Assembly (NCBI RefSeq): GCF_904830925.1
Contig: NZ_LR882967.1
Coordinates: 3,362,106 to 3,426,105, forward strand
DNA length: 64,000 nt
DNA from: Planktothrix pseudagardhii
GTDB taxonomy: Bacteria > Cyanobacteriota > Cyanobacteriia > Cyanobacteriales > Microcoleaceae
Direction of reading: 5' to 3'
In this document: positions 1 through 64,000 of the stretch, one piece after another
Layout: every line of letters begins with the position of its first letter
Position numbering within the stretch: position 1 is the first letter of the stretch
Program-made: the position numbers and the translations under genes
The notes under the pieces: generated by a model
The model's input: only the letters and a program-made list of their open reading frames with translations
Databases searched by the model: none
Told to the model about the DNA's origin: nothing

Positions 1-792
1 TTAACTCAACCTGTAACGACTCGTCATGACGCTTCCCCGGAAGAACGAGAATTTGTTTTAAAACAGATTTATCAACAAGTTTTAGAACGGCAATTATATG
101 AGTCTGAACGGAAACAATTAGTTGATTTAGAAAAAGATTTTATCAAAGGAAAAATAGGGATTCGTCATTTCTTAAAAAGTTTAGCAGTTCGTCCGATTTA
201 TTTAGAGCTTTTTTATGAAAATAGCTCTAATATGAAATTTATTGAAAATGCCTGTAAACATTTTTTAGGACGAGCCCCCAAAAATAATGAAGAACTACAT
301 GAATGGGATGATATTTTAGTTCGTCATGGGGTTGGTGCCCTGGTTTCAGAGTTGGTTGATTCTGAAGAATATCGGAAATCCTTTGGTTATTTTACCATCC
401 CCTACTGGCATGAACACCGTTTTGAATCCGCAGGTGAATATATCGAAAATGAAAAGCTCGGTCATGAACACGCCGGACAAAGAGGGTGGGCAATTCCGAC
501 CCATTATCAACATGAATTACACATCGACTGTGATGGTGGAACCTGTGTTCGAGAGGAGGATAAATCTAAAGTTCAAGAGGTACCACCTATTGAGGAGGTT
601 TTAGATTTATCCACCGATACCAAAATGACACCTAAGCATATTCAACGGCTATCTCTGTGTGTCAAAGAAATTACAGAAATTCTGTCATTATATCCTCAAC
701 CTGTCACTCCCAAAGAGATTGAAACTGACCTTCAACAAAAGGTCTTGGAGTATGTTAGTATCACTAACGCTAATTTACTCTTTAAAAATTAA
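1..792 (+). CDS. Phycobilisome linker domain-containing protein (5' end outside the window)
   Basis: Frame 1 is open from base 1. The translation ...IYQQVLERQLYESERKQL...IRHFLKSLAVRPIYLELFYE...ACKHFLGRAP...DSEEYRKSFGYFTIPYW matches the PBS-linker (PF00427) signature. A ~100-aa C-terminal extension follows. Confidence 0.7.
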   Translation, partial: LTQPVTTRHDASPEEREFVLKQIYQQVLERQLYESERKQLVDLEKDFIKGKIGIRHFLKSLAVRPIYLELFYENSSNMKFIENACKHFLGRAPKNNEELHEWDDILVRHGVGALVSELVDSEEYRKSFGYFTIPYWHEHRFESAGEYIENEKLGHEHAGQRGWAIPTHYQHELHIDCDGGTCVREEDKSKVQEVPPIEEVLDLSTDTKMTPKHIQRLSLCVKEITEILSLYPQPVTPKEIETDLQQKVLEYVSITNANLLFKN

Positions 793-796
793 CAAT

Positions 797-815
797 AGGG
801 TGGGTTTTAGCCCAC
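797..815 (+). terminator. Weak stem-loop (GGTGGG..CCCACC) after the linker gene
   Basis: Inverted repeat ggtggg-tttta-g-cccacc directly after the stop codon. It is followed only by TT, so the signal is weak. Confidence 0.25.
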
Positions 816-946
816 CTTGGATGATGATTAAAATTCTGCAACTAGCGATCGCATCCATTTAATCAGATTTTCAATATTTGCTAGGGGTTGAGTCAATTGA
901 AAATAGGCCTACTTATTTAGGACTGTTATATAATTAATATATTGTT

Positions 947-1324
947 TTGTTTTTGGATATTATGCAAATCAATAAATATCTCCATGCTGCTATTTTAGTG
1001 TCTAATTTAGAAAAATCTGAACAATTTTATAGTCAAGTGTTAAGCTTAGAAAAAGTTGAACGTCCGTTAAATTTTCCGGGTATTTGGTATCAAATTGGTG
1101 AGTTTCAAATTCATTTAATTCAAGCTGAAACTGTAATTAACGATCAAGTTAATAATCAGAAATGGGGACGAAATCGACATTTGGCTTTTGCTGTTGAAGA
1201 TTTAGAAACTGCGAAACAACAGTTAATGACTTATAATTGTTCTTTTCAAATGAGTGCTTCCGGTCGTGCTGCCTTGTTTACACAAGATCCTGATGGTAAT
1301 ATAATTGAATTAAATGAAGCATGA
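947..1324 (+). CDS. VOC family (glyoxalase/bleomycin-resistance/dioxygenase fold) protein
   Basis: 125 aa. HAAILVSNLEKSEQFYSQVLSL...HLAFAVEDL...DPDGNIIEL is the typical VOC beta-alpha-beta-beta-beta pattern. The stop overlaps the next start (ATGA). Confidence 0.6.
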   Translation: MFLDIMQINKYLHAAILVSNLEKSEQFYSQVLSLEKVERPLNFPGIWYQIGEFQIHLIQAETVINDQVNNQKWGRNRHLAFAVEDLETAKQQLMTYNCSFQMSASGRAALFTQDPDGNIIELNEA

Positions 1325-2616
1325 AAATTATTGCTTATTGTTATACTGATCCGTTGTTTGAACAACCCCCAGATCGGATAATTTGGGGATGGGAAGTGGA
1401 TCGGGTTTATCAAGATTTAGGCGAAAGAGAAGAACTAGAACAATTATTGAAAGATTGTGATTTAGAACCCCCAGAATATTTATTAATTCGACGGTTAGAA
1501 GAGTTAGGAGATTCTGTTTTAGAAGTGAGCGATCGCTTACAAAAATTAGAATCATTTCAAATTAATATTATTGCAATAGAATCCGATTTTAACACCTCTG
1601 AAACTCCTATTAATCGGAGTGATTTAATGCAATTATTGATAGAAATTCAAAATCGCCAACGGAGTCGCCGCATTCGTCAAGGACACGCTAAAAATCGAAT
1701 TAAAACCTTACCTCCACCGGGTAAAGCACCTTACGGATATCGACGGGGAAAAGACCGTTATATTTTAGATCGCAGCGTTTCTCCGATTGTTAAAGAGTTT
1801 TTTGAGCGGTTTTTAATTTATGGGTCTTTGCGAGGTGCGGTGCGCTATTTAGAAAAACGATATGGTAAAAAAATATCTGTCACAACGGGACGACGATGGT
1901 TAACAAACCCGGTTTATCGAGGGGATTTAGAATATCAAAATGGGGAGATTATTTCTAATACCCATATTCCGATTATTTCACGGGATGAAGCCGCCCAGAT
2001 AGATCGATTATTACGCCGAAATCAACGCCTTCCCCCCCGAACTGCGAGTGCGCCGCGTTCTTTAGCAGGGTTAGTTGTTTGTGGAGAATGTCAATCTTCC
2101 CTGACGGTTTCACGAGTTACAACCTATCGTAAAGATCAAGAATATTTGTATTTACGTCCTACAAATTGTCCGCGAAATCCTAAGTGCAAAGCCTTATCTT
2201 ATCAAACAGGATTAGAGTTAACGATTGAACGAATTTGTCAAGATTTACCAGAGGCGGTTTCTAGTTTAAATTTACCGGATTTACAAATTGTTAAACAAGG
2301 TATGATTCAGGAGATTAACCAAAAACAGGAGATTTTGTTACAAATTCCTGATTTATTAACTGCGGGAATATTAGATTTAGAAACAGCAGAGTTAAGAACT
2401 TATAAATTGCGGACAGAAATTTCTCAATTACAAGGAAAGTTAGCCCAACTTCCCCCCGTTAATTTAAAAGAAACAGCACAAGCCGTTTGTATTCCACAGT
2501 TTTGGCTAGATTTATCCGAACCTGAACGACGGTTTTATTTTCGAGAATTTATTCACCAAATTGAGATTATTCGAGATGGGGATAATTGGGAGTTAAAGCT
2601 AATCTTTATTTTTTAA
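1321..2616 (+). CDS. Large serine-recombinase family protein with resolvase-like N-terminus, recombinase domain and Zn-ribbon; catalytic Ser not conserved
   Basis: 431 aa. Resolvase-like motifs are present (LLIRRLEELGDS, IIAIESDF), followed by a recombinase domain (YGYRRGKDRYILD...) and a Cys-rich ribbon (CGECQSS...CPRNPKC). The N-terminus reads MKIIAYCYTDP where a canonical YARVSTxxQ is expected. Confidence 0.55.
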   Translation: MKIIAYCYTDPLFEQPPDRIIWGWEVDRVYQDLGEREELEQLLKDCDLEPPEYLLIRRLEELGDSVLEVSDRLQKLESFQINIIAIESDFNTSETPINRSDLMQLLIEIQNRQRSRRIRQGHAKNRIKTLPPPGKAPYGYRRGKDRYILDRSVSPIVKEFFERFLIYGSLRGAVRYLEKRYGKKISVTTGRRWLTNPVYRGDLEYQNGEIISNTHIPIISRDEAAQIDRLLRRNQRLPPRTASAPRSLAGLVVCGECQSSLTVSRVTTYRKDQEYLYLRPTNCPRNPKCKALSYQTGLELTIERICQDLPEAVSSLNLPDLQIVKQGMIQEINQKQEILLQIPDLLTAGILDLETAELRTYKLRTEISQLQGKLAQLPPVNLKETAQAVCIPQFWLDLSEPERRFYFREFIHQIEIIRDGDNWELKLIFIF

Positions 2617-2617
2617 T

Positions 2618-3646
2618 TTATACTTTAACACAATATTGATTCCGACCTTTTTGTTTTGCTTCATAAAGGGCTTGATCAGCAATTTCTAATAACTCTTCAG
2701 GAGAGGTATTCGGTTGAGGAATTCCATAAGAAATCCCGATACTGACCGTTACAATAGAACTCACCCTTGAATACTCATGATTAATTTTAAGCCGTTGGAC
2801 TTCTTGATGAATGGTTTTTGCGACTTTAAGTGCTCCTTGTAAATCCGTATTGGGAAGAATAATGGCAAATTCTTCTCCACCATAGCGAGCTACTAAATCT
2901 GTAGAATTATTAATAGATCGATCTAAGGCTTGGGCGACTAATTTCAAGCAAATATCTCCGGCGGGATGTCCATAATGATCATTATAATTTTTAAAATAAT
3001 CTAAATCACAAACCAGTAAAGCTAAGGGTTGCTGTTCTTCGATCATTTGTTTCCAAACTTGATCAAAATATTCATCAAAATGTCGGCGGTTAGCTAAACT
3101 GGTTAAACTATCACAAGAGGCTAAATTTTGCAATTGACGGTTCACAGTTTGTAAATTTTCCTCAGCTTTTTTACGGGTTTTAATTTCATTTTGTAATTGA
3201 TTATTTTGTTGTAATAATTTTTGATTTTGTGTCATTAATTGTTGTTTTAACAGACAAATTGTTAACTGATTTTTGACCCGTGCCAAGACTTCATCAACTT
3301 TGAACGGTTTCGTGATATAGTCTACCCCTCCTACAGAAAACGCTTTTATAATATCTTCAACTTGATTCAGCGCACTAATAAAAATAATAGGAATTTCATA
3401 GGTGTCTGGAGAGGATTTTAGCTGATTACATAACTCATATCCTGTGACCTGGGGCATTCTAATATCGAGTAAAATTAAATCGGGTTTTAAAGCGGTAATC
3501 GCGATCATTGCCATGTCAGCATTTAAGGCTTTGCGGACATAATATCCCTGTTGAGTTAACAACGCTGACAAAACCCGAATATTATCCGGTTCATCATCGA
3601 TGATGAGTAAATTTCCCTGAGTTGAAAAAGTTTCATCTGGGTTCAT
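2618..3646 (-). CDS. Response regulator receiver-GGDEF diguanylate cyclase
   Basis: REC motifs are present (LLIIDDEPDN...LILLDIRMPQVTGYE). A coiled coil follows, then a GGDEF domain with RYGGEEF and NRRHFDEY. Confidence 0.85.
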   Translation of the reverse strand: MNPDETFSTQGNLLIIDDEPDNIRVLSALLTQQGYYVRKALNADMAMIAITALKPDLILLDIRMPQVTGYELCNQLKSSPDTYEIPIIFISALNQVEDIIKAFSVGGVDYITKPFKVDEVLARVKNQLTICLLKQQLMTQNQKLLQQNNQLQNEIKTRKKAEENLQTVNRQLQNLASCDSLTSLANRRHFDEYFDQVWKQMIEEQQPLALLVCDLDYFKNYNDHYGHPAGDICLKLVAQALDRSINNSTDLVARYGGEEFAIILPNTDLQGALKVAKTIHQEVQRLKINHEYSRVSSIVTVSIGISYGIPQPNTSPEELLEIADQALYEAKQKGRNQYCVKV

Positions 3647-3649
3647 AAT

Positions 3650-4504
3650 TTACCATTGGGGAGTTAATGAAAGCAATTTAATTAATTCTTCTCCGGGTAA
3701 CGGTTTAGAAAATAAATATCCCTGCCCAAATCCACAATTTAATTCTTTAAGGATGGCTAATTGTTCAGGTAATTCAATCCCTTCAGCAACCACACTCATA
3801 TTCATGGTTTTAGCTAAACTAATAATCACAGGAATTAAGCCAACATTTTCCGATTCTAAGTTAAGACGTTGAACAAAGGATTTATCGACTTTTAGGGTGT
3901 CAACCGGAAAAGAATGGAGATAACTCAGGGAAGAATAACCCGTTCCAAAATCATCAATACTAATTAAAATATGACGTTTTCTGAGTTCTTTGAGAATGAT
4001 AGCTACATCCTTATCATTCTCCATAATCGCACTTTCGGTAATTTCCAATTTTAAACAATCAGGATCAAGTTGACTTTGTTCTAAAACTTGATCAATTTGT
4101 TCTAATAAATTGGGTTGAGCAAACTGTTTAACGGATAAATTAACACTAACAAATAAACTAGAATCCACTAAATTTTGTTTTTGCCAAGTTTGCAGTTGAT
4201 GACAGGCTTCAAATAAAACCCAATAGCCAATGGGAGTAATTAAACCCGTTTCTTCAGCAATGGGAATAAAGAGACCAGGTGGAACTAAACCCCGTTCAGG
4301 ATGACGCCATCGAACTAAGGCTTCAAATCCAGCAATTTTTCCGCTATTCAAATCGACAATTGGTTGATAATGAACGACTAACTCTTGCTGTTCCAGACCC
4401 CGACGTAAATCGGTTTCTAACTGTAATCGCTCTAAAGCAGCGGCGTGCATCACCGGATCAAAGATATGATATTGTCCTTTTCCTAATGCTTTAGCTCGAT
4501 ACAT
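3650..4504 (-). CDS. EAL domain c-di-GMP phosphodiesterase (C-terminal part of a disrupted REC-GGDEF-EAL gene)
   Basis: The ORF begins with the tail of a GGDEF domain (MYRAKALGKG). A full EAL domain follows (ELVVHYQPIVDL...EALVRWRHPERG...DDFGTGYSSLSYL). Confidence 0.75.
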   Translation of the reverse strand: MYRAKALGKGQYHIFDPVMHAAALERLQLETDLRRGLEQQELVVHYQPIVDLNSGKIAGFEALVRWRHPERGLVPPGLFIPIAEETGLITPIGYWVLFEACHQLQTWQKQNLVDSSLFVSVNLSVKQFAQPNLLEQIDQVLEQSQLDPDCLKLEITESAIMENDKDVAIILKELRKRHILISIDDFGTGYSSLSYLHSFPVDTLKVDKSFVQRLNLESENVGLIPVIISLAKTMNMSVVAEGIELPEQLAILKELNCGFGQGYLFSKPLPGEELIKLLSLTPQW

Positions 4505-4716
4505 AGCTGTGTCTGCATCACGCAGTAAATGTTCCGGTTCATTATAGTCTGAATGACCGATTACAATCCCAATACTGGCATTAATAAAAACTTCATGTCG
4601 TTCTAAATGAAAAGGTTTAGAAAAAGAGTCTAAAATCTGATCGGCTAATTCAATAACATGAGGAAAGTCGGGAATTTCTGTTAATAAAATTGCAAATTCA
4701 TCTCCTCCTAGACGGG

Positions 4717-5094
4717 CTAATGTATTCTGGGGTTTAATATAACTGTTAAATCGAGAACATCATCCAAAGCACTTAAAAAGATTACTGGAATTTCTGCGGT
4801 TTTAGCATTAGCTTTGAGATTCTGACAAACCTCATAACCATCCATTTCTGGCATCATAATATCCAGCAGAATTAAATCAGGAGCAACGGTTTGAGCCGCC
4901 GTTAATGCCATCGCACCATTTAAAGCTTTGCGTACATTGTATCCTTGACGAGTGAGCATTCGGGACAATAAATGGAGGTTGTCCGGTGTATCATCAACGA
5001 TGAGAATATCTTCAGTTTTTGTTAAATCCAGGTTGTAATGATTCATTTCAATTGGAAACAGATAAAATGGGGTACGGATTGAGGTCATTCCCAA
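4717..5094 (-). CDS. Receiver (REC) domain ORF, likely the N-terminal fragment of the disrupted REC-GGDEF-EAL gene
   Basis: Motifs ILIVDDTPDNLHLL...LILLDIMMPEMDGYEV...IPVIFLSA. The ORF terminates where a GGDEF domain should start. ARLGGDEF is encoded in another frame between 4505 and 4740. Confidence 0.6.
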   Translation of the reverse strand: MGMTSIRTPFYLFPIEMNHYNLDLTKTEDILIVDDTPDNLHLLSRMLTRQGYNVRKALNGAMALTAAQTVAPDLILLDIMMPEMDGYEVCQNLKANAKTAEIPVIFLSALDDVLDLTVILNPRIH

Positions 5095-5314
5095 TCACTA
5101 CAGGTTGGAATAAAGACCCACTCTGATTGTTTATTGGTGTACTGGGTAAAGTTTCTCTGGGGATGCTGGTATTGGGTAAAGTGGCTTACCTCATTAAACC
5201 GAACTGTGTCAATTCTATAAAATACAAGCCATAATTATAACATTTTGTTAGAGCTTTACTCAATTCCTGTTGGTTTTATGCCCTGAATATTTGTGTCAAG
5301 GTTTTTGAAAAAAA

Positions 5315-6925
5315 TTAAAGCGGAAGGGGCTCTTGTTGCTGTTCTTTTTTCAGATCTTGTTGTTTAATTTTAGGCAATTTGAATAGGACACCCACTAAAA
5401 ACCAATAATAAACAGCCACTGGATCGGTATCGAGAGGATACCAATAGGGATTATAGCTAATTAAAGCAATAAAAATCCAAAATGTAATTCCATAACCCCA
5501 TAAACTATGATCGATTAATTGATGATAGGATTTAAACCCTAAAATCGTAATTGTTGTCACCAGGAATAAAAAAGCGGCAACTCCAAAGGGGCCAATTTCA
5601 TAGTACAACTTAGGATAATAAGCTTCAATTAATCGTGTTTTTCCTAATCCTCTGGCTGCGGTTGTTGCTTGTCCTAAACCATTGCCTAAAAAACCGCGAT
5701 GGGCTTTCAAACTCAAATTCGTTTGTTTCGTTAAAAACACTGCCGGGGGATCAGCATTCCAACGTCCAATCAAGCTATCAACTCGTTCAGACATGACCTC
5801 TGGTGCGAAAATTGATGTGGCGAGAATTAAAGCCACCATCCCTACAACAATCACTAATAAGCGCTTAACCCGTGAGATATGACTGGTCGCCACTAGCAAC
5901 AAAATCACAATGGATGGAACCGCTAACAAAGCTGTTCTTTGACCAGAAATAATGGCATTGAGCATCACTAACGATAACGCCGCTAAACCCGTTAAACGCC
6001 ACTTCAATTTTGGGTCACTAAAGGCCGTTGCAAAACCAAAAAATGTGCTGGATACTAAAAACCAAGACCAATGCCAAGGCGCGACAAAGGTTCCGGGTAA
6101 ACGAATAAAGTTTTCCGATGGGTAATATCCTAATGCGCCTCCCACAAAACACTTACGCTGCACATTTGCCCTCAATAATAAATGTTCTGGTAAACCGCTA
6201 TTATCCGAACAATACCCCGTTATTATTAATATAAATTGAATGAATCCTAAAATGCAACAAATGACGATTAAAATAATTTGCAAACGAGAAAAAAATTGCA
6301 GTTCTTTGCGAGTCCGAATCAAATAATAGGCTCCGGTAATCAGAGGAATATATCCCAGTAAAACTTTTAAGCCGAAGAGTCCCACGGCAAACGGTTGGTT
6401 ATCGACCGTGGCGTGTCGTTGTTGAACACCATTAACAGCAAAGAGGGTAACAATAGCAATCGTGAACAAAATTAACAGGGGAATTCTAAGTTGAGGCGGA
6501 ACAATAAGCGGTAACTTTTTTTTTCTTAATTCAACAATTAAACCGATTAAAGCCGGGATATAAAACCCATCTTTTGCTAAATGGAAAATAAAATGATCGT
6601 TGCCAACCCAATAAGAAATTGTCCCCGCAAAGGGTAAATAAATTAAAAAAGCCCATAACCCTTGACGGGGATATCGATAACATAAAACCAGAATCATTAG
6701 AGCAATACTGCTAAAGATTGTGGTATTTACAGAAACCCCATTCGCAAATAGCAAGAGTCCCATCAATAAAGCGACACTAGCGACTATTGCTAAGAACCGC
6801 CAGAAATTGGGTTTCTTAGGGGAAGGCGGTTCAAGATCAATCACCGGGTATTCAAAACCGTTAAGATCAGGGTCGGGATGACTCTGGTGTTCTGATTGTT
6901 GGGGTTGACCAGGAAAGTTGGACAT
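5315..6925 (-). CDS. Polytopic integral membrane protein (>=12 predicted TM helices; possibly O-antigen polymerase/ligase-like)
   Basis: Long ORF with many hydrophobic segments (LAIVASVALLMGLLLF, IALMILVLCY, IIVICCILGFIQFILII...). Start chosen at MSNFPGQ (ATG at 6923-6925) rather than the upstream in-frame Met at 7048. The functional guess is weak. Confidence 0.45.
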   Translation of the reverse strand: MSNFPGQPQQSEHQSHPDPDLNGFEYPVIDLEPPSPKKPNFWRFLAIVASVALLMGLLLFANGVSVNTTIFSSIALMILVLCYRYPRQGLWAFLIYLPFAGTISYWVGNDHFIFHLAKDGFYIPALIGLIVELRKKKLPLIVPPQLRIPLLILFTIAIVTLFAVNGVQQRHATVDNQPFAVGLFGLKVLLGYIPLITGAYYLIRTRKELQFFSRLQIILIVICCILGFIQFILIITGYCSDNSGLPEHLLLRANVQRKCFVGGALGYYPSENFIRLPGTFVAPWHWSWFLVSSTFFGFATAFSDPKLKWRLTGLAALSLVMLNAIISGQRTALLAVPSIVILLLVATSHISRVKRLLVIVVGMVALILATSIFAPEVMSERVDSLIGRWNADPPAVFLTKQTNLSLKAHRGFLGNGLGQATTAARGLGKTRLIEAYYPKLYYEIGPFGVAAFLFLVTTITILGFKSYHQLIDHSLWGYGITFWIFIALISYNPYWYPLDTDPVAVYYWFLVGVLFKLPKIKQQDLKKEQQQEPLPL

Positions 6926-6935
6926 TAGAATATGA

Positions 6936-7163
6936 TTATTGCCAACGTTGAGGAATATTGACTTCCCAAAGTTCCTGTACACGCTGTTGTTGAGGAGAGG
7001 GAAGTCGTTCAAAGGCTTGCATAATTTCCCAATGAGTATAATTAACAATCAAAGCTGTCAATTCACCCAAAGTTTCAGCTTGTAATAAAGCCGATTGCAA
7101 CAATTGATGCTCGATGAGGTCGAAGTTAAGGGTTTGTTCTGAAGATAAAAGTTCGATTGCCAT
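6936..7163 (-). CDS. Small hypothetical protein (75 aa)
   Basis: ORF directly upstream of, and co-oriented with, the membrane-protein gene. No recognisable motif. Confidence 0.3.
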   Translation of the reverse strand: MAIELLSSEQTLNFDLIEHQLLQSALLQAETLGELTALIVNYTHWEIMQAFERLPSPQQQRVQELWEVNIPQRWQ

Positions 7164-7219
7164 CGTGTTCCAAAAAACAGAGCGTTACCAACTGTTGAGA
7201 AAATAAATAATCTGAATTT

Positions 7220-7606
7220 CTACAGGCTGGAAAGGATTATTCCCACTATAGCACCCCCAAGAAGAGTAAATGTTACTAGGGAACTGATGGCAAACCCCAG
7301 CATCCGTTTCTCAGCCACTTGGTAATATCCCCAAGCATATAAAATTCGTCCGATGACCCAAACTGCACCTAAACCAGCAGCCCAAATTGGACTCACCCAT
7401 TCCGAAAACAACCACAGCGTCGGGAGAAACAAAACCAATTGTTCGAGGGTGTTCTGTTGGACGCGCACCACTCGCTCAAAATTCTCGTCTCCGTTCATTT
7501 GAGGGGGCATAATTTTGTACTTGATTCGGGCACGCCCCACATTAATCGTCACAGCTAAATATAGCAGCAACGCACAAGCGGTTACTAAACTAGGCCACAT
7601 TGACAT
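7220..7606 (-). CDS. MAPEG family membrane protein (microsomal glutathione S-transferase-like)
   Basis: 128 aa with four hydrophobic segments. Contains the MAPEG signature E-R-x2-R-x3-N-x2-E-x4-F (NFERVVRVQQNTLEQLVLF). Confidence 0.7.
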   Translation of the reverse strand: MSMWPSLVTACALLLYLAVTINVGRARIKYKIMPPQMNGDENFERVVRVQQNTLEQLVLFLPTLWLFSEWVSPIWAAGLGAVWVIGRILYAWGYYQVAEKRMLGFAISSLVTFTLLGGAIVGIILSSL

Positions 7607-7928
7607 AACCAGAAAGTCCCTACAGTAAATCTATCTTTTCCTATCCTACCCTCAACAACCCAGGGTCAACCGCGCAGCACCCCAGAGCCAACCGAGGTCA
7701 ACTTGTGATCTCAATCACTTTTAAACTTCCCAGTCAGTCACAGGAAATCTTCCTTCCCTGTCACGCCAAAGCTTTTGAACTATCACGGCTTCATCCAAGC
7801 GCTATCACTGTCATCTTTAACCAAACATTAGATAGTTAACTCAGTCCGACGTAATGGATTAGGTCAAAATGCTGAACTTAAATTTCTCAGGTTGCACGCC
7901 CGTGATGAATCAAAATCAATTAAAGCCC

Positions 7929-9049
7929 TATATAGCACTTCCAAATGAGTTATAATAAATGTAAGGTTAGCAATAATCCCCCAAAGCTGGCAACGGAAAA
8001 TGAATATAATCGACGAAATAGACGATTTTATCAATCAGACAAAAGATCCTAGAGAAATTAAAAGAGCGATCGCTGTCAAACTCAAATTACAAGGTAAAGC
8101 CTACCGGGAAATTCAAGACTTATTACAAGTTTCTCAAGGATTTATTAGCCAATGGAAAAATCGGGTGCTTGTGGAAGGAGTAGACAGTTTAAAACTTCAA
8201 TATAAAGGAAGGAAAGGTTATCTAAGCCCTGAAGACAAACAGAAAATTATTGAAGAATTAAGGGAAAGAGATTGGTTAAGATTGTCTGATTTACAAGTTT
8301 TGTTAGAAAGGGAGTATGGAGTCGTGTTTCAATCCCATCAAAGTTATTATAGCTTGCTGGAAGAGGCTCGCATCAGTTGGAAAAAAAGCCAAAAAAAGAA
8401 TCCGGCTAAAAATGAGCAGTTAGTCCAAGAGAAAAAGGAAGAAATTGAAAAAAAGTTAGCGAGTTGGAAAGAGGAAATAGGGGCGGGAAAGCTGACAGTG
8501 TTTATGATTGATGAATGTCATCTTCTTTGGGGAGATATTTTAGGGTATGTTTGGGGAAGGACGGATCGAAGAATAGAAATTCCCATCAAAAATCAAAAAG
8601 AAAGGCAAACTTATTATGGAGCTTTAGATTACCAAACGAAAGAATTTATTATCAAAGGTTATGCGGCGGGCAATACAGAAAATACCGTAGACTTTCTCCA
8701 GTATTTACAACAGCAAAATCCGGGGAAAAGGTTGGCTATAGTCTGGGACAATGCCACTTATCATTGTTCTCAAAACTTTCGAGATTACTTAACTCAAGTT
8801 AATCAAAATTTATCGGAAGAAGAATGGCGGATTACTTGTGTAAATTTTGCTCCTAATGCGCCGGAGCAAAATCCGGTTGAAGATATTTGGTTACAAACCA
8901 AAAATTTCGTGAGAAAATTCTATCATTTATGCCCATCTTTTAAAGTAGTTAAGTGGCTATTTGAGTTTTTTGCTCAGGGGCAAATTTTTGATTTTCCCAA
9001 GCTTTTTATGTACGGGATTTTGCCACAACCTATTTAGGATTGCTATATA
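7929..9049 (+). mobile_element. IS630/Tc1-mariner family insertion sequence (~1.12 kb) with imperfect terminal inverted repeats and flanking TA
   Basis: Left end is TATATAGCACTTCCAAATGAGTT (from 7929). The reverse complement of the right end is TATATAGCAATCCTAAATAGGTT (ending 9049). About 17 of 23 positions match. The ends enclose a DDE transposase gene. Confidence 0.55.
8000..9037 (+). CDS. IS630 family transposase (HTH plus DDE_3 domain)
   Basis: N-terminal HTH-like region (EIKRAIAVKLKLQGKAYREIQDLLQVSQGFISQW). DDE region: VFMIDECHLLWGD...AIVWDNATYHCS...NFAPNAPEQNPVEDIW. Confidence 0.85.
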   Translation: MNIIDEIDDFINQTKDPREIKRAIAVKLKLQGKAYREIQDLLQVSQGFISQWKNRVLVEGVDSLKLQYKGRKGYLSPEDKQKIIEELRERDWLRLSDLQVLLEREYGVVFQSHQSYYSLLEEARISWKKSQKKNPAKNEQLVQEKKEEIEKKLASWKEEIGAGKLTVFMIDECHLLWGDILGYVWGRTDRRIEIPIKNQKERQTYYGALDYQTKEFIIKGYAAGNTENTVDFLQYLQQQNPGKRLAIVWDNATYHCSQNFRDYLTQVNQNLSEEEWRITCVNFAPNAPEQNPVEDIWLQTKNFVRKFYHLCPSFKVVKWLFEFFAQGQIFDFPKLFMYGILPQPI

Positions 9050-10008
9050 TGATTATTATTATAGAAGAAACCCATCCCTTAAATTTTAGATCATTTGTTA
9101 AATTATTGAACCAACTGCACTTAAGTTTTGTGATTGCGCCTCATCCAGATAGTGCGATTTTTCATGCAGAATATACGAATCCAGACGTTATTCTGATTCC
9201 CTTTGACCCCAACCAAGCTAATCCCCAAGAAACCTATCACAAGTTGAAGCAAGCTAAAATCACTGAAAATGTTCCGGTGTTATGGATGAATAGTTATTCT
9301 GACTTGAATGTACAATATCTAACGTCCTTTACCTCAACCCTTGAGGCGAATAATCCCTTGACAGCCTCGAATTTTTCCTTTGGTGATTTACCGATTGATA
9401 CAACGATTAAAAGTCTCAAAAATCAAATTGAAATGCAGCAAAAATTATTAATTAAATTACAAGCTGAAAACCAACACCTGAAACGTCTAGCTTCTTTAGA
9501 TGATTTAACTCAAGTAGCCAATCGTCGTCAATTTTATAGCTACTTACAAGAACAATGGCAATCCTGCCAAGAAGACTATCTTTCCATGATCTTATGTGAT
9601 GTGGATTTTTTCAAACTTTATAATGATACTTACGGTCATTTAGCCGGGGATTATTGTTTACAACAAATAGCCCAGGCTATTGAAACGGCAGTTCGTAGAG
9701 TTAGGGAACCAGAACCCTATTTAGTCGCCCGTTATGGGGGAGAAGAATTTGCTGTAATTTTACCCTATTTAGATCAAGAAAATGCGCGTAAAGTTGCTGA
9801 AGAAATTCAACTGCAAATTCGATATTTAAAAATTCCCCATCGTTCCTCTCCCATCCGTTCTTATATTACCAGTAGTTTAGGGGTTGCCTGTTCTATTCCC
9901 GGAGAAGAATCCCATTTACAAGAGTTGATTAGTGCGGCAGACAAAGCCATGTATCACGCCAAGTCAGAAGGACGAGATCAAGTTAAAGTCGCTTCAGATA
10001 TTCTCTAA
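9049..10008 (+). CDS. GGDEF diguanylate cyclase with degenerate N-terminal receiver-like domain
   Basis: ATG at 9049 (the ORF track begins at an in-frame TTG at 9040). Receiver-like N-terminus (IIIEETHP...PDVILIPFDP), then a coiled coil, then GGDEF motifs NRRQFYSY and RYGGEEF. Confidence 0.75.
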   Translation: MIIIIEETHPLNFRSFVKLLNQLHLSFVIAPHPDSAIFHAEYTNPDVILIPFDPNQANPQETYHKLKQAKITENVPVLWMNSYSDLNVQYLTSFTSTLEANNPLTASNFSFGDLPIDTTIKSLKNQIEMQQKLLIKLQAENQHLKRLASLDDLTQVANRRQFYSYLQEQWQSCQEDYLSMILCDVDFFKLYNDTYGHLAGDYCLQQIAQAIETAVRRVREPEPYLVARYGGEEFAVILPYLDQENARKVAEEIQLQIRYLKIPHRSSPIRSYITSSLGVACSIPGEESHLQELISAADKAMYHAKSEGRDQVKVASDIL

Positions 10009-10383
10009 ATATTCAAAAATAGAATAAAAATATACCTTTAAATTGGTTAAAAATATATTTTTAATCGATTCTATTTTTGAATCTCATTTAGAGAATAATT
10101 TTTATTAAATCACCTAAAATTTTTATCGCTTGCTCCAGTTTCTATAACCTAGGTAAAATATAGAATCAAAGGGCTGCATTCAATAGACTCAAAAAAGCTA
10201 CGATAGGGCCTATCGGAAGTTGGTCGCCAGACCTAAACACTTTTGGGGAGATACAACCTCTATCTGGGTTGGTTGTCATACCTGCTTAGATAAGTTGAGT
10301 CCGTGAACCAAGAATCTCCGCCCTTTTAGGGTGAGGAAGTGTCAACCTACCTATGATATTATTGTGCAAAACTTTAAATCGCG

Positions 10384-10992
10384 ATGAATCGTTGTATTGT
10401 GATGTCTTCTGGGTTGAAAAAAGCACTTCTGACTCACCTATCCCGTAATCAGCGTTGGTTGTCAGTGGTGGCAACGGTGAGTTTATTTCCGTTGTTTGTC
10501 CCCGTTGCTCCGGCATCTGCTTTTCCGTCTTTTGTGCAAATTCGGCGACAAGACTATAGAAACTGTACTCAACAGTTAACTAACGCTGGTCTGTCCGTTG
10601 AATTGGCAACTCAAGGCTGTTCAATGGCAGCTAGGCCGAGAAATATGGGGTATTGTGTCACACAAATGCAAAAAAATGTTGCCGCCCTACCTGTAGAACA
10701 AATTTTATCAGGTTGTTTGCAAGTTCGGCGTCCCGATGAATTAGCCAATTGTGTGGTCAATATTAGCAGCAATACTAACTCATCCGACCCCTTGAATATT
10801 CTTGATAGTTGTCGTCGGAGTGTATTACCTGAAAAGTTGTCTTTTTGTGTTGTGGGCTTGATTCAAGCTAATACAAATTTAGGCGTTGATCAAGTTTTAA
10901 AAACTTGTTTAACTCCCCCTGAAAATGTTGTGGAGTTGCAAAAAGACAATTCCATTCAGTTAAAATTAGATACACCCTCTCAAAAACAATAA
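10384..10992 (+). CDS. Secreted hypothetical protein with four internal Cys-pair repeats
   Basis: N-terminal hydrophobic stretch (WLSVVATVSLFPLFVPVAPASA) looks like a signal peptide. A ~37-aa unit recurs four times: ATQGCSMAARPRNMGYCV, ILSGCLQVRRPDELANCV, ILDSCRRSVLPEKLSFCV, VLKTCLTPPE. Confidence 0.5.
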   Translation: MNRCIVMSSGLKKALLTHLSRNQRWLSVVATVSLFPLFVPVAPASAFPSFVQIRRQDYRNCTQQLTNAGLSVELATQGCSMAARPRNMGYCVTQMQKNVAALPVEQILSGCLQVRRPDELANCVVNISSNTNSSDPLNILDSCRRSVLPEKLSFCVVGLIQANTNLGVDQVLKTCLTPPENVVELQKDNSIQLKLDTPSQKQ

Positions 10993-11042
10993 ATTAACTG
11001 AATTTCAAGTGTCTTTATTTTGGGTTTCTTCGGGTGAGAACG

Positions 11043-11061
11043 GGGCGGGAAAAACCCGCCC
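11043..11061. terminator. GC-rich stem-loop (GGGCGGG-AAAAA-CCCGCCC) between convergent genes
   Basis: Perfect 7-bp stem with a 5-nt loop, lying between the 3' ends of the 10384-10992 (+) and 11072-17539 (-) genes. The flanking U-tracts are poor. Confidence 0.4.
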
Positions 11062-11071
11062 AAAAGTCTAA

Positions 11072-14000
11072 CTAAAACAGAATAATATCATCGGAATTCA
11101 AGGATGTTACGCCTGTAATTCCCTCTAATTTAGCTAGAATTCGAGAATCATTTCCTGATGTGTTATTCCCATTGCCATCATAGATTAAGTAAGTATCCTT
11201 ACCATTATCAAAGGCAAATAGACTAGGGTTATTTGTAGGCAAGACATCGGTTGAAAGATTCGTTTGTACACTGAGGAGAATATTAGCTGCATCTGCAATT
11301 AAACTGGTTGATACGCTAATTTGATCACCCCCCACTTGACCCAAACCTTCAAAATTGTTAATGGAATCATAGAAACCACTGCCAATTTGAGTCGTAATTG
11401 CAGTTCCCACCGCATTAAAAGCAGTACCGCCTCCATCCAGTGCATCGCTATAAATAAACAGGTCTGTTTCCCCTAAGTTACCAATGAGGCTATCTCGTCC
11501 TAAACCCCCAAACAGGTTATCTTGTCCCGCGCCTCCATCGAGAAGGTCGTTTCCACTTCCCCCCGATAAACTATCATTACCATCATTTCCCCGCAGGCTG
11601 TCATTCCCCTCTAAACCGACGAGGGTATCATTTCCCCCCAAACCATTAAGGTTATCGCCAAAATTTCCTCCCGTTACTAAGTTCGGAGTTTCATCGGCTA
11701 AGGGTAATAATTCAATATTAATCTGACCTGTCGCCGTCCCCCCTTGACCATCACTAATCGTGTAGTTGAAACTATCCACCCCGGTATTACTTCCCAAACG
11801 AGTATACTGAACTGATGATCCCGATTGAGTCACTAACCCTTGGGCGGTGGGAGGATTATCCACAGAAGTCAACGTCAGGACATCTCCATCGGGGTCACTA
11901 TCGTTATCTAACGGAGAAATCGGGAATTGGATGCTATTATTGGTAAAAATTGGGCCATCAGTAACAGCAACAGGTAAATCATTAACCGCCGTAATATTAA
12001 TCGTAACCGTTTGACTGACCGCAGGATTTTCACCGTCACTCACGGTATATAAAAATACCCCGGCTGAACCATTAACATTAGCTTTTGGTACAAATTCTAA
12101 CTGACTAATTTCAGCACTCGTTAAGGTTTGACCAATAATAATAGAGTTAGTTTGACCCGTAATACGGACGATTCCTTTAGTGCTATCAGGAATACTATTA
12201 ACAGTAATAATTAACGGGTCATTATTGGGATCAACTGGGGATGAAATTCCCAAATTCTGAGTTATATCTTCAGTAATATTAACGGTCGTATTCCCTTGAA
12301 CTACTGGAGGAAGATTTAAGCCAGCAATTCCAGCAAAGTCATTAACATTAAGGGTTGTCACACCATTAACGTTGTCTAATTTTGCCAAAATTCGAGAATC
12401 ATTACCCGTTGTATTATCACCATTACCATCATAAATGAGGTAAGTGCTACTGCCATCATCAAAAGCAAATAGACCCGGATTTGTACCCGGAATCACATCT
12501 GCGGTAATATTGGTTTGTACCGTTGTGGCAATATTGGCAAAGGATTGAATCACCGTTGTGGCAAAATTAATCTGATCTCCGACCGCAGCCCCTAAGCCTT
12601 CAAAATCGGTGATAGTATCATATAAAGCACTTCCAATTTGAGCTTTAATCTCTGTATTAGAACTTGCATTAAAACCCGACCCACCGCCATCATTAGCAGT
12701 TTCATAACGAAATTGGTCGCTTCCCTCATTTCCAGTCATCGTATCCGGGGTTAAACCGCCATTCAGGGTATCCTCTCCAATTCCTCCCTGTAACAGATCT
12801 GTTCCGCTTCCCCCTGATAAACTATCATTACCATCATTTCCCCGCAGGGTGTCATTCCCCCCCAAACCGCTTAGGGTGTCATTTCCCCCCAAACCATTGA
12901 GGTTATCGCTAAAATTTCCTCCCGTTACTAAGTTCGGAGTTTCATCGGCTAAGGGTAACAATTCAATATTAATCTGACCTGTCGCCGTCCCCCCTTGACC
13001 ATCACTAATCGTGTAGTTGAAACTATCCACCCCGGTATTACTTCCCAAACGAGTATACTGAACTGATGATCCCGATTGAGTCACTAACCCTTGGGCGGTG
13101 GGAGGATTATCCACAGAAGTTAACGTTAGAGCATCTCCATCGGGGTCAGTGTCATTGGCTAAGGGAGAAATCGGGAATTGGATGCTATTGTTAGTAAAAA
13201 TTGGGCCATCGGTAACAGCAACAGGAGGCTGATTTAAAGCAATCACCGTAATGGTACTTGCCGCTGTATTACTATTGCTCGTTCCATCATTCACCTGAAC
13301 CTGTACTAGGCGGGTGGTGGTATTGGGAGGATTAGCTGTATTGTTATAAACAACTTGTCCAATGGCGGTTTGATAAGCCGCTAGTGAGGCATTCCCCGTT
13401 AAGGTTAAAATTCCGGTGGTGCTGTTATAACTACTGGCGGTAATCCCCGAAGGTAACGAACCATTAGCTGATAAACTTTCCCCACCGCCATTGAGTGGAT
13501 TTGTTACAGTAATTGTGGCGGACTGGATGGTGGTATTGTCTGCATCCGTAATTACAATACTACTCCCACTCGCGATCGCAACAGCAGGTTGTCCTTGTTG
13601 AAAGGCTACTTGGGTATTATTTCCCGCTTGGCTACCATTTAAGTCTAGGGTTGGGGGTTGATTGGGATTAACAGTAATGTTAACCGTCGCGCTACTGGTT
13701 CCACCCTGACCATCACTAATGGTATACAAGAAACTAGCCGGCCCTGTATAGTTATTGACTGGGGTAAACAGAACATTTCCATTACTGAGGGTAACCGTCC
13801 CATTTGTGGGATTACTAACTTGTGTAATGGTTAACGGATCATTATTCGGATCGGTATCATTTGCTAAGAGAGTGGAAGAGGATATTGTTAAGAGTTGATT
13901 TTGCGTTCCCACCACACTATCATTCACCGCATTCGGTGGCTGATTCGGCTGATTAATATTAATATTAACCGTCGCGCTACTGGTTCCGCCCTGACCATCA

Positions 14001-17000
14001 CTAATGGTATACAAGAAACTAGCCGGCCCTGTATAGTTATTGACTGGGGTAAACAGAACATTTCCATTACTGAGGGTAACAGTTCCATTTGTGGGATTAC
14101 TAACTTGAGTAATCGTTAACGGATCATTATTCGGATCGGTATCATTTGCTAAGAGAGTGGAAGAGGATATTGTTAAGAGTTGATTTTGCGTCCCCACCAC
14201 ACTATCATTCACCGCATTCGGTGGCTGATTCGGCTGATTAATATTAATATTAACCGTCGCGCTACTGGTTCCGCCCTGACCATCACTAATGGTATACAAG
14301 AAACTAGCCGGCCCTGTATAGTTATTGACTGGGGTAAACAGAACATTTCCATTACTGAGGGTAACAGTTCCATTTGTGGGATTACTAACTTGAGTAATCG
14401 TTAACGGATCATTATTCGGATCGGTATCATTTGCTAAGAGAGTGGAAGAGGATATTGTTAAGAGTTGATTTTGCGTCCCCACCACACTATCATTCACCGC
14501 ATTCGGTGGCTGATTCGGCTGATTAATATTAATCGTACTAGAAGCTGTTTGGGGGCCACCACTACCTGTATTTCCGTTATCCGTTGTCACAATTTGGAGA
14601 GTTGCCGAGGTATTCAAGGATGCAGGAGGTGCGAACGTTAAACCATTAAGAGCCGTATTAATATTTTCCAGACGACCTACTAAGGTTACTGTTGTTGTTC
14701 CATCGCCAGAAATTTCCACATTAGCCGGTGTTGCACCCAAGGTTAAAGTTCCCGTACTAGCTGTTAAGGTAACTTGAATCGGGTTTCCATCAGCATCCGG
14801 GTCACTAATCAAAATTTGATTATTATTAGCTTGACTAAATACAATCGGTTGACTACCATTTGTTAATTGTGTTCCTGGAACCGTATTAACGGGAGGATTA
14901 TTAACCGCATCAATAGTAACTGTGCTAATTGCAATATTACTATCATTTTCATGATCCGTAACGACTACATCAATGATTCGATTTTCAGGATCAGGATTTT
15001 GGGAAGTATTACTATAAACAACTTGAGACAGTGCAATTTCATAGCTAGAAATGGGTGCTGTTCCGGTTAGGAGAATAATTCCTGTTGTCGGATCATAAGC
15101 TCCTGCTGTAATCCCTGAAGGTAAGGCTCCTTGTATTGACAAACCTTCTACGTCACCATTGGGACTATTAATTAAAGTAATCGTTGCTGAAGTCAAATCT
15201 GAATCATCTGCATCAAGAATACTCACACTTCCAGTAATTGCGACCGGAGTTGTCCCTTCCACAAAAACAGTGCTGTAATTATTGCCCGGTTGGGAACTAT
15301 TAAGATCTAAAATTGGAGGCTCATTAATAGATATAACTTCAACGGTAATAGTAGCCGTTCCCGTTGCTCCATTATCATCTCGGATTTGATAATCAAATGT
15401 ATCTAAACCAGAAAAATTTTTATCAGGAGTATAAGTAATCATTCTACTATCCCGATTTAAAACTGCTGTCCCATTAGACGGTTGAGTAACTTCTGTCACC
15501 GTCAGCAGTCCAACCCCTGTGTCATTACTGGTGATTGTATTAGAGGGAATCTCCAATAAACTATTTTGTAAACCCGATACCGTATCATTTTCAGCCTGCA
15601 AAACGGCTGGAGTTGGGGGTTCAACCGGAGGAGGTGTGGGTTGAGAGGGAGTTGGTATGGGTGGAGTGGTTGGGGTCGTGGTCGGTGGAGTGGTTGGGGT
15701 TGGGGTCGGTGGGGTTGTTGGGGTTGGGGTCGGTGGGGTTGTTGGGGTTGGGGTCGGTGGGGTTGTTGGGGTTGGGGTCGGTGAGGTTGTTGGGGTTGGG
15801 GTCGGTGGGGTTGTTGGGGTTGGGGTCGGTGAGGTTGTTGGGGTTGGGGTCGGTGGGGTTGTTGGGGTTGGGGTTGGGGGAGTTGTGGGAGGAAGAGGGA
15901 CAGTGGGGTCAAGAACAAAGTTAGATTCGCTTAAGGTAGTCGCATTAACCCCTTGTAAAACCGCTAAAAATTCACCCGTATTTTTATCTTTGATAATTGT
16001 ATTACTGGCATTGGAGGCTTGACCTTGGGAAATTTCGAGATCTTGGAATGTTAATCCTCCCGATAACCCAAGCTGATCAGTTGTGGTAAAATCTGTAATA
16101 ATATCTGCTAATTCAATACTGGTTCCGCCTGTAGTTCCTGTAATAAAGCTGCCCCCATTGGGAGCTTGAGTAATAACATAACCCAAAACAAAAATATCAT
16201 CTCCCGCACCTCCAGTCAGGGTGTCTACTCCGGCTCCCCCTGCTAATAAATCATTCCCCCCATCACCGGAGAGGAAATCTCGACCTTTACCGCCATTGAG
16301 AATATCTTCCCCCGCACCTCCATATAAACTATCCGCTCCATTATCTCCATTGAGAACATCATCTCCGGCATTTCCAAACAGTTGATCGTTATCATCACCG
16401 CCAGAGACAGTATCATTTCCTAAATCTCCGTAGAGGATATCCGCCCCTTGACCTCCGACTAAACTATCGTCATCTCCGCCACCAAAGAGTTGATCATCTC
16501 CCGCACCGCCACTCAAGAAATCCTGACCAGAATTTCCTGATAAAATATCGTCTCCATCTCCTCCGTTAACGCTATCATTACCCACTTCACCCGATAGCGT
16601 ATCATTACCTTTATCCCCATAGAGGAGGTCATCTTCGCCTCCCCCTCGGATACTATCATTGCCTTGGCCACCATATAAACTATCTGCCTCGGTTCCGCCA
16701 TTCAAGGTATCATTATCTCGATCACCGAAAGCCAGATCACTCCCGGCATCACCGAAGATCAAATCATCCCCTTGACCTCCACGCAAACAGTCATCATCAG
16801 CGCCTCCGACAATGGCATCATTTCCTTCATTACCATTAATTTGATCTTGTCCTGCATCTCCTTGTAGAAGGTCATTTCCTCCTAAACCAAAGATACTGTC
16901 ATTTCCGTCTAAGCCAGAAATCGTATCATTTTGATTACTTCCCAGAATCGTATCATCACCTTCTGTACCTGTGCCCGCACCTTGAATCCGAATGGGTTGG

Positions 17001-17539
17001 GACTCGCTGGGGCTAGGACTAGGGGTGGCTGTGGGACTGGGTGTGGCTGTGGGACTGGGTGTGGCTGTGGGACTGGGTGTGGCTATGGGACTGGGTGTGG
17101 CTGTAGGGCTAGGAGTTGCAGTTGGACTGGGAGTTGCTGTAGGGCTAGGGGTTGCAGGGGTATATCCATCGGGAACAAAAATTGTACTTCCGGCTGGCCC
17201 TGCTTGAATCTCTCCTGTTGTTTGACCCTCTAAAGTTTGATATTGACCATCTGCTGTTTTGGCTAAATAAACAGGTGTATTCGTTTCAATTGATATCGCT
17301 TCTAAAATCGGTTCATCCGGTACAAAAAGCACTCCCCCAGCAGCCCCAGGTAAAGTTGTTCCGATGCCACTAGAAAGGGGGACTAAATTTTGAATATTTC
17401 CAGGGAATGTTTCAAATTTACCCGAAAATTCTGTGGTCGGAAAAATTAAGATTCCATTTCCTGTATTGTACAAACCATTACTCGGAGAAATTCTTAAGGC
17501 TAAAGTAGCAGGAGTTGTATTGATAGCAGAACTTGTCAT
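11072..17539 (-). CDS. Giant secreted RTX/cadherin-like repeat protein (2155 aa)
   Basis: Many GGxGxDxxx nonapeptides (GGAGDDQLFGGGDDDSLVGGQGADIL...). Pro-Thr linkers ([15 protein letters not shown]...; PSPTATPSPTAT...). Tandem ~95-aa Ig/cadherin-like modules (three near-identical copies of NQPPNAVNDSVVGTQNQLLTISSSTLLANDTDPNNDPLTITQV...). No N-terminal Sec signal. Confidence 0.85.
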   Translation of the reverse strand: MTSSAINTTPATLALRISPSNGLYNTGNGILIFPTTEFSGKFETFPGNIQNLVPLSSGIGTTLPGAAGGVLFVPDEPILEAISIETNTPVYLAKTADGQYQTLEGQTTGEIQAGPAGSTIFVPDGYTPATPSPTATPSPTATPSPTATPSPIATPSPTATPSPTATPSPTATPSPSPSESQPIRIQGAGTGTEGDDTILGSNQNDTISGLDGNDSIFGLGGNDLLQGDAGQDQINGNEGNDAIVGGADDDCLRGGQGDDLIFGDAGSDLAFGDRDNDTLNGGTEADSLYGGQGNDSIRGGGEDDLLYGDKGNDTLSGEVGNDSVNGGDGDDILSGNSGQDFLSGGAGDDQLFGGGDDDSLVGGQGADILYGDLGNDTVSGGDDNDQLFGNAGDDVLNGDNGADSLYGGAGEDILNGGKGRDFLSGDGGNDLLAGGAGVDTLTGGAGDDIFVLGYVITQAPNGGSFITGTTGGTSIELADIITDFTTTDQLGLSGGLTFQDLEISQGQASNASNTIIKDKNTGEFLAVLQGVNATTLSESNFVLDPTVPLPPTTPPTPTPTTPPTPTPTTSPTPTPTTPPTPTPTTSPTPTPTTPPTPTPTTPPTPTPTTPPTPTPTTPPTTTPTTPPIPTPSQPTPPPVEPPTPAVLQAENDTVSGLQNSLLEIPSNTITSNDTGVGLLTVTEVTQPSNGTAVLNRDSRMITYTPDKNFSGLDTFDYQIRDDNGATGTATITVEVISINEPPILDLNSSQPGNNYSTVFVEGTTPVAITGSVSILDADDSDLTSATITLINSPNGDVEGLSIQGALPSGITAGAYDPTTGIILLTGTAPISSYEIALSQVVYSNTSQNPDPENRIIDVVVTDHENDSNIAISTVTIDAVNNPPVNTVPGTQLTNGSQPIVFSQANNNQILISDPDADGNPIQVTLTASTGTLTLGATPANVEISGDGTTTVTLVGRLENINTALNGLTFAPPASLNTSATLQIVTTDNGNTGSGGPQTASSTININQPNQPPNAVNDSVVGTQNQLLTISSSTLLANDTDPNNDPLTITQVSNPTNGTVTLSNGNVLFTPVNNYTGPASFLYTISDGQGGTSSATVNININQPNQPPNAVNDSVVGTQNQLLTISSSTLLANDTDPNNDPLTITQVSNPTNGTVTLSNGNVLFTPVNNYTGPASFLYTISDGQGGTSSATVNININQPNQPPNAVNDSVVGTQNQLLTISSSTLLANDTDPNNDPLTITQVSNPTNGTVTLSNGNVLFTPVNNYTGPASFLYTISDGQGGTSSATVNITVNPNQPPTLDLNGSQAGNNTQVAFQQGQPAVAIASGSSIVITDADNTTIQSATITVTNPLNGGGESLSANGSLPSGITASSYNSTTGILTLTGNASLAAYQTAIGQVVYNNTANPPNTTTRLVQVQVNDGTSNSNTAASTITVIALNQPPVAVTDGPIFTNNSIQFPISPLANDTDPDGDALTLTSVDNPPTAQGLVTQSGSSVQYTRLGSNTGVDSFNYTISDGQGGTATGQINIELLPLADETPNLVTGGNFSDNLNGLGGNDTLSGLGGNDTLRGNDGNDSLSGGSGTDLLQGGIGEDTLNGGLTPDTMTGNEGSDQFRYETANDGGGSGFNASSNTEIKAQIGSALYDTITDFEGLGAAVGDQINFATTVIQSFANIATTVQTNITADVIPGTNPGLFAFDDGSSTYLIYDGNGDNTTGNDSRILAKLDNVNGVTTLNVNDFAGIAGLNLPPVVQGNTTVNITEDITQNLGISSPVDPNNDPLIITVNSIPDSTKGIVRITGQTNSIIIGQTLTSAEISQLEFVPKANVNGSAGVFLYTVSDGENPAVSQTVTINITAVNDLPVAVTDGPIFTNNSIQFPISPLDNDSDPDGDVLTLTSVDNPPTAQGLVTQSGSSVQYTRLGSNTGVDSFNYTISDGQGGTATGQINIELLPLADETPNLVTGGNFGDNLNGLGGNDTLVGLEGNDSLRGNDGNDSLSGGSGNDLLDGGAGQDNLFGGLGRDSLIGNLGETDLFIYSDALDGGGTAFNAVGTAITTQIGSGFYDSINNFEGLGQVGGDQISVSTSLIADAANILLSVQTNLSTDVLPTNNPSLFAFDNGKDTYLIYDGNGNNTSGNDSRILAKLEGITGVTSLNSDDIILF
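11560..13260. repeat. Dispersed ~0.45-kb near-identical duplication inside the same gene (11560-12000 vs 12820-13260)
   Basis: Both copies encode LNQPPVAVTDGPIFTNNSIQFPISPL(A/D)NDTDPDGD(A/V)LTLTSVDNPPTAQGLVTQSGSSVQYTRLGSNTGVDSFNYTISDGQGGTATGQINIELLPLADETPNLVTGGNF followed by RTX repeats. Confidence 0.8.
13681..14535. repeat. Three tandem 285-bp repeats inside the giant RTX gene (copies 2 and 3 identical, copy 1 near-identical)
   Basis: Unit starts at 13681, 13966 and 14251, each beginning TAACCGTCGCGCTACTGG. The identical antisense ORFs 13895-14119 and 14180-14404 in the ORF track are a by-product of the repeat. Confidence 0.9.
15640..15900. repeat. 24-bp tandem repeats encoding the Pro-Thr linker (PTPTPTTP)n
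   Basis: Repeating GGTTGGGGTCGGTGGGGTTGTTGG units. Similar coding repeats occur at 16990-17150, 19630-19810 and 21040-21140. Confidence 0.8.
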
Positions 17540-17545
17540 AAGATT

Positions 17546-17585
17546 AAGTAATTAGTAATCAGTAATTAGTAATCAGTAATTAGTC
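17546..17585. repeat. Heptamer tandem repeat (AGTAATT/AGTAATC)n in the intergenic region between the two RTX genes
   Basis: agtaattagtaatcagtaattagtaatcagtaattagt. STRR-like. Confidence 0.85.
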
Positions 17586-17684
17586 GTAGGGACAGGTTCA
17601 TCCAGATGAGTGATTATTCACAAAGATCTAAGAGAACCTGCCCTTACCAGCTATTTGTACCAATAGTTAATCGTCAACTGTCAA

Positions 17685-20600
17685 CTAGATAATGACAAAA
17701 TCACTAGGCGTAATTAAGGTACTAATATTGCTGGTTGCTGGATCAATAGACGGTAAAATTCCTAAATCAAAAGCCGGGAGACTATCATCACTTAAATTTG
17801 GATCATAGCCCATCACATAAGCACCCGGGAAAGCGGCATAAGACAAGTTATTGCGATAGACAAAGAAAGCGGCAGTATCACTGGAACCTTTTTGATTTTT
17901 CAAAGCTGCATTGACCGCTTGAACATTATCAAAGGTATCTTGGAAAATGATCACTTGTTTATTACTAATATCATCCCCTGTAGAACCCAGATTAGAAACG
18001 ATTATTCCTTGTAGAGGAACAACGGTTCCTTCTGCGGTGGTAAAACCGGGGAAACCAAGAGAACTAAACAGGAATCGATCATCGCCATTAACATTAAATT
18101 CTGTGATCACATCAACGCCTTCTGCGGGAGCTAAATAGTAGTAAGAATTATTACCCACATTCCCAATTAAACTATCAGCCCCGGAGCCTCCAGCTAAGGT
18201 ATCATCATCTTCACCACCAAAGATTGTGTCATTGCCACCATCCCCAAAGATGACGTCATTACCAATTCCCCCAAACAAACTATCTAAGCCATCTCCAGCA
18301 TAGATAGTATCTTCTCCAAAATCACCCAAAATCGAGTCATTTCCAGCTTCACCAAAGATGGAATCATCTCCCGTTCCTGCTGAAACGCTATCTGCCCCTG
18401 AACCACTACTAATAGTATCGTCTCCATCTCCACCGGTGATAGAATCATTGCCATCACCAGCAAAAATGGTGTCGTTATTCTCTCCGGCATCAATAGTATC
18501 GTTATCTGCACCCCCGAGAACTAAGTCTCGACCCACTCCGGCAAAAATTAGGTCTTGTCCTTCTTCTCCATACAGAGAATCATCTCCAGCATTTCCAGTG
18601 AGGGAATCATTTCCACTGCCCCCTAAAAGGGTATCGTTCCCAATACCACTAATGAGAATATCATCATTATTCCCACCGGAGAGTAAATTACTATCATCTC
18701 CAGCAACTAAGGTGTCATTCCCATCTTCTCCTAACAAGGTATTGCGACCTGCACCTCCATCCAGAGAGTCATTTCCTTGACCTCCAAATAGAGAATCATT
18801 CCCAATTTGACCCAGGAGAATATCGTCTTCTTCATCTCCTTGCACAACATCATTTCCTTCTCCCCCATCGAGAGAATCTCGTCCGCTTCCTCCTTGTAAA
18901 ACATCTCGGTTGCCTAGTCCTAAGAGGGTATCATTTCCAGCAAATCCTCTGATATTTTCACTTAAACCACTACCTGTAATGAAATCATCGCCGTCCGTAC
19001 CGGAAATAATATCATCAACAATGGTGATACTAAAGGCATTCTGGGTTGTCGTCCCAATGTTATCAGTGAGAACGAAAAGAAAGTCGTCTTCTCCTGATAG
19101 ATTTCGAGAATTATATTCAATGGAACCGTTGTTAATATTTTCTTGAGTAAACCTCTCTCCCACATTAATAACTTGAGGTGTAGACCCGATGGCTTGTAAA
19201 TTCCCTAAGCTGGGTTCTTGAGTAATTTGGTAAAAAATTTCATTCGGGGGATTATCAGGGTCTACTGCCAAAAGATTTCCAGCAGTAAGATTTTCCACAT
19301 CATTAAGCGCAATAATAATCCCATTATTCACTAATAATGTCGGGGGAACATTAACAGTGATTAAGACTTGAGCCGTGGACGTTAAGCCATAACTGTTTTG
19401 AATGGTATAGGGAAAGGTTGATGGCCCTGTAAAACCTGGAATAGGGGTGAACGTAATATTTCCTCCAGAGGTAATCGCTACACTACCATTGGCAACTGTC
19501 CCGGTACTGACTAACGTGAGTTGACTTCCTTGGGGGTCGGTGTCATTTACTAACACGTTAAAGGTGACAGAACCATCGGGAGTTCGTTTTACGGTGTCAT
19601 TTTGAGCAATGGGGGGTTGTAACGGGGGAGTGGTTGGCGTCGGTGGAGTCGTTGGTGTGGGAGTTGTTGGTGTGGGTGGTGTTGTTGGGGTGGGAGATGT
19701 TGTTGGTGTGGGTGGTGTTGTTGGAGTCGGTGGTGTTGTTGGAGTCGGTGGTGTTGTTGGTGTGGGTGGTGTTGTTGGAGTCGGTGGTGTTGTTGGAGTC
19801 GGTGGTGTTGTTGGAGATGGAGTTGGAATCGGAATAATCGTACCGGAAATGGGAGTAAAACTATCCGCGTTGATGGTGGTGCTATTTACCCCAATGAGAA
19901 CGGCAATATAATCTCCTGCACTGCCGTTTCTAATAATCGTATTCCCGGCATTTTCAGCACTTTGGGTAATCGATAAGTCACTAAATTGTAAACCCCCAGC
20001 TAAACCAATGCGATCGCCCAATTCAAAATCATTCACAATTTGAGCGTCTTCTAAATTCCCTCCTCCACTTTCGGGAGTCATCACGAAGGTATCATTTCCT
20101 GAGCCACCTGTGAGGGTATCAATGCCTTTACCACCCCAGAGAAAATCATCTCCAGTTTCACCCGAAATTTGATCATCTCCTTCGCCTCCGAAGGCAGTAT
20201 CGTTACCAACGCCACCAAATATTGTATCGTTGCCTTGATTTCCTTGGAGACTATCAGCACCGTCATTTCCAAACAACAAGTCTGCTTCGTCTCCGCCTGT
20301 TACCGTATCATTTCCAGCATCCCCCCAGAGGACATCACTACCTTTATCTCCATAGACAAGATCATTGCCTTCTCCACCTCTAACACTATCGCCTCCTTGA
20401 CCTCCATAAAGGCTATCATTTCCCAAATTCCCAATGACGGTATCGTTTCCGAGTTGTCCTAATCCAGTATCATCTCCTTCACTACCATCGAGAAAATCAT
20501 TATCCTTGCCGCCATTGAGTTCGTCGTTACCTTCTCCTCCGGTGAGGCTATCATTTCCTTCATTACCGTAGAGGGTATCATTGCCTTCATCCCCTCGAAG

Positions 20601-21320
20601 TTCATCATTTCCCGCTAAACCAAAGATGGTATCGTCTCCACCTAAACCGTTGATCACATCATTTCCAGAGGAACCTGTAATATAATCGCTGGTTTCTGTT
20701 CCTTTACCAATTCCTTCAATAATAATCGGGCGATTCCCCGCTAACACTTGAATAAAAACTTGGGCTGGGGCGGTTCCTTGTTCAATCGTATAACTAAAAC
20801 TATCGACTCCAAAAAAATTCGGGTCAGGAGTATAAGTAAAAATTCCAGCCCCATTAAACACTAAAGTTCCATTAGAAGTTGAGCTAAATTGAGCAATACT
20901 GATACTGGTTCCACTTCCTCCGGGAATAGAATCATTTTCCAGAACATTAAAAAAAGTTGCTTGTTCAAAGTTCGTCTGAAAAAAGTCATTATTAGCAATC
21001 GGAGCCGGATTTGTCCCGCCACTTCCAGAAGGTGTAGGTGTAGGGGGTGTGGTGGGGGATGTGGTGGGGGGTGTGGTGGGGGATGTTGTAGGAGGTGTTG
21101 TGGGGGTGGGAGATGTTGTGGGGGTGGGAGATGTTGTTGGGGTGGGTGCTGGGGGATTTTGAGGGACGAAAATTACATCACCATTGGCACCAGGTAACGT
21201 TTCTCCAACTAACCCGGTGAAGCTTTGAAAGATACCCGGAAGTTCTGTCGGAAAAATTAACAGGGTTTCCTCTGTATTAATAACTCTGGCCCTAACAGTA
21301 TTAATTGCTGCACTTGTCAT
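17685..21320 (-). CDS. Large secreted RTX-repeat protein (1211 aa) with Pro-Thr linkers
   Basis: Dense GGxGxDxxx repeats ([24 protein letters not shown]...). Two PT-rich linkers. The N-terminus MTSAAINT... resembles that of the upstream giant gene. Confidence 0.85.
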
Positions 21321-21808
21321 TTCTTAGTCTCCTCATGAATAAACCCAAGCAATCAAATTAACTCCTTACACCCCAACCTCGTTTCATTTATAGCATTCCC
21401 AGAAGGGTTGATGATAGTAACATCAATTTCTATAAATTTATCGAATTCAATTGTTTACCTGAAAACAAACATAGCCAACTCCATTTTAATATTATTAGTA
21501 AAATTTTTCTATTTCAAAAATGAGTAAGCCTCCTTGCGGAAGCCTTCCAAAATTGAAAATTGTTGATTCAAAATGATGAAGAACTTAGAAAAAGAAAGAA
21601 GAAAAGTTAAAACTTGCACTTCATTGATTTTAAGTCCTTGTGTGAGATTTTATAGGTTAGTCTGAAGGTTAAATTTACCTTCTAGGGTGACTGTTTGGGT
21701 AGATGATCCTGTGCAAAAGTGGCGTCCCAACACTATCTCCTATATTATCTTATTTTTTCGCTTGTTCAATTTGAACCAATCGAAACCTAATATTCCCCAA
21801 CTTACAGT

Positions 21809-24052
21809 TCAATAATAATCCTGATTACTGATAACTGATAACTGATAAAGGGGGCCCAGTTGTTCTTGGCCATTAACCGCTAAATCACTGTGACACAGAA
21901 TTAAGCGATCGCTGACCCGACTCAACAAATCTACAATAATACGACGTAATCGTTGTAGATCAGCTTCCAACCCCTCTTCCACTGTCCAGGGACGATGCTC
22001 TCGTTCCCTTAAAAACAGGGGTGCTCCCCACAGAATACTTGCTCCCCCACTTAACCACAAGGGAGATCCTACATCAAGCCAAAAGTGCCAACGATGGGAT
22101 GCTCGACTGGCCCGATATTGGAAAATCGTTCCTAAAGTCACCCCCCCAGGTTTAATCCCCAAACTGGATATCGGATAGGGATTCGCAGAAACGACTCCTA
22201 GGCGCAATAACTGAATAAACTGACCCACTTGTTCTGAAGGGGTAACACCAGTTTGCAGTTGTAAACGATTCTGCACCTCCCAATAATGAATTGCCGTTTC
22301 CATTAACTCTCGCAGGACGGACAATTGATCGGGTCTTAAACTAGAATCATGAATTAAAAATTGCTGAATTCCCCGGTCTAACAGCACCACCGGACTGGCT
22401 AAGAGTCGTTGTTGATACTGTTGTTGTTGAACTTCAATCCAATGCAGAATCTGTTGGTAAGCTTGGGTCGCTTGATATCCCAACCGATCCCAACGGGGAA
22501 AAGCCGTCACCGGAAGCAACCGAGGATTTTCCCAATCTGGCACAAAACAATGATCCGCCAACAGACCAGCCCGTACAGGGTCAATCACAGGGGTTGACAA
22601 TTCCCTGTTCCCTGTTCCCTGTTCCCTGTTCCCTTCATAACTGAGGGTGACAAGCATTTCTGCGATCGCATCTCGGTGGACAAGGCGACCATTTCCCGGA
22701 TAAATCAAGGCCATGAGAGTTAATAAAGCTCGAACCAGGGGAGAACTGACGAGGGGACGTTGTTCTTGCATCGACTCCACCGTAATACCTGCATGGTTGA
22801 GCAGTTCTCGTAAGGTATAACGGGCAATGGCATCTAAACCGGGAGCAATAACGGCAATTTCATCGGGTTGTACTTGACCTGTTTTTACCCCAGCAATAAT
22901 CTGTTCAGCCGTTTGTCGCAGTAAATCAGCCCGTGATAGGGTTTGAATTGATTTAATATAAGGAGAAAATAAGAGGGAGTCAGGAAAGGCGATCGCATTT
23001 TCAAAGACTAATTCCAAAATCGGTTGCGCCAGGTATTTCCCTAAACCCCTGGGTGAATCTAAGGTTTCCACACGACAACGGGATTGTAAACTGGCGAGGT
23101 CATTGGGATCAGCCCCTAACCCCAACCGTACAGCCCCCTTTGGATTGTAGGTAAATGCAGCCATTTTTCCCTGCTCCAGAAAGAACTCAAACAAGTGGCG
23201 AGCGAGGGCGGGATATTCATCCACATCATCAGCTAAAACCACTGGATATCGACGCAGTAAGTGTTTTTGATAGATGGGATGATGCAGCAGGTGTTGACCA
23301 TAGAGGTCTGCAATTATCCCATAGGTGAGTAACCCCCGTTCTAAACACCAGTTTTGCCACTGTTTCAACCAAAAACCGATTTGTTGATTCAGGGTTTCTA
23401 TTGTCTGTCTGCGGGAGTCAAACCCCTGCTGTAAAATCTGAGGAATGTCTTCAATGGAGGTTCGACTCAGAGCAGCCAGTTGTAGAAGATCCAAGACTTG
23501 GCGCACCCTACGATTAACGCTAATCCCTGGACGTTCTAAGCTGTGGATTTCTAGATCACGACTCCAAAGTTGCAGCGCAAGTTCCTGTTCAGTTTCAGGA
23601 CGTAATCGCAGGGGAAATTGAGCTTTTAACCCTAACTTTTCGACTAATAGGGGCCAAAATAGAATCACTTCATCTTGAAAAAAGCCTAAAGGGGTTGTGG
23701 AGTAAAAAGAATATTGTCCCTGGGGTGTAGTGGTCAAACGCTCTGCTAAGACCATCCGATTATCACTATTAGCCGCAAAAATTAAGGTCGTCGTCCCCGT
23801 GAGTTGAAGCTTTAATCGGCTTTTTTCCGTTTTCTTTTTCCCCCGTTGGGGGTTGGGGCGTGTTCCCAATACAGGTGTCCATTCACAAAATAACTCAATG
23901 AGGCGAGTGGTTTTGCCACTACGGGAACCTCCAGTAATCCACAAAGCAGGAGACAGCACAGCAATCCGATAGAAATTTGCTAAGATATCCCGTACATTGT
24001 ACCGATCAAAAAGACAGTAGACAGCAGACAGGACAGAGCAAGTAGGAGGCAA
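21809..24052 (-). CDS. P-loop NTPase family protein (possibly UvrD/AddB-like helicase-nuclease subunit)
   Basis: Walker A motif ITGGSRSGKTTRL near the N-terminus. A DDVDEY motif resembles helicase motif II. The 747-aa ORF contains an in-frame (CCCTGTT)4 heptamer array. The functional assignment is tentative. Confidence 0.4.
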   Translation of the reverse strand: MPPTCSVLSAVYCLFDRYNVRDILANFYRIAVLSPALWITGGSRSGKTTRLIELFCEWTPVLGTRPNPQRGKKKTEKSRLKLQLTGTTTLIFAANSDNRMVLAERLTTTPQGQYSFYSTTPLGFFQDEVILFWPLLVEKLGLKAQFPLRLRPETEQELALQLWSRDLEIHSLERPGISVNRRVRQVLDLLQLAALSRTSIEDIPQILQQGFDSRRQTIETLNQQIGFWLKQWQNWCLERGLLTYGIIADLYGQHLLHHPIYQKHLLRRYPVVLADDVDEYPALARHLFEFFLEQGKMAAFTYNPKGAVRLGLGADPNDLASLQSRCRVETLDSPRGLGKYLAQPILELVFENAIAFPDSLLFSPYIKSIQTLSRADLLRQTAEQIIAGVKTGQVQPDEIAVIAPGLDAIARYTLRELLNHAGITVESMQEQRPLVSSPLVRALLTLMALIYPGNGRLVHRDAIAEMLVTLSYEGNREQGTGNRELSTPVIDPVRAGLLADHCFVPDWENPRLLPVTAFPRWDRLGYQATQAYQQILHWIEVQQQQYQQRLLASPVVLLDRGIQQFLIHDSSLRPDQLSVLRELMETAIHYWEVQNRLQLQTGVTPSEQVGQFIQLLRLGVVSANPYPISSLGIKPGGVTLGTIFQYRASRASHRWHFWLDVGSPLWLSGGASILWGAPLFLREREHRPWTVEEGLEADLQRLRRIIVDLLSRVSDRLILCHSDLAVNGQEQLGPLYQLSVISNQDYY
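21821..21849. repeat. Heptamer repeat (CTGATAA)n at the 3' end of the 21809-24052 gene
   Basis: ctgattactgataactgataactgataa. The repeat encodes the last residues of the ORF (LSVISNQDYY). Confidence 0.85.
22601..22634. repeat. (CCCTGTT)x4 heptamer array inside the coding sequence
   Basis: ttccctgttccctgttccctgttccctgttccctt, translated on the minus strand as ...EGNREQGTGNREL.... Confidence 0.85.
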
Positions 24053-24090
24053 CAGTCACAAGTCATACGATAGGGGACACTTGAAGACTC

Positions 24091-24126
24091 CTGACTGATA
24101 ACTGATAACTGATAACTGATAACTGA
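24091..24126. repeat. Heptamer repeat (CTGATAA)x5 between the 21809-24052 gene and pxcA
   Basis: ctgactgataactgataactgataactgataactga, ending immediately upstream of the pxcA ATG. Confidence 0.85.
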
Positions 24127-24129
24127 ACT

Positions 24130-25539
24130 ATGACGACTTCTAGCTCTAATTTCGTAAAACGATGGTTTGGGAATGCGAATCAATGGTTCCGTGATACACC
24201 CGAACGGGCTTTGGATCAAGCTTATGATGCGGCTTTAAAGATTCGTTCCCTGGAAAATGAGCATTTTCAAGGAGAAAAAATTCCCTCGGAATCTCATGCT
24301 GAATATAGCGATCGCGCTTTGGCTTATTTTAATTCTGAATTAAAAAAACATCTCAAAATGATTCAGACTCGCTTAATGGTATTTAATGCTAGTCGTTCGG
24401 TTTTGGGATTATCTGAACAACTCAATCCGGCCTCAACGGTGAACGGTAAAATTACCCATAATCTGGAACGAAATGGTTCATTACCTGACTCTAAAATTAT
24501 TTCTATTATCTGTGAAAAGCTCGATTATATTGATACGGTGATTTCTCGATACCACCCCATGCCACCGGAAGATTCCGTTGCTTTAATGAACGCGCCTACG
24601 AATCAATCTCTATTGCTACCGAACACAGTTATTAATCAAGATCTTAGCATTACAAATGCTCCGGGAACAAATAAATCTTTGAATAATGGAAGTCCGACTT
24701 CGAGTTCAGGAAAAACAATTCAACAGGATTTAACGACTAAACCTTCCCCCAGTGTTCTTCCTCGATCTTTACTGAGAACTTTAAATCGGGTTCAACAGGA
24801 ACTCAGACCAGAATCTGAGTTTGAAATGATCCAAAACTATCGAAAATCTAAAATCAAAACCCTTGTTTCTATCCGATTTGTTTTATTGTTAATTTTAATT
24901 CCCTTACTCACGCAACAATTGGCTAAAAATTTTGTAGTCGGCCCCCTTGTGGATCGAATTTTTACCAATCAAGAGCAAACGCCTATTTTTCTGAATGTTA
25001 ATATGGAGGAGGAAGCTTTTGTTGAACTTCAGCATTATGAACAACGGCTGAAATTTCAAACCTTAATTGGTCAAGCTCCTCCCCTAACCCCACAGGAACT
25101 CGATGAAAAATTAGAGGAAAAAGCCAAAGAATTAGCGGAAGAATATAAAGTTGACGGAAGTAACGCCATCAAAAATGTTTTTGCTGATATTATCGCTGTT
25201 TTCATGTTCTGTTTTGTGCTAGTTTCAAACCGGAAAGAGGTAGAGATTCTGAAATCCTTTATGGGGGATTTAATTTATGGATTGAGTGATAGTGCTAAAG
25301 CGTTTATCATTATTTTATCCACCGATATGTTTGTGGGGTTCCACTCTCCCCACGGTTGGGAAGTAATATTAGAAAGTACAGCGCGACATTTTGGACTCCC
25401 TGAAAATCGGGATTTTAATTTTCTGTTTATTGCTACTTTTCCGGTTATCCTAGATGCGGTGTTTAAATATTGGATTTTCCGATATCTCAACCGCAGTTCA
25501 CCTTCTGCTGTTTCTACCTATAAAACGATGAACGAGTAA
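24130..25539 (+). CDS. pxcA: Proton extrusion protein PxcA (CemA/Ycf10 family)
   Basis: The C-terminal region (FIIILSTDMFVGFHSPHGWEVILE...FIATFPVILDAVFKYWIFRYLNRSSPSAVSTYKTMNE) is the conserved CemA domain. Overall length (469 aa) and TM layout are typical for cyanobacterial PxcA. Confidence 0.85.
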   Translation: MTTSSSNFVKRWFGNANQWFRDTPERALDQAYDAALKIRSLENEHFQGEKIPSESHAEYSDRALAYFNSELKKHLKMIQTRLMVFNASRSVLGLSEQLNPASTVNGKITHNLERNGSLPDSKIISIICEKLDYIDTVISRYHPMPPEDSVALMNAPTNQSLLLPNTVINQDLSITNAPGTNKSLNNGSPTSSSGKTIQQDLTTKPSPSVLPRSLLRTLNRVQQELRPESEFEMIQNYRKSKIKTLVSIRFVLLLILIPLLTQQLAKNFVVGPLVDRIFTNQEQTPIFLNVNMEEEAFVELQHYEQRLKFQTLIGQAPPLTPQELDEKLEEKAKELAEEYKVDGSNAIKNVFADIIAVFMFCFVLVSNRKEVEILKSFMGDLIYGLSDSAKAFIIILSTDMFVGFHSPHGWEVILESTARHFGLPENRDFNFLFIATFPVILDAVFKYWIFRYLNRSSPSAVSTYKTMNE

Positions 25540-25550
25540 GGGTTATTGCA

Positions 25551-27857
25551 TTATTCCAGAATGGCAACACGGGCATAATTTAGCCCACTAACGCCCGGAA
25601 GGGGATCAACGATTCCAAATTCAATTTGAGAATTTACCCACCCTTCCCGATGCAAATAGCGAAAATATTGTTCATATTCTTGCCATTCTTCTTCTGTTGA
25701 ATAAACTAGGGTTAGCATTCCGGGTTGGGTAATGCGAATTTTGGTGTCTTTATCCACGCCTTTATCAATCCGTTTTTTAACAATCTCATACCGGATATCA
25801 CGGGTTCCTCGAACAGCAAAAATACCTTCGGTATTCTCATCATGAAAAATATCAATCGGGGTATATTGGACTAAGACTAAATGGGCTAAATCTAGGGTTA
25901 TTTTTTGTTCTGATTTTAAGCGAAATATCCTGCGGGCGCAATCACACATTGCCCTCAGTTGTTCATATCTTAAACTGCGGATATGAAAGGAGGTAAACCG
26001 AGAATCAATGGACTTTCCAACATAAATAATATGATCCATTCCATCACTAAATTCCATTTCACAATAATGGGGAAGAATAGCCTGCATTTGCTCTTGCCAG
26101 TGTGTCCAAACTTGTTGTAAATGATAGGTAATTAGGTTTAACATTTCATCATAGTAAGATCGGGCAGTATAAACACATCCATGTTCATTGTTACAAGCTT
26201 CTTTATACTGTTTTAAAGCAGTTTGTACCTTGGGACTACACTGAGAAAAACAATCAAAATAAATTTCTAAATGCTCTTTCAAATAATCCGTTGAACTCAT
26301 TTCAATTTCAACATTAATTTCTGTTTTAAGTTGAGTAATATAGTCTTGTAAATCCAGTTTAAGCTGTTCTCCTAATGAGGATTTTTGAGTTTCACATAAA
26401 GCTTCTACAATATTAATAGCTAATTGAAATTGTTCTAGTAAATCTACCTGAATCGCCCGATTTCGTTGTTCCGATGAACCTCGAATATCAGAAATTCCAT
26501 AGAGAGGATAAACGGTTTCAAAGATAATTGTTTCGGGTTGAAATCCCCAACTCCGGCGCTCTGCTTCTTGTAAAAATCGCCATTCAACGGAAGGATGAAT
26601 ATTGCGTAAGTTTGTGAATTGTTCTTGTAAACAATGGCAGAATGCTGTAATAAAAGCTGGGATTAATTGATAGGCATTTTTAACATCACTTAAGGTAAAA
26701 TGGTTGGGGTGATCACTCGTTAATCCTACCACCCCTAAAATTTGTTGACTTCCTTGTAAATTAACGGATTGAATCACTAAGGGAATTAATAAAACCGAAC
26801 GTATATTTAGCTTTCTTAAATAGCGTTCACAATCTGTAAAACACTGTTGTCTCAGGTCGGGAATATTAATGACTTGATTGTCTTGAAGTGCTTGTAACAT
26901 CGGAGAATCTTTTAAGGTATCCAGAGGATAAATGATGGGTTGGTGAAGGGGATTATTATTTAAACTCTGGGATAATTTGGCTTCTTGTCCTTGAATTCTC
27001 ATGACTAAACAAGTTTTAACTCGAAATAAAGCTTGTAATTGTTGTTGAATATTTTCCCATTGCTGAGATTGGACTATTAAATCTCGACTAATTAATTGAT
27101 GGGTAAGACGACGCATTTGTTCGGATTCTGTAATCTCTAATCCTTCTAACAAAAATACTCCCTTGACTTGATAGTTTTCTAAATTTAATTTTTGGGCAAT
27201 GTCATCTAAATTTCCAGGTTTTAAAAACCAACTTTCTCGCTCAGAGAAGGGCATTAAGTTAAATTTAAACTCTGCAAAGTCATCGAGTTGAGAATTAAGT
27301 TTTGTGATCTGTAATAAATCGGAATTTAACCAAATTTGAATAAATCGTTGTTCTGAAGTATTAGCTGAATTTAAAATAGCGATCGCCGACTGATTAAAGA
27401 GTTGTAAAGATTGTAAATCAATGTCATAATATTGCTTCAGAATGTGATGTAAGAGATGATAACGATAGAGTTGTTCAAAGGTTAAACTATCCCACTGTTG
27501 AAAGAGATCTGAAATTTTAATATTTAAGCCGTTAAAGAGTCCGTCTTCAATTTTAGGATTTTTATTTTTTCCCAGCAACTTCGCCGATAATCCCGTTTCT
27601 GACCCTAATAAAGTTGAATGAATCTTATAAACTTGACAAAATAATTCATTTCCATAACGCAAGATTAAAGTTTGTGGCTCAATTACTGCCATCAACAGAT
27701 GACTACAGCGCTGTAAATAGAATAACTGTTCTAAACTCTGTTTCCAATCCTGAAGGGGTTCAACTTTCTCGGACACGGTTAATGGTTCTGTAGACTCCGA
27801 TGATACAGTATCTTTAGAAAGTTTACCGTTAGTCGAAACCGACTTAGAAATAGTCAT
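25551..27857 (-). CDS. Large hypothetical protein with a GAF-like domain (768 aa)
   Basis: Central segment (LDTLKDSPMLQALQDNQVINIPDLRQ...RSVLLIPLVIQ...LGVVGLTSD) has a GAF-like pattern. The rest is unrecognised. Lies downstream of, and co-oriented with, the hybrid kinase gene. Confidence 0.4.
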   Translation of the reverse strand: MTISKSVSTNGKLSKDTVSSESTEPLTVSEKVEPLQDWKQSLEQLFYLQRCSHLLMAVIEPQTLILRYGNELFCQVYKIHSTLLGSETGLSAKLLGKNKNPKIEDGLFNGLNIKISDLFQQWDSLTFEQLYRYHLLHHILKQYYDIDLQSLQLFNQSAIAILNSANTSEQRFIQIWLNSDLLQITKLNSQLDDFAEFKFNLMPFSERESWFLKPGNLDDIAQKLNLENYQVKGVFLLEGLEITESEQMRRLTHQLISRDLIVQSQQWENIQQQLQALFRVKTCLVMRIQGQEAKLSQSLNNNPLHQPIIYPLDTLKDSPMLQALQDNQVINIPDLRQQCFTDCERYLRKLNIRSVLLIPLVIQSVNLQGSQQILGVVGLTSDHPNHFTLSDVKNAYQLIPAFITAFCHCLQEQFTNLRNIHPSVEWRFLQEAERRSWGFQPETIIFETVYPLYGISDIRGSSEQRNRAIQVDLLEQFQLAINIVEALCETQKSSLGEQLKLDLQDYITQLKTEINVEIEMSSTDYLKEHLEIYFDCFSQCSPKVQTALKQYKEACNNEHGCVYTARSYYDEMLNLITYHLQQVWTHWQEQMQAILPHYCEMEFSDGMDHIIYVGKSIDSRFTSFHIRSLRYEQLRAMCDCARRIFRLKSEQKITLDLAHLVLVQYTPIDIFHDENTEGIFAVRGTRDIRYEIVKKRIDKGVDKDTKIRITQPGMLTLVYSTEEEWQEYEQYFRYLHREGWVNSQIEFGIVDPLPGVSGLNYARVAILE

Positions 27858-28013
27858 AGCACAGCACCAAATTGGGGTGAAAGCTGAAGTTATCTCAATC
27901 TTCTACAGGTCGTATTTTTTTAGCTGCCCTATTTTCAGAAAGGTGCGAGGGCTATACCTATAATTTTATCAGGTTTTTGCCTGGGTGACAACCCCATCTG
28001 ATTCCTAACCGCT

Positions 28014-31000
28014 TTATTTTTTTGTTAAATTAATAATAGCAAGAACTAACTCATCAGGTTCTATGGGTTTGGCGAGGTGAACTTGAAATCCAGCCGCTAG
28101 AGCTAAAGCCTGGTTCGTTTCTCCAGCATAAGCTGTTAAAGCGATCGCAGGAATGGATGATGTTTTTCTGACTTCTGCAATTAACCCATAACCATCCATT
28201 TCTGGCATCCCAATATCCGAGATTAACACATCCGGCGAAAATTCCGACATCAAACCCAAAGCTTCCCGTGCGCTGTTAGCAACTCTCACTTCAGCCCCAG
28301 CTTGTTCTAATATAAATTCGACTAAATCCCGAATATCAATTTCATCATCAACCACTAAAATTTTTAACCCCATTAAGTCAATTTCCTCAGTCTCTATTGT
28401 TGGAGATTGAGGTTGTTCCCGCTCATAAGCCATTAAAGGTAACTGGACGAGAAACACCGCACCTTGTCCTTCTCCTAAACTATCAACGCTGACTGTTCCT
28501 CCATGTAATTCTGTGAGATGGCGAACAATGGCTAATCCCAATCCTAAACCACCAAATTTACGAGTTGTTGTACTATCTTCTTGACGAAAATAGTCAAAAA
28601 CAAAGGGTAAAAATTCAGAATTAATTCCTTTTCCCGTATCTTTAACTTGAATTTGAGCTTGACCTTCTCGACACTCTAATTGCACCTCGACAACGCCTCC
28701 AGAAGGAGTAAATTTAATCGCATTCGATAACAAATTCCACATCACTTGTTGCAACCGAGTTTTATCTCCTAAAACATTGATAAAAGATTGAGATTCCGGG
28801 AACAAAGCCTCGGGACTTCTCAAAACTTGTCGCAGAGGAATCACCCCCATACCTTCGCCGGGAATCACCTCAAACGTCACCTGAATTCCCTTTGCTTCTG
28901 CGGCTAATTTCACGGTTTCTAAAGCGGCTTGAATGGTGGAAATTAAATTAACGGGCTCCATATTTAACGCCATTTTTCCGCGTAAAATTCGAGAAATATC
29001 TAATAAATCTTCAATCAATTGGGTTTGTAATTTGGCATTGCGTTCAATCGTTTCCAGGGCGCGGGCGGTTCCTGCTGCATCAAATTTGCGAGTTTGTAAC
29101 AGTTTTGTCCAGCCTAAAATCGGATTCAACGGCGATCGCAACTCATGGGATAAAACCGCTAAAAATTCATCTTTGATTCGGTTTGCAACTTCTGCTTCTT
29201 CCCGGGCGGCTCGTTCACGGGTTAACAGTTTTTCTCGCTCTTGTTCGGCTTGTTTTCGTTCAGTAATATCTCGACAAATCGCTTGTACCGTTGGTAAACC
29301 ATTGAGGGTAAACAGAGTCGCACTGACTTCAACCGGAATTCGATGTCCCTGTTTGGTGCGATGCACCGATTCCACCACCAAACGCTTCTGCTGAAGTAGT
29401 TGTTCTATATTGGCTTGGGGATAAACCCAGGATGAACCCACAATATCCGCCACAGACATCGTAAGCAGTTCTTCCCGACTAAAGCCTAACTTGTTACACG
29501 CTTGTTGATTAACTTCGATAAACGTTCCGGGTTGGTAATCTGGCGTGAGATGGTACACCAGTACCCAATCTTCCATGCCATGAAATAAGGTAATAAACCG
29601 TTGTTCGCGTTCTCGTAGTTCCTCTTCGGCTCGTTTGCGATCGCTAATATCCAAAAACGCACCAATAACTCCCCGAATTTTCCCCCCCTCGTCGCGTAAG
29701 GGAACCGCCCGACCATAAATATACCGAACTTCCCCATTTTCAAAGACAAACTCAAATTCTGCCTCAACATCCTCCCCCGTGCGTCCCGCTATTTGCATGG
29801 GTAACTCTTCCAGGGGAATATCAACCCCCTGGTGTTGAATTGTGAATAAAAAAGGATAACTTCCATCTTCCGGGGTAGCCGTAACAATGCTACCAGACGG
29901 TAACTGTACCAATTGATGGGCAGCCCGGTTTGCTGTCATCTCATGACATTGGGGATCGTGGGCAACCCAAACCGCAGCCGGAACCGTTTCCATAAAGGTT
30001 CTCAATTCCTCAGCCCGTGCATTAGCCAAGGCTTCACTTTGGCGTAAGGCTAATTCCACTTGTTTATGGTCGGAAATATTAACCCCAGAACAAGTAACTC
30101 CGATGATTTCATCCTCCGTATTGCGTAGGGGTTCAATGGTTAAATCAAAATAATATTTCTGTTCCTGGATAATCAAACAAAGTTCCTCCCGTGCCCCGGT
30201 AGCGGTTTCTAAAACCTGGCGTTTGAGTTGAACCAGTTGGGATGCTTGTTCTTGTGGGAGTAAGTCAAAATCACTGCGACCGATAATTTCATCAACAGAT
30301 TGTTGAAGAAAGGGATTATAAATCCAGGTGTAGCGTAAATTTTGATCTTGATTAAATAAAGTAATCGGTGCACTTTTAAGGGCAACTCGCAATCGTTCTT
30401 CACTTTGGAGTAAGGCTGCTTCTGATAATTTGCGATCGCTAATATCACTAAAAGAAATCGCCACACCATCACCAATTTTAACACACATATTCCGAAACCA
30501 ACCCATAATTCCTTCCGATTGGTAACATAACTCAATATCGTGGGGTTCTCCGGTTTCTACTACTCGCACATAACGTTCAAATAAATCACTATTGGTTTTA
30601 TTCCCTGGAAGCACTTCTAAAAGTCGCTGACCAATTAACTTTTCAATGGTTTGGTGTAAAACGTCAGCCGCTTTCGGATTAACATAAGTCCACTCAAAAT
30701 CAATAATTTTGCCCGTTTCATCTCGCACACTTTGCAAAATAGTAAAGGCATCTAAGGATAATTCTTGAGCCACCCGAAATCGTTCTTCGCTTTGACGCAG
30801 GGAAACTTCAGCTTGTTTTCGTTCGGTAATATCTCGCCAATAAACGGCTAAACCTTCTTGATAAGGATAAACGTGGGCTTCATACCAAAATCCCGGATGA
30901 ATCGTTGAAGTTTCAAAATGTTCTGCCTCCTGATTTTCCATGACTTGATGCAGTTTTTGAGCTTCAATAGATTTTAAAAAATTAGGATAAATTTCCCATA

Positions 31001-33398
31001 GGTTACACCCTAATAATTCCCCTCTGGTTTTCAAAAATAGCCGTTCTGAAGCTTGGTTAATATAGGTAAATCGCCACTGATAATCTAAAGCAAAAAAGCC
31101 ATCGGTAATACTTTCGAGAATATCAATCACCTGGGCTTTTGTGGTATTTAATTCTTGTTCTCGAATCGTCGCTTCTTGTCGCAGTCGAGTAAGTTCTAAA
31201 ATGGAGTGGACACGAGCTAAAAGTTCACGGGCTGAAAACGGTTTAATTAGATAATCATCAGCCCCGGCTTCTAAGCCTTCAATAGTCGCTTCTTCTCCAG
31301 CCCGAGCAGATAAAAGAATAATGGGGATTTCTTGAGTTCTGGGATCTCGTCGTAGGGTGTGCAGCAGTTCAAAACCATCTAATTCCGGCATCATAATATC
31401 AGAGACGACTAAATCCGGTTTCTGACGATGAATCGCTTCTAAGGCTGCTAACCCATGATGAACGCTTTCGACTTGATAGTGTTGACTCAACAAACGCTGC
31501 ATATAATTCCGCATATCCCCATTGTCTTCTACCAGCAGAATGCGGGAAGTAGGGGATAAAAAAGGTTTTAACGGGGCGATGCAAGACGGATTTTCCCAAC
31601 TCATTACCTCTTCTAAATAAGCTGTGGCTTCTAGGGGTGAGGAATTGTAGCGAGTTGTCTGACAAATCTGATCAGTATCCAGATGAGCGCAGCCAGAGGG
31701 AATGGACACGATAAAACAACTCCCTTCCCCTGGAATACTGCTAATTTCAATCGTACCTGCGTGCAACTGGACTAACTCTTTGACTAAGGATAGACCAATG
31801 CCCGATCCCTCATAGGTTCTGCCTTGCGCTTCGGAAACACGATGAAACCGTTCAAATACATGAGGAATGTCTTTGCTGCGAATCCCAATTCCGGTATCTT
31901 GAACATTCAGTTGAACGTGATCCCCCATCCACCGCAGAGACACTGTAATTTTGCCTTTGAAGGTAAATTTAAAGGCGTTTGAAAGGAGGTTGAGAACTAT
32001 TTTTTCCCACATTTCCCGATCAATATAGATAAGTTCTGGGAGGGGAGGACAATCGATGATCAACTGCATTCCGGCTCGTTCAATAGCCGAACGAAACATA
32101 CTTGCAAGTTCTGTGGTAAACCTTGATAAATCAGTGGGTTCATAAACCGCTTGAAATCGTTCGGCTTCCAAACTGGAAAAATCGAGGAGAGTATTCACGA
32201 GTTTGAGAAGTCGTAAGCTATTGCGTTTGGCGACTTGTAATTGTTCCTGTTGATCAAGGTTGAGAAGGTTGGGATTGAGGAGGGTTTCTTCGAGGGAACC
32301 CAAAATTAAGGTTAATGGAGTGCGGAATTCATGACTAATATTACTAAAAAAAGCAGTTTTGGCTCGGTTAAGTTCTGCTAAGGCTTCTGAGCGTTGTCGT
32401 TCGGCTTCGTAGGCTTGAGCATTGGCGATGGCGATGGCGACTTGATTAGCAATTAAATCAAAAAACCCCCGATAGGAGTCATCAAAGGCACGTCGGGGGC
32501 TGATTCCTAGGATTAAAAATCCGGCTAACTGAGATTGGGGCTTTTGGGTTAAGGGGATGACCATCGCAGCGTGGGGAGGTTCATTCCAAGTCGCCTTTGG
32601 TAACGTCTGGAACCGGGTGTTTAAGTCTTCTAATAGCAGCATTTCCCCAGTTTGGTTAACAAGATTTAACTGCCAAGGATCAGAATTTTCGGTTAAGTTA
32701 ATCGGGGATAGGGCAATGGGATGATTCGGTTCTATTCCGGCGGTTCCCGCAAGATCAGCTTGTTTGCCATCTTGAATGCGATACAGCAGGGCGAAGGGGA
32801 TATCCATGTTGTTAGATGTGATCGCCTCAATTGCACGCTGACAAGCTATTTCAACGGTTTTAGCATCGGTGGTGGCTGTGGCAATTTCTCGCAGGGTTTG
32901 CAGTCGTCGTTCTCCGATAATTTGTTCGGTGGTTTCGGTTACAGCACAAAAAATACCCCCGACTCCGCCACTTTCGTCGGTAATCGGACTATAGGAAAAG
33001 GTAAAATAGGTTTCTTCGGTATAACCGGAACGGTGCATGATCAGCATCAAATTTTCCGACCAGGTAGGCTGACCTGTATGCAGCACACTTTCGGCTAAGA
33101 GTCCCACGACATCCCAGACTTCAGCCCAACATTCTTTCGCAGATTGTCCGAAAAATTGGGGATGTTTTCGGGTTCCTAAAATGGGGCGATACGCTTCATT
33201 GTAGAGGTTAATGTATTCTTCGCCCCACCAAATAAACATCGGATAGCGAGAGTTTAAGATAATACTGACGGCGGTTCGTAAACTCTGAGGCCATTGTGAC
33301 GGTGGGCCGAGAAGGGTTTTTGACCAATCTAAGGTACAGATTAACTGATGAATTTCCCCTTGCCCACTGAACGAATCTGTTGAGAGGTTAATGTTCAC
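28014..33398 (-). CDS. Multi-domain hybrid sensor histidine kinase (1794 aa) with two HisKA/HATPase_c units, multiple PAS/GAF domains and two receiver domains
   Basis: First H-box SHEFRTPL with a following ATPase (DTGIGI...GSGIGLSL). REC1 motifs ILLVEDNGDMRNY...LVVSDIMMPELDG. Several PAS-like repeats. Second H-box SHELRSPLNPILGW with a second ATPase (DTGKGI...GGLGLGLAIV). C-terminal REC2 motifs ILVVDDEIDIRDL...VLISDIGMPEMDG. Confidence 0.9.
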   Translation of the reverse strand: MNINLSTDSFSGQGEIHQLICTLDWSKTLLGPPSQWPQSLRTAVSIILNSRYPMFIWWGEEYINLYNEAYRPILGTRKHPQFFGQSAKECWAEVWDVVGLLAESVLHTGQPTWSENLMLIMHRSGYTEETYFTFSYSPITDESGGVGGIFCAVTETTEQIIGERRLQTLREIATATTDAKTVEIACQRAIEAITSNNMDIPFALLYRIQDGKQADLAGTAGIEPNHPIALSPINLTENSDPWQLNLVNQTGEMLLLEDLNTRFQTLPKATWNEPPHAAMVIPLTQKPQSQLAGFLILGISPRRAFDDSYRGFFDLIANQVAIAIANAQAYEAERQRSEALAELNRAKTAFFSNISHEFRTPLTLILGSLEETLLNPNLLNLDQQEQLQVAKRNSLRLLKLVNTLLDFSSLEAERFQAVYEPTDLSRFTTELASMFRSAIERAGMQLIIDCPPLPELIYIDREMWEKIVLNLLSNAFKFTFKGKITVSLRWMGDHVQLNVQDTGIGIRSKDIPHVFERFHRVSEAQGRTYEGSGIGLSLVKELVQLHAGTIEISSIPGEGSCFIVSIPSGCAHLDTDQICQTTRYNSSPLEATAYLEEVMSWENPSCIAPLKPFLSPTSRILLVEDNGDMRNYMQRLLSQHYQVESVHHGLAALEAIHRQKPDLVVSDIMMPELDGFELLHTLRRDPRTQEIPIILLSARAGEEATIEGLEAGADDYLIKPFSARELLARVHSILELTRLRQEATIREQELNTTKAQVIDILESITDGFFALDYQWRFTYINQASERLFLKTRGELLGCNLWEIYPNFLKSIEAQKLHQVMENQEAEHFETSTIHPGFWYEAHVYPYQEGLAVYWRDITERKQAEVSLRQSEERFRVAQELSLDAFTILQSVRDETGKIIDFEWTYVNPKAADVLHQTIEKLIGQRLLEVLPGNKTNSDLFERYVRVVETGEPHDIELCYQSEGIMGWFRNMCVKIGDGVAISFSDISDRKLSEAALLQSEERLRVALKSAPITLFNQDQNLRYTWIYNPFLQQSVDEIIGRSDFDLLPQEQASQLVQLKRQVLETATGAREELCLIIQEQKYYFDLTIEPLRNTEDEIIGVTCSGVNISDHKQVELALRQSEALANARAEELRTFMETVPAAVWVAHDPQCHEMTANRAAHQLVQLPSGSIVTATPEDGSYPFLFTIQHQGVDIPLEELPMQIAGRTGEDVEAEFEFVFENGEVRYIYGRAVPLRDEGGKIRGVIGAFLDISDRKRAEEELREREQRFITLFHGMEDWVLVYHLTPDYQPGTFIEVNQQACNKLGFSREELLTMSVADIVGSSWVYPQANIEQLLQQKRLVVESVHRTKQGHRIPVEVSATLFTLNGLPTVQAICRDITERKQAEQEREKLLTRERAAREEAEVANRIKDEFLAVLSHELRSPLNPILGWTKLLQTRKFDAAGTARALETIERNAKLQTQLIEDLLDISRILRGKMALNMEPVNLISTIQAALETVKLAAEAKGIQVTFEVIPGEGMGVIPLRQVLRSPEALFPESQSFINVLGDKTRLQQVMWNLLSNAIKFTPSGGVVEVQLECREGQAQIQVKDTGKGINSEFLPFVFDYFRQEDSTTTRKFGGLGLGLAIVRHLTELHGGTVSVDSLGEGQGAVFLVQLPLMAYEREQPQSPTIETEEIDLMGLKILVVDDEIDIRDLVEFILEQAGAEVRVANSAREALGLMSEFSPDVLISDIGMPEMDGYGLIAEVRKTSSIPAIALTAYAGETNQALALAAGFQVHLAKPIEPDELVLAIINLTKK

Positions 33399-33422
33399 TC
33401 TTTTGAACCCCTATTTTAGTCC

Positions 33423-33680
33423 TTAGTCGGAAAAATATTGAGCCAGAAGATCCCGACTTCGTTGTTGCAGAGTTGGTTCTGGCGAAGCACTCATCTGATC
33501 AAGTAATTGCTTAATCTGATTTAAGGCTAAAGGTAGGGGTTTGGTTCGCCCATTCTCCCATCGATTGACACTTTGGAATGATACCCCTAATTTTAAGGCA
33601 AATTGAACTTGAGACAAATTCAGACACTGACGAGTTTCACGAATTAACTGTGCTACTCTTTGTTGCTCTGTAGCCTTCAT
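33423..33680 (-). CDS. XRE-family helix-turn-helix transcriptional regulator (85 aa)
   Basis: LIRETRQCLNLSQVQFALKLGVSFQSVNRWENGRTKP is a Cro/C1-type HTH. Lies 24 bp upstream of, and co-oriented with, the hybrid kinase gene. Confidence 0.75.
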   Translation of the reverse strand: MKATEQQRVAQLIRETRQCLNLSQVQFALKLGVSFQSVNRWENGRTKPLPLALNQIKQLLDQMSASPEPTLQQRSRDLLAQYFSD

Positions 33681-33784
33681 AACAAAAGGTAAAAAGGATT
33701 AATAATTAGCTCGAACCATACCAGATGTTATATTAAACATAACATCTATCTAAAGATAGAGTTATTTTTTCCAGGTAAGGGTAT

Positions 33785-33836
33785 TGATAACTGATAACTG
33801 ATAACTGATAACTGATAACTGATAACTGATAACTGT
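33785..33836. repeat. Heptamer repeat (CTGATAA)x7
   Basis: ttgataactgataactgataactgataactgataactgataactgtatt, directly 3' of the 33838-35172 gene. Confidence 0.9.
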
Positions 33837-33837
33837 A

Positions 33838-35172
33838 TTAGTTAATATCTTGAACAATCCGAAAACCAGCGTGTTGATAGAAATTCGGACGAAACCAATT
33901 GCGATAATATTTTAAAGCTTCCGTGCCATTTGTGATCCAACAGCCTCCTAACATCATTTGATGTTGAGTATCAAAAAAGATAGCAGAATTATCTTCATAA
34001 AGAAAATGGGGTTCATACCCTGAAAGGGGGTTTAAATGATCACTCAACCATTCCCAAACATTCCCCCGCAAATCATAAAGTCCAGAGTAACTTTTTGCCG
34101 TTTCTAACAATCCCACCGGACTCGGTGAACCGAATTTAAAATTGAGATTATAATGGTCTACATCTTCGACTAAACCATTACCGTAAGTAGCAACATTGTA
34201 CTCAGCTTCATTCATTAACCGAGTTCCTTCACCTTTCCAACGACAATAAGCCATTGCTTCATAATAATTGACTTCCGCCGGCCAATCTAACGGTACATCC
34301 ATTTCATCAAACTGGGCGCGATATTTATAACTGCCCTTTTCTAATCGCCAAAATTTGGGATGTTGGATATTATTTTCAGTTTTCCATTGCCAAGATTTTT
34401 TATCCCAATAGTCTTGATTTTCGTAGCCACCCGCCTTAACAAAATCCAGGAATTCGCGATTGGTAATGAGATATTTACTCGCTAAAAAAGGTGCAACTTC
34501 AACAGTGCGTGAACCATAATCAATATCCCAACCATAAGTTGGATCATCAAAAGTTTTGCCCAGTTTTGCAATTCCACCTGCAACTTTTACCATTTCATTC
34601 TCAGGAGTGAAATTATTAGACGGGGCATATTTCCAGTCTGAAGGGCGTTGAACTCGCTCTAGGGGAAGCTGACGAAATAACATCGAAGAGGTTTCGACAT
34701 GAATGCGCTGATGTTCAATTCCCATGATTAACGCCCACAGGGGATGATCGGGAAGAATTGGCAAAGTAATCGGCGTTTTTTCAATGAATTCTGATAGTCT
34801 TTCTAAGACTTGTTCTCGATATTTCCAAGTCGATGCAACCTCCGGCCATTCCGAATGGGCGATCGCTTGATTTAATTCGGTGGGTGTTGCGGGATCAACC
34901 CCAACTCCAAACAGAATTTCATAGTCTGGATTAAGGCTTTCTTCTAATAATCCAACGTGCATTAATTTATTGATATAGAAAGTCGCCGAATGCCCGAGAT
35001 AAAAAATGAGCGGATTTCTCAAAGGGTCAGGATTCAGATAAAATGTATCTTCTCCGACTAAACTTTTTAGGAGCAGATCTTCGAGTTGCCAAGCATCCTG
35101 AAAATAGTTGAGAAGAGTTTTGCGATCGCAACAATTAAGTTTGGGAGGGGTATTAGATGTCAGAGTCTTCAT
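33838..35172 (-). CDS. EgtB/OvoA-N-type sulfoxide synthase family protein (DinB_2 plus FGE-sulfatase domains)
   Basis: 444 aa. N-terminal DinB-like region. The C-terminus carries the FGE-type signature (GNVWEWLSDHLNPLSG...GGCWITNG...FRPNFYQHAGFRIVQD). Confidence 0.6.
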   Translation of the reverse strand: MKTLTSNTPPKLNCCDRKTLLNYFQDAWQLEDLLLKSLVGEDTFYLNPDPLRNPLIFYLGHSATFYINKLMHVGLLEESLNPDYEILFGVGVDPATPTELNQAIAHSEWPEVASTWKYREQVLERLSEFIEKTPITLPILPDHPLWALIMGIEHQRIHVETSSMLFRQLPLERVQRPSDWKYAPSNNFTPENEMVKVAGGIAKLGKTFDDPTYGWDIDYGSRTVEVAPFLASKYLITNREFLDFVKAGGYENQDYWDKKSWQWKTENNIQHPKFWRLEKGSYKYRAQFDEMDVPLDWPAEVNYYEAMAYCRWKGEGTRLMNEAEYNVATYGNGLVEDVDHYNLNFKFGSPSPVGLLETAKSYSGLYDLRGNVWEWLSDHLNPLSGYEPHFLYEDNSAIFFDTQHQMMLGGCWITNGTEALKYYRNWFRPNFYQHAGFRIVQDIN

Positions 35173-35279
35173 GGTGGATGGGAATGAATGTTTCCTGAGA
35201 ATTAAACCCGATTTTTTGGGGTTATATTCCTTGATTTTATCAATAAAGATGTCTCCTCCTATTAATTATTATTAAAACA

Positions 35280-35320
35280 GGGAGTAGAGATCAGGGTTAA
35301 TTTTCTCTACTCCCTTTTAA
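35280..35320. terminator. Strong hairpin (11-bp stem GGGAGTAGAGA/TCTCTACTCCC) with T-rich flanks on both strands
   Basis: Stem 35280-35290 / 35304-35314 with a 13-nt loop, followed by TTTTAA on the + strand and GTTTTAATAA on the - strand. Positioned 3' of the DUF1232 gene (minus strand). Confidence 0.55.
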
Positions 35321-35342
35321 GATTTATATCAAAAAAATTAAT

Positions 35343-35648
35343 CTAGCTGACAGAAACGTCTACAACGGTTTGGTCACGGTTCACAGATTCAACTTCATTA
35401 ACCTCTGTCCCTTGACGGGTTTGTTTGCGGCGGTTTAAACCTTCAATGAGTAATTGCGATACTTCAGTGACTAAAATGGTCGCAATTATCCCATCATCTA
35501 ACCATCCGACAACGGGTAGAAAGTCAGGAGAAATATCAATCGGACTCACTAAATAAAGTAAGCTTCCTAAAATCACAACCCAACGATATTTTGTATTCCG
35601 TAGGGTAACGCGATACCAATTATAAAAGGATTGAATAAGATCTTTCAT
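35343..35648 (-). CDS. DUF1232 (YkvA-like) small membrane protein
   Basis: VSPIDISPDFLPVVGWLDDGIIATILV matches the DUF1232 core motif. One hydrophobic helix. Confidence 0.65.
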   Translation of the reverse strand: MKDLIQSFYNWYRVTLRNTKYRWVVILGSLLYLVSPIDISPDFLPVVGWLDDGIIATILVTEVSQLLIEGLNRRKQTRQGTEVNEVESVNRDQTVVDVSVS

Positions 35649-35805
35649 TTCACAGCCCTAATGTTGTCTACCTAATTTACATAATGACAAATTGAACTGG
35701 GAGCGAGAAGTGTAGAAAACCCTGTAGGGTTGTAGGGATGTTTCACCAGGGATTTTTCCGTAATGGTGAGGTTGTTAGATGTAGGGTTTTATTTTCAATC
35801 CCTAA

Positions 35806-36759
35806 TTACTGATGACTGATAATCACCTGGACTTTTGCTCCTAAATCTAGTTTTAATTGTTGTTGAGCATTTCCCCCATTCATGGCAATTTCTAACCACT
35901 GATGAGAACCTACTAAGGCGACCAATTGACCTGATGGCAAATCTCCATAGGTTTGACCTTTTGGAATCAGACAAGATAAACCCGCAAGTTTATGTTGCTC
36001 TGTTTGCAATATTTTTTTAGAATTTTTCTTATTTTTAAGTTTATTTTTTTTCGGTTTGTGTTTTTTGTTTTTGGGCTTTTTCTTACCTTCGCTGATTGCT
36101 ATATACCAGTTTTTATCCGCAACGGCTTCCCCAGGAATATTGGTGACTAAATTTCCAAACCCATCAATATATTGAATACATCCCTCTATGCCATCATCAG
36201 TCAATCGACAGGATGGTAAAGATAAGCGTACTAACGTTTTTAGGTCAATGAAGGTTCCCAATTGTTCTAGGGGAATACCAGAGGCTAAATGAGCACCAAC
36301 CGCCGCAAAAATATCTCGACCGTGAAAGGTTGTACTCGGTTGAGAGGTTCGCCAATATTTAGGATTATTTAATTCAACAGCAATAATTTCCGGGGATTCT
36401 AAATGATTAGAATTAATGTCAATTTTAGACGTTAAAAAGGGTTCTAATAGTCCCGTTAATAATCCATTATCCGGCCCGACTAAATAGCTATTTTTAAATT
36501 TAATCGCGATCGCTCGTCGTTGGGTTCCTACCCCAGGATCAACCACAGCAATATGAACGGTTCCTTCTGGGAAATAGGAATAAGCATTCATTAAACAAAA
36601 TCTGGACATAGCAATATTTTGAGGGGGAATTTCATGGGTTAAGTCAATGATATTAATTTGAGGATTAATTTGACTAATAACTCCTTTCATTACCCCGACA
36701 TAAATATCTTTTGAGCCAAAATCTGTTAAAAGTGTTATGATTGGATAATTTGGTAACAT
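35806..36759 (-). CDS. S-adenosyl-L-methionine hydroxide adenosyltransferase family protein (DUF62; fluorinase/chlorinase-like fold) with a poly-Lys insertion
   Basis: N-terminus ITLLTDFGSKDIYVGVMKGVISQINPQINIIDLTHEIPPQNI...HIAVVDPGVGTQRRAIAIKF is the DUF62 N-domain. A basic insert (EGKKKPKNKKHKPKKNKLKNKKNSKK) precedes the C-domain. Confidence 0.7.
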   Translation of the reverse strand: MLPNYPIITLLTDFGSKDIYVGVMKGVISQINPQINIIDLTHEIPPQNIAMSRFCLMNAYSYFPEGTVHIAVVDPGVGTQRRAIAIKFKNSYLVGPDNGLLTGLLEPFLTSKIDINSNHLESPEIIAVELNNPKYWRTSQPSTTFHGRDIFAAVGAHLASGIPLEQLGTFIDLKTLVRLSLPSCRLTDDGIEGCIQYIDGFGNLVTNIPGEAVADKNWYIAISEGKKKPKNKKHKPKKNKLKNKKNSKKILQTEQHKLAGLSCLIPKGQTYGDLPSGQLVALVGSHQWLEIAMNGGNAQQQLKLDLGAKVQVIISHQ

Positions 36760-36788
36760 TATAAACCTTATAATTAATAAAAATCAAA

Positions 36789-37640
36789 ATGAACAGTCAA
36801 TGGAAAAGTTTTCTAAAAAATCTGGGAGAATGGCAAGGGTCTTTTACCCAGTTCTCACCCCAAGGAGAACTCATTAATGATATTCCCAGTCATCTTACCC
36901 TAGAAAGTTTTAATGAAAATCGAACAGCCCGCCTAACCCTAAAACGATTTTATCCTAATTCCGATCCAACACTTGAACCGGAAATTAAAGAATTAGTTCG
37001 AGAATACCAATCTCTGGGACGAGATATTTTATTTTTTGAGAATGGTACTTTTTCTCAAGGCACTATTCAACTGTCTCCGATTTCAAAATCTGGTGCAGAG
37101 TTTGGGTTTATTCATGAAAATCGACGGTTGCGCCTAGTAGAATTATTTAATCTTGATGGTTATTTAGAAAGCTTAACTTTAATTCGAGAAAAACGTCAGG
37201 GAAGCAATGATATTGAACGCCCTGCTTTAACCCTTGAAGCCTTATTAGGAGAGTGGAAAGGTGAAGGAATTACCCTTTATCCTGATTTACGTTCTCCTGA
37301 TATTTATCCAACTCGAATGCAGTTGCAATTAGAGTCTGATAGTAAATATCAACTGCTGCAAAATTTAACGTTTGGGGTTCAAGACATTAAAATATCCTCA
37401 AAAGCTAGAATTGAGGGTTCAATGATTCGCTTTGATCAAGGGAAAAACCCAGTTAGAGTCATATTATTGCCGGATGGGGCATCTGCTACAATTCCTGAAC
37501 GAGTAGAGTTAAGAAAACCCTTCTTTTTTGAAGCAGGTTGGTTAATTAAGCCTGATATTCGACAGCGTTTAATTCGTCAATATAATGATAAAGGAGAATG
37601 GTTGAGTTTAACATTAGTTACAGAGTATAAACAATCCTAG
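36789..37640 (+). CDS. Hypothetical protein (283 aa)
   Basis: Clean ORF with a plausible start. No signal peptide or known motif recognised. Confidence 0.4.
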   Translation: MNSQWKSFLKNLGEWQGSFTQFSPQGELINDIPSHLTLESFNENRTARLTLKRFYPNSDPTLEPEIKELVREYQSLGRDILFFENGTFSQGTIQLSPISKSGAEFGFIHENRRLRLVELFNLDGYLESLTLIREKRQGSNDIERPALTLEALLGEWKGEGITLYPDLRSPDIYPTRMQLQLESDSKYQLLQNLTFGVQDIKISSKARIEGSMIRFDQGKNPVRVILLPDGASATIPERVELRKPFFFEAGWLIKPDIRQRLIRQYNDKGEWLSLTLVTEYKQS

Positions 37641-37712
37641 GAGTCAGGTTTTATCCCTATAGCCTACATTAAATAATGATTATTTTTTGATACAAAAAAA
37701 TTTTTTAAGTTA

Positions 37713-37733
37713 GAGGGCGAGAAGACCTCGCCC
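37713..37733. terminator. Stem-loop GAGGGCGAG-AAGACC-CTCGCCC between convergent genes
   Basis: 7-9-bp GC stem. A T/A-run flanks it (tttttt upstream on +; aaaaaattttttt downstream on -). Sits between the 36789-37640 (+) and rtcB (-) 3' ends. Confidence 0.45.
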
Positions 37734-37744
37734 CTACGGAATTT

Positions 37745-38926
37745 TTACCCTTTGACGCAGAGAATTTGTTTTAAAGTGGCTACCACTTCAACTAAATCGG
37801 ATTGTTGTTTCATGACTTCATCAATGGGTTTATAAGCACCGGGAATTTCATCAATCACTCCTTCATCCTTGCGACATTCAATCCCTTGAGTTTGTTGAAT
37901 TAAATCATCCAAACTAAATTGTTTTTTGGCTTTAGTTCGAGACATTAAACGCCCTGCGCCGTGGGAACAGCTACAGTAACTATCATGATTTCCCTTGCCT
38001 TTAACAATAAAAGATTTTGCTCCCATTGAACCTGGAATAATCCCATAATCTTGTTCTGCTGCCCGAACTGCACCTTTACGAGTAACATAAACTTCTTCGC
38101 CAAAATGCACTTCTTTTTCAGAATAATTATGATGGCAATTAACCTCTAATAAAGGTTTGGTGGGTTTACCTCCCGCAATGGCTTTTTCTACAATTCGTTT
38201 AAACCGTGCCATCATAATATCTCGATTTAATCGAGCATAATGTTGTGCCCATTGTAAATCATTCCAATAGGCTGCAAATTCGGCAGTTCCTGATACAAAA
38301 TAAGCTAAATCAGGGTCAGGTAGTTTAAGTTCAGCTAATTTTGCTAGATGTTTTGCAGTGTCAATATGATTCTGGGCTAACATATTACCAATATGACGAG
38401 AACCAGAATGCAGCATTAACCAAACGTTGTTTTCTGCATCTAAACACAGTTCAATAAAATGATTACCCCCTCCTAAAGATCCCATTTGTTTCATGGCTTT
38501 TGATTCTAAGTTTTGAACTTTAGAATGTAGATCTTTAAATTCTCGCCATCCTTGCCAGTTTGTAACAGCTTTTTCAATTTCTTTATTGTCATTAAATCCA
38601 ACTGGAATAGCAGCTTCAATTTCTTGGCGAATTTTTTTGAGTTTTCCCTCGACTTGTTCGCCAATAAAAGGTAATTTAACGGCACACATCCCACAACCCA
38701 CATCAACGCCCACAGCCGCTGGAATAATGGCTTCTTTTGTAGCAATAACAGAACCAACTAATGCCCCTTTTCCTAAGTGAACATCGGGCATTAAAGCAAC
38801 GTGCTTAAACACAAAGGGCAAAGAAGCGACGTTTTTCGCCATTTTGGTTTCTTCGGAACCTAACTCATGATTTGCCCAAGATAGGACGGGTTTAGGGGTG
38901 GAAAGTTTTAAGGTTTCGTAAGGCAT
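37745..38926 (-). CDS. rtcB: RNA-splicing ligase RtcB
   Basis: Hallmark motifs are present: PDVHLGKGALVGSVIAT, VGVDVGCGMCAV, GSLGGGNHFIELC and HSGSRHIGN (393 aa). Confidence 0.85.
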   Translation of the reverse strand: MPYETLKLSTPKPVLSWANHELGSEETKMAKNVASLPFVFKHVALMPDVHLGKGALVGSVIATKEAIIPAAVGVDVGCGMCAVKLPFIGEQVEGKLKKIRQEIEAAIPVGFNDNKEIEKAVTNWQGWREFKDLHSKVQNLESKAMKQMGSLGGGNHFIELCLDAENNVWLMLHSGSRHIGNMLAQNHIDTAKHLAKLAELKLPDPDLAYFVSGTAEFAAYWNDLQWAQHYARLNRDIMMARFKRIVEKAIAGGKPTKPLLEVNCHHNYSEKEVHFGEEVYVTRKGAVRAAEQDYGIIPGSMGAKSFIVKGKGNHDSYCSCSHGAGRLMSRTKAKKQFSLDDLIQQTQGIECRKDEGVIDEIPGAYKPIDEVMKQQSDLVEVVATLKQILCVKG

Positions 38927-39034
38927 AAGAGTTTTATAGTCTATCTAAATATTGATTTATGTCAATTATATTACATTTGTAACATACTGTCAAGAGGTGT
39001 GCGGATTTATGGTAGGGTTAAGTTGCGTGAACTA

Positions 39035-39098
39035 AAAACCAGGTTTCTATGGGAGATTAATGGTATCAAATTAAGATCTGTGGAGAAACCTGGTTTCT
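39035..39098. promoter_or_regulatory. Two copies of a 15-bp palindrome (AAAAACCAGGTTTCT / AGAAACCTGGTTTCT) 49 bp apart in the rtcB-GNAT divergent intergenic region
   Basis: 39035-39049 and 39084-39098. Each is a near-perfect palindrome around a CCWGG core. Candidate dimeric regulator binding sites. Confidence 0.4.
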
Positions 39099-39134
39099 GG
39101 ACGGCGATCATTTCCCTTTAAACTAAAATCTCCT

Positions 39135-39788
39135 ATGTATTCAACTAATCCGCAAATTCAATTTAAGCTCATTCAAAATCCTGATCATCCTGATTTTAAA
39201 GTGGCGATCGCTCTTTATGAACAAACATTTCCTGCTTATGAACGAGTTTCGGTTGCTTGCATACAAGAAGCAATTCTAGCGAAAAAAGCTCAACTCTGGG
39301 GGGGTTATTATCAAGATCAATTGGCTTTAATGTCAATTTTATATTTTCTTCCCAGTCAGGATTTTATCTTATTAGCTTATTTAGCAACAGTTCCCCATTT
39401 AAGAAATATTAAAATCGGCTCTCAATTTTTGAATTATATAATTGATTTCGTTAAAAACCAATCTAAAACTTTAGTCTTAGAAGTTGAACATCCTGATTTT
39501 GGAGAAGATCGGGAATTAAAGCAACGCAGAGTCGGATTTTATACACGCTTAGGAGCAAAAACGTTAAAAAATATTATTTATATTTTACCTGCTTTAGATG
39601 GCACTAAAACCACAGAGATGCTGTTGATGGTTATGCCTCATGATCATAACTTAGAAAAATTAAATCCAACCATTGTTAAACAGTTAATTAGAGAGTTATA
39701 TCAAGTCGTTTACCATTGTCATCCTAACGATCCTATTTTTAATTGGATTGAAAATATTAATGACAATATTCTTCTAACTGATAACTGA
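39135..39788 (+). CDS. GNAT-family N-acetyltransferase-like protein
   Basis: 217 aa. LATVPHLRNIKIGSQFLNYII resembles GNAT motif A (R/Q-x2-G-x-G/A). Confidence 0.4.
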   Translation: MYSTNPQIQFKLIQNPDHPDFKVAIALYEQTFPAYERVSVACIQEAILAKKAQLWGGYYQDQLALMSILYFLPSQDFILLAYLATVPHLRNIKIGSQFLNYIIDFVKNQSKTLVLEVEHPDFGEDRELKQRRVGFYTRLGAKTLKNIIYILPALDGTKTTEMLLMVMPHDHNLEKLNPTIVKQLIRELYQVVYHCHPNDPIFNWIENINDNILLTDN

Positions 39789-39832
39789 TAACTGACAACT
39801 GACAACTGACAACTGACAACTGATTATTGATT
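39774..39832. repeat. Heptamer repeats (CTGATAA)x2-(CTGACAA)x4 between convergent genes
   Basis: ctaactgataactgataactgacaactgacaactgacaactgacaactgattattgatt. Confidence 0.9.
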
Positions 39833-41149
39833 CATTTGACGGTTAACAATATCAATTTTTTTCACAAAATAATCCTCTCTGTATTTTAACTGTTGTGCTA
39901 AGGCTAATCCTTGTTGAAAGGCTGCGATCGCAGATTGATAGGCTTTTTGAGATAAATAAATATCCCCGATTTGATCATAAGCATTCATCATGCCATAATA
40001 ATTATAAGCTTGTTGATTGACTAAAACTTGAGCTTGATAAATATCTAAAGCGGTTTTAATTTGGTTTTGAGAACGATAAAGTTTACCTAATCTTCCTAAT
40101 GCTTCACTGGCGTTATCAAACTGTTGAATAGAGGTCGCAATACCATAAGCTTCCTGATAAGTTAATCCGGCTTGTTCAAATTGTCCTAATTTTTCATAAT
40201 TCCCACCAATGGCTAATTTAATTTCAGGAATGGGAAATAAATTAGGTTGATTTGCATAATAGCCTGCTAGTCTTTCCCGAACAGAAATAGCCTTTAAATA
40301 TTCTCCAATTTGTTCATAAATAAACGCTAATTGTTGCAGCGATCGCACTTCACTCGGTGGTGGTGTCGGGTTGGGATTTTCGGGTGTAGCTGGTTGGGGT
40401 TGAGGAGGTAGCCTATCCCCTTGTACGGTACGAATTTCCTGCTGTAATTCTAATAGTTTTTCATAGGTTTCCGAGGCTTTGGGATAATCTAACCAATTCA
40501 TATAAATTTGAGCAATCTCATTAAAATATTGTTCTTCGGCTAAAATATCTTGACTTTTGTTAGCCGTTTCTAATAAAGTTTGATAAACAATTAAAGCTTG
40601 ATTTTTAGCTCTAACATTCTTAAAAGCTAATCCCAAAAATTGCCATAATTCCAAATTATTATTCTTTTCTGTTTGCAGTTTTTGTAAAATTTGATCCAGA
40701 CGTTCAGTGATAAATTTTATATAGAGTCGTTGACTATTATTCCAAGCAATTAATCCCACCCGATTTAAAGCAGCAATTTCTTGAGATAATCCAAAATAAC
40801 GACGAATTCTTAACTCTCGGTTCCATAATTCAAACGCACCCGGAATATTTTGGGCGGCTAATAATGCGGTGGCTTCTACATTCAGTTTGGCTAATTCTGG
40901 TTCTAATATGTCCTGTTGACTTTTGCCTAAAATTTGTCCTTCAGAAGGGGGAGAAGGAAGTAAAGGGTCGGGTTCTTTACTGAATAACGGGTTAGGAGAA
41001 AAATCATCTAATAAGGGTTTTTCAGGTTCAGTTTCTTTTTTCTTTTCTGCGATCGCAATTCCCATATTTCCGAAACCATATAAAATTATAACAACAACCA
41101 TTACAATATAATTTAATGTTTGAATGGTAAGACTTTTGCGATTGATCAT
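39824..41149 (-). CDS. TPR-repeat protein with N-terminal transmembrane anchor and Pro-rich segment
   Basis: N-terminal TM (IVMVVVIILYGFGNMGIAIA). A PPQPQPATPENPNPTPPP linker. Multiple 34-aa TPR-like units (AxxxYxxAxxxxP pattern). Confidence 0.65.
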   Translation of the reverse strand: MINRKSLTIQTLNYIVMVVVIILYGFGNMGIAIAEKKKETEPEKPLLDDFSPNPLFSKEPDPLLPSPPSEGQILGKSQQDILEPELAKLNVEATALLAAQNIPGAFELWNRELRIRRYFGLSQEIAALNRVGLIAWNNSQRLYIKFITERLDQILQKLQTEKNNNLELWQFLGLAFKNVRAKNQALIVYQTLLETANKSQDILAEEQYFNEIAQIYMNWLDYPKASETYEKLLELQQEIRTVQGDRLPPQPQPATPENPNPTPPPSEVRSLQQLAFIYEQIGEYLKAISVRERLAGYYANQPNLFPIPEIKLAIGGNYEKLGQFEQAGLTYQEAYGIATSIQQFDNASEALGRLGKLYRSQNQIKTALDIYQAQVLVNQQAYNYYGMMNAYDQIGDIYLSQKAYQSAIAAFQQGLALAQQLKYREDYFVKKIDIVNRQMNQ

Positions 41150-41282
41150 AAGGTTAACGGTGTATTCTTAAAAGCGATTATAGCCAGCATAAATCAATTG
41201 TACCCTAGAAGCAACCGTCAATGCTACTGAAACCTGATAAAATATGGGATAATAGCAGGATAGAATTCAGGAGGAAAGAAAA

Positions 41283-42431
41283 TTGAGAGTTGGCAAAAAA
41301 TATAAAAGCTTTTTTAAAAATCTGGCAATTTTATTCTGTAGTTTGGTATTTTTAACCGCTTGTTCTATTCCGCAAGTGTCCGCAGAGGAGAGAATGTTTG
41401 TTGATTTATCGCTCAGTTTTTTAGGGAAATATGAATTATCAAACTCAACAACATTGAAACATCAATCTGTCGAGAAGTTATCATCTCTGACTTATCAAGT
41501 TCCGGGGTATGGAACCTCAACGGATAGCAGAATTCGATTTTATGGGTTATCAGATACAGCAAAAACAGAGTCCCCAGCTAAGTTTTACACCTTGAACTTT
41601 ACCTTAGATCCGTCTGAATCTATCCCGTTAAAAGATATTACCATAGACGGATTAACAATACTCAAGGATAAACAGGATCAACCGCTTTTGGAAAATCAAG
41701 TTTACCCTGAAAGTATTGCCTTTTCTCCGCGTCATTCTGTGTTTATTTCGACGGAAAATTTAGAAAATGTTAACACTCCTCCCTTAATTGCTGAATACGA
41801 TTTAATAACCGGACAATTAAAAAATACTGTTCCTCTTTCTCCCTTTTATTTTCCCCAATTTAATGAATCTGAACAAACCCAAGGAGTCGAACCTAAATTT
41901 GGCTTTAAAGGCTTAACAATTTCTCCCGATGGCTTTAGTCCCGATGGTCGAGATCCCTTTAGATTATTTACGGTGACAGAAAAACCTTTAATTCAAGATC
42001 GAGATCCAGAAAATTCAACTAAATTAAGATTATTGCATTATGTCATCGCAGATAGAGCTTCTTTTCTAGTTTCTGAAACCTTATATCTACTAGATGAAAC
42101 CTCTCAACGCTTAGTGGATATTGCAGCGGCTAAAGGGGGAATATTACTGAGTTTAGAACAATCAAAAGACACGGGTAAAATTTATCAGTTATTCACCGGA
42201 GATGCAACGGACACCTCTCGTATGGTGAGTTTACAAGGAGACTTAATTAAAGTACAACCTGTGCGAAAAAAATTATTACTTGATTTACAAGATTTAGGAA
42301 TATCTTTACAACAGTTAAATGGAATGACGTTAGGCTCTCGTTTACCGGATGGAAATCAAAGTTTAGTCTTAATGGGTGAAGATGATTATCATAAAACTCA
42401 GGTTTTATTCTTCAGTTTTAAACAAAGTTGA
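41283..42431 (+). CDS. Putative lipoprotein (382 aa), function unknown
   Basis: Signal peptide with lipobox-like LTAC (MRVGKKYKSFFKNLAILFCSLVFLTACS). No further motif recognised. Confidence 0.45.
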   Translation: MRVGKKYKSFFKNLAILFCSLVFLTACSIPQVSAEERMFVDLSLSFLGKYELSNSTTLKHQSVEKLSSLTYQVPGYGTSTDSRIRFYGLSDTAKTESPAKFYTLNFTLDPSESIPLKDITIDGLTILKDKQDQPLLENQVYPESIAFSPRHSVFISTENLENVNTPPLIAEYDLITGQLKNTVPLSPFYFPQFNESEQTQGVEPKFGFKGLTISPDGFSPDGRDPFRLFTVTEKPLIQDRDPENSTKLRLLHYVIADRASFLVSETLYLLDETSQRLVDIAAAKGGILLSLEQSKDTGKIYQLFTGDATDTSRMVSLQGDLIKVQPVRKKLLLDLQDLGISLQQLNGMTLGSRLPDGNQSLVLMGEDDYHKTQVLFFSFKQS

Positions 42432-42473
42432 ATTAAATAAATAGTGGCTAATAATTAATAATATAATAGTAGC

Positions 42474-43586
42474 TTAACGGTGAAATCGTTTTGCTAAACT
42501 TATAAAGCCCAAATAACCTAATTGATTCAACAGTTTCAGCCATTCTCCCAAGGACGCTGATTTTTTATAGTAGATACGAATGAGATGGATAGCAGCATCT
42601 CCAATTATTTTCATGGAATTTAAGCGTTTTCCTTCTGGATATTTTTCTTTTGAAATGACTTGAATAAATTCACGCGATACATCACGATTTAATTTACCAA
42701 GTCTATATTCAAAAATATCACTCTCTGTTCCCTTTCTACTGGTTAAAATCAAGGTACTTTGCCCTAATAAACTCCGTAGTTCGTTAGCTAATTCTTTAGG
42801 ACTTTCTGTGTCTTCTAAACCATCAATAACTATTAGAGTTTGCGTGTTATTTAATATCTTACTGATTTCAATTTTACACTTTTCAATATCTTGTAATACG
42901 AAATGAGGTAATTTGAGTTCACTCCCAATGTCTTTAATAGCATCTTTTAAGGTTAAACGAGAATCTCGTGAGCTAGAATTAGTTTGATTTTGTTCCGGAT
43001 AATATTGATATACTTTTGCTCTGACCCAAGCAATTTTTGAGAATAATTTAGCATGATAAGCTTGGGATACTAATTGATGACAAAGGGCAGTTTTTCCTAA
43101 ACCACCGATACCCAGTATTCCAATTATCCCTAAAACTTTATTTTTTTGTTCAGATTCTAGGTATTTTAAGAGTTCTTCTATTTCAGGATTTCGTCCTACA
43201 AATTGACCATAAGTTTTTTCTTTTTGCCAAGTTTCTTCACTATACTCTTTAGGAGTACCACCAAAAGTATTGGTTTGTTGATAGCCTTTACAATTTCGTT
43301 CAATAGCTGCTTTAAAATTCCTTTTAGTTACTTTTTCTCCTAATGCTTCTGAAAGTTTATCCCAAAATTTATTTCCTACATCTTTTTGAAGATAGTTTTG
43401 ACTATAAGCATGGCTCTCAGCTATTGTATTGTAAGTTTTTTTCTGCCAAGATTCTCTAAAAATAATTGTCTCAATATCACTAAGTTTCTCTCCAAATTTT
43501 TCATAAAAACATCTGTTGGCTACTTCCAAAGCTTCATCTTCACTTAAGTTGCTGAATTGCTCTGTCATAAGATTAAACACCCTCAC
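42474..43586 (-). CDS. STAND-type P-loop NTPase (NB-ARC-like), truncated after the NTPase module
   Basis: Walker A GILGIGGLGKTAL. Walker B region LIVIDGLED. A ~130-aa N-terminal domain precedes the NTPase. No C-terminal repeat array. The gene is very AT-rich. Confidence 0.6.
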   Translation of the reverse strand: MRVFNLMTEQFSNLSEDEALEVANRCFYEKFGEKLSDIETIIFRESWQKKTYNTIAESHAYSQNYLQKDVGNKFWDKLSEALGEKVTKRNFKAAIERNCKGYQQTNTFGGTPKEYSEETWQKEKTYGQFVGRNPEIEELLKYLESEQKNKVLGIIGILGIGGLGKTALCHQLVSQAYHAKLFSKIAWVRAKVYQYYPEQNQTNSSSRDSRLTLKDAIKDIGSELKLPHFVLQDIEKCKIEISKILNNTQTLIVIDGLEDTESPKELANELRSLLGQSTLILTSRKGTESDIFEYRLGKLNRDVSREFIQVISKEKYPEGKRLNSMKIIGDAAIHLIRIYYKKSASLGEWLKLLNQLGYLGFISLAKRFHR

Positions 43587-43615
43587 CTGACTTTACCTGA
43601 CTTTACCTGACTTCT
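43586..43615. repeat. 10-mer tandem repeat (ACCTGACTTT)x3 immediately upstream of the STAND gene start
   Basis: cacctgactttacctgactttacctgactt. Confidence 0.85.
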
Positions 43616-43854
43616 CATTATATCAGATGTTAAAGTCCTGATTTTAACTAGATTTTTGCTGTATCGACCATTTTGACTCGCTACGAGAACATTGATTTAT
43701 AGGTTTAAGGGTTCAGTTTTAGTTCATTTTATTTCGCCAAGTAGATTGAACAAACTGAGCCTTCAAACCATTCATTATCAAGCATTCTGGAAATATACGA
43801 GTAAGCACAGTTGGCCAACGAGCTTCTCATCCCATTATTGAGAGGTAATCTGTG

Positions 43855-44028
43855 ATGAAACGTCTTTCTTTAACCCAAATTTTACTGATTGTGAGTTTAA
43901 TGGTTCATACTGTAAGATTCATGGGTGATATTTTGCCTTATAATCAACCTGCTTTTGCTTCTCCAGATCCTTTTGAAGTTAAGGTTAATCATAATTGTCC
44001 AGATGGTAATACAGGAGGAACAAAGTAG
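43855..44028 (+). CDS. Candidate small secreted peptide (57 aa) not in the ORF track
   Basis: ATG at 43855 preceded by GAGAGG. Predicted signal peptide MKRLSLTQILLIVSLMVHTV, then RFMGDILPYNQPAFASPDPFEVKVNHNCPDGNTGGTK. Sits on the + strand between two minus-strand genes. Confidence 0.3.
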   Translation: MKRLSLTQILLIVSLMVHTVRFMGDILPYNQPAFASPDPFEVKVNHNCPDGNTGGTK

Positions 44029-44089
44029 TTTGTAATTCTAACTAGATTTGCCTAGATTATAGGCAGTCTAGTTTGGTTTTATAAAATCA

Positions 44090-45646
44090 TTATTGTTTAA
44101 CTTTCTGCTTTCCTAATTCCTGCCATTCTTTGATTTCTGGCTGATTATCTGGAGCAGAATAAGTTAAACATTTTTGCCATTCTATCTGTGCTGGCTTTTG
44201 TTCAGCTTCTAATACTTGCGCCATTAAACAGTAAGGGGGTGCTAGATTTAACTTTAAGTCAATAGCTTGTTTTAGAGATTGTTTAGCTGCTGATAATTGT
44301 CCTAATTTTAATTGTGACCAGCCTAAATTTTTATATAGATCATGTTTAGGGTTAATCTCAGAATTAGGATTAATTTTTAAACTGGTCTCAATTAAAGTAA
44401 TAGCTTGATTGTAATTACCTGTTAAGATTTCTAAACGAGCTAAATTATTGTAAGATTCGTCCAAATTTCCTATATCAATAGCTTTTTGATATTCATTTTT
44501 GGCTGAACCTAATTGTTCTTGATTGTCATAAAGTAATCCTAAGTTATGATGAGCCGAAACAGATTTATTATTGAAAAATAAGGCTAAACGATATTGCCAT
44601 AAAGCACTATTATAATTGGATTGCTTAAATGCTTGTAAACCACGATCATTAAGTTGTCTAGCAATTTGAGGTGATAATAAAGATAAAATTAGAGAGGTTA
44701 CAACTAAAAAGGTAGCTATAGGAATTGTATTTAATAAAAATTTTTGTTTTTGAATTAAAAAGAAATAATGCCAATAATTTTGGTGTTTTATTAGCTCTAA
44801 AATTTGATTAATATTTTCGTTTTTTTCTTGTTCTATCGCGTCTAAGTATTGTAAAATAATTGATGTATTCTGAGGACGTTTACCCGGATATTCTTCGATC
44901 ATATAGTTAATTAATTTTGCTAAAGATTGAAATTCATCTTTAAGTGTGTTTTTGGCAAAATCTTCAGGATTATTTCCTGTTAATAAACTCACAAAAGTGC
45001 GCCCTAATGCAAAAAAATCTGATTGAGGAAAACATAAACCTGTAAATTCTTGTTCTGGTGGTGTATATAGGGGAGATACAATTTTTGTACCAGATTCATT
45101 TTTACCCATCTTAATTAAATAAGTTGTTGTCATTTGTCTAACAGCACCAAAGTCAATTAAAACTAAAGTTCCCTCAGACTTTAGGATAATATTTTCTGGT
45201 TTAATATCTCGGTGTATCAGTTTCTCTTGATGAATTAGAGCAATAGTTTCCGTTAGTTGTTTTAACCAATTTATTGCCATTTTTATATCGGTAATTTTTT
45301 GATTTTTTTCTAACCACTGTTCTAAATTTTCTCCAGTAACTTTTTCCATGACTAAACAATGTAATGGCGTTAAATAAACTTCTGGGGTAATAGTAAAGTA
45401 ATCATAACCTTTAGGGATACCAGGATGAGCTAATTTTTGTAATACTTTTGCTTCTTGTTGAAACAGAGAAATGATTTTATTTTGATCTTTTTCTGGATAA
45501 TATTGAAATTTATTCTGCTGGAGTATTTTTAATACTTTATGTTCTTGATCTTGGAGATCATAGACTTCCCACACTTCTCCAAATCCTCCTGTTCCTAAAA
45601 GACAGATTACCTGATATCTATGATTAATTATTTTTCCTATTTCCAT
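44090..45646 (-). CDS. Ser/Thr protein kinase with transmembrane segment and C-terminal TPR repeats
   Basis: Kinase motifs GTGGFGEVW, VLK and HRDIKPENIIL, plus DFG and PPE. TM segment (IPIATFLVVTSLILSLL). TPR-like C-terminal units. The start overlaps the upstream STAND gene by 23 bp. Confidence 0.85.
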   Translation of the reverse strand: MEIGKIINHRYQVICLLGTGGFGEVWEVYDLQDQEHKVLKILQQNKFQYYPEKDQNKIISLFQQEAKVLQKLAHPGIPKGYDYFTITPEVYLTPLHCLVMEKVTGENLEQWLEKNQKITDIKMAINWLKQLTETIALIHQEKLIHRDIKPENIILKSEGTLVLIDFGAVRQMTTTYLIKMGKNESGTKIVSPLYTPPEQEFTGLCFPQSDFFALGRTFVSLLTGNNPEDFAKNTLKDEFQSLAKLINYMIEEYPGKRPQNTSIILQYLDAIEQEKNENINQILELIKHQNYWHYFFLIQKQKFLLNTIPIATFLVVTSLILSLLSPQIARQLNDRGLQAFKQSNYNSALWQYRLALFFNNKSVSAHHNLGLLYDNQEQLGSAKNEYQKAIDIGNLDESYNNLARLEILTGNYNQAITLIETSLKINPNSEINPKHDLYKNLGWSQLKLGQLSAAKQSLKQAIDLKLNLAPPYCLMAQVLEAEQKPAQIEWQKCLTYSAPDNQPEIKEWQELGKQKVKQ

Positions 45647-47396
45647 GATTAATCACACTGAATAAATGACTAATATTTATCTGAAAATATCCTAACCCTG
45701 AATCTGAATCCACTTGTAATAATAAATTTTTTAATTGAGTATATAAATCTTCAGAACAGTTTAAATTAATAAGTTTGTCTATAATTTTGTTCGATAGTTT
45801 AGGATTAATTAAGTTTTTATTAGGATTAGGATAAACTAAAGGATGAGTCCTCAATAATCCTATATTTTGCCAATTTTGTGTTTTTATGACTGCTATAATA
45901 TTAGCGCAAAACTTTTCCATAAATAAATTACTAACATATTTCTTAATAAATGGAGGTAGGCTATAAGTTATTTCTGTATTATTAGCATCTTGAATTAAGA
46001 GCGATCGCCGTTTGAGTGATTTCATCGTATCAAGAATATCTGTCCCTGATAAATAGTGATCAAAAACTTGTTTTAACTGTTCTTGGGACAAATTTTCAGT
46101 AATAATAGCCAGTAAATAAATAATATCTATTTCCTTTGCCGATAGTTTAGTAAATGCCTGGATAATATAGTTACTAATGACATCACTTACTAGGAGTGAA
46201 CTTTGTTTAAAATATTGTAAAATATTTCCATTAAATTCTTGTTTAATATCCTGTGCTACCAGGTTAAGAACTCCAGGGTGATAACTATAACGTCTGATTA
46301 AATTAGTTAAAGATTGAGTATCTTTTCCCAATCCTTGCTGTTCAAAAATCTGGAGAGCAGATGCTGGATCTAATCCCTTTAAATCCCAGGAATAAACTGG
46401 CATTTGTTGAGATAATAACAGTTCAAATTGTCTCGGTTTTTCTTGACTTATAAAAAGCCCACAACTTTGATGAGATGTTTTAGCGATTTGGCTTAATAAC
46501 TCTCCATACTCTTCATATTCCTGGCGGTAATAACCCGCTAAATGTTCTGATTTTAAAAGTTCTTCCCAATTATCTAATATAAGTAAACAACGATGATTAC
46601 GAAAATAATCAATAATTTGTTTTATATCTCCTGTAACATTTGTAGGTTGTTCAGTTAAATCATGCCAAAATAAAGAAAAAGACTTAGGATTAGATAAATT
46701 TTTATAAATAATACACTCAAACTGATCTGTGATTTTATCTAAAAGATTTATGATTAAACTTGTTTTACCAATTCCAGACATTCCTGATAGTAAAATAACT
46801 CTTGTTTGTTTATTATTTAGCCATTCTAATAACTGATTTAACTCATTTTCTCTTCCATAGAATATAGGCTGATGGGGAAGTTCATGTAAATTAGATTTTA
46901 AGGAAAAATTATCAAATTGTTGAGGTTCATTCTCAGTTATTTTTCGCCAATCTAAATCCAGAATAGCACAATAAATTTTAAAAGCATTTACGTTAACTGG
47001 ATATATTGTTTTATGAGAAGCAAATCGGCTCCAAGTTCCCCAAGAAATATTTTGAACATAAATTTCTCCAGAATCAATCAATGTTTTAATTTTTTCTAAA
47101 AAAGTAAATTTATTATTTTTTAAAATTTCCCACTTGATTTTATCTAATTTTTCCTGTTTGTGTTCTTGAGTTTGGCGTTTATCCCTTTCAACTCGAAAAA
47201 TTTGTTCAAAATCTTTCAACCACCGAGGGTCATTATCACTTAGCTGATGCTTTTGTTGATATTCCTCAATATACCTATAACAAGCAATAACCAAAGGCCT
47301 AGTATCCTGTTCGCTGACTTTCCATTTTCTATCTGCGATCGCAGTTTGAATCTTTTGATGCCCTTCTTTCGAGGCTGTAAAGGTTTGACCTACCAT
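45624..47396 (-). CDS. STAND-type P-loop NTPase (NB-ARC/NACHT-like) with N-terminal unknown domain
   Basis: Walker A LSGMSGIGKTSL. Walker B LLILDNWEE. A ~190-aa N-terminal domain. A C-terminal winged-helix-like region with no repeat sensor. Confidence 0.65.
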   Translation of the reverse strand: MVGQTFTASKEGHQKIQTAIADRKWKVSEQDTRPLVIACYRYIEEYQQKHQLSDNDPRWLKDFEQIFRVERDKRQTQEHKQEKLDKIKWEILKNNKFTFLEKIKTLIDSGEIYVQNISWGTWSRFASHKTIYPVNVNAFKIYCAILDLDWRKITENEPQQFDNFSLKSNLHELPHQPIFYGRENELNQLLEWLNNKQTRVILLSGMSGIGKTSLIINLLDKITDQFECIIYKNLSNPKSFSLFWHDLTEQPTNVTGDIKQIIDYFRNHRCLLILDNWEELLKSEHLAGYYRQEYEEYGELLSQIAKTSHQSCGLFISQEKPRQFELLLSQQMPVYSWDLKGLDPASALQIFEQQGLGKDTQSLTNLIRRYSYHPGVLNLVAQDIKQEFNGNILQYFKQSSLLVSDVISNYIIQAFTKLSAKEIDIIYLLAIITENLSQEQLKQVFDHYLSGTDILDTMKSLKRRSLLIQDANNTEITYSLPPFIKKYVSNLFMEKFCANIIAVIKTQNWQNIGLLRTHPLVYPNPNKNLINPKLSNKIIDKLINLNCSEDLYTQLKNLLLQVDSDSGLGYFQINISHLFSVINHGNRKNN

Positions 47397-47585
47397 ACCT
47401 AGTTTTAATTCATTGTCAAGATCAGTTGAGATCAGGAATAAGCCGATCTTAGCAGATATGACAGCTTAAATCATCTCTTGGAATAATCAAGGTGTAGTGA
47501 AGCGAGAAACCTTTCTTGCCGAGGAAAGAAGGTTAAGCCTTTTCCCAATTCATTCAACCTTAATACAATAATAGGAGAACAATTT

Positions 47586-62366: not shown

Positions 62367-63614
62367 CTACAAGTAGAGACGTGCCATGGCACGTCTGTAC
62401 GGGCTTCCAACTTCGACGGGGATAGCATCTGATAGAACAAAAGTTTTACCAGATGACTTACATCCCCTCAGATTGGCAGTGTCGCTAGTTCCTAACGACA
62501 GAATCCGCAAGGCTTCATTTTTGATATTAATTGAAGCATTTATATCTCGATCATGGAGAGTTTGGCAATTTTCACAAGTCCAACTTCTAATATCAAGGGG
62601 TAAACTACCCACTTGATTAAGGCAGACATTACAAGTTTTAGAAGAAGGGAAAAACCGATCAATTTCGATATAGGTTTTCCCTTCTTTTTCGGCTTTGTAC
62701 TTCAACATTGTACAGAACATTCCCCAACCACAATCACTAATTGCCTTAGCTAATTTAGGGTTTCTGACCAGATTCTTAACTGCCAGATCTTCTACAGCAA
62801 GTACAGACGTGCCATGGCACGTCTCTACGTTTTCGTTAACTATCTTGCGGGATAGCTTGTGCAGAAAATCTTCTCGGCAACGAGCGATTTTAGCGTGGAG
62901 TTTAGCAACTTTTAATCGGGCCTTTTGTCTACTATTACTCCCTTTTTGTTTACGAGATAATTTTTGTTGTTTTCGTTTTAAGTTGTGTTGATGTTTGGCA
63001 AAGTGTTTGAGGTTACTATATTTATCACCATCACTGGTAATTGCAAAATGGGTTAATCCTAAATCAATCCCAATCGCTTTTCCATTAGTTGATGAATTAG
63101 GTATTTCCTTGCCATCATCAACCAAGATGGATGCGTAGTATTTCCCGTCACGATTCTTTGAGATAGTAACGGTTTTAATTGTCCCCTCAAATTCTCGGTG
63201 GCGACGACAATAAATCAACCCAATCTTGCCGGGTAATTTCAGATAATCCCCTTCAAAGGTAACATTTTGAGGATAACTGATTGATTGTCTACCGTGTTTG
63301 GATTTGAATTGAGGTAATCTAGCCCGTTTTTCAAAGAAGTTTTTGTAAGCGGTAGATAAATTAAGAGCGACAACTTGTAAACATTGAGAATAGGCATCTT
63401 TTAACCAAGGATATTCCTTCTTCAGTTGAGGTAATAATCCTTGAATCGCTTTTCTTGATAACCCTTTTCCTGTTTGTTTATAAGTTTCTTGACACAAATT
63501 CAGGGCATAATTCCAATACCAACGACAACAGCCAAAGCTTTTGGCTAAGACAATCTGATGTTCAATCGTTGGATAGATTCGGAACTTATACCCTTGAAAC
63601 ATTATCGCTTTCAA
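62367..63614 (-). CDS. tnpB: TnpB (OrfB) RuvC-like RNA-guided endonuclease family transposase-accessory protein
   Basis: RuvC-I AIGIDLGLTHFAITSDG. RuvC-II LAVEDLAVKNL. Zinc finger CNVCLNQ...CENCQ. RuvC-III DRDINASINI. N-terminal FRIYPT motif. 415 aa. Confidence 0.85.
   Translation of the reverse strand: MKAIMFQGYKFRIYPTIEHQIVLAKSFGCCRWYWNYALNLCQETYKQTGKGLSRKAIQGLLPQLKKEYPWLKDAYSQCLQVVALNLSTAYKNFFEKRARLPQFKSKHGRQSISYPQNVTFEGDYLKLPGKIGLIYCRRHREFEGTIKTVTISKNRDGKYYASILVDDGKEIPNSSTNGKAIGIDLGLTHFAITSDGDKYSNLKHFAKHQHNLKRKQQKLSRKQKGSNSRQKARLKVAKLHAKIARCREDFLHKLSRKIVNENVETCHGTSVLAVEDLAVKNLVRNPKLAKAISDCGWGMFCTMLKYKAEKEGKTYIEIDRFFPSSKTCNVCLNQVGSLPLDIRSWTCENCQTLHDRDINASINIKNEALRILSLGTSDTANLRGCKSSGKTFVLSDAIPVEVGSPYRRAMARLYL
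62373..62400. repeat. 28-bp near-palindrome GTAGAGACGTGCCATGGCACGTCTGTAC at the tnpB 3' end
   Basis: 13/14-bp arms. An exact reverse-complement copy lies at 62801-62828 inside tnpB. Confidence 0.85.
62801..62828. repeat. Inverted copy of the 28-bp palindrome inside the tnpB coding sequence
   Basis: GTACAGACGTGCCATGGCACGTCTCTAC. Encodes VETCHGTSV immediately before the RuvC-II glutamate. Confidence 0.85.
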
Positions 63615-63902
63615 AACTATTAGATATAATCTAACATATTATTGTTAATTTTGTCGGGATTCACCGCTTAAAATTAACTTGGGGGAGTCCATGTAACCCA
63701 CACTGATTTGGTGGTTATCTTTTGGTGAGTGTGAAATTCAGTGTGGGACTTATCGCTCCCCCAAACCCCCTCGTCAGTTAAAATACTTAATCTTCTATTA
63801 TAGAATCAAGCTTAATCAGGTATATTGTAGAATAACTTGCAATATGTAGTCTGAGCATCACCAAGTATATACTTGCCGTTCAATCAACATTCCTTAATAA
63901 AT

Positions 63903-64000
63903 TATGACTATCACAGTCAATGTTCCAGAAGTACAAACTGAAACAAAACCAACTCTGAACACTTTACTGTTAATTCCCCTAGCAGTATTTATGTTGTCTC
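63903..64000 (+). CDS. Start of a hypothetical membrane protein (truncated by the window end)
   Basis: ATG at 63903 opens MTITVNVPEVQTETKPTLNTLLLIPLAVFMLS.... A hydrophobic stretch begins before the window ends. Confidence 0.3.

Follow-up and report, generated by a model that had tools for sequence, protein, structure and literature searches.

Large serine recombinases (LSRs) are known from phages, integrative elements and developmental excision elements, and are widely used as tools for genome engineering. Among curated families, the closest to the protein described here is XisF (NF041201), the recombinase that excises the fdxN element in Anabaena/Nostoc, which is the best-scoring family for the product of a gene in the window (the whole 64,000-nucleotide stretch of Planktothrix pseudagardhii DNA that was analysed). 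The two proteins come from the same phylum and have the same full-length domain order, with a profile-profile probability of 100% over residues 20-420. However, the window protein scores 139.8 bits, far below the 375-bit cut-off, is only ~21-28% identical, and lacks the Ser nucleophile and three Arg. Its gene also differs in lying outside any interrupting element, in being, by its distribution, vertically inherited, and in occurring in non-heterocystous lineages as well.

The predicted fold of the window protein also matches all modules of the phage integrases (Listeria A118/LI, 4kis; Bxb1, 9iu2; PhiC31, 9rah/9ibl; and 9dxd/9y66), with which it has sequence motifs of the recombinase and zinc-ribbon domains in common; yet it is only 12-19% identical to them, and has no catalytic site, phage context, known att site or directionality factor. 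A functional analogy is provided by resolvase accessory-site dimers, such as Tn3 resolvase at site III (5cy1) and the Sin regulatory complex (2r0q), in which DNA-bound subunits build architecture without catalysis. Both structures are among the matches to the N-domain plus alphaE of the window protein. In those complexes, however, a catalytically competent protein sits in a non-catalytic position, whereas the window protein, a large and not a small serine recombinase, would have lost its active site permanently. The gene immediately upstream encodes a protein of the VOC superfamily, which resembles the SMU1112c/YaeR-type metalloproteins (3l7t) in its VOC fold and in having conserved positions for metal ligands, but is not an equivalog of them (40.6 bits, cut-off 140) and has His51, not Glu, at the second ligand position.

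Table 1. Features of the gene pair, in positions of the window
Feature	Position	Strand	Basis
VOC (glyoxalase/Fos-like) metalloenzyme gene, 120 aa	962..1324	+	Pfam, NCBIfam, PDB, orthologues
ATGA overlap of VOC stop and start of the recombinase homologue	1321..1324	+	ATG 1321-1323, TGA 1322-1324
LSR homologue gene, predicted to be catalytically dead, 431 aa plus stop	1321..2616	+	ORF list, Pfam, orthologues
N-terminal resolvase-fold domain, aa 1-98, remodelled, strongly acidic	1321..1614	+	AF2, charge, dN/dS
Codons Y8-T9-D10, at the place of the R-V-S nucleophile motif of active enzymes	1342..1350	+	Alignment
Codons E60-E61-L62-G63-D64, at the place of the D-R-L-x-R catalytic motif	1498..1512	+	Alignment and hhalign columns
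alphaE long helix, aa 99-130, ending C-terminally in the family motif GHAxNR	1615..1710	+	AF2 helix 99-127
Recombinase domain, aa 131-245	1711..2055	+	Pfam PF07508, dN/dS
Zinc-ribbon domain, aa 246-300, with Cys254, Cys257, Cys283 and Cys289	2056..2220	+	Pfam PF13408
Coiled-coil insertion, aa ~301-380, conserved tip GILDxETAxLRxYKL	2221..2460	+	AF2
C-terminal segment, aa 381-431, FWxDLSExERRFYFREF and terminal beta-hairpin	2461..2613	+	Alignment, AF2

The protein begins with MKIIAYCYTDPLFEQ and contains every LSR module, namely a resolvase-fold N-domain, a recombinase domain, a four-Cys zinc ribbon and a coiled coil. Three Pfam domains are recognized: Resolvase (PF00239; aa 28-126, covering only profile positions 36-140; 29.4 bits, cut-off 23.3), Recombinase (PF07508; aa 154-234; 46.5 bits, cut-off 21.1) and Zn_ribbon_recom (PF13408; aa 248-292; 30.2 bits, cut-off 25.3). 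An earlier AF2 model based on a shallow alignment (pLDDT 57.8) was set aside for one based on a deeper alignment, A3, which reached a pLDDT of 87.3 and whose top Foldseek matches in the PDB are full-length LSR-DNA complexes (9dxd, 9y66, 9iu2 of Bxb1, 9rah of PhiC31, and 4kis). In this model the N-domain runs b1 3-9, b2 28-33, aB 37-48, b3 53-56, aD 66-78 and b4 82-85, a fold that agrees with its Foldseek matches, the catalytic domains of TP901-1, Sin and gamma-delta.

Beyond the N-domain, residues H122, A123 and R126 of alphaE are conserved in at least 95% of the family. The recombinase domain is the best-conserved region, with the stretches PPPGKAPYGYRRG, WLTNPVYRGD and EAAQIDRLLRRN, and aligns with the DNA-binding region of A118 integrase in 4kis and also with 6dnw. 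The four zinc-ribbon cysteines are invariant or near-invariant among family members, and C254, C257 and C283 are also kept in active LSRs. The coiled-coil region is modelled as helices 294-314, 321-347 and 353-375, the last two antiparallel and predicted at pLDDT 80-95; at its tip G349, D352, E354, T355, R359 and Y361 are invariant (alignment A1). The C-terminal segment aligns with the C-terminus of XisF-type proteins.

What the protein lacks is the active site. The earlier note had proposed that the nucleophilic Ser and the neighbouring Arg are replaced in an otherwise retained LSR architecture, and both parts of that claim hold. We counted residues at the catalytic positions in a global alignment of 98 family sequences with 16 active LSR relatives, in which Y8 falls on the Arg and D10 on the Ser of the nucleophile motif, and E61 and D64 fall on the DRLxR motif, at its two catalytic Arg. 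In gamma-delta numbering the changes are R8 to Y, S10 to D, R68 to E and R71 to D; that is, the nucleophile and three active-site Arg are all gone. All 16 active relatives have the canonical residue at each of the four positions (Arg, Ser, Arg and Arg), whereas the family has Tyr at position 8 (97/98), Asp, Glu or Asn at position 10 (93/98), Glu or Asp at position 61 (94/98) and Asp, Asn or Glu at position 64 (97/98). An hhalign profile-profile alignment (probability 100%, E 2e-56) confirms the second motif, setting E60/E61/D64 against D/R/R, and D32/R36 against D/R, the latter pair being retained in the family. Residues 1-19 are unaligned in hhalign, so that their placement on the catalytic loop depends on the global alignment and on equal spacing. 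None of these residues is an invariant Ser, since 44/98 sequences have Ser at position 7 and 83/98 have either Ser or Thr at position 9. No upstream start can supply a Ser motif, because an in-frame TGA (1315-1317) lies two codons before the ATG, and Met-Lys-Ile-Ile-Ala-Tyr begins the protein in 80/80 genomes, all of which share the Ser-less N-terminus.

Because the substituted residues are conserved throughout the phylum, the feature is far beyond chance. The lost Ser and Arg have been replaced by another conserved set (Tyr, Asp/Glu/Asn, Glu, Asp) and have not decayed at random, and the substitutions reverse the charge of the former DNA-phosphate-binding pocket. The charge of the protein as a whole is redistributed as well. 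The N-domain has a net charge of -14 in the window protein and a family mean of -9.5, compared with +0.2 for active relatives; for alphaE it is +5.7 in the family against +2.3 in the outgroup, and for the recombinase domain +12.5 against +7.0, so that the two together carry +18 in the family and +9 in active relatives. Purifying selection acts on every domain: dN/dS is 0.12-0.135 for the whole protein, 0.13-0.16 for the N-domain and 0.05-0.06 for the recombinase domain. The best-conserved parts are the DNA-binding modules (alphaE, recombinase domain, RD-ZD linker and zinc ribbon), which are also more basic than their counterparts in active enzymes. With its catalytic residues lost and the whole protein under purifying selection, the family has the sequence hallmarks of a domesticated pseudoenzyme.

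Full-length orthologues number in the hundreds across the Cyanobacteria, and most orders carry them at 63-92% identity. Identity to the window protein is 87-92% in Planktothrix, 68-75% in other Oscillatoriales, 63-70% in Nostocales and Chroococcales, 46% in Gloeomargaritaceae and 41-42% in Thermostichus. This fall with taxonomic distance, together with synteny with the VOC gene, indicates that the family is inherited vertically within the phylum. By sequence comparison it is also a distinct clade, with XisF-type proteins at ~28% identity as its nearest active relatives: full-length representatives of the family are found at E <= 1e-76, and the next proteins, at E 4e-19 and 28% identity, are XisF equivalogs (383-438 bits, cut-off 375). 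Other members score 92-142 bits with the XisF model and, like the window protein, do not reach the equivalog threshold. In phage and plasmid collections we found no member of the family, only integrases at <=27% identity, and no mobile or interrupting element with an adjoining att site was recognized around it. No phage genes lie near the window gene; the flanking genes of the family are housekeeping genes, which differ between orders except for VOC. An IS630-type transposase gene is located ~5 kb from the window gene.

We consider the most probable explanation, at roughly 0.6, to be that the window protein is an anciently domesticated, non-catalytic XisF-type LSR paralogue, vertically inherited in Cyanobacteria, which binds and possibly bridges DNA. 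Domestication had been suggested in the earlier note, and the loss of catalytic residues, the purifying selection and the phylum-wide orthologues support it. Cutting and rejoining DNA in the manner of a serine recombinase would be beyond this protein. We infer DNA binding from the retained LSR modules; the protein would bind as an alphaE-mediated dimer through its recombinase and zinc-ribbon domains, and the conserved coiled-coil tip and the N-domain may allow it to bridge or loop two sites, by analogy with resolvase accessory-site dimers. A clade that gave up its chemistry long ago and is still strongly constrained across most orders of the phylum would clearly exemplify the conversion of a serine integrase into a host protein. 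Cyanobacterial genetics would gain a conserved, unstudied candidate DNA-binding protein with a conserved enzyme partner, and LSR structural biology a natural separation-of-function variant, in which DNA recognition and coiled-coil contacts would persist in the absence of catalysis. We found no curated family for these proteins, and neither a description of them nor phenotype, expression or binding data in the literature searched, which excluded most subscription journals and hence gives no proof of absence. Databases label them "recombinase family protein" or "DNA invertase Pin-like", names that wrongly imply mobile DNA and can mislead prophage and island finders as well as integrase-mining pipelines. 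Protein and cluster searches for locus tags in the model strains Synechocystis 6803, S. elongatus 7942 and Anabaena 7120 likewise turned up nothing more specific than generic names.

The acidic pocket has been conserved and has not decayed, which suggests that it has a role in binding a metal, a ligand or a partner beyond a purely architectural one. It could be a new functional centre, either a divalent-metal site for nuclease or phosphotransfer chemistry, like the acidic clusters of Toprim proteins or 5'-nucleases, or a pocket that senses a ligand or partner and controls DNA binding, possibly in connection with the substrate or product of the VOC enzyme. The resolvase catalytic domain structurally resembles the 5'-nuclease and Toprim folds. 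The conserved D/E/N10, E60, E61 and D64 are all acidic or polar, D32 and R36 persist beside them in the sequence, selection on the N-domain is purifying, and the partner is a conserved metalloenzyme with an H/H/H/E ligand set. However, 13/98 sequences have Asn in place of Asp at position 10, and 8/98 have Asn at position 64, an unusual exchange if these residues were essential metal ligands. In Pfam and NCBIfam the protein matches no nuclease, Toprim or receiver family. A new centre is a possibility to which we give only modest weight. A related and somewhat more doubtful proposal is that the LSR scaffold has been rebuilt into a site-specific DNA-bridging protein switched by an acidic metal or ligand centre. 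Its coiled-coil and N-domain synapsis machinery would pair or loop chromosomal sites in the (often polyploid) cyanobacteria, and the co-transcribed VOC enzyme would make or remove the signal. If true, this would be the first host-domesticated LSR with a non-recombination function, and a phylum-wide chromosome-organizing or regulatory factor.

The product of the VOC gene matches Pfam Glyoxalase (PF00903; 40.6 bits, cut-off 20.6), with a weak NCBIfam match to YaeR/SMU1112c and a PDB match to 3l7t, and it has both the fold and the metal-ligand residues (H8, H51, H73 and E116) of the VOC superfamily. Across 76 orthologues, each of H8, Q49, H51, H73 and E116 is conserved to 95% or more, the first four of them in 76/76. 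In 76/80 genomes the VOC gene precedes the recombinase homologue on the same strand; it is also present in a lineage where identity of that homologue is down to 46%, and clustering of ORFs over the 80 loci shows it to be the sole phylum-wide neighbour (the next family occurs in 32 loci). The ATGA overlap described in the earlier note is real, but the translational coupling proposed from it is not general: the 4-bp overlap is present here and in few lineages (6/80 genomes), and elsewhere the genes are separated by gaps of 0-200 bp or more. The two genes would usually be co-transcribed, which points to a shared pathway. Since Thermostichus and certain other deep lineages lack the VOC neighbour, the partnership is not obligatory. 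The divergent member P0126 is preceded by an ORF (L084 3169-3504) that likewise overlaps by 4 bp but is not a VOC homologue.

Given the same-strand neighbour in 76/80 genomes and the retained LSR-type DNA-binding domains, the protein might serve solely as a repressor or activator of its own operon with VOC. We searched beside the gene pair for a conserved non-coding block, either a relic att site or an operator, and found none. In 56 non-redundant regions upstream of VOC, k-mer counts revealed only HIP1 and promoter-like TTGAC/TAGATT words, and similarity in an all-against-all BLASTN of upstream, intergenic and downstream regions was confined within genera. An operator-like motif conserved across genera is thus lacking both upstream of VOC and between the genes. 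Moreover, the protein persists, with its motifs equally conserved, where no VOC gene adjoins, and a four-module, coiled-coil protein of 431 aa exceeds the needs of a local repressor. We regard a purely local function as rather improbable.

Alternatively, the protein could act on active XisF-type recombinases as a regulatory subunit or a decoy. By forming mixed dimers or tetramers with them, or by occupying their att sites, it would control how interrupting elements and other mobile DNA are excised. The nearest active relatives are indeed XisF equivalogs of the same phylum, and alphaE and the coiled coil, the oligomerization elements of LSRs, are retained. Nevertheless, XisF-type proteins, at 21-28% identity, are distant partners for mixed oligomers, many hosts are non-heterocystous, and the family is far more conserved than the fast-evolving recombinases of such elements, making this role quite unlikely. 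More unlikely still is an active recombinase that uses another nucleophile, for which the candidates would be Thr/Ser9 and the near-invariant Tyr6 and Tyr8. In 15/98 sequences position 9 has neither Thr nor Ser but C, I, Q, G, V, L, A, R or W, the three transition-state Arg are all replaced by Tyr or acidic residues, and no member is found within a mobile element. The last alternative, that a decaying prophage or island left behind an integrase gene inactivated only recently, would account for the missing catalytic residues and the transposase nearby, but is refuted by the lack of phage genes in the vicinity and of family members in phages and plasmids, by the ORF, which is intact as the earlier note had stated, by hundreds of full-length orthologues reaching back to Thermostichus, and by a dN/dS of ~0.13.

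The recombinase homologue is a real pseudo-recombinase whose sequence is unusually well conserved, and it has an enzyme partner that is conserved too. The reading frame is intact (431 codons, beginning MKIIAYCYTDPLFEQ); an extended upstream start, which would lengthen the N-terminus, was considered and is excluded by an in-frame TGA at 1315-1317, two codons 5′ of the ATG. Three Pfam domains score above the gathering score, but the Resolvase match begins only at profile position 36, so that the part of the profile containing the catalytic serine is unmatched. The top NCBIfam model is XisF, the excision recombinase of the fdxN element, at 139.8 bits, far below the equivalog cut-off of 375 bits. 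In the PDB, sequence similarity extends only to the Listeria A118 integrase, in its DNA-binding C-terminal domains.

The protein was aligned with 97 family members, of which 80 are orthologues taken in translation from species-representative genomes and 17 are divergent cluster representatives, and with the 16 nearest non-family proteins, which are active XisF-type enzymes. At the positions that we take to correspond to R8, S10, R68 and R71 of gamma-delta resolvase, the outgroup has Arg, Ser, Arg and Arg in 16/16 proteins each, whereas the family has Tyr (97/98), Asp, Glu or Asn (93/98), Glu or Asp (94/98), and Asp, Asn or Glu (97/98), respectively. Kept in the family are Y6, D32 (gamma-delta D36) and R36 (gamma-delta R45). 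A profile-profile comparison of the family with the active group (probability 100%, E 2e-56, residues 20-420) pairs E60/E61/D64 with D/R/R. Because residues 1-19 fall outside this local alignment, Y8 and D10 are placed by the global alignment, by the same spacing from Met1 and Tyr6, and by predicted strand b1 (3-9); independently of any alignment, there is no invariant Ser among family residues 1-19. The lone member with Ser at position 10, the divergent protein P0131, has Cys at 8 and no Arg at the DRLxR position. The earlier note had claimed replacement of the nucleophilic Ser and its neighbouring Arg, which is correct and even understated, since all four catalytic positions are changed. At the sequence level, the entire Ser/Arg active site is lost and a conserved residue set of opposite charge is in its place.

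The rest of the architecture is retained, as had been proposed. In addition to the Pfam domains, an AlphaFold2 model run on a 46-sequence alignment (mean pLDDT 87.3) has the element order of large serine recombinases (LSRs): a b-a-b N-domain, a 29-residue helix alphaE, the recombinase domain and the zinc ribbon, followed by the two long antiparallel helices of the coiled coil and a C-terminal hairpin. In the PDB, the model best matches cryo-EM structures of full-length serine integrases on DNA (9dxd, 9dxf, 9y66, 9dxh), along with Bxb1 (9iu2), PhiC31 (9rah and others) and 4kis; the catalytic domains of small resolvases and Sin rank after the LSR structures. The N-domain core is strongly acidic, with a net charge of −14 here and −9.5 on average in the family, compared with +0.2 in active relatives, while alphaE (+5.7 versus +2.3) and the recombinase domain (+12.5 versus +7.0) are more positive in the family than in active enzymes. 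The best-conserved motifs fall in modules that, according to the 4kis work, reportedly touch DNA in LSR-DNA complexes: GHAxNR at the end of alphaE; PPPGKAPYGYRRG, LRGAVRYL, WLTNPVYRGD and EAAQIDRLLRRN in the recombinase domain; ASAPRSLAGLV in the linker; and four Cys. The coiled-coil tip, GILDxETAxLRxYKL, is near-invariant, which suggests that a protein-protein contact is conserved there.

Measured against its two nearest orthologues (87-88% identical; Planktothrix sp. PCC 11201 and one metagenome genome), the gene has an overall dN/dS of 0.12-0.135; by part, the values are 0.13-0.16 for the N-domain, 0.05-0.06 for the recombinase domain and 0.13-0.19 for the zinc ribbon and coiled coil. Full-length orthologues are 87-92% identical within Planktothrix, 68-75% in Limnospira, Lyngbya, Microcoleus, Kamptonema and Trichodesmium, and 63-70% in Nostocales, Chroococcidiopsis, Pleurocapsales, Chroococcales (Gloeothece, Rippkaea), Coleofasciculales and Leptolyngbyales; cluster representatives, including those of Gloeomargaritaceae, Elainellaceae and the hot-spring Synechococcus JA-3-3Ab group, reach 41-51%. 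This gradient tracks cyanobacterial taxonomy, as expected under vertical descent, and at least 455 species-representative genomes encode a relative. A recent pseudogene, a reading that could have undone the earlier proposal, is excluded by the open frame, the low dN/dS and the full-length orthologues across orders. The family boundary is sharp: in an exhaustive representative search, full-length members have E <= 1e-76, and the next proteins (4e-19, 28% identity) are bona fide XisF equivalogs at 383-438 bits. By tblastn, no family member was found in 50,697 phage and 72,556 plasmid records, the only matches being Firmicute and mycobacterial integrases at <=27% identity. The surrounding genes are ordinary chromosomal ones (a phycobilisome-linker-domain protein, c-di-GMP signalling proteins, cemA, hybrid kinases, RTX/cadherin proteins), together with one IS630-type transposase.

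When all ORFs of 80 loci were clustered, no neighbour other than the upstream VOC gene was conserved across orders. Of the 80 genomes, 76 have a VOC orthologue (55-86% identical) upstream in the same orientation, and the pair is adjacent (3-bp gap) even in one lineage in which the recombinase homologue shares just 46% identity; adjacency is absent in Thermostichus, which has an S1-domain protein and chlL-por-chlN as neighbours, and in two other divergent lineages. The translational coupling noted earlier is present here, the ATG (1321-1323) overlapping the VOC stop TGA (1322-1324), but few genomes share it: from VOC stop to recombinase-homologue start, among the 76, there is a 4-bp or 1-bp overlap in 6 genomes, and a gap of 0-49 bp in 24, 50-199 bp in 24, 200-699 bp in 14 and 700 bp or more in 8. 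Coupling through ATGA is thus local to Planktothrix and a few other lineages, whereas the gene pairing is ancient. VOC residues H8, Q49, H51, H73 and E116 are kept in at least 95% of the 76 orthologues (the first four in 76/76), and the protein resembles the uncharacterised SMU1112c protein (3l7t); it is therefore probably an active metalloenzyme. In a metagenome contig (SRR11785054_50762, locus L084), the gene directly 5′ of the divergent family member P0126 (50% identity) overlaps its start by 4 bp; this gene (3169-3504) encodes a 111-aa protein that does not resemble the VOC partner and has no recorded Pfam hit.

Taken at the level of residues and domains, these comparisons show that serine-recombinase chemistry has been lost while the whole DNA-recognition and oligomerisation scaffold is retained under selection. 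We infer a non-catalytic DNA-binding protein, probably sequence-specific, and the suggestion of a domesticated protein is supported also by its lack of mobility. Dimers would form through alphaE, and sites could be bridged by way of the coiled coil together with the N-domain; functionally, resolvase bound at accessory sites is the nearest analogy. Across genera, no conserved non-coding block flanks the gene pair. The main rival is that the acidic pocket is a new metal- or ligand-binding centre, because a purely architectural role leaves its conservation unexplained. Three further readings are less probable than such a centre: that the protein autoregulates the operon it shares with VOC, that it acts as a decoy or partner for active XisF-type enzymes, and that it uses an alternative nucleophile.

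The protein belongs by architecture to the LSR superfamily, with XisF nearest, but it lacks the defining catalytic features, and unlike XisF it lies below the equivalog threshold and outside mobile or interrupting elements. The full-text literature searched, mostly outside subscription journals, does not describe any LSR clade that is catalytically inactive and conserved in its hosts; none appears in a xis-gene survey of heterocystous cyanobacteria (PMC4874684), a recombination and repair gene survey of cyanobacteria (PMC5101192) or a review of mobile-element recruitment in prokaryotes (PMC8987985), whose recruited serine recombinases are all catalytically active. Source databases name the family only "recombinase family protein" or "DNA invertase Pin-like", and an earlier mention elsewhere is conceivable.

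Features of the window and domains of the recombinase homologue
Feature	Position	Strand	Remarks
Phycobilisome-linker-domain gene	1-792	+	PF00427; truncated by window start; C-terminal extension of ~130 aa without family match
GC-rich hairpin	799-816		3′ of linker-domain gene
HIP1 octamer GCGATCGC	845-852		27 copies in the 64-kb window; GC 38.5%
VOC gene	962-1324	+	120 codons; Pfam Glyoxalase/VOC family
Sigma-70-type match	1277-1305	+	TTTACA, 17 nt, TATAAT; 11/12
Recombinase homologue	1321-2616	+
Resolvase domain	aa 28-126
Recombinase domain	aa 154-234
Zn_ribbon_recom domain	aa 248-292
Broken receiver-GGDEF-EAL gene	3650-5094	-
IS630-type transposase	8000-9037	+	DDE_3 with HTH domains
GGDEF-domain ORF	9040-10008	+	TTG start, 2 nt after transposase
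Two adjacent giant proteins	11072-21320	-	2155 and 1211 aa; RTX calcium-binding repeats, bacterial cadherin/Ig domains

The near-consensus sigma-70-type match lies within the VOC gene 3′ end, 16 nt 5′ of the recombinase-homologue ATG, which makes it a possible internal promoter. This region is rich in AT, and total matches do not exceed those in shuffles. Downstream, a single nucleotide separates the stop codon (2614-2616) from that of a convergent receiver-GGDEF gene (2618-2620, minus strand), which leaves no space for separate terminators. Among related loci, the linker-domain gene adjoins VOC in just the closest two (L001, L002), which makes this adjacency local. Insertion of the IS630-type element may have occurred within the GGDEF-domain gene or immediately before it. 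The broken gene is orthologous to a single 608-aa gene of Planktothrix sp. PCC 11201, of which residues 5-109 match 5067-4750 and residues 242-608 match 4753-3653 in a different frame; about 130 residues are missing, and the break looks like an internal deletion plus frameshift.

What the first reader, a model, noticed from the sequence alone, without database searches (positions are those of the whole stretch)
13681..14535. Perfect 285-bp triplication inside a 6.5-kb RTX/cadherin gene
Three head-to-tail 285-bp units encode identical 95-aa Ig/cadherin-like modules, and copies 2 and 3 are base-identical. A second ~450-bp segment is duplicated 1.25 kb apart (11560-12000 / 12820-13260). Such perfect repeats point to recent expansion and likely strain-to-strain copy-number variation. 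They are also a classic site for assembly collapse or expansion, so the true copy number is uncertain.
Basis: seen in the sequence. Interest (0 to 1): 0.5.

Follow-up and report, generated by a model that had tools for sequence, protein, structure and literature searches.

The report
Variable domain repeat in cyanobacterial surface-protein gene
A giant calcium-binding surface-protein gene of a Planktothrix cyanobacterium carries three in-frame copies of a 285-bp unit, each encoding one Ig/cadherin-like domain; a 99.6%-identical strain has four copies, so this is a real but ordinary example of repeat-number variation in a large secreted protein.

Summary
The repeat is real but not perfect. Window 13667-14521 (minus strand) holds three in-frame 285-bp units. 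Two are base-identical (type A). The third, 3'-most in the gene (type C), differs at 9 nt and 2 aa.

Each unit encodes one "tandem-95"/Big_9/Cadherin_5 beta-sandwich domain. The host is a 2155-aa RTX protein (11072-17539, minus strand) in a Planktothrix tepida-like genome.

- The PacBio chromosome of P. tepida PCC 9214 (about 99.6% identical nearby) has A-A-A-C where the window has A-A-C. Both reading frames are intact.
- A draft scaffold identical to PCC 9214 downstream has an "N" gap exactly at the array.
- Assemblies of related species show one or two units at this site.

The "second duplication" is the conserved 5' part of a roughly 930-bp duplicated module (tandem-95 domain, RTX block, C-terminal cap) at offset 1251 nt. 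Its near-perfect 242-nt core (11628-11869 / 12879-13120) is a derived gene-conversion tract. PCC 9214 and two outgroups keep 35-39 differences there; the window has 2.

Differences from PCC 9214 across the locus concentrate in these internal repeats.

Verdict: a known kind of phenomenon, namely recombination-driven domain-number variation and concerted evolution in a giant repetitive surface protein. The window's own copy number cannot be verified without reads. Interest is low to moderate.

The parts
11072..17539 (-). Host gene: 2155-aa RTX / tandem-95 (cadherin-like) protein. Order of parts: N-terminal domain, PT/SP linker, RTX block 1 with cap, PT linker, seven Ig/cadherin-like domains, and two RTX-plus-cap modules.
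   Evidence: ORF list and translation; Pfam and NCBIfam; self-comparison
13667..14521 (-). The 3 x 285-bp in-frame array (aa 1007-1291). TRF extent is 13666-14533. The perfect-repeat tract is 13908-14533.
14237..14521 (-). Unit 1, type A (aa 1007-1101).
   Evidence: Identical to unit 2 and to all three A units of PCC 9214
13952..14236 (-). Unit 2, type A (aa 1102-1196).
13667..13951 (-). Unit 3, type C (aa 1197-1291). It differs from A at 9 nt: 7 synonymous plus N93T and I94V.
   Evidence: dN 0.009, dS 0.11
12320..13252 (-). Module M1 (aa 1430-1740): tandem-95 domain, RTX block 2 (12704-12922) and an internal copy of the C-terminal cap.
11075..12001 (-). Module M2 (aa 1847-2155): tandem-95 domain, RTX block 3 (11450-11671) and the true C-terminus (...SLNSDDIILF).
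11628..11869 (-). Gene-conversion tract in M2. It is 242 nt with 3 mismatches to its partner in M1 (161 nt exact).
   Evidence: The tract is derived: PCC 9214, PCC 9631 and L006 keep 35-39 differences per 205 nt here, the window keeps 2
12879..13120 (-). Partner (probable donor) of the conversion tract, in M1.
16184..16969 (-). RTX nonapeptide block 1 (aa 191-452).
   Evidence: PF00353, 14 stretches
15602..15901 (-). Pro/Thr-rich linker (aa 547-646), encoded by a 24-bp x 9.5 tandem repeat at 15660-15886. A second PT/SP linker lies at 16997-17161.
   Evidence: 4 clustered differences from PCC 9214 at 15725-15731
15335..15616 (-). First tandem-95 domain (aa 642-735). It is 38-41% identical to the array unit.
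17685..21320 (-). Adjacent paralogous RTX/cadherin-like gene (1211 aa, 40-43% identity over shared parts).

Best explanation
The feature is an in-frame tandem array of a 285-bp unit. Each unit encodes one roughly 95-residue Ig/cadherin-like beta-sandwich ('tandem-95'/Big_9 domain). The array sits in the stalk of a giant Ca2+-binding RTX protein of a Planktothrix tepida-like cyanobacterium.

Shown:
- The unit is one complete domain. Its boundaries fall in the conserved inter-domain linker (...N-I/V-N | (Q)PNQPP...).
- The array consists of identical A units followed by an older, slightly diverged C unit.
- The number of A units differs between two genomes that are about 99.6% identical (2 versus 3), without breaking the reading frame.
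- A second pair of paralogous modules in the same gene carries a derived conversion tract.

Inferred:
- An ancestral single unit, as still assembled in related species, duplicated by recombination between the similar linker-coding sequences at its ends. This gave the A and C types (dS about 0.11).
- More recently the A copy was amplified. Copy number now drifts up and down by unequal homologous recombination or replication slippage between the 285-626-bp perfect repeats. The same recombination activity homogenises other internal paralogous segments.
- Each gain or loss lengthens or shortens the rod-like extracellular stalk by one domain.
- The protein is most likely exported by a type I secretion system through its C-terminal RTX/cap module. 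It probably acts as a surface adhesin or fibril. Neither point is shown.
For: Array anatomy.

Domain identity:
- Pfam and NCBIfam hits.
- Closest solved sequence is an 'RTX protein' chain, 36gk_A, E 1.4e-6.
- AF2 model with pLDDT 97.7 and Foldseek hits to cadherin, titin and Ig-like tandem domains.

Copy-number difference: PCC 9214 PacBio chromosome has 4.0 copies and 2250 aa; the window has 3.0 copies and 2155 aa. A and C units are each 100% identical between genomes.

Genomes otherwise near-identical:
- No mismatch in 9046-11399 or 4750-7933.
- 4 mismatches in 14521-18438.
- 65 mismatches in 16.8 kb of 25799-45110.

Recombination activity in the same gene: about 100 differences cluster in 11400-13100, and the M2 tract has been overwritten by M1. 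This is polarised by PCC 9214, PCC 9631 and L006.

Lineage-specific expansion:
- One unit is assembled at this site in PCC 9631, CG2_30 and L007.
- Two units are assembled in L006, with 25 of 285 nt differing between them.
- Window units differ from all of those at 60-82 of 285 nt, but from each other at only 0-9.

Tandem arrays with periods of 273-315 bp are common in related loci: 43 arrays in 141 loci.

RTX proteins with cadherin domains, and cyanobacterial RTX surface proteins, are described in PMC3034196.
Against: - No reads were available, so the window's count of three could be an assembly under- or over-count.
- The copy numbers of 1-2 in other species come mostly from short-read assemblies and MAGs. 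PCC 9631 was Illumina/Velvet/GapCloser. These may be collapsed, so they are lower bounds.
- No type I secretion genes (ABC transporter, HlyD-type, TolC) occur in the 64-kb window.
- No N-terminal retention module or signal was detected by Pfam.
- Export and surface function rest on family knowledge only.
- Zero differences among A copies cannot separate recent duplication from continuing homogenisation.
Confidence: 0.8

Rival explanations
1. Assembly artefact in the window. The true array in the source strain has four or more units, or two, and the assembler mis-counted identical 285-bp units. In that case there is no real difference from PCC 9214.
For: - The perfect tract is 626 nt, longer than typical short reads.
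- The draft scaffold LN889812 failed at exactly this place, with an N gap.
- The L008 contig ends in the first unit.
- The gene's product was not found by exact look-up in public gene calls, so no independent assembly of the window's strain is available.
Against: - The window is a contiguous 64 kb that runs through an IS630-family element and several other internal repeats without gaps. That is typical of long-read assemblies.
- The ORF is intact and differs from PCC 9214 by exactly one unit.
- The window is a distinct genome. It has an IS insertion, two indels, about 0.4% SNPs and a different M2 tract. A real difference is therefore plausible.
Confidence: 0.2
2. Old array kept identical by concerted evolution. 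The A units are not recent duplicates but are continually homogenised by intragenic gene conversion. Copy number may be stable over long periods.
For: - Gene conversion is demonstrably active in this gene, as the M1-to-M2 tract shows.
- Four clustered changes in the PT-linker repeat also look like a small conversion.
- A and C units are identical between strains.
Against: - Copy number does differ (2 versus 3 A units) between genomes about 99.6% identical.
- The C unit, directly adjacent, has escaped homogenisation at 9 sites.
- This rival is partly compatible with the main explanation, because the same recombination machinery is involved.
Confidence: 0.3
3. The differences in 11400-13100 between the window and PCC 9214, including the near-perfect 242-nt core, are not gene conversion. 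They could be polishing or consensus errors between paralogous modules, or an imported divergent allele acquired by homologous recombination from another strain.
For: - 11 sites are unique to the window's M2, and 5 sites are shared by both window modules but by neither PCC 9214 module. Simple M1-to-M2 copying from a PCC 9214-like ancestor does not explain these.
- Flanks are 100% identical while this segment is about 6% different.
Against: - PCC 9214's version is supported by two sequences that are 100% identical here (L001 and L002).
- In the tract, the window's M2 matches its own M1 (2 differences) rather than any known M2 (38-56 differences). That is the signature of intragenic conversion, whatever else happened.
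Confidence: 0.2

Closest known systems
Tandem-95 repeat proteins (NCBIfam NF012211; Pfam Big_9 PF17963 / Cadherin_5 PF17892 / Cadherin_4 PF17803)
   Same: - Roughly 95-aa all-beta unit with the N-D-x-D-x-D-type acidic loop (ANDTDPNNDPL), arranged head-to-tail.
- HMM scores far above cut-offs.
- Arrays with periods of 273-315 bp are common in relatives.
- One relative, P0001, has 21 adjacent units at 95% identity or more.
   Different: Here only three of the seven units form a near-identical array, and two are 100% identical at the DNA level. Arrays in the fetched relatives are mostly 85-93% identical. That comparison is biased, because short-read assemblies cannot hold perfect repeats.
RTX proteins with cadherin-like domains (Vibrio cholerae FrhA, RtxL1/RtxL2) and RTX adhesins in general
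   Same: - RTX nonapeptide blocks combined with several cadherin-like domains.
- Two such genes sit in tandem, as reported for rtxL1/rtxL2 in PMC3034196.
- Export is presumed to be C-terminal and T1SS-dependent.
   Different: - Only about 30-40% local identity to any non-cyanobacterial relative.
- Three RTX-plus-cap modules, two of them internal.
- Pro/Thr-rich linkers.
- No N-terminal retention module detected.
- No T1SS genes nearby.
- No functional data.
Cyanobacterial RTX surface proteins (oscillin of Phormidium uncinatum, SwmA of Synechococcus WH8102, Sll1951 of Synechocystis)
   Same: Extracellular Ca2+-binding RTX proteins of cyanobacteria, forming S-layer or surface fibrils and linked to motility (PMC3034196). 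The host here is a filamentous Oscillatoriales-type cyanobacterium.
   Different: As described, they are built from nonapeptide repeats without tandem-95 domains. Any role in gliding or adhesion is speculation.
Repeat-number-variable surface proteins of other bacteria (for example alpha C/Rib of group B streptococci, Aap/SasG, Bap, LapA-type giant adhesins). This comparison is from my own knowledge and was not tested here.
   Same: Identical domain-encoding DNA repeats in frame. Strains differ by whole units through recombination. Such genes are notorious for short-read assembly collapse.
   Different: The domain families, anchoring and organisms are unrelated. The array here is small (3-4 units).

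Membership tests
Tandem-95 repeat protein (NF012211) | Match to the family HMM above the curated cut-off (90 bits), with several repeats | tested here: met
   336.9 bits, 7 stretches
Tandem-95 repeat protein (NF012211) | Units of about 95 aa arranged head-to-tail | tested here: met
   Units at aa 1007-1101, 1102-1196 and 1197-1291 abut exactly. The other four units are separated by other domains.
Bacterial Ig / cadherin-like domain (Pfam Big_9, Cadherin_5) | HMM match above the gathering score, and a beta-sandwich fold | tested here: met
   Big_9 362 bits and Cadherin_5 311 bits. The AF2 model has pLDDT 97.7 and is all-beta. Foldseek probability is 1.00 to protocadherin-15, desmocollin-2, cadherin-23, titin and fucoidanase Ig-like domains.
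RTX protein family | Gly/Asp-rich nonapeptide Ca2+-binding repeats (PF00353) | tested here: met
   230.6 bits, 14 stretches. The blocks are at aa 191-452, 1540-1612 and 1957-2030.
RTX protein family / T1SS substrate | Uncleaved C-terminal secretion signal recognised by a T1SS | not testable with these tools
   The C-terminus ...SLNSDDIILF resembles the acidic-plus-hydrophobic ends of T1SS substrates. That resemblance is from my own knowledge; no predictor was available.
RTX protein family / T1SS substrate | Cognate ABC transporter, membrane-fusion protein and TolC genes adjacent to the substrate gene | tested here: not met
   None of the 20 neighbouring proteins scanned with Pfam shows these domains. 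Adjacency is common but not obligatory.
LapA-type RTX adhesins | N-terminal retention module with a LapG-type cleavage site | tested here: inconclusive
   No Pfam or NCBIfam family matches aa 1-129. No dedicated model or motif search was run.
Classical (eukaryotic-type) cadherin repeats | Match to Pfam Cadherin (PF00028) with the canonical inter-domain Ca2+ motifs | tested here: not met
   PF00028 is not among the hits. Only the bacterial cadherin-like families match, and structural similarity to cadherins has two-domain TM-scores of only 0.4-0.5.
Copy-number-variable (contingency-type) repeat locus | Different unit numbers in closely related strains, with the frame preserved | tested here: met
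   3 versus 4 units, 2155 versus 2250 aa, both ORFs intact. Only two genomes were compared, and the window's count is not verified by reads.

The most novel reading that the evidence does not exclude
The gene is a fast-evolving 'contingency' surface locus of a biphasic (benthic/planktic) cyanobacterium. Recombination among its internal repeats would be favoured by selection from phages, grazers or substrate attachment. That recombination includes gain and loss of whole domains, conversion between its two C-terminal secretion modules, and PT-linker changes. It would generate most of the difference between otherwise near-identical strains. Divergence here is about 6% across 11400-13100, against 0-0.4% in flanking DNA. 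Stalk length would be an adaptive, rapidly tunable trait.
Probability: 0.15. Interest if true: 0.5.

Novelty: new member of a known kind. Interest (0 to 1): 0.25.

Why it matters
Practical value: the locus is a concrete warning for annotation and comparative genomics of Planktothrix. One draft scaffold breaks and splits the gene here, so gene length and apparent pseudogenes in short-read assemblies are unreliable at this site. The array could also serve as a simple PCR length marker to tell apart very close P. tepida / P. pseudagardhii-like strains.

Biological value: it shows that unit gain or loss and intragenic gene conversion dominate the divergence of a giant RTX/cadherin-like surface protein between near-identical cyanobacterial strains. 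Cell-surface diversification in bloom-forming and benthic cyanobacteria is little studied. The mechanism itself is well known from other bacteria, so this opens no new principle.

Tried and rejected
- Exact look-ups failed. The window's 2155-aa product and the PCC 9214 2250-aa product are not in the protein or gene collections, so cluster-member lengths could not be used to survey copy number.
- The whole-protein homology search was swamped by generic RTX and tandem-95 proteins at 33% identity or less, or with short coverage. No orthologue was returned.
- A second search with the unique region upstream of the array returned only short or distant proteins (best 77% over 51% of the query).
- An exact-pattern scan of metagenome contigs with a 40-mer from the unit found nothing. 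The protein-guided metagenome scan found only distant relatives, 63% or less. No environmental copy-number data were obtained.
- The genome-contig scan did not return the window's own species at about 99%. It returned other Planktothrix species and MAGs at 67-86%. Their copy numbers (1-2) are treated as lower bounds, because most are short-read assemblies.
- A BLASTP self-comparison of the whole protein reports only the identity hit. I replaced it with segment queries.
- A search for type I secretion genes in the window was negative.
- I considered and rejected the idea that the array is a mobile element, a CRISPR-like structure or a non-coding satellite. It is in frame, matches a protein-domain family unit for unit, and evolves with dN/dS of about 0.08.
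- The literature search for 'tandem-95 repeat' found only passing annotation mentions and no functional study.
Full report
**1. Observation**

Tandem Repeats Finder reports one strong array at 13666-14533: period 285, 3.0 copies, 98% matches, no indels, score 1673. The repeat finder gives three copies spaced 285/285. The array lies inside a single 6468-bp ORF on the minus strand, 11072-17539, 2155 aa.

Alignment of the copies and an in-frame comparison show two things:
- The two units that come first in the gene, 14237-14521 and 13952-14236, are base-identical. I call these type A.
- The third unit, 13667-13951 (type C), differs at 9 of 285 nt. Seven changes are synonymous; two alter the last residues (NININ becomes NITVN).

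'Perfect triplication' and 'identical 95-aa modules' are therefore overstated. 'Copies 2 and 3 are base-identical' (in plus-strand order) is correct. The perfect tract is 13908-14533.

**2. What the unit is**

- The protein matches Pfam Big_9 (E 2.5e-110, 7 stretches), Cadherin_5, Cadherin_4 and HemolysinCabind (E 8.7e-70, 14 stretches).
- It matches NCBIfam NF012211 'tandem-95 repeat' at 336.9 bits against a cut-off of 90.
- The closest solved sequence to one unit is a chain named 'RTX protein' (36gk_A, E 1.4e-6).
- An AlphaFold2 model of units 2-3 used an alignment of 29 unit pairs cut from the hits. It has mean pLDDT 97.7 and shows two beta-sandwiches.
- Foldseek matches that model to tandem Ig/cadherin-type domains: fucoidanase Ig-like domains, titin, protocadherin-15, desmocollin-2, cadherin-23 and SraP.

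Each 285-bp unit is one complete domain. Unit boundaries fall in the conserved linker ...N-I/V-N | (Q)PNQPP..., which also flanks the array on both sides.

**3. Architecture of the gene**

| aa range | Element |
|---|---|
| 1-129 | N-terminal region with no family match |
| 127-181 | PT/SP linker |
| 191-452 | RTX block 1, followed by a cap |
| 547-646 | PT linker (24-bp x 9.5 DNA repeat) |
| 642-735 | tandem-95 domain |
| ~736-1006 | two other cadherin-like domains |
| 1007-1291 | the A-A-C array |
| ~1292-1430 | a cadherin-like domain 47% identical to aa 761-900 |
| 1430-1740 | module M1: tandem-95 domain, RTX block 2, cap |
| 1742-1849 | Cadherin_3-like domain |
| 1847-2155 | module M2: tandem-95 domain, RTX block 3, true C-terminus |

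The adjacent gene 17685-21320 is a 1211-aa paralogue.

No type I secretion genes occur among the 20 neighbouring proteins scanned. CemA and phycobilisome genes nearby mark a cyanobacterium.

**4. Source and relatives**

- The neighbouring MAPEG protein is encoded identically in LR882970.1 (L001) and LN889812.1 (L002).
- LR882970 is the PacBio-assembled chromosome of Planktothrix tepida PCC 9214 (Entfellner et al. 2022, PMC9366434).
- L002 is 100% identical to L001 over 15,577 bp. From memory it is the Illumina/Velvet/GapCloser draft of the same strain (Pancrace et al. 2017, PMC5259702). I could not verify the accession link.

The window is a different but very close genome:
- 65 mismatches in 16.8 kb of 25799-45110.
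- No mismatch in 4750-7933 or 9046-11399.
- An IS630-family insertion with TA duplication at 7934-9045.
- Two indels relative to PCC 9214.

**5. Copy-number variation and assembly behaviour**

| Sequence | State at the array | Source |
|---|---|---|
| Window | A-A-C, 3.0 copies, 2155 aa | |
| PCC 9214 PacBio (L001) | A-A-A-C, 4.0 copies (3906-5058), 2250 aa (95 aa more) | |
| Draft scaffold (L002) | a single 'N' replaces the A units, only the unique C unit remains, and the gene is called as 954-aa and 946-aa fragments | |
| MAG contig L008 | contig ends inside the first unit | |

All A units are identical to one another and between the two genomes. The C units are also identical between genomes.

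In other Planktothrix-like genomes the same site holds:
- one unit in PCC 9631 (L004), CG2_30 (L005) and L007;
- two units in L006, differing at 25 of 285 nt.

Those units differ from the window's at 60-82 of 285 nt, whereas A and C differ at only 9. The expansion (or homogenisation) is therefore specific to the P. tepida lineage, and L006 expanded independently. Most of these are short-read assemblies, so their counts are lower bounds.

**6. Age and selection**

A versus C gives dN 0.009 and dS 0.11, a ratio of 0.08. Over the first 90 codons dN is 0. The A/C split therefore predates the strain split (about 0.4% divergence), and the domain is under purifying selection. The A copies are either very recent or continually homogenised.

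**7. The second duplication**

A four-way alignment of window M1 and M2 with PCC 9214 M1 and M2 covers module columns 141-345 (distances):
- The window's two modules differ at 2 sites.
- PCC 9214's two modules differ at 37 sites.

The site patterns are dominated by 'PCC 9214-M2 unique'. Outgroups polarise this: M1 and M2 differ at 39 sites in PCC 9631 and 35 in L006 over the same tract. The window's M2 tract (about 11628-11869) has therefore been overwritten by M1 (12879-13120).

Nearly all of the roughly 105 differences between the window and PCC 9214 in 9046-13950 fall between 11400 and 13100. Some sites are not explained by a single conversion: 11 are unique to the window's M2, and 5 are shared by both window modules only. 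Additional events, or import of a divergent allele, are likely. Consensus error in the window's assembly cannot be excluded without reads.

**8. Mechanism**

Shown:
- In-frame domain units with identical copies.
- A difference of exactly one unit between near-identical genomes.
- A derived conversion tract in the same gene.

Inferred:
- The first duplication arose by recombination between the similar linker-coding ends of the unit.
- Later gain and loss occurred by unequal homologous recombination or slippage between perfect repeats.
- Each unit adds one rigid beta-sandwich to an extended, Ca2+-stabilised stalk.
- The protein is exported through type I secretion and acts at the cell surface. 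This follows what is described for RTX proteins with cadherin domains and for cyanobacterial RTX surface proteins (PMC3034196).

The C-terminal ...DDIILF and the similar endings of the two internal caps suggest the gene was built by adding secretion-competent RTX cassettes. That is inference from sequence plus my own knowledge of T1SS substrates.

**9. How ordinary is it?**

- Among 141 related loci fetched, 43 arrays with periods of 255-330 bp were found, typically 85-93% identical.
- Among 199 adjacent unit pairs in the protein hits, 22 are 95% identical or more, almost all in one protein, P0001.
- Tandem arrays are thus the norm for this family. Perfectly identical units are rarer in the data, but short-read assemblies cannot represent them.
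- Repeat-number variation in large bacterial surface proteins is well known (my own knowledge).

**10. Verdict**

The phenomenon is a new example of a known kind. Interest is 0.25.

The main residual uncertainty is whether the window's count of three is correct for its strain.

Noticed in passing
window 7934-9045: A 1112-bp IS630-family element (DDE_3 transposase ORF 8000-9037), flanked by a TA target duplication. It is inserted immediately upstream of, or at the 5' end of, the GGDEF diguanylate-cyclase gene (9040-10008). It is absent from P. tepida PCC 9214, where that gene is 328 aa rather than 322 aa.
   Followed up: partly
window 11400-13100: Nearly all of the roughly 105 differences from PCC 9214 found in 9046-13950 fall in these 1.7 kb (the two duplicated C-terminal modules). 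The remaining part of 9046-13950 has a single difference, and the next 2.3 kb downstream (9046-11399) has none. Some alleles fit neither PCC 9214 module, which hints at extra conversion events or an imported allele.
   Followed up: yes
window 15725-15731: Four clustered substitutions relative to PCC 9214 inside the 24-bp Pro/Thr-linker repeat. They are the only differences in 3.9 kb upstream of the array and probably reflect a micro-conversion between linker repeats.
   Followed up: partly
window 4749/4750: A 400-bp segment present in PCC 9214 (L001 12858-13257, inside a Response_reg-GGDEF-EAL gene) is missing from the window. The window's copy of that signalling gene is probably truncated.
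   Followed up: no
window 42635/42636: A 1637-bp segment of PCC 9214 (L084 2487-4123, NB-ARC/TPR STAND-type genes) is absent from the window.
   Followed up: no
window 17685-21320 (-): An adjacent 1211-aa paralogue with RTX blocks, a PT linker, tandem-95-like domains and a Cadherin_3 domain. Together the two genes form a tandem pair of RTX/cadherin-like genes that is conserved in PCC 9631 and several MAGs.
   Followed up: partly
window 57244-62235 (-): A 1663-aa polyketide synthase with the domain order KS, AT, ACP, luciferase-like monooxygenase, thioesterase. The embedded monooxygenase domain is unusual.
   Followed up: no
window 62367-63614 (-): An IS200/IS605-type TnpB (OrfB_IS605 plus Cas12f1-like TNB domain) gene.
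   Followed up: no
L011 3976-5621 (Planktothrix sp. GU0601_MAG3 chromosome): A 208/415-bp tandem repeat (4-8 copies, 95-96% matches) upstream of the orthologous locus. In this MAG the orthologue itself is broken into several ORFs, possibly by frameshift errors.
   Followed up: no
P0001 (3225 aa, on a 7.85-Mb contig): The top-scoring relative carries about 23 tandem-95 domains, with 21 adjacent pairs at 95% identity or more. It is a much larger near-identical array than the one studied here. The organism was not identified.
   Followed up: no

What the first reader, a model, noticed from the sequence alone, without database searches (positions are those of the whole stretch)
11072..21320. Two tandem giant RTX proteins sharing an N-terminal module: candidate surface-fibril proteins
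Both proteins start with a related ~60-aa N-terminus that has no Sec signal. The two N-termini are MTSSAINTTPATLALRISPSNG...FVPDEP and [18 protein letters not shown]...FVPQNPP. Both continue into Pro-Thr linkers, beta-roll GGxGxD arrays and Ig/cadherin-like modules, and end in short hydrophobic C-termini (DDIILF / SDFVII). RTX proteins are normally exported by type I secretion via a C-terminal signal, but no ABC/MFP/TolC genes are in this window. Ca-binding GGxGxD glycoproteins such as oscillin and SwmA form the surface layers implicated in cyanobacterial gliding or swimming, so these are candidates for that role. The conserved N-terminal module is unexplained.
Basis: partly seen in the sequence, partly recalled or inferred. 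Interest (0 to 1): 0.5.

Follow-up and report, generated by a model that had tools for sequence, protein, structure and literature searches.

The report
Paired Planktothrix RTX surface proteins, orphan N-module
Two neighbouring giant calcium-binding surface proteins of a Planktothrix cyanobacterium really do share a small conserved N-terminal domain that occurs almost nowhere else, and it most likely holds these adhesin-like fibres on the cell, though this is untested.

Summary
ORFs A (17685-21320, 1211 aa) and B (11072-17539, 2155 aa) lie in tandem on the minus strand. Both contain RTX beta-roll arrays, Big_9/cadherin-like domains and Pro-Thr linkers, and end in D+hydrophobic tails. The window has no ABC, MFP or TolC gene.

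It covers the N-module, linker 1, the first RTX cassette and linker 2, about 500 aa.

The module matches no Pfam, NCBIfam or PDB entry. An exhaustive HMMER scan of 1.84 billion representatives found three genuine clusters, all A/B-family proteins (two traced to Planktothrix and Limnoraphis). The block cemA / 747-aa gene / A / B / 202-aa exported protein is syntenic across relatives.

My reading is that these are type-I-secreted, RTX-adhesin-like surface fibres. The N-module with its length-conserved first linker (A 48-51 aa, B 54-60 aa) would be the cell-proximal anchor. It is not a canonical LapA retention module: it gets no HMM hit, has no [T/A/P]AAG site and has no adjacent T1SS.

Nothing beyond generic RTX content supports an oscillin/SwmA motility role. 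I rate it a new variant of a known kind, of moderate interest.

The parts
17685..21320 (-). Gene A, 1211 aa, the upstream member of the pair. Layout: N-module, PT linker 1, Big_9, RTX cassette 1, PT linker 2, Big_9, Cadherin_3, RTX block 2, C-terminal domain ending PSDFVII.
21150..21320 (-). A-type N-module (residues 1-57): [57 protein letters not shown].
   Evidence: BLASTP E=4e-12 against B. Alignment A2. dN/dS 0.04-0.13. No Pfam or NCBIfam hit at E<=10.
21006..21149 (-). A Pro-Thr linker 1. Anchor-to-anchor length is 48-51 aa in all orthologs.
19851..20726 (-). A RTX cassette 1 (17 nonapeptide motifs plus an ~80-aa cap ending ...NADSFTPI). Paralogous to B 183-541.
19626..19850 (-). A Pro-Thr linker 2. 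Length varies among orthologs (59-82 aa).
17688..19013 (-). A second RTX region (res 770-1052) and a 159-aa non-RTX C-terminal domain carrying the putative T1SS signal (...[11 protein letters not shown]).
11072..17539 (-). Gene B, 2155 aa, the downstream member of the pair. The intergenic gap is 145 bp with no predicted terminator.
17306..17539 (-). B-type N-module core (residues 1-78). It equals the A-type core plus two 10-aa insertions.
   Evidence: dN/dS 0.24
17162..17305 (-). B N-module extension (residues 79-126). It is a diverged repeat of the second half of the module, ending STIFVPDGY.
   Evidence: hhalign R2 vs R3 P=1.4e-4; dN/dS 0.52
16994..17161 (-). B Pro-Thr/Ser/Ala linker 1. Anchor-to-anchor length is 54-60 aa in orthologs.
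15917..16993 (-). B RTX cassette 1 (18 motifs plus a cap ending ...SESNFVL). It is the most constrained part of B (dN/dS 0.07).
15602..15916 (-). B Pro-Thr linker 2 (24-nt tandem repeat; 85-104 aa in orthologs).
12860..15601 (-). B array of Big_9 / Cadherin_4/5 / tandem-95 extender domains. It includes a 285-bp x3 tandem repeat at 13666-14533 (98% matches).
12335..13153 (-). B internal Big_9+RTX+cap cassette (res 1463-1735), 74% identical to the terminal cassette.
11075..11902 (-). B terminal Big_9+RTX+cap cassette (res 1880-2155) with the putative T1SS signal (...SLNSDDIILF).
21321..21520 (-). Conserved ~200-nt region upstream of A, holding the GAGGAG Shine-Dalgarno. Likely the promoter and 5' leader of the A-B unit.
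10384..10992 (+). 202-aa Cys-rich protein with a signal peptide, convergent with B. It is syntenic with A/B in all relatives and was found only in Planktothrix. Whether it belongs to the system is uncertain.

Best explanation
**What they are.** A and B are an old paralogous pair of type-I-secreted, RTX-adhesin-like surface fibres of a Planktothrix cyanobacterium.

**Shown**
- The N-terminal ~500 aa are shared between A and B. The distal parts differ, and extender number varies between strains.
- The N-module is a genuine domain under purifying selection. It is confined to this protein family in Planktothrix, Limnoraphis and related Oscillatoriales.

**Inferred**
- Export runs C-terminus first through an unlinked ABC/MFP/TolC system. 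Ca2+ folds the beta-rolls and extenders outside the cell.
- The N-module emerges last and is the least acidic part. It acts as the cell-proximal anchor in one of two ways. It could be a plug left on the periplasmic side, with the 48-60-aa linker threaded through the TolC-like channel, as in the LapA or MpIBP mechanism. Alternatively it could re-bind an envelope component, as the N-terminal domain of RsaA does.
- Both paralogs would then be mounted on the same anchor and present different distal cadherin-like arrays for Ca-dependent adhesion.
For: **Architecture and secretion signal**
- Domain content and domain order are established.
- The tails PSDFVII and DDIILF are invariant in orthologs. 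They fit published RTX T1SS C-terminal features: terminal [FLI][VAI], D[FL], and few R/K/E (PMC8861453).
- The beta-roll model is nearest to T1SS substrates: serralysin, PrtC, PML lipase and CyaA block V.
- A third RTX protein in the window lacks the N-module but ends ...SSDFLSA. The C-terminal tail is therefore the general feature and the N-module an add-on.

**The N-module is real and narrowly distributed**
- It is real by similarity and selection and restricted in distribution.

**Fit to RTX-adhesin logic**
[quoted passage not shown] A and B have this order.
- Linker 1 is tighter in length (A 48-51 aa, B 54-60 aa) than linker 2 (A 59-82 aa, B 85-104 aa). If extended, 48-60 residues span roughly 150-185 A. 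That is my estimate from about 3.1 A per residue and the ~140 A length of TolC, both from my own knowledge.
- The proximal ~500 aa are shared between the paralogs while the distal part diverges and varies in repeat number: 2155, 1945 and ~1680 aa.
- The N-module has a lower D+E content than the rest of the protein.
[quoted passage not shown] T1SS S-layer proteins such as RsaA have an N-terminal anchoring region.
Against: - The N-module gives no hit to any NCBIfam or Pfam model, including at E<=10.
- No [T/A/P]AAG LapG site, targeting helix or conserved di-alanine is present.
- No T1SS, LapG or LapD gene lies within about 40 kb, whereas LapA-type adhesins sit next to a dedicated transporter.
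- The A-type module is only 57 aa, which is small for a plug.
- AF2 models the N-region with low confidence (pLDDT 60, all-beta) and no fold match was found.
- The N-region of B is less constrained than the rest of B: dN/dS 0.24-0.52 against 0.07-0.17.
- PT linkers also occur internally, so linker 1 may be only a spacer. The linker-length comparison rests on about 5 lineages.
- No expression or localisation data exist.
- I could not confirm that this genome has a T1SS at all.
Confidence: 0.45

Rival explanations
1. A and B would be oscillin/SwmA-type structural fibrils or S-layer components that serve gliding or swimming. They would be secreted completely and assemble on the surface, and the N-module would mediate lattice or fibril assembly.
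For: - They are acidic, nearly Cys-free, Ca-binding RTX proteins with PT-rich, possibly glycosylated linkers. Oscillin and SwmA are also RTX glycoproteins (PMC3034196).
- An HpsL (hormogonium polysaccharide) equivalog lies about 4 kb away.
- RTX S-layer proteins have N-terminal anchoring or assembly regions.
Against: - Oscillin is 646 aa and nearly all nonapeptide repeats. A and B are mostly Ig/cadherin extenders with variable copy number.
- No protein outside the A/B family shares the N-module in 1.84 billion representatives.
- The HpsL adjacency is not conserved, because synteny breaks after the 202-aa gene.
- The host is a planktonic, gas-vesiculate Planktothrix.
- I could not make a direct sequence comparison with oscillin or SwmA.
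Confidence: 0.15
2. The N-module would be a distal functional head, not an anchor. It would be a small binding or self-association domain, for example beta-strand pairing between A and B or between filaments. It would sit on a flexible PT stalk, and the proteins would be held on the cell by other means, such as Ca bridging of RTX blocks, or released.
For: - The module has hydrophobic strand motifs ([14 protein letters not shown]) and an all-beta prediction.
- A repeat unit is duplicated in the B type.
- The N-region of B evolves faster, as expected for an exposed surface.
- There is a weak resemblance to symmetric beta-trefoil designs (E=0.004, no individually significant stretch).
Against: - In T1SS the N-terminus leaves the cell last. 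In every characterised RTX adhesin it is the proximal end, with the ligand-binding region near the C-terminus.
- The beta-trefoil hit is not significant.
- The A-type module is far too short for a lectin fold.
Confidence: 0.2
3. The N-module would be a secretion-related element. It could be an N-terminal leader for a peptidase-domain ABC exporter (double-glycine type), or a docking site for a chaperone or transporter, removed or used during export.
For: - The extreme N-terminus MTS[SA]xINT is invariant from Met1 in both paralogs.
- There is no Sec signal.
Against: - No conserved GG or GA cleavage motif exists: GG is absent from A-type sequences and shifts position in B-type sequences.
- There is no LSxxELxxIxGG-like pattern.
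- The proteins already carry typical C-terminal T1SS features.
- A third RTX protein in the window has no such N-terminus.
Confidence: 0.07
4. The N-terminal similarity would be an artefact: low-complexity noise, a mis-called start, or recent gene conversion.
For: None found.
Against: - BLASTP with composition correction gives E=4e-12.
- There are 18 invariant non-repetitive columns.
- The paralog dS is about 1.16.
- Orthologs in at least 5 lineages keep the same start.
- A GAGGAG Shine-Dalgarno lies upstream of A.
Confidence: 0.01

Closest known systems
LapA / MpIBP-type RTX adhesins (biofilm-associated T1SS adhesins with an N-terminal retention module)
   Same: [quoted passage not shown]
- Neither has a Sec signal.
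   Different: - The N-module has no sequence similarity to the retention module (no NCBIfam or Pfam hit).
- It is much smaller (57-126 aa).
- There is no targeting helix and no DP...[T/A/P]AAG LapG site.
- No adjacent lapEBC-like transporter or lapGD genes are present.
- An extra RTX cassette sits directly after linker 1.
- The linkers are Pro-Thr rather than Gly/Ser-rich.
- The host is a cyanobacterium.
Oscillin (Phormidium uncinatum) and SwmA (Synechococcus WH8102)
   Same: They are cyanobacterial, extracellular, Ca-binding GGxGxD proteins without a Sec signal and are probably glycosylated.
   Different: - Oscillin is 646 aa with 46 repeats and no Ig/cadherin arrays.
- No shared N-module was detected.
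- No evidence here links A or B to motility.
RsaA-type T1SS S-layer proteins
   Same: They have an N-terminal anchoring region, RTX repeats and an uncleaved C-terminal signal. They are acidic and Cys-free.
   Different: - RsaA lacks extender arrays, and its N-domain is larger and binds LPS.
- No sequence relationship was detected.
- Its T1SS genes are adjacent.
Generic cyanobacterial 'calcium-binding protein' / 'tandem-95 repeat' / 'Ig-like domain-containing' RTX proteins
   Same: - This is how public records name the orthologs (P0001 'calcium-binding protein'; P0002 'Ig-like domain-containing protein').
- More than 4000 proteins match RTX cassette 1 at E<=1e-20.
   Different: None of those outside the A/B family carries the N-module.

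Membership tests
RTX protein / T1SS substrate (class with C-terminal signal) | Tandem GGxGxDxUx nonapeptide repeats forming a beta-roll | tested here: met
   - HemolysinCabind E=1.7e-104 (A) and 8.7e-70 (B).
- 17-18 motifs in cassette 1.
- The AF2 beta-roll segment has pLDDT 72-82 and matches CyaA block V at rmsd 1.8 A over 81 columns.
RTX protein / T1SS substrate (class with C-terminal signal) | Uncleaved C-terminal secretion signal: acidic residue plus hydrophobic end, last two residues [FLI][VAI], and an R/K/E/P-poor C20 | tested here: met
   - A ends ...PSDFVII, a full match.
- B ends ...SDDIILF, a partial match: the last residue is F.
- Both tails are invariant in orthologs.
- The criteria come from PMC8861453.
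- I judged this by eye; no predictor was run.
RTX protein / T1SS substrate (class with C-terminal signal) | ABC transporter, MFP and TolC-like OMP present in the genome | not testable with these tools
   - None is present in the 64-kb window.
- The rest of the genome is not available.
- Unlinked T1SS genes are usual in cyanobacteria.
RTX protein / T1SS substrate (class with C-terminal signal) | No N-terminal Sec/Tat signal peptide | tested here: met
   Maximum 15-aa hydropathy is 1.1 (A) and 0.66 (B), against 2.2 for a true signal peptide next door.
LapA-like RTX adhesin with retention module | N-terminal retention module recognisable by sequence or fold | tested here: not met
   - No NCBIfam or Pfam hit even at E<=10.
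- The Foldseek PDB and PDB profile searches were negative.
- The model is low-confidence (pLDDT 60), so the fold test is weak.
LapA-like RTX adhesin with retention module | Targeting helix plus [T/A/P]AAG LapG cleavage site after the module | tested here: not met
   - A regex search found no such motif in the first 250 aa of A or B, or in any ortholog N-region.
- The AF2 secondary structure is all-beta.
LapA-like RTX adhesin with retention module | Unstructured linker able to span the outer-membrane channel directly after the N-domain | tested here: met
   PT linker 1 is 48-51 aa in A and 54-60 aa in B, and its length is more conserved than that of linker 2.
LapA-like RTX adhesin with retention module | [quoted passage not shown] | tested here: met
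   - Big_9, Cadherin_3/4/5 and tandem-95 domains are present.
- A 285-bp x3 tandem repeat is present.
- B varies in length between strains.
LapA-like RTX adhesin with retention module | Adjacent dedicated T1SS (lapEBC) and lapG/lapD | tested here: not met
   - These genes are absent from the window and from the orthologous loci L001-L015.
- GGDEF and EAL genes are nearby, but their synteny is not conserved.
Oscillin / SwmA motility surface proteins | Sequence or architecture similarity beyond RTX repeats | tested here: inconclusive
   - The architecture differs.
- No non-family protein shares the N-module.
Oscillin / SwmA motility surface proteins | Forms surface fibrils or an S-layer required for motility | not testable with these tools
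   This needs EM, proteomics and genetics.
Double-glycine leader (C39 peptidase ABC exporter) substrates | Conserved GG/GA cleavage motif at the end of an N-terminal leader | tested here: not met
   GG is absent from 4 of 5 A-type sequences, and its position is not conserved in the B type.

The most novel reading that the evidence does not exclude
The N-module plus the length-constrained Pro-Thr linker would be a previously unrecognised, lineage-specific T1SS retention device in cyanobacteria. It would be unrelated in sequence to the LapA/MpIBP retention module and independent of LapG/LapD. It would plug or dock at the shared TolC-like channel and so convert secreted RTX proteins into cell-anchored fibres. 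The co-distributed 202-aa Cys-rich exported protein encoded next door could be its periplasmic or surface partner.
Probability: 0.2. Interest if true: 0.6.

Novelty: new variant of a known kind. Interest (0 to 1): 0.35.

Why it matters
- Cyanobacteria encode more RTX proteins than any other phylum (PMC3034196), yet how these proteins stay on the cell is almost unknown. The only worked-out anchoring mechanisms, LapA/LapG and RsaA/LPS, come from proteobacteria.
- A small, sequence-orphan N-terminal module shared by two giant adhesin-like proteins of bloom-forming Planktothrix gives a concrete handle. One could delete it or transplant it, then see whether the protein is released or retained.
- If it is an anchor, T1SS surface retention evolved more than once. 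That would also point to proteins that shape filament-filament or filament-particle adhesion in a harmful-bloom genus.
- If it is not an anchor, these remain two ordinary members of the very large class of cyanobacterial calcium-binding, Ig-like proteins.

Tried and rejected
- **Known-family searches.** Pfam and NCBIfam on the full proteins, and on the isolated N-modules, caps and C-terminal domains at E<=10, found nothing beyond the RTX and Ig families.
- **PDB by sequence.** The N-module profile gave only non-significant hits to designed beta-trefoils (E=0.004, no individually significant stretch). I rejected these as evidence.
- **AF2 of B 1-126 with 5 sequences.** pLDDT was 60 and Foldseek PDB gave no match at E<=0.001. 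The result is uninformative.
- **AF2 of B 1930-2155.** pLDDT was 51 and only the beta-roll was modelled.
- **P0004, the fourth hit of the exhaustive search.** It is a LamG-repeat protein with five identical repeats, each matching profile positions 40-75 weakly. I rejected it as a summed chance motif match.
- **Three-fold internal repeat (beta-trefoil idea).** Only R2 against R3 is supported (P=1.4e-4). R1-R2 gives 0.06 and R1-R3 gives 0.25, so I did not adopt it.
- **LapG site and double-glycine leader.** Both are absent.
- **Riboswitch or other known RNA upstream.** Rfam gave nothing.
- **Similarity between cassette caps of different types.** Not significant.
- **Functional link from nearby GGDEF, EAL and HpsL genes.** Synteny is not conserved beyond the 202-aa gene, so I did not use it.
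- **Smith et al. 2018 (PMC5869472).** The paper was not held. I took the retention-module criteria from PMC13090378 and bioRxiv 10.1101/2025.09.30.679566 instead.
Full report

Yes. The ORF listing gives two tandem minus-strand ORFs at exactly the stated coordinates: A = 17685..21320 (1211 aa) and B = 11072..17539 (2155 aa). They are separated by 145 bp.

- Pfam finds HemolysinCabind (E=1.7e-104 in A, 8.7e-70 in B) together with Big_9, Cadherin_5, Cadherin_4 and Cadherin_3 in both. NCBIfam adds the tandem-95 repeat.
- My own scan places Pro-Thr linkers at A 50-105 and 489-576, and at B 126-177 and 540-646. Large nonapeptide blocks lie at A 216-413 and B 227-451, with smaller blocks near the C-termini.
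- Both proteins are very acidic and almost free of cysteine.
- Neither N-terminus has a signal-peptide-like hydrophobic core.
- The rest of the window is cyanobacterial chromosome: cemA, a phycobilisome linker, cpcT and BFA1. It contains no ABC exporter, membrane-fusion protein or TolC homolog.

**2. Is the N-terminal similarity more than chance?**

Yes, on three lines of evidence.

- BLASTP of the two N-termini gives E=4e-12 with 42% identity and two 10-residue gaps.
- I recovered orthologs of both genes from a Planktothrix MAG (L001), two Oscillatoriales MAGs (L002, L003), Limnoraphis robusta (P0002/L004) and nine metagenome contigs (L005-L013). A 10-sequence alignment has 18 invariant columns, starting at Met1: M1 T2 S3 I6 T8 A11 L31 I32 F33 F42 F45 G60 T62 L63 G65 F72 V73 P74.
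- The two paralogs are saturated at synonymous sites (dS about 1.16). The similarity is therefore maintained at the protein level and does not come from recent gene conversion.

Selection on the module differs between the two genes.

| Region | dN/dS between orthologs |
|---|---|
| A N-module | 0.04-0.13 |
| other A domains | 0.09-0.18 |
| B N-module core | 0.24 |
| B 48-aa extension | 0.52 |
| B first RTX cassette | 0.07 |

The A module is as constrained as any other A domain. The B core and extension are looser than the rest of B.

Two corrections to the finding:

- The A-type module is 57 aa. The B type is the same core with two 10-aa insertions (78 aa), followed by a diverged repeat of its second half (hhalign P=1.4e-4).
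- The paralogy is not limited to the N-terminus. A 199-488 aligns with B 183-541 at 43% identity, E=4e-68. The shared unit is N-module, linker 1, RTX cassette 1 and linker 2, about 500 aa. The distal parts differ.

**3. How widespread and how known is the module?**

It is very narrow in distribution and it is uncatalogued.

- Pfam and NCBIfam give nothing on it, even at E<=10.
- A PDB profile search and a Foldseek search of a low-confidence, all-beta AF2 model give nothing significant.
- A word-indexed search of 5.8 billion proteins found one relative.
- An exhaustive HMMER scan of 1.84 billion cluster representatives found only three real clusters. All three are A- or B-type proteins. P0001 is from a Planktothrix MAG and P0002 from Limnoraphis robusta; the source of P0003, a 95-aa A-type fragment, was not determined. 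A fourth, spurious match was to a LamG-repeat protein.
- Every occurrence lies in the same syntenic block: cemA, a 722-747-aa P-loop gene, A, B and a convergent 202-aa exported protein.
- The window is 93-96% identical at the nucleotide level to a Planktothrix mougeotii contig.

**4. What are A and B?**

Their C-termini are invariant across orthologs...PSDFVII for A and ...DDIILF for B. They fit the published C-terminal signature of RTX type I substrates, which is a terminal [FLI][VAI], D[FL], and few R, K or E (PMC8861453). B matches only partly, because its last residue is F.

The modelled beta-roll is closest to serralysins, PrtC, PML lipase and CyaA block V, all of which are T1SS cargo (weak E-values, low-confidence model). 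A third RTX protein in the window (CHAP+RTX, 47586-48596) has no N-module but ends ...SSDFLSA. The C-terminal tail is therefore the general export feature in this genome, and the N-module is specific to A and B.

The lack of local T1SS genes is not informative. Cyanobacterial genomes carry up to 35 RTX genes (PMC3034196), and one TolC homolog serves many exporters (PMC8277102).

The body of both proteins, especially B, is an array of Big_9/cadherin-like extenders.

- It includes a 285-bp x3 tandem repeat.
- An internal cassette is 74% identical to the terminal cassette.
- B length differs between relatives: 2155, 1945 and about 1680 aa.

This is the architecture of RTX adhesins, not of oscillin, which is 646 aa with 46 nonapeptide repeats.

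**5. How does it most likely work?**

[quoted passage not shown] The N-terminal domains of such adhesins are generally taken to be outer-membrane anchors (PMC12153261). A and B have exactly this order of parts.

Several observations are consistent with an anchoring role for the N-module:

- Linker 1 is tightly conserved in length (A 48-51 aa, B 54-60 aa), while linker 2 varies (A 59-82 aa, B 85-104 aa). If extended, 48-60 residues would span about 150-185 A, comparable with a TolC channel. That estimate rests on my own knowledge of residue spacing and TolC length.
- The N-module is less acidic than the Ca-dependent remainder.
- The region conserved between the paralogs is the N-terminal end, which would be cell-proximal. 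The variable region is distal.

I therefore propose the following, as inference. Export is C-terminus first through an unlinked T1SS. Folding outside the cell is driven by Ca2+. The N-module keeps the fibre on the cell, either as a periplasmic plug with linker 1 in the channel, or by re-binding an envelope component as RsaA does.

**6. Why this is not a member of the LapA family**

- There is no sequence or fold match to the retention module.
- There is no targeting helix and no [T/A/P]AAG site (criteria from PMC13090378).
- There is no adjacent transporter and no lapG or lapD gene.
- The A-type module is only 57 aa.

These points lower the claim "it is a LapA-type module". They do not exclude "it works like one".

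**7. Rivals**

- *Oscillin/SwmA-type motility fibrils.* Only generic RTX and glycoprotein features support this. The nearby HpsL gene is not syntenically conserved.
- *A distal binding or self-association head.* This fits the hydrophobic strand motifs and the faster evolution in B. It runs against the topology of all characterised T1SS adhesins.
- *A secretion leader.* There is no conserved GG motif.
- *An artefact.* This is refuted by the results in sections 1 and 2.

**8. Verdict**

The N-module is a real, orphan, clade-restricted domain whose function is unproven. The anchor hypothesis is plausible, at about 0.4-0.45 for any form of cell-proximal anchoring and about 0.2 for a new type of T1SS retention device.

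I rate it a new variant of a known kind, with moderate interest (0.35).

Noticed in passing
window 47586-48596 (+): A third RTX protein (336 aa) has an N-terminal CHAP amidase/peptidase domain, RTX repeats, no signal peptide and a ...SSDFLSA tail. It looks like a T1SS-exported peptidoglycan hydrolase and sits inside a cluster of STAND NTPase and TPR genes (42474-51487).
   Followed up: partly
window 10384-10992 (+): This 202-aa protein has a signal peptide and four ~30-aa Cys-pair repeats, and is convergent with B. It is syntenic with A/B in every relative, and homologs were found only in Planktothrix (57-98% identity). It has no Pfam or NCBIfam hit. It could be a partner of A/B or simply a clade-specific neighbour.
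   Followed up: partly
window 13666-14533: A 285-bp x3 tandem repeat (98% matches) encodes three nearly identical 95-aa Big_9 domains in B. B length differs among relatives (2155, 1945 and ~1680 aa), and the P. mougeotii assembly breaks inside B.
   Followed up: yes
window 7933-9046: An IS630-family (DDE_3) transposase is inserted here relative to the P. mougeotii contig L015. It abuts the GGDEF gene at 9040-10008, which is 322 aa with a TTG start here and 340 aa in L015.
   Followed up: partly
window 3650-5094 (-): L015 has one 598-aa REC-GGDEF-EAL gene. The window has a ~400-bp deletion at 4747-4750 and two separate ORFs (EAL 3650-4504, REC 4717-5094). This is probably a disrupted c-di-GMP gene.
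   Followed up: partly
window 5315-7048 (-): This is an HpsL equivalog (hormogonium polysaccharide biosynthesis; 645 bits against a cutoff of 640), about 4 kb from B. The adjacency is shared with P. mougeotii but not with more distant relatives.
   Followed up: partly
window 21321-21520 (-): About 200 nt upstream of A are strongly conserved among orthologs despite dS of 0.6-1.0 in the coding sequence. The region includes GGTCGGGGTGT and the GAGGAG Shine-Dalgarno. It matches no Rfam family and could be a promoter, a leader or an unknown regulatory element.
   Followed up: partly
window 17555-17600 and 21830-21855 (-): Heptamer-type short tandem repeats (ctgattactaattactgattactaattact; cagttatcagttatcagtaatcag) flank the genes. 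They resemble cyanobacterial STRR elements.
   Followed up: no
window 21809-24052 (-): This 747-aa protein has a Walker A motif (GSRSGKTT) and no Pfam or NCBIfam hit. It always lies between cemA and A in relatives.
   Followed up: no
window 57244-62235 (-), 62367-63614 (-), 1321-2616 (+): A type I PKS module (KS-AT-ACP-luciferase-like monooxygenase-TE), an IS605-family TnpB and a large serine recombinase are present. I did not examine them further.
   Followed up: no
A 412-492 and B 452-545; B 1615-1745: Each internal RTX block is followed by a cap that ends in a pseudo-C-terminal D/N-F-hydrophobic motif ([23 protein letters not shown]). The proteins look as if they were assembled from complete 'RTX + secretion-tail' cassettes.
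   Followed up: partly

What the first reader, a model, noticed from the sequence alone, without database searches (positions are those of the whole stretch)
44090..47396. STAND NTPase overlapping a Ser/Thr kinase-TM-TPR gene: a split sensor architecture
The 590-aa NB-ARC protein has an N-terminal ~190-aa domain and a winged-helix tail but no repeat sensor. Its last 23 bp overlap the start of a kinase whose C-terminal half is TM plus TPR repeats. In canonical STANDs the TPR/WD40 sensor is fused C-terminally. Here it appears to be supplied in trans on a kinase, implying coupled translation and a kinase-gated NTPase, or the reverse.
Basis: partly seen in the sequence, partly recalled or inferred. 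Interest (0 to 1): 0.6.

Follow-up and report, generated by a model that had tools for sequence, protein, structure and literature searches.

The report
Sensor-less NB-ARC switch paired with receptor kinase
A cyanobacterial apoptosis-type ATPase switch that lacks its own sensor sits in a conserved, overlapping gene pair with a membrane receptor kinase, so it probably takes its input from that kinase rather than from a built-in sensor.

Summary
On the minus strand, a 590-aa NB-ARC gene (45624..47396) overlaps a 518-aa kinase-TM-TPR gene (44090..45646) by 23 bp, and the kinase has no other usable start codon. The window comes from Planktothrix.

The pair is not an accident. Three further Planktothrix-lineage genomes carry the same 23-bp overlap, down to 57% protein identity. 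Searches started from either gene find short NB-ARC plus Hanks-kinase pairs in Oscillatoria, Microcoleus, Caldora, Limnofasciculus, Okeania and Anabaena. STAND and kinase distances co-vary (r = 0.91), and both genes are under purifying selection.

The "split sensor" reading is only partly right:
- A single hydrophobic helix predicts that the TPR faces the periplasm, away from the cytoplasmic ATPase.
- The same TM-TPR module is attached elsewhere to TIR-STAND, CHAT, AAA and HTH domains.
- The kinase's C-terminal domain varies between loci (TPR, WD40, periplasmic binding protein); the catalytic domain is the constant partner.

My best reading is a receptor kinase feeding a CED-4-like switch with an N-terminal HTH and no sensor, analogous to AfsK/AfsR. 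The direction of signalling and the output are inferred, not shown. I rate it a new variant of a known kind, of moderate interest.

The parts
45624..47396 (-). HTH-NB-ARC STAND gene (590 aa) with no repeat sensor
   Evidence: ORF. Pfam NB-ARC, nSTAND1 and AAA_16. AF2 pLDDT 87. Top Foldseek matches are Apaf-1, CED-4 and plant NLRs. 100% identical to a Planktothrix pseudagardhii protein.
46932..47396 (-). N-terminal domain (res 1-155): XRE/Cro-type HTH relative carrying a large insertion
   Evidence: Alignment series from a roughly 65-aa minimal form to this form. 8 of 18 aligned relatives hit HTH_31 or HTH_26, but the window copy alone does not. Confidently folded in AF2.
47082..47279 (-). Insertion of about 65 aa (res 40-105) inside the HTH domain; specific to the Planktothrix clade and L081
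   Evidence: Alignments. dN/dS 0.07-0.31, so the insertion is under constraint.
45957..46874 (-). NOD: NBD-HD1-WHD (res 175-480). Walker A GMSGIGKTS at 46758..46784. Walker B LLILDNWEE at 46560..46586.
   Evidence: Invariant G205, G208, G210, K211, D275 and E278. Secondary structure. Coordinates checked.
45627..45956 (-). C-terminal helical extension (res 481-590) ending in the invariant GYxxxN motif. It is homologous to the linker that precedes the WD40 repeats in long relatives.
   Evidence: Y570 and N574 invariant. Long relatives match the query up to res 579-586 and then carry WD40.
45624..45646 (-). 23-bp overlap of the STAND stop (TAA 45626-45624) with the kinase start (ATG 45646-45644)
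   Evidence: Identical geometry in L001, L002 and L004.
44090..45646 (-). Hanks-type Ser/Thr kinase-TM-TPR gene (518 aa)
   Evidence: Pfam Pkinase 118.9 bits plus TPR_1/2/8/11/12. AF2 pLDDT 84.5.
44831..45622 (-). Kinase catalytic domain (res 9-272) with all catalytic motifs: G18xGG, K40, E65, H145-R146-D147, N152, D165-F166-G167
   Evidence: Sequence. Invariant columns.
44672..44740 (-). Single predicted transmembrane helix (res 303-325, FLLNTIPIATFLVVTSLILSLLS)
   Evidence: Hydropathy 2.12, conserved in orthologues. The same helix position precedes the module in other fusion contexts, with K/R-rich N-flanks. Part of a long helix next to a low-confidence linker in AF2.
44096..44644 (-). TPR module (res 335-517, about 10 helices) with a conserved Cys pair (YCLMAQ...WQKCL); predicted extracytoplasmic
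   Evidence: 187 metagenomic relatives of the module.
44048..44066 (.). Terminator-like hairpin between the convergent small ORF and the kinase gene
   Evidence: It is the only terminator-like site in 43400..47800, and none lies between the STAND and the kinase.
43855..44028 (+). Conserved 57-aa small ORF with a signal peptide (…PAFA|S…) and a mature peptide of about 22 aa ending in CPDGNTGGTK. Possible accessory part; link unproven.
   Evidence: Length conserved with no indels in 5 genomes, dN/dS about 0.4-0.6. Only 7 homologues, all Planktothrix-like.

Best explanation
The two genes form a conserved, co-expressed signalling cassette of filamentous cyanobacteria.

**The kinase.** Gene 2 encodes a receptor-type Hanks Ser/Thr kinase. 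It has a cytoplasmic, catalytically intact kinase domain, one membrane-spanning helix and a TPR domain that faces the periplasm or thylakoid lumen, where it receives the signal.

**The STAND.** Gene 1 encodes a cytoplasmic, CED-4-like AP-ATPase (NB-ARC) switch. It has kept the N-terminal XRE-type HTH domain and the NBD-HD1-WHD core of the cyanobacterial HTH-NB-ARC-WD40 family but has lost the WD40 sensor.

**How they work together.** The kinase replaces the missing sensor functionally, not structurally. Activated kinase acts on the STAND, most likely by phosphorylating its NOD as AfsK does to AfsR. This controls the STAND's nucleotide state and oligomerisation. The clustered N-terminal HTH domains then give the output, either DNA binding or recruitment of another partner.

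**Shown here:** domain content, overlap, conservation of the pair, co-divergence, purifying selection and predicted topology.

**Inferred:** physical interaction, phosphorylation, direction of signal flow, DNA binding and the biological role (ordinary regulation versus a conflict or cell-death system).
For: **The pair is conserved**
- The same 23-bp overlap occurs at 88%, 81% and 57% STAND identity in L001, L004 and L002.
- Starting from the STAND, a kinase lies directly downstream in L005 (4-bp overlap) and L030 (11-bp gap). It lies within the same-strand cluster in L080 and L020, and the two are fused in L041.
- Starting from the kinase or its TM-TPR module, a short NB-ARC lies immediately upstream in L085 (two pairs), L087, L088, L099 and L111. 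L084 keeps a remnant.
- Only one assessable locus, L119, lacks a STAND.

**The link is specific to sensor-less forms**
- A kinase lies downstream on the same strand in 5 of 30 short STAND loci and 0 of 40 long WD40-bearing loci. The counts come; Fisher's p of about 0.012 is my own calculation.

**The pairs co-diverge**
- Mirror-tree r = 0.906, Mantel p = 0.0002, n = 11.
- The two pairs in one Oscillatoria genome keep their partners in both trees.

**Both genes are under constraint**
- dN/dS is 0.25-0.46 overall. The STAND's HTH insertion gives 0.07-0.31 and its tail 0.28-0.63.

**The constant partner is the catalytic domain**
- The C-terminal domains vary: TM-TPR, WD40, TM-Peripla_BP_6.
- The kinase has all catalytic motifs.

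**Topology**
- One TM helix obeying the positive-inside rule.
- A conserved Cys pair in the TPR.
- The best NCBIfam TPR matches are periplasmic lipoproteins Tgl and PilW; this is weak support.

**STAND fold**
- Apaf-1/CED-4-like, with a TM-score (normalised to CED-4 length) of up to 0.64.
- N-domain relatives hit HTH_31 and HTH_26.

**Expression**
- No terminator-like site lies between the genes. Promoter-like hits are at chance level.

**Precedent**
- AfsK phosphorylates the NOD of the DNA-binding STAND AfsR, including the Walker A Thr. This raises ATPase activity, oligomerisation and DNA binding (PMC10936776).
Against: - No experiment or co-fold shows contact or phosphotransfer.
- The nearest non-Planktothrix relatives of this STAND (L006, L007, L008, L016) have no kinase within 6 kb.
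- L084 keeps the kinase after losing most of the STAND, so neither partner is obligatory.
- The window's HTH carries about 65 aa inserted between its second and third helices and does not reach any Pfam HTH threshold on its own. DNA binding is therefore uncertain.
- In the Planktothrix clade the second Walker B acid is Asn, the presumed sensor-1 Arg is Gln and the MHD His position is Pro. The protein may bind ATP but not cycle like a canonical STAND.
- The TM-TPR module keeps company with TIR, CHAT and nSTAND1. The locus decays in some strains (L003, L084 and module c of the window). Both fit an accessory conflict system better than a transcriptional circuit.
Confidence: 0.45

Rival explanations
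1. Split sensor. The TPR repeats on the kinase dock onto the NOD of the sensor-less STAND and act as its autoinhibitory and ligand-sensing domain in trans. The kinase rides along as effector or regulator.
For: - The two neighbouring paralogous modules really are split STANDs, with an NB-ARC gene followed by a soluble TPR gene: 48744..50147 plus 50150..51487, and the module c equivalent in L001, L002 and L084.
- L145 fuses an HTH-NB-ARC of this type directly to this TPR module without a TM.
- In L005 the partner kinase carries WD40 with no TM. WD40 is the sensor type of the fused relatives.
Against: - A TM helix lies between the kinase and the TPR in the window and its orthologues, and the same TM precedes the module in almost every other fusion context.
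- The TPR has a conserved Cys pair.
- It shows no specific similarity to the soluble STAND-partner TPRs.
- The kinase's C-terminal domain is interchangeable, and includes a periplasmic binding protein.
- L145 looks like a deletion chimera from a single metagenome.
Confidence: 0.1
2. Reverse direction: the STAND is upstream and the kinase is its effector. The STAND oligomerises in response to some cytoplasmic cue and clusters the membrane kinase for trans-autophosphorylation. This would resemble STANDs with fused kinase effector domains, or M. tuberculosis PknK.
For: - Induced-proximity activation of effectors is the general logic of STANDs (established knowledge).
- Kinase-STAND fusions exist, for example PknK described as 'Kinase + MalT-like' (PMC1262709).
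- The tight gene order and overlap would favour roughly equimolar co-assembly.
Against: - The STAND has no sensor with which to perceive a cue, whereas the kinase has its own sensor domain.
- STAND effectors normally sit at the N-terminus, which the HTH occupies here.
- The short kinase-linked STANDs in L085a, L087 and L088 end right after the WHD, leaving no obvious docking region.
Confidence: 0.15
3. The cassette is a defence or programmed-cell-death module of the kind predicted for multicellular bacteria. An envelope or periplasmic danger signal is sensed by the TPR and relayed through the kinase and an apoptosome-like STAND. This is a rival about biological role and is compatible with the best explanation's wiring.
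For: - The TM-TPR module is fused to TIR-nSTAND1, CHAT and AAA_35.
- L088 lies next to a TRADD-N plus CHAT-WD40 pair.
- The kinase matches PADLOC PD-T4-6 models strongly (265 bits).
- The locus is AT-rich (GC 0.29 against about 0.39). It is patchy and decays between strains, and its N-domain is mosaic.
- Periplasm-facing sensors in STAND conflict systems have been predicted before (PMC10907252).
Against: - There is no toxic effector domain in the pair. An HTH is a regulatory output.
- PADLOC has no significant STAND-system hit for the NB-ARC protein; the best is 24.6 bits.
- The PD-T4-6 hit covers only the generic catalytic domain.
- No phage or mobile-element genes are adjacent.
Confidence: 0.2
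4. Adjacent but functionally independent genes. The STAND is a truncated leftover of an NB-ARC-WD40 gene that happens to share a transcript with an ordinary receptor kinase.
For: - It is homologous to the N-terminal half of WD40-bearing proteins.
- It has non-canonical Walker B and sensor-1 residues.
- One partner has been lost in L084, and both have decayed in L003.
Against: - The pair recurs in at least 7 genera with different kinase tails.
- The partners co-diverge.
- Purifying selection acts on every STAND region.
- The overlap is conserved down to 57% identity.
Confidence: 0.1

Closest known systems
AfsK / AfsR of Streptomyces coelicolor (Hanks kinase acting on a DNA-binding STAND regulator)
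   Same: A membrane-associated Hanks kinase with a C-terminal repeat domain is encoded near an NB-ARC-type STAND that has an N-terminal DNA-binding domain. The kinase phosphorylates the NOD and modulates ATPase activity, oligomerisation and DNA binding (PMC10936776; PMC1262709).
   Different: - AfsR has a SARP (OmpR-type plus BTAD) head and its own fused TPR sensor. Here the head is an XRE-type HTH with an insertion, and there is no fused sensor.
- afsK lies two genes away from afsR, whereas these genes overlap.
- NCBIfam AfsK and AfsR scores are far below cut-off.
- This is an analogy of wiring, not membership.
CED-4 (with CED-9) and, more generally, STANDs regulated in trans (MalT with MalY/MalK)
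   Same: The architecture is an N-terminal adaptor domain plus NBD-HD1-WHD plus a helical extension with no repeat sensor. CED-4 is among the best structural matches, with a TM-score (normalised to CED-4 length) of 0.5-0.64. Control must come from another protein.
   Different: CED-4 has a CARD and is held by a Bcl-2-type inhibitor. Here the candidate controller is a kinase, and the N-domain is an HTH.
Cyanobacterial HTH-NB-ARC-WD40 proteins (the 'alr2800-like' family; AP-ATPase clade of Leipe et al. 2004)
   Same: Same N-terminal HTH type, same NOD and same linker up to the GYxxxN motif, at 27-34% identity over residues 74-586.
   Different: Those proteins continue into about 14 WD40 repeats, and none of 40 such loci has a linked kinase. 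The protein here stops before the repeats.
Receptor-type bacterial Hanks kinases (PknB-PASTA, PknD beta-propeller, Nostoc 'kinase + ANF receptor')
   Same: Cytoplasmic kinase domain, one TM helix and an extracytoplasmic sensor domain. Peripla_BP_6/ANF_receptor versions occur among the STAND-linked partners (PMC1262709).
   Different: No STAND partner has been described for those kinases, as far as the searches here could tell.
M. tuberculosis PknK and other kinase-STAND fusions
   Same: A Hanks kinase and a STAND/MalT-like NTPase work as one unit (PMC1262709).
   Different: Those are single polypeptides in the order kinase-STAND-TPR, and all cytoplasmic. Here there are two genes in the order STAND then kinase, and the kinase is membrane-anchored.
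NTP-dependent conflict systems of multicellular bacteria (Kaur, Burroughs, Iyer, Aravind 2020/2021)
   Same: Same organisms and same domain vocabulary: AP-ATPase, HTH_VMAP-M9 in the paralogous module, TPR/WD40, TIR, CHAT, TRADD-N neighbours (PMC7159879, PMC8195603).
   Different: Term searches within those two papers found no description of an HTH-NB-ARC plus receptor-kinase pair. The kinases they describe as effectors are mostly actinobacterial and often inactive.

Membership tests
STAND P-loop NTPase, AP-ATPase / NB-ARC clade | Walker A GxxxxGK[ST] | tested here: met
   GMSGIGKTS at res 205-213. G205, G208, G210 and K211 are invariant in the family alignment.
STAND P-loop NTPase, AP-ATPase / NB-ARC clade | Walker B hhhhD followed by a second acidic residue | tested here: inconclusive
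   The motif is LLILDNWEE. D275 is invariant, the next residue is Asn in the Planktothrix clade (Asp, Glu, Gly or Ser in relatives), and E278 is invariant.
STAND P-loop NTPase, AP-ATPase / NB-ARC clade | NBD-HD1-WHD fold and a family profile above threshold | tested here: met
   Pfam NB-ARC 29.4 bits against 23.5, and nSTAND1 33.9 against 27.1. AF2 model at pLDDT 87. Top Foldseek matches are Apaf-1, CED-4 and plant NLRs at E 1e-9 to 1e-12.
STAND P-loop NTPase, AP-ATPase / NB-ARC clade | Sensor-1 arginine after strand beta-4 (the TTR-type motif) | tested here: not met
   The position is Q318 in LFISQEKP. It is Arg in P0007-9, P0012, P0017 and P0041. I assigned the position by analogy with Apaf-1, so this is an inference.
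STAND P-loop NTPase, AP-ATPase / NB-ARC clade | MHD/LHD histidine at the start of the helix after the WHD wing | tested here: not met
   The residues are L480-P481-P482, right after the beta-hairpin 468-479 of the model. P482 is nearly invariant. The positional assignment is an inference.
STAND P-loop NTPase, AP-ATPase / NB-ARC clade | C-terminal repeat sensor (WD40, TPR or LRR) in the same polypeptide | tested here: not met
   No repeat family in Pfam. The model ends in about 100 aa of non-repeat helices. Long relatives carry WD40 from about res 560.
Hanks-type (eukaryote-like) Ser/Thr protein kinase | Pkinase profile above threshold and a full catalytic motif set (G-loop, beta-3 Lys, alpha-C Glu, HRD, Asn, DFG) | tested here: met
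   Pkinase 118.9 bits against 31.7. G18, G20, G21, K40, E65, H145-R146-D147, N152 and D165-F166-G167 are all present and invariant in 16 homologues.
Receptor-type kinase with an extracytoplasmic sensor | Exactly one TM helix between the kinase and sensor domains, with positive-inside orientation | tested here: met
   One segment at 303-321, Kyte-Doolittle 2.12, conserved in orthologues. K/R-rich N-flanks precede the module's TM in other fusion contexts. AF2 shows a low-confidence linker and then a long helix. This is prediction only.
Receptor-type kinase with an extracytoplasmic sensor | Sensor domain demonstrably outside the cytoplasm | not testable with these tools
   Needs PhoA/LacZ or GFP fusions, or protease accessibility. 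Indirect support is the conserved Cys pair and best TPR matches to periplasmic lipoproteins.
XRE / Cro-C1-type helix-turn-helix | Profile match of the N-terminal domain | tested here: inconclusive
   The window N-domain alone hits no HTH family at E <= 1. 8 of 18 aligned relatives hit HTH_31 (best 1.3e-5) and HTH_26. The window copy has about 65 aa inserted between the second and third helices.
AfsK/AfsR system | STAND partner has a SARP DNA-binding head and a fused TPR sensor | tested here: not met
   No SARP, Trans_reg_C or BTAD hit and no TPR in the 590-aa protein. The 590-aa protein gives no AfsR hit, and its paralogues score only 15-22 bits against a cut-off of 1430. The kinase scores 31 bits against the AfsK model, cut-off 1300.
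AfsK/AfsR system | Kinase phosphorylates the STAND's NOD | not testable with these tools
   Needs an in vitro kinase assay with mass spectrometry.
Antiviral STANDs (Avs, bNACHT) as catalogued in PADLOC | Match to a defence STAND model, with an N-terminal toxic effector plus a C-terminal sensor | tested here: not met
   The best PADLOC hit for the STAND is PDC-S01 at 24.6 bits over the P-loop region only. The N-terminus is an HTH and there is no sensor.
PD-T4-6 defence kinase (PADLOC) | Match to PD-T4-6 models | tested here: inconclusive
   265 bits, E 2.4e-79, but only over the catalytic domain (profile positions 30-301 of 372). Thousands of cyanobacterial kinases are 43-50% identical in this domain, so the hit does not imply defence.
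   The TM predicts a different compartment. Fused relatives carry WD40. The TPR is not similar to the soluble TPR partners of modules a and c.

The most novel reading that the evidence does not exclude
The cassette is a bacterial pathway from a receptor kinase to an NLR-like switch. A periplasm-facing TPR receptor kinase senses a signal travelling in the continuous periplasm of the filament. That signal could be the small secreted peptide encoded convergently just downstream (43855..44028, also present beside the Oscillatoria and Microcoleus pairs). The kinase then gates an apoptosome-type NB-ARC oligomer by phosphorylation. This would be a prokaryotic counterpart of cell-surface receptor kinases feeding intracellular NLRs. 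It would also show that the TM-TPR module is a general extracytoplasmic sensor head for TIR, CHAT, STAND and kinase effectors.
Probability: 0.12. Interest if true: 0.85.

Novelty: new variant of a known kind. Interest (0 to 1): 0.5.

Why it matters
STAND/NLR-type switches are normally described as self-contained, with sensor, switch and effector in one chain. A conserved family in which the sensor has been dropped and a receptor kinase gene is welded to the switch gene suggests a different way to control such ATPases, by phosphorylation from a membrane receptor.

This would extend the single well-studied precedent, AfsK/AfsR, to a different phylum and architecture. It would also give a compact two-gene system for testing how phosphorylation gates an NB-ARC domain.

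The analysis also shows that one TM-TPR unit is reused as a likely periplasmic sensor head on kinase, TIR-STAND, CHAT, AAA and HTH proteins. That matters for understanding how filamentous cyanobacteria sense what happens outside the cytoplasm.

Tried and rejected
- **Exact look-ups.** Looking up the window STAND's own contig found nothing on record. Two kinase homologues, P0062 and P0118, were also not on record.
- **STAND-linked kinases as a special clade: rejected.** Thousands of cyanobacterial kinases with all kinds of tails are 43-50% identical to this catalytic domain.
- **The small secreted-peptide ORF as a general third component: not supported.**
  - It has only 7 homologues, all Planktothrix-like.
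  - It is absent beside the kinases of L099, L111, L118 and L020, and beside other TM-TPR genes.
  - It stays intact in L003, where the pair has decayed.
- **PADLOC.** It gave no meaningful defence-system assignment for the STAND.
- **Promoter scan.** It was uninformative: 20 hits against 22.8 expected.
- **Literature.** Searches for a described STAND plus kinase pair in cyanobacteria found none. The library is incomplete, so this is weak evidence of novelty.

Full report
**What is in the sequence**

The minus strand carries a 590-aa ORF at 45624..47396 and a 518-aa ORF at 44090..45646. The first ends with TAA at 45626-45624 and the second starts with ATG at 45646, so they share 23 bp. The kinase frame has a TGA 9 nt upstream of that ATG. 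The next possible start is a GTG beyond the glycine-rich loop. The N-terminus also fits the family pattern. The overlap is therefore not an artefact of start choice. The 590-aa protein is 100% identical to a protein of Planktothrix pseudagardhii.

**The STAND protein**

- Pfam finds NB-ARC, nSTAND1 and AAA_16 in the middle and no repeats.
- An AlphaFold2 model built on 38 homologues (pLDDT 87) shows these parts:
  - N-terminal helical domain, 1-155
  - linker
  - NBD, 180-340
  - HD1, 344-416
  - winged helix, 420-480
  - helical extension, 482-584
- The best structural matches are Apaf-1, CED-4 and plant NLR cores. CED-4 is itself a sensor-less member of this clade and matches with a TM-score (normalised to CED-4 length) of up to 0.64.
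- Homologues fall into two size classes. The long class, about 1180-1260 aa, continues into some 14 WD40 repeats. The short class, 420-590 aa, stops before them.
- The window protein matches the long forms up to an invariant GYxxxN motif at its very end. It is therefore the HTH-NOD-linker part of the cyanobacterial HTH-NB-ARC-WD40 family without the sensor.
- The N-domain belongs to a graded series, from a 65-aa form to this 155-aa form with about 65 aa inserted. Eight of 18 members hit the Cro/C1-type families HTH_31 and HTH_26, but the window copy alone does not.
- Walker A is intact. Three positions depart from the canonical motifs:
  - The second Walker B acid is Asn.
  - The position I take to be sensor 1 is Gln.
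  - The MHD-equivalent position is Pro.

**The kinase**

The catalytic domain scores 118.9 bits against Pkinase and has every catalytic motif. A single hydrophobic segment at 303-321 (Kyte-Doolittle 2.12) follows and is conserved in orthologues. About ten TPR-type helices come after it. AlphaFold2 gives two confident domains joined by a low-confidence linker and a long helix.

**Is the pair real?**

- *From the STAND side.* Planktothrix sp. FACHB-1365 (L001), Planktothrix sp. PCC 11201 (L004) and a metagenome at only 57% identity (L002) all have the same two genes with the same 23-bp overlap. More distant short STANDs have a Hanks kinase directly downstream:
  - Caldora: 4-bp overlap, kinase-WD40.
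  - Limnofasciculus: 11-bp gap, kinase-TM-periplasmic binding protein.
  - Anabaena and Okeania: in the same cluster.
  - One cyanobacterial MAG (L041): fused into one ORF.
  
- *From the kinase side.* The orthologous kinase-TM-TPR genes have a short NB-ARC gene immediately upstream in these loci:
  - the metagenome contig L085, whose kinase cluster (P0071) includes an Oscillatoria princeps sequence, with two pairs side by side
  - Microcoleus
  - three metagenome contigs
  
  One Planktothrix-like genome keeps only a C-terminal remnant of the STAND. One assessable contig has a GTPase instead.
- *Specificity.* None of 40 WD40-bearing relatives has a same-strand kinase nearby, against 5 of 30 short ones. 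The counts come; Fisher's p of about 0.012 is my own calculation.
- *Co-divergence.* Pairwise distances of the STAND cores and the kinase domains correlate (r = 0.906, Mantel p = 0.0002, 11 pairs). The two pairs on L085 keep their partners in both trees.
- *Selection.* Both genes, including the HTH insertion and the STAND tail, are under purifying selection, with dN/dS of 0.07-0.6.
- *Transcription signals.* No terminator-like site lies between the genes. The only one in the region sits just past the kinase stop.

**Why the TPR is unlikely to be the STAND's missing sensor**

- With the kinase domain in the cytoplasm, one TM helix puts the TPR on the other side of the membrane.
- A scan of metagenomes with the TM-TPR region found 187 relatives. 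In the 80 loci retrieved, the module sits at the C-terminus of many different proteins:
  - an uncharacterised family of about 400 aa, which is the majority
  - HTH_VMAP-M9-like heads
  - TIR-nSTAND1
  - AAA_35
  - CHAT
  - kinases
- A hydrophobic helix with a K/R-rich N-flank precedes the module in almost all of these.
- The module has a conserved Cys pair. Its best named matches are periplasmic TPR lipoproteins, which is weak support.
- It is not similar to the soluble TPR proteins that partner the neighbouring NB-ARC genes.
- The partner kinases of related STANDs carry other C-terminal domains.
- The constant partner of the sensor-less STAND is therefore the kinase catalytic domain. The TPR is the kinase's own, probably extracytoplasmic, sensor.
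The Caldora partner kinase has a cytoplasmic WD40. One metagenomic ORF (L145) joins this type of NB-ARC directly to the TPR module without the TM, which looks like a deletion chimera.

**Most likely mechanism**

I read the cassette as a receptor kinase coupled to a CED-4-like switch. A signal at the TPR activates the kinase. The kinase acts on the STAND, most simply by phosphorylating the NOD. The STAND changes nucleotide state and oligomerises, and its N-terminal HTH domains give the output.

The only well-studied parallel is AfsK/AfsR in Streptomyces. There, a linked Hanks kinase phosphorylates the NOD of a DNA-binding STAND, including the Walker A threonine. This raises ATPase activity, oligomer formation and DNA binding (PMC10936776). 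That is a similarity of wiring, not membership: AfsR has a SARP head and its own TPR sensor, and the curated AfsK and AfsR models score far below threshold here.

The reverse direction, with the STAND clustering the kinase, is possible but leaves the STAND without any input.

**Biological role**

The biological role stays open between ordinary gene regulation and a conflict or cell-death system of the kind proposed for multicellular bacteria (PMC7159879, PMC8195603, PMC10907252). Several observations lean towards the conflict reading:
- The TM-TPR module keeps company with TIR, CHAT and nSTAND1.
- A TRADD-N/CHAT neighbour lies beside the pair in Microcoleus.
- The locus is AT-rich.
- The locus is eroded in some strains.

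The HTH output and the absence of any toxic domain lean towards regulation.

**Locus context**

The pair lies between two paralogous modules. Module a is an NB-ARC gene (48744..50147) followed 2 bp later by a soluble TPR gene (50150..51487). This split is conserved in L001. Module c (42474..43586) is a remnant: relative to L001, a 1.64-kb deletion has removed the end of an HTH_VMAP-M9-NB-ARC gene and most of its overlapping TPR partner.

**Novelty and score**

Term searches within the two Aravind-lab surveys, and the general searches, found no description of a sensor-less HTH-NB-ARC gene welded to a receptor Hanks kinase. The library is incomplete, so this is weak evidence. All the parts, and the idea of a kinase acting on a STAND, are known. 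I therefore rate it a new variant of a known kind, with interest 0.5.

Noticed in passing
window 43855..44028 (+); also L001 9387-9560, L002 9625-9798, L003 9249-9422, L084 6627-6812, L086 1789-1986, L088 5481-5693 (all minus strand in locus coordinates): A 57-aa ORF lies convergent with the kinase. It has a signal peptide (…QPAFA|S…) and a mature peptide of about 22 aa with a conserved Cys (NHNCPDGNTGGTK). Its length is conserved without indels in five Planktothrix-lineage genomes, with dN/dS of about 0.4-0.6. Small signal-peptide ORFs with a loosely similar C-x-[DEN]-G end sit at the same place beside the L085/L086 pair (kinase cluster named Oscillatoria princeps) and the Microcoleus pair. 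Only 7 homologues exist in the protein database. The ORF is absent beside four other kinase-TPR genes, and it stays intact in L003, where the pair has decayed.
   Followed up: partly
window 42474..43586 (-): The 370-aa NB-ARC ORF is a deletion remnant. Compared with Planktothrix FACHB-1365 (L001 positions 10767..12409), 1.64 kb is missing. The first 311 aa of an HTH_VMAP-M9-NB-ARC gene are fused to the last approximately 50 codons of its overlapping TPR partner gene.
   Followed up: yes
window 48744..50147 (+) and 50150..51487 (+): This is a genuinely split STAND: a 467-aa NB-ARC gene followed 2 bp later by a 445-aa soluble MalT-like TPR gene. The same split is conserved in L001. A third module of the same design, with a 20-bp overlap, is present in L001, L002 and L084.
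   Followed up: partly
L089-L168 (metagenome loci), e.g. L130 2168-4588, L132 1732-3144, L141 2636-4654, L091 3320-4516: The kinase's TM-TPR unit is a promiscuous module. The same TM plus TPR follows TIR-nSTAND1 (806 aa), CHAT, AAA_35, HTH_VMAP-M9-like heads and a large uncharacterised 3-TM family of about 400 aa. This suggests a general extracytoplasmic sensor head.
   Followed up: partly
L145 2645-4627 and L041 356-3415: There are two chimeric ORFs. L145 joins HTH-NB-ARC-WHD directly to the TPR module with no kinase and no TM. L041 joins an HTH plus the first half of the NB-ARC to a kinase lacking its first approximately 35 profile positions, followed by Peripla_BP_6. Both look like deletions across an ancestral STAND/kinase gene boundary.
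   Followed up: partly
window 46932..47396 (-) compared with L004 6001-6486: The STAND's N-terminal domain is mosaic between strains. Between the window and Planktothrix PCC 11201, dS is 0.93 in residues 1-165 but 0.11 in the NOD, which suggests recombination or exchange of the HTH domain.
   Followed up: no
window 47586..48596 (+) compared with L001 4666-5811: The divergently transcribed neighbour is a CHAP domain plus RTX repeats here. At the same position in FACHB-1365 it is a Peptidase_M23 plus RTX repeats, so the cell-wall hydrolase head has been swapped on a shared RTX tail.
   Followed up: no
window 44001..46000: This is the most AT-rich stretch of the window, with GC 0.287 against roughly 0.35-0.45 elsewhere. 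That fits an accessory or horizontally exchanged island.
   Followed up: no
L088 5889-9072: In Microcoleus FACHB-831 the STAND-kinase pair lies next to a DUF1822/TRADD-like_N gene and a CHAT-WD40 gene. This is a pair of the type proposed as a cell-death or conflict system.
   Followed up: no
window 11072..21320 (-), 28014..33398 (-), 57244..62235 (-): Elsewhere in the window there are two giant RTX/cadherin/Big_9 adhesin-like proteins (2155 and 1211 aa), a 1794-aa hybrid histidine kinase (GAF, PAS, two HisKA/HATPase, receivers) and a PKS module (KS-AT-luciferase-like monooxygenase-TE).
   Followed up: no
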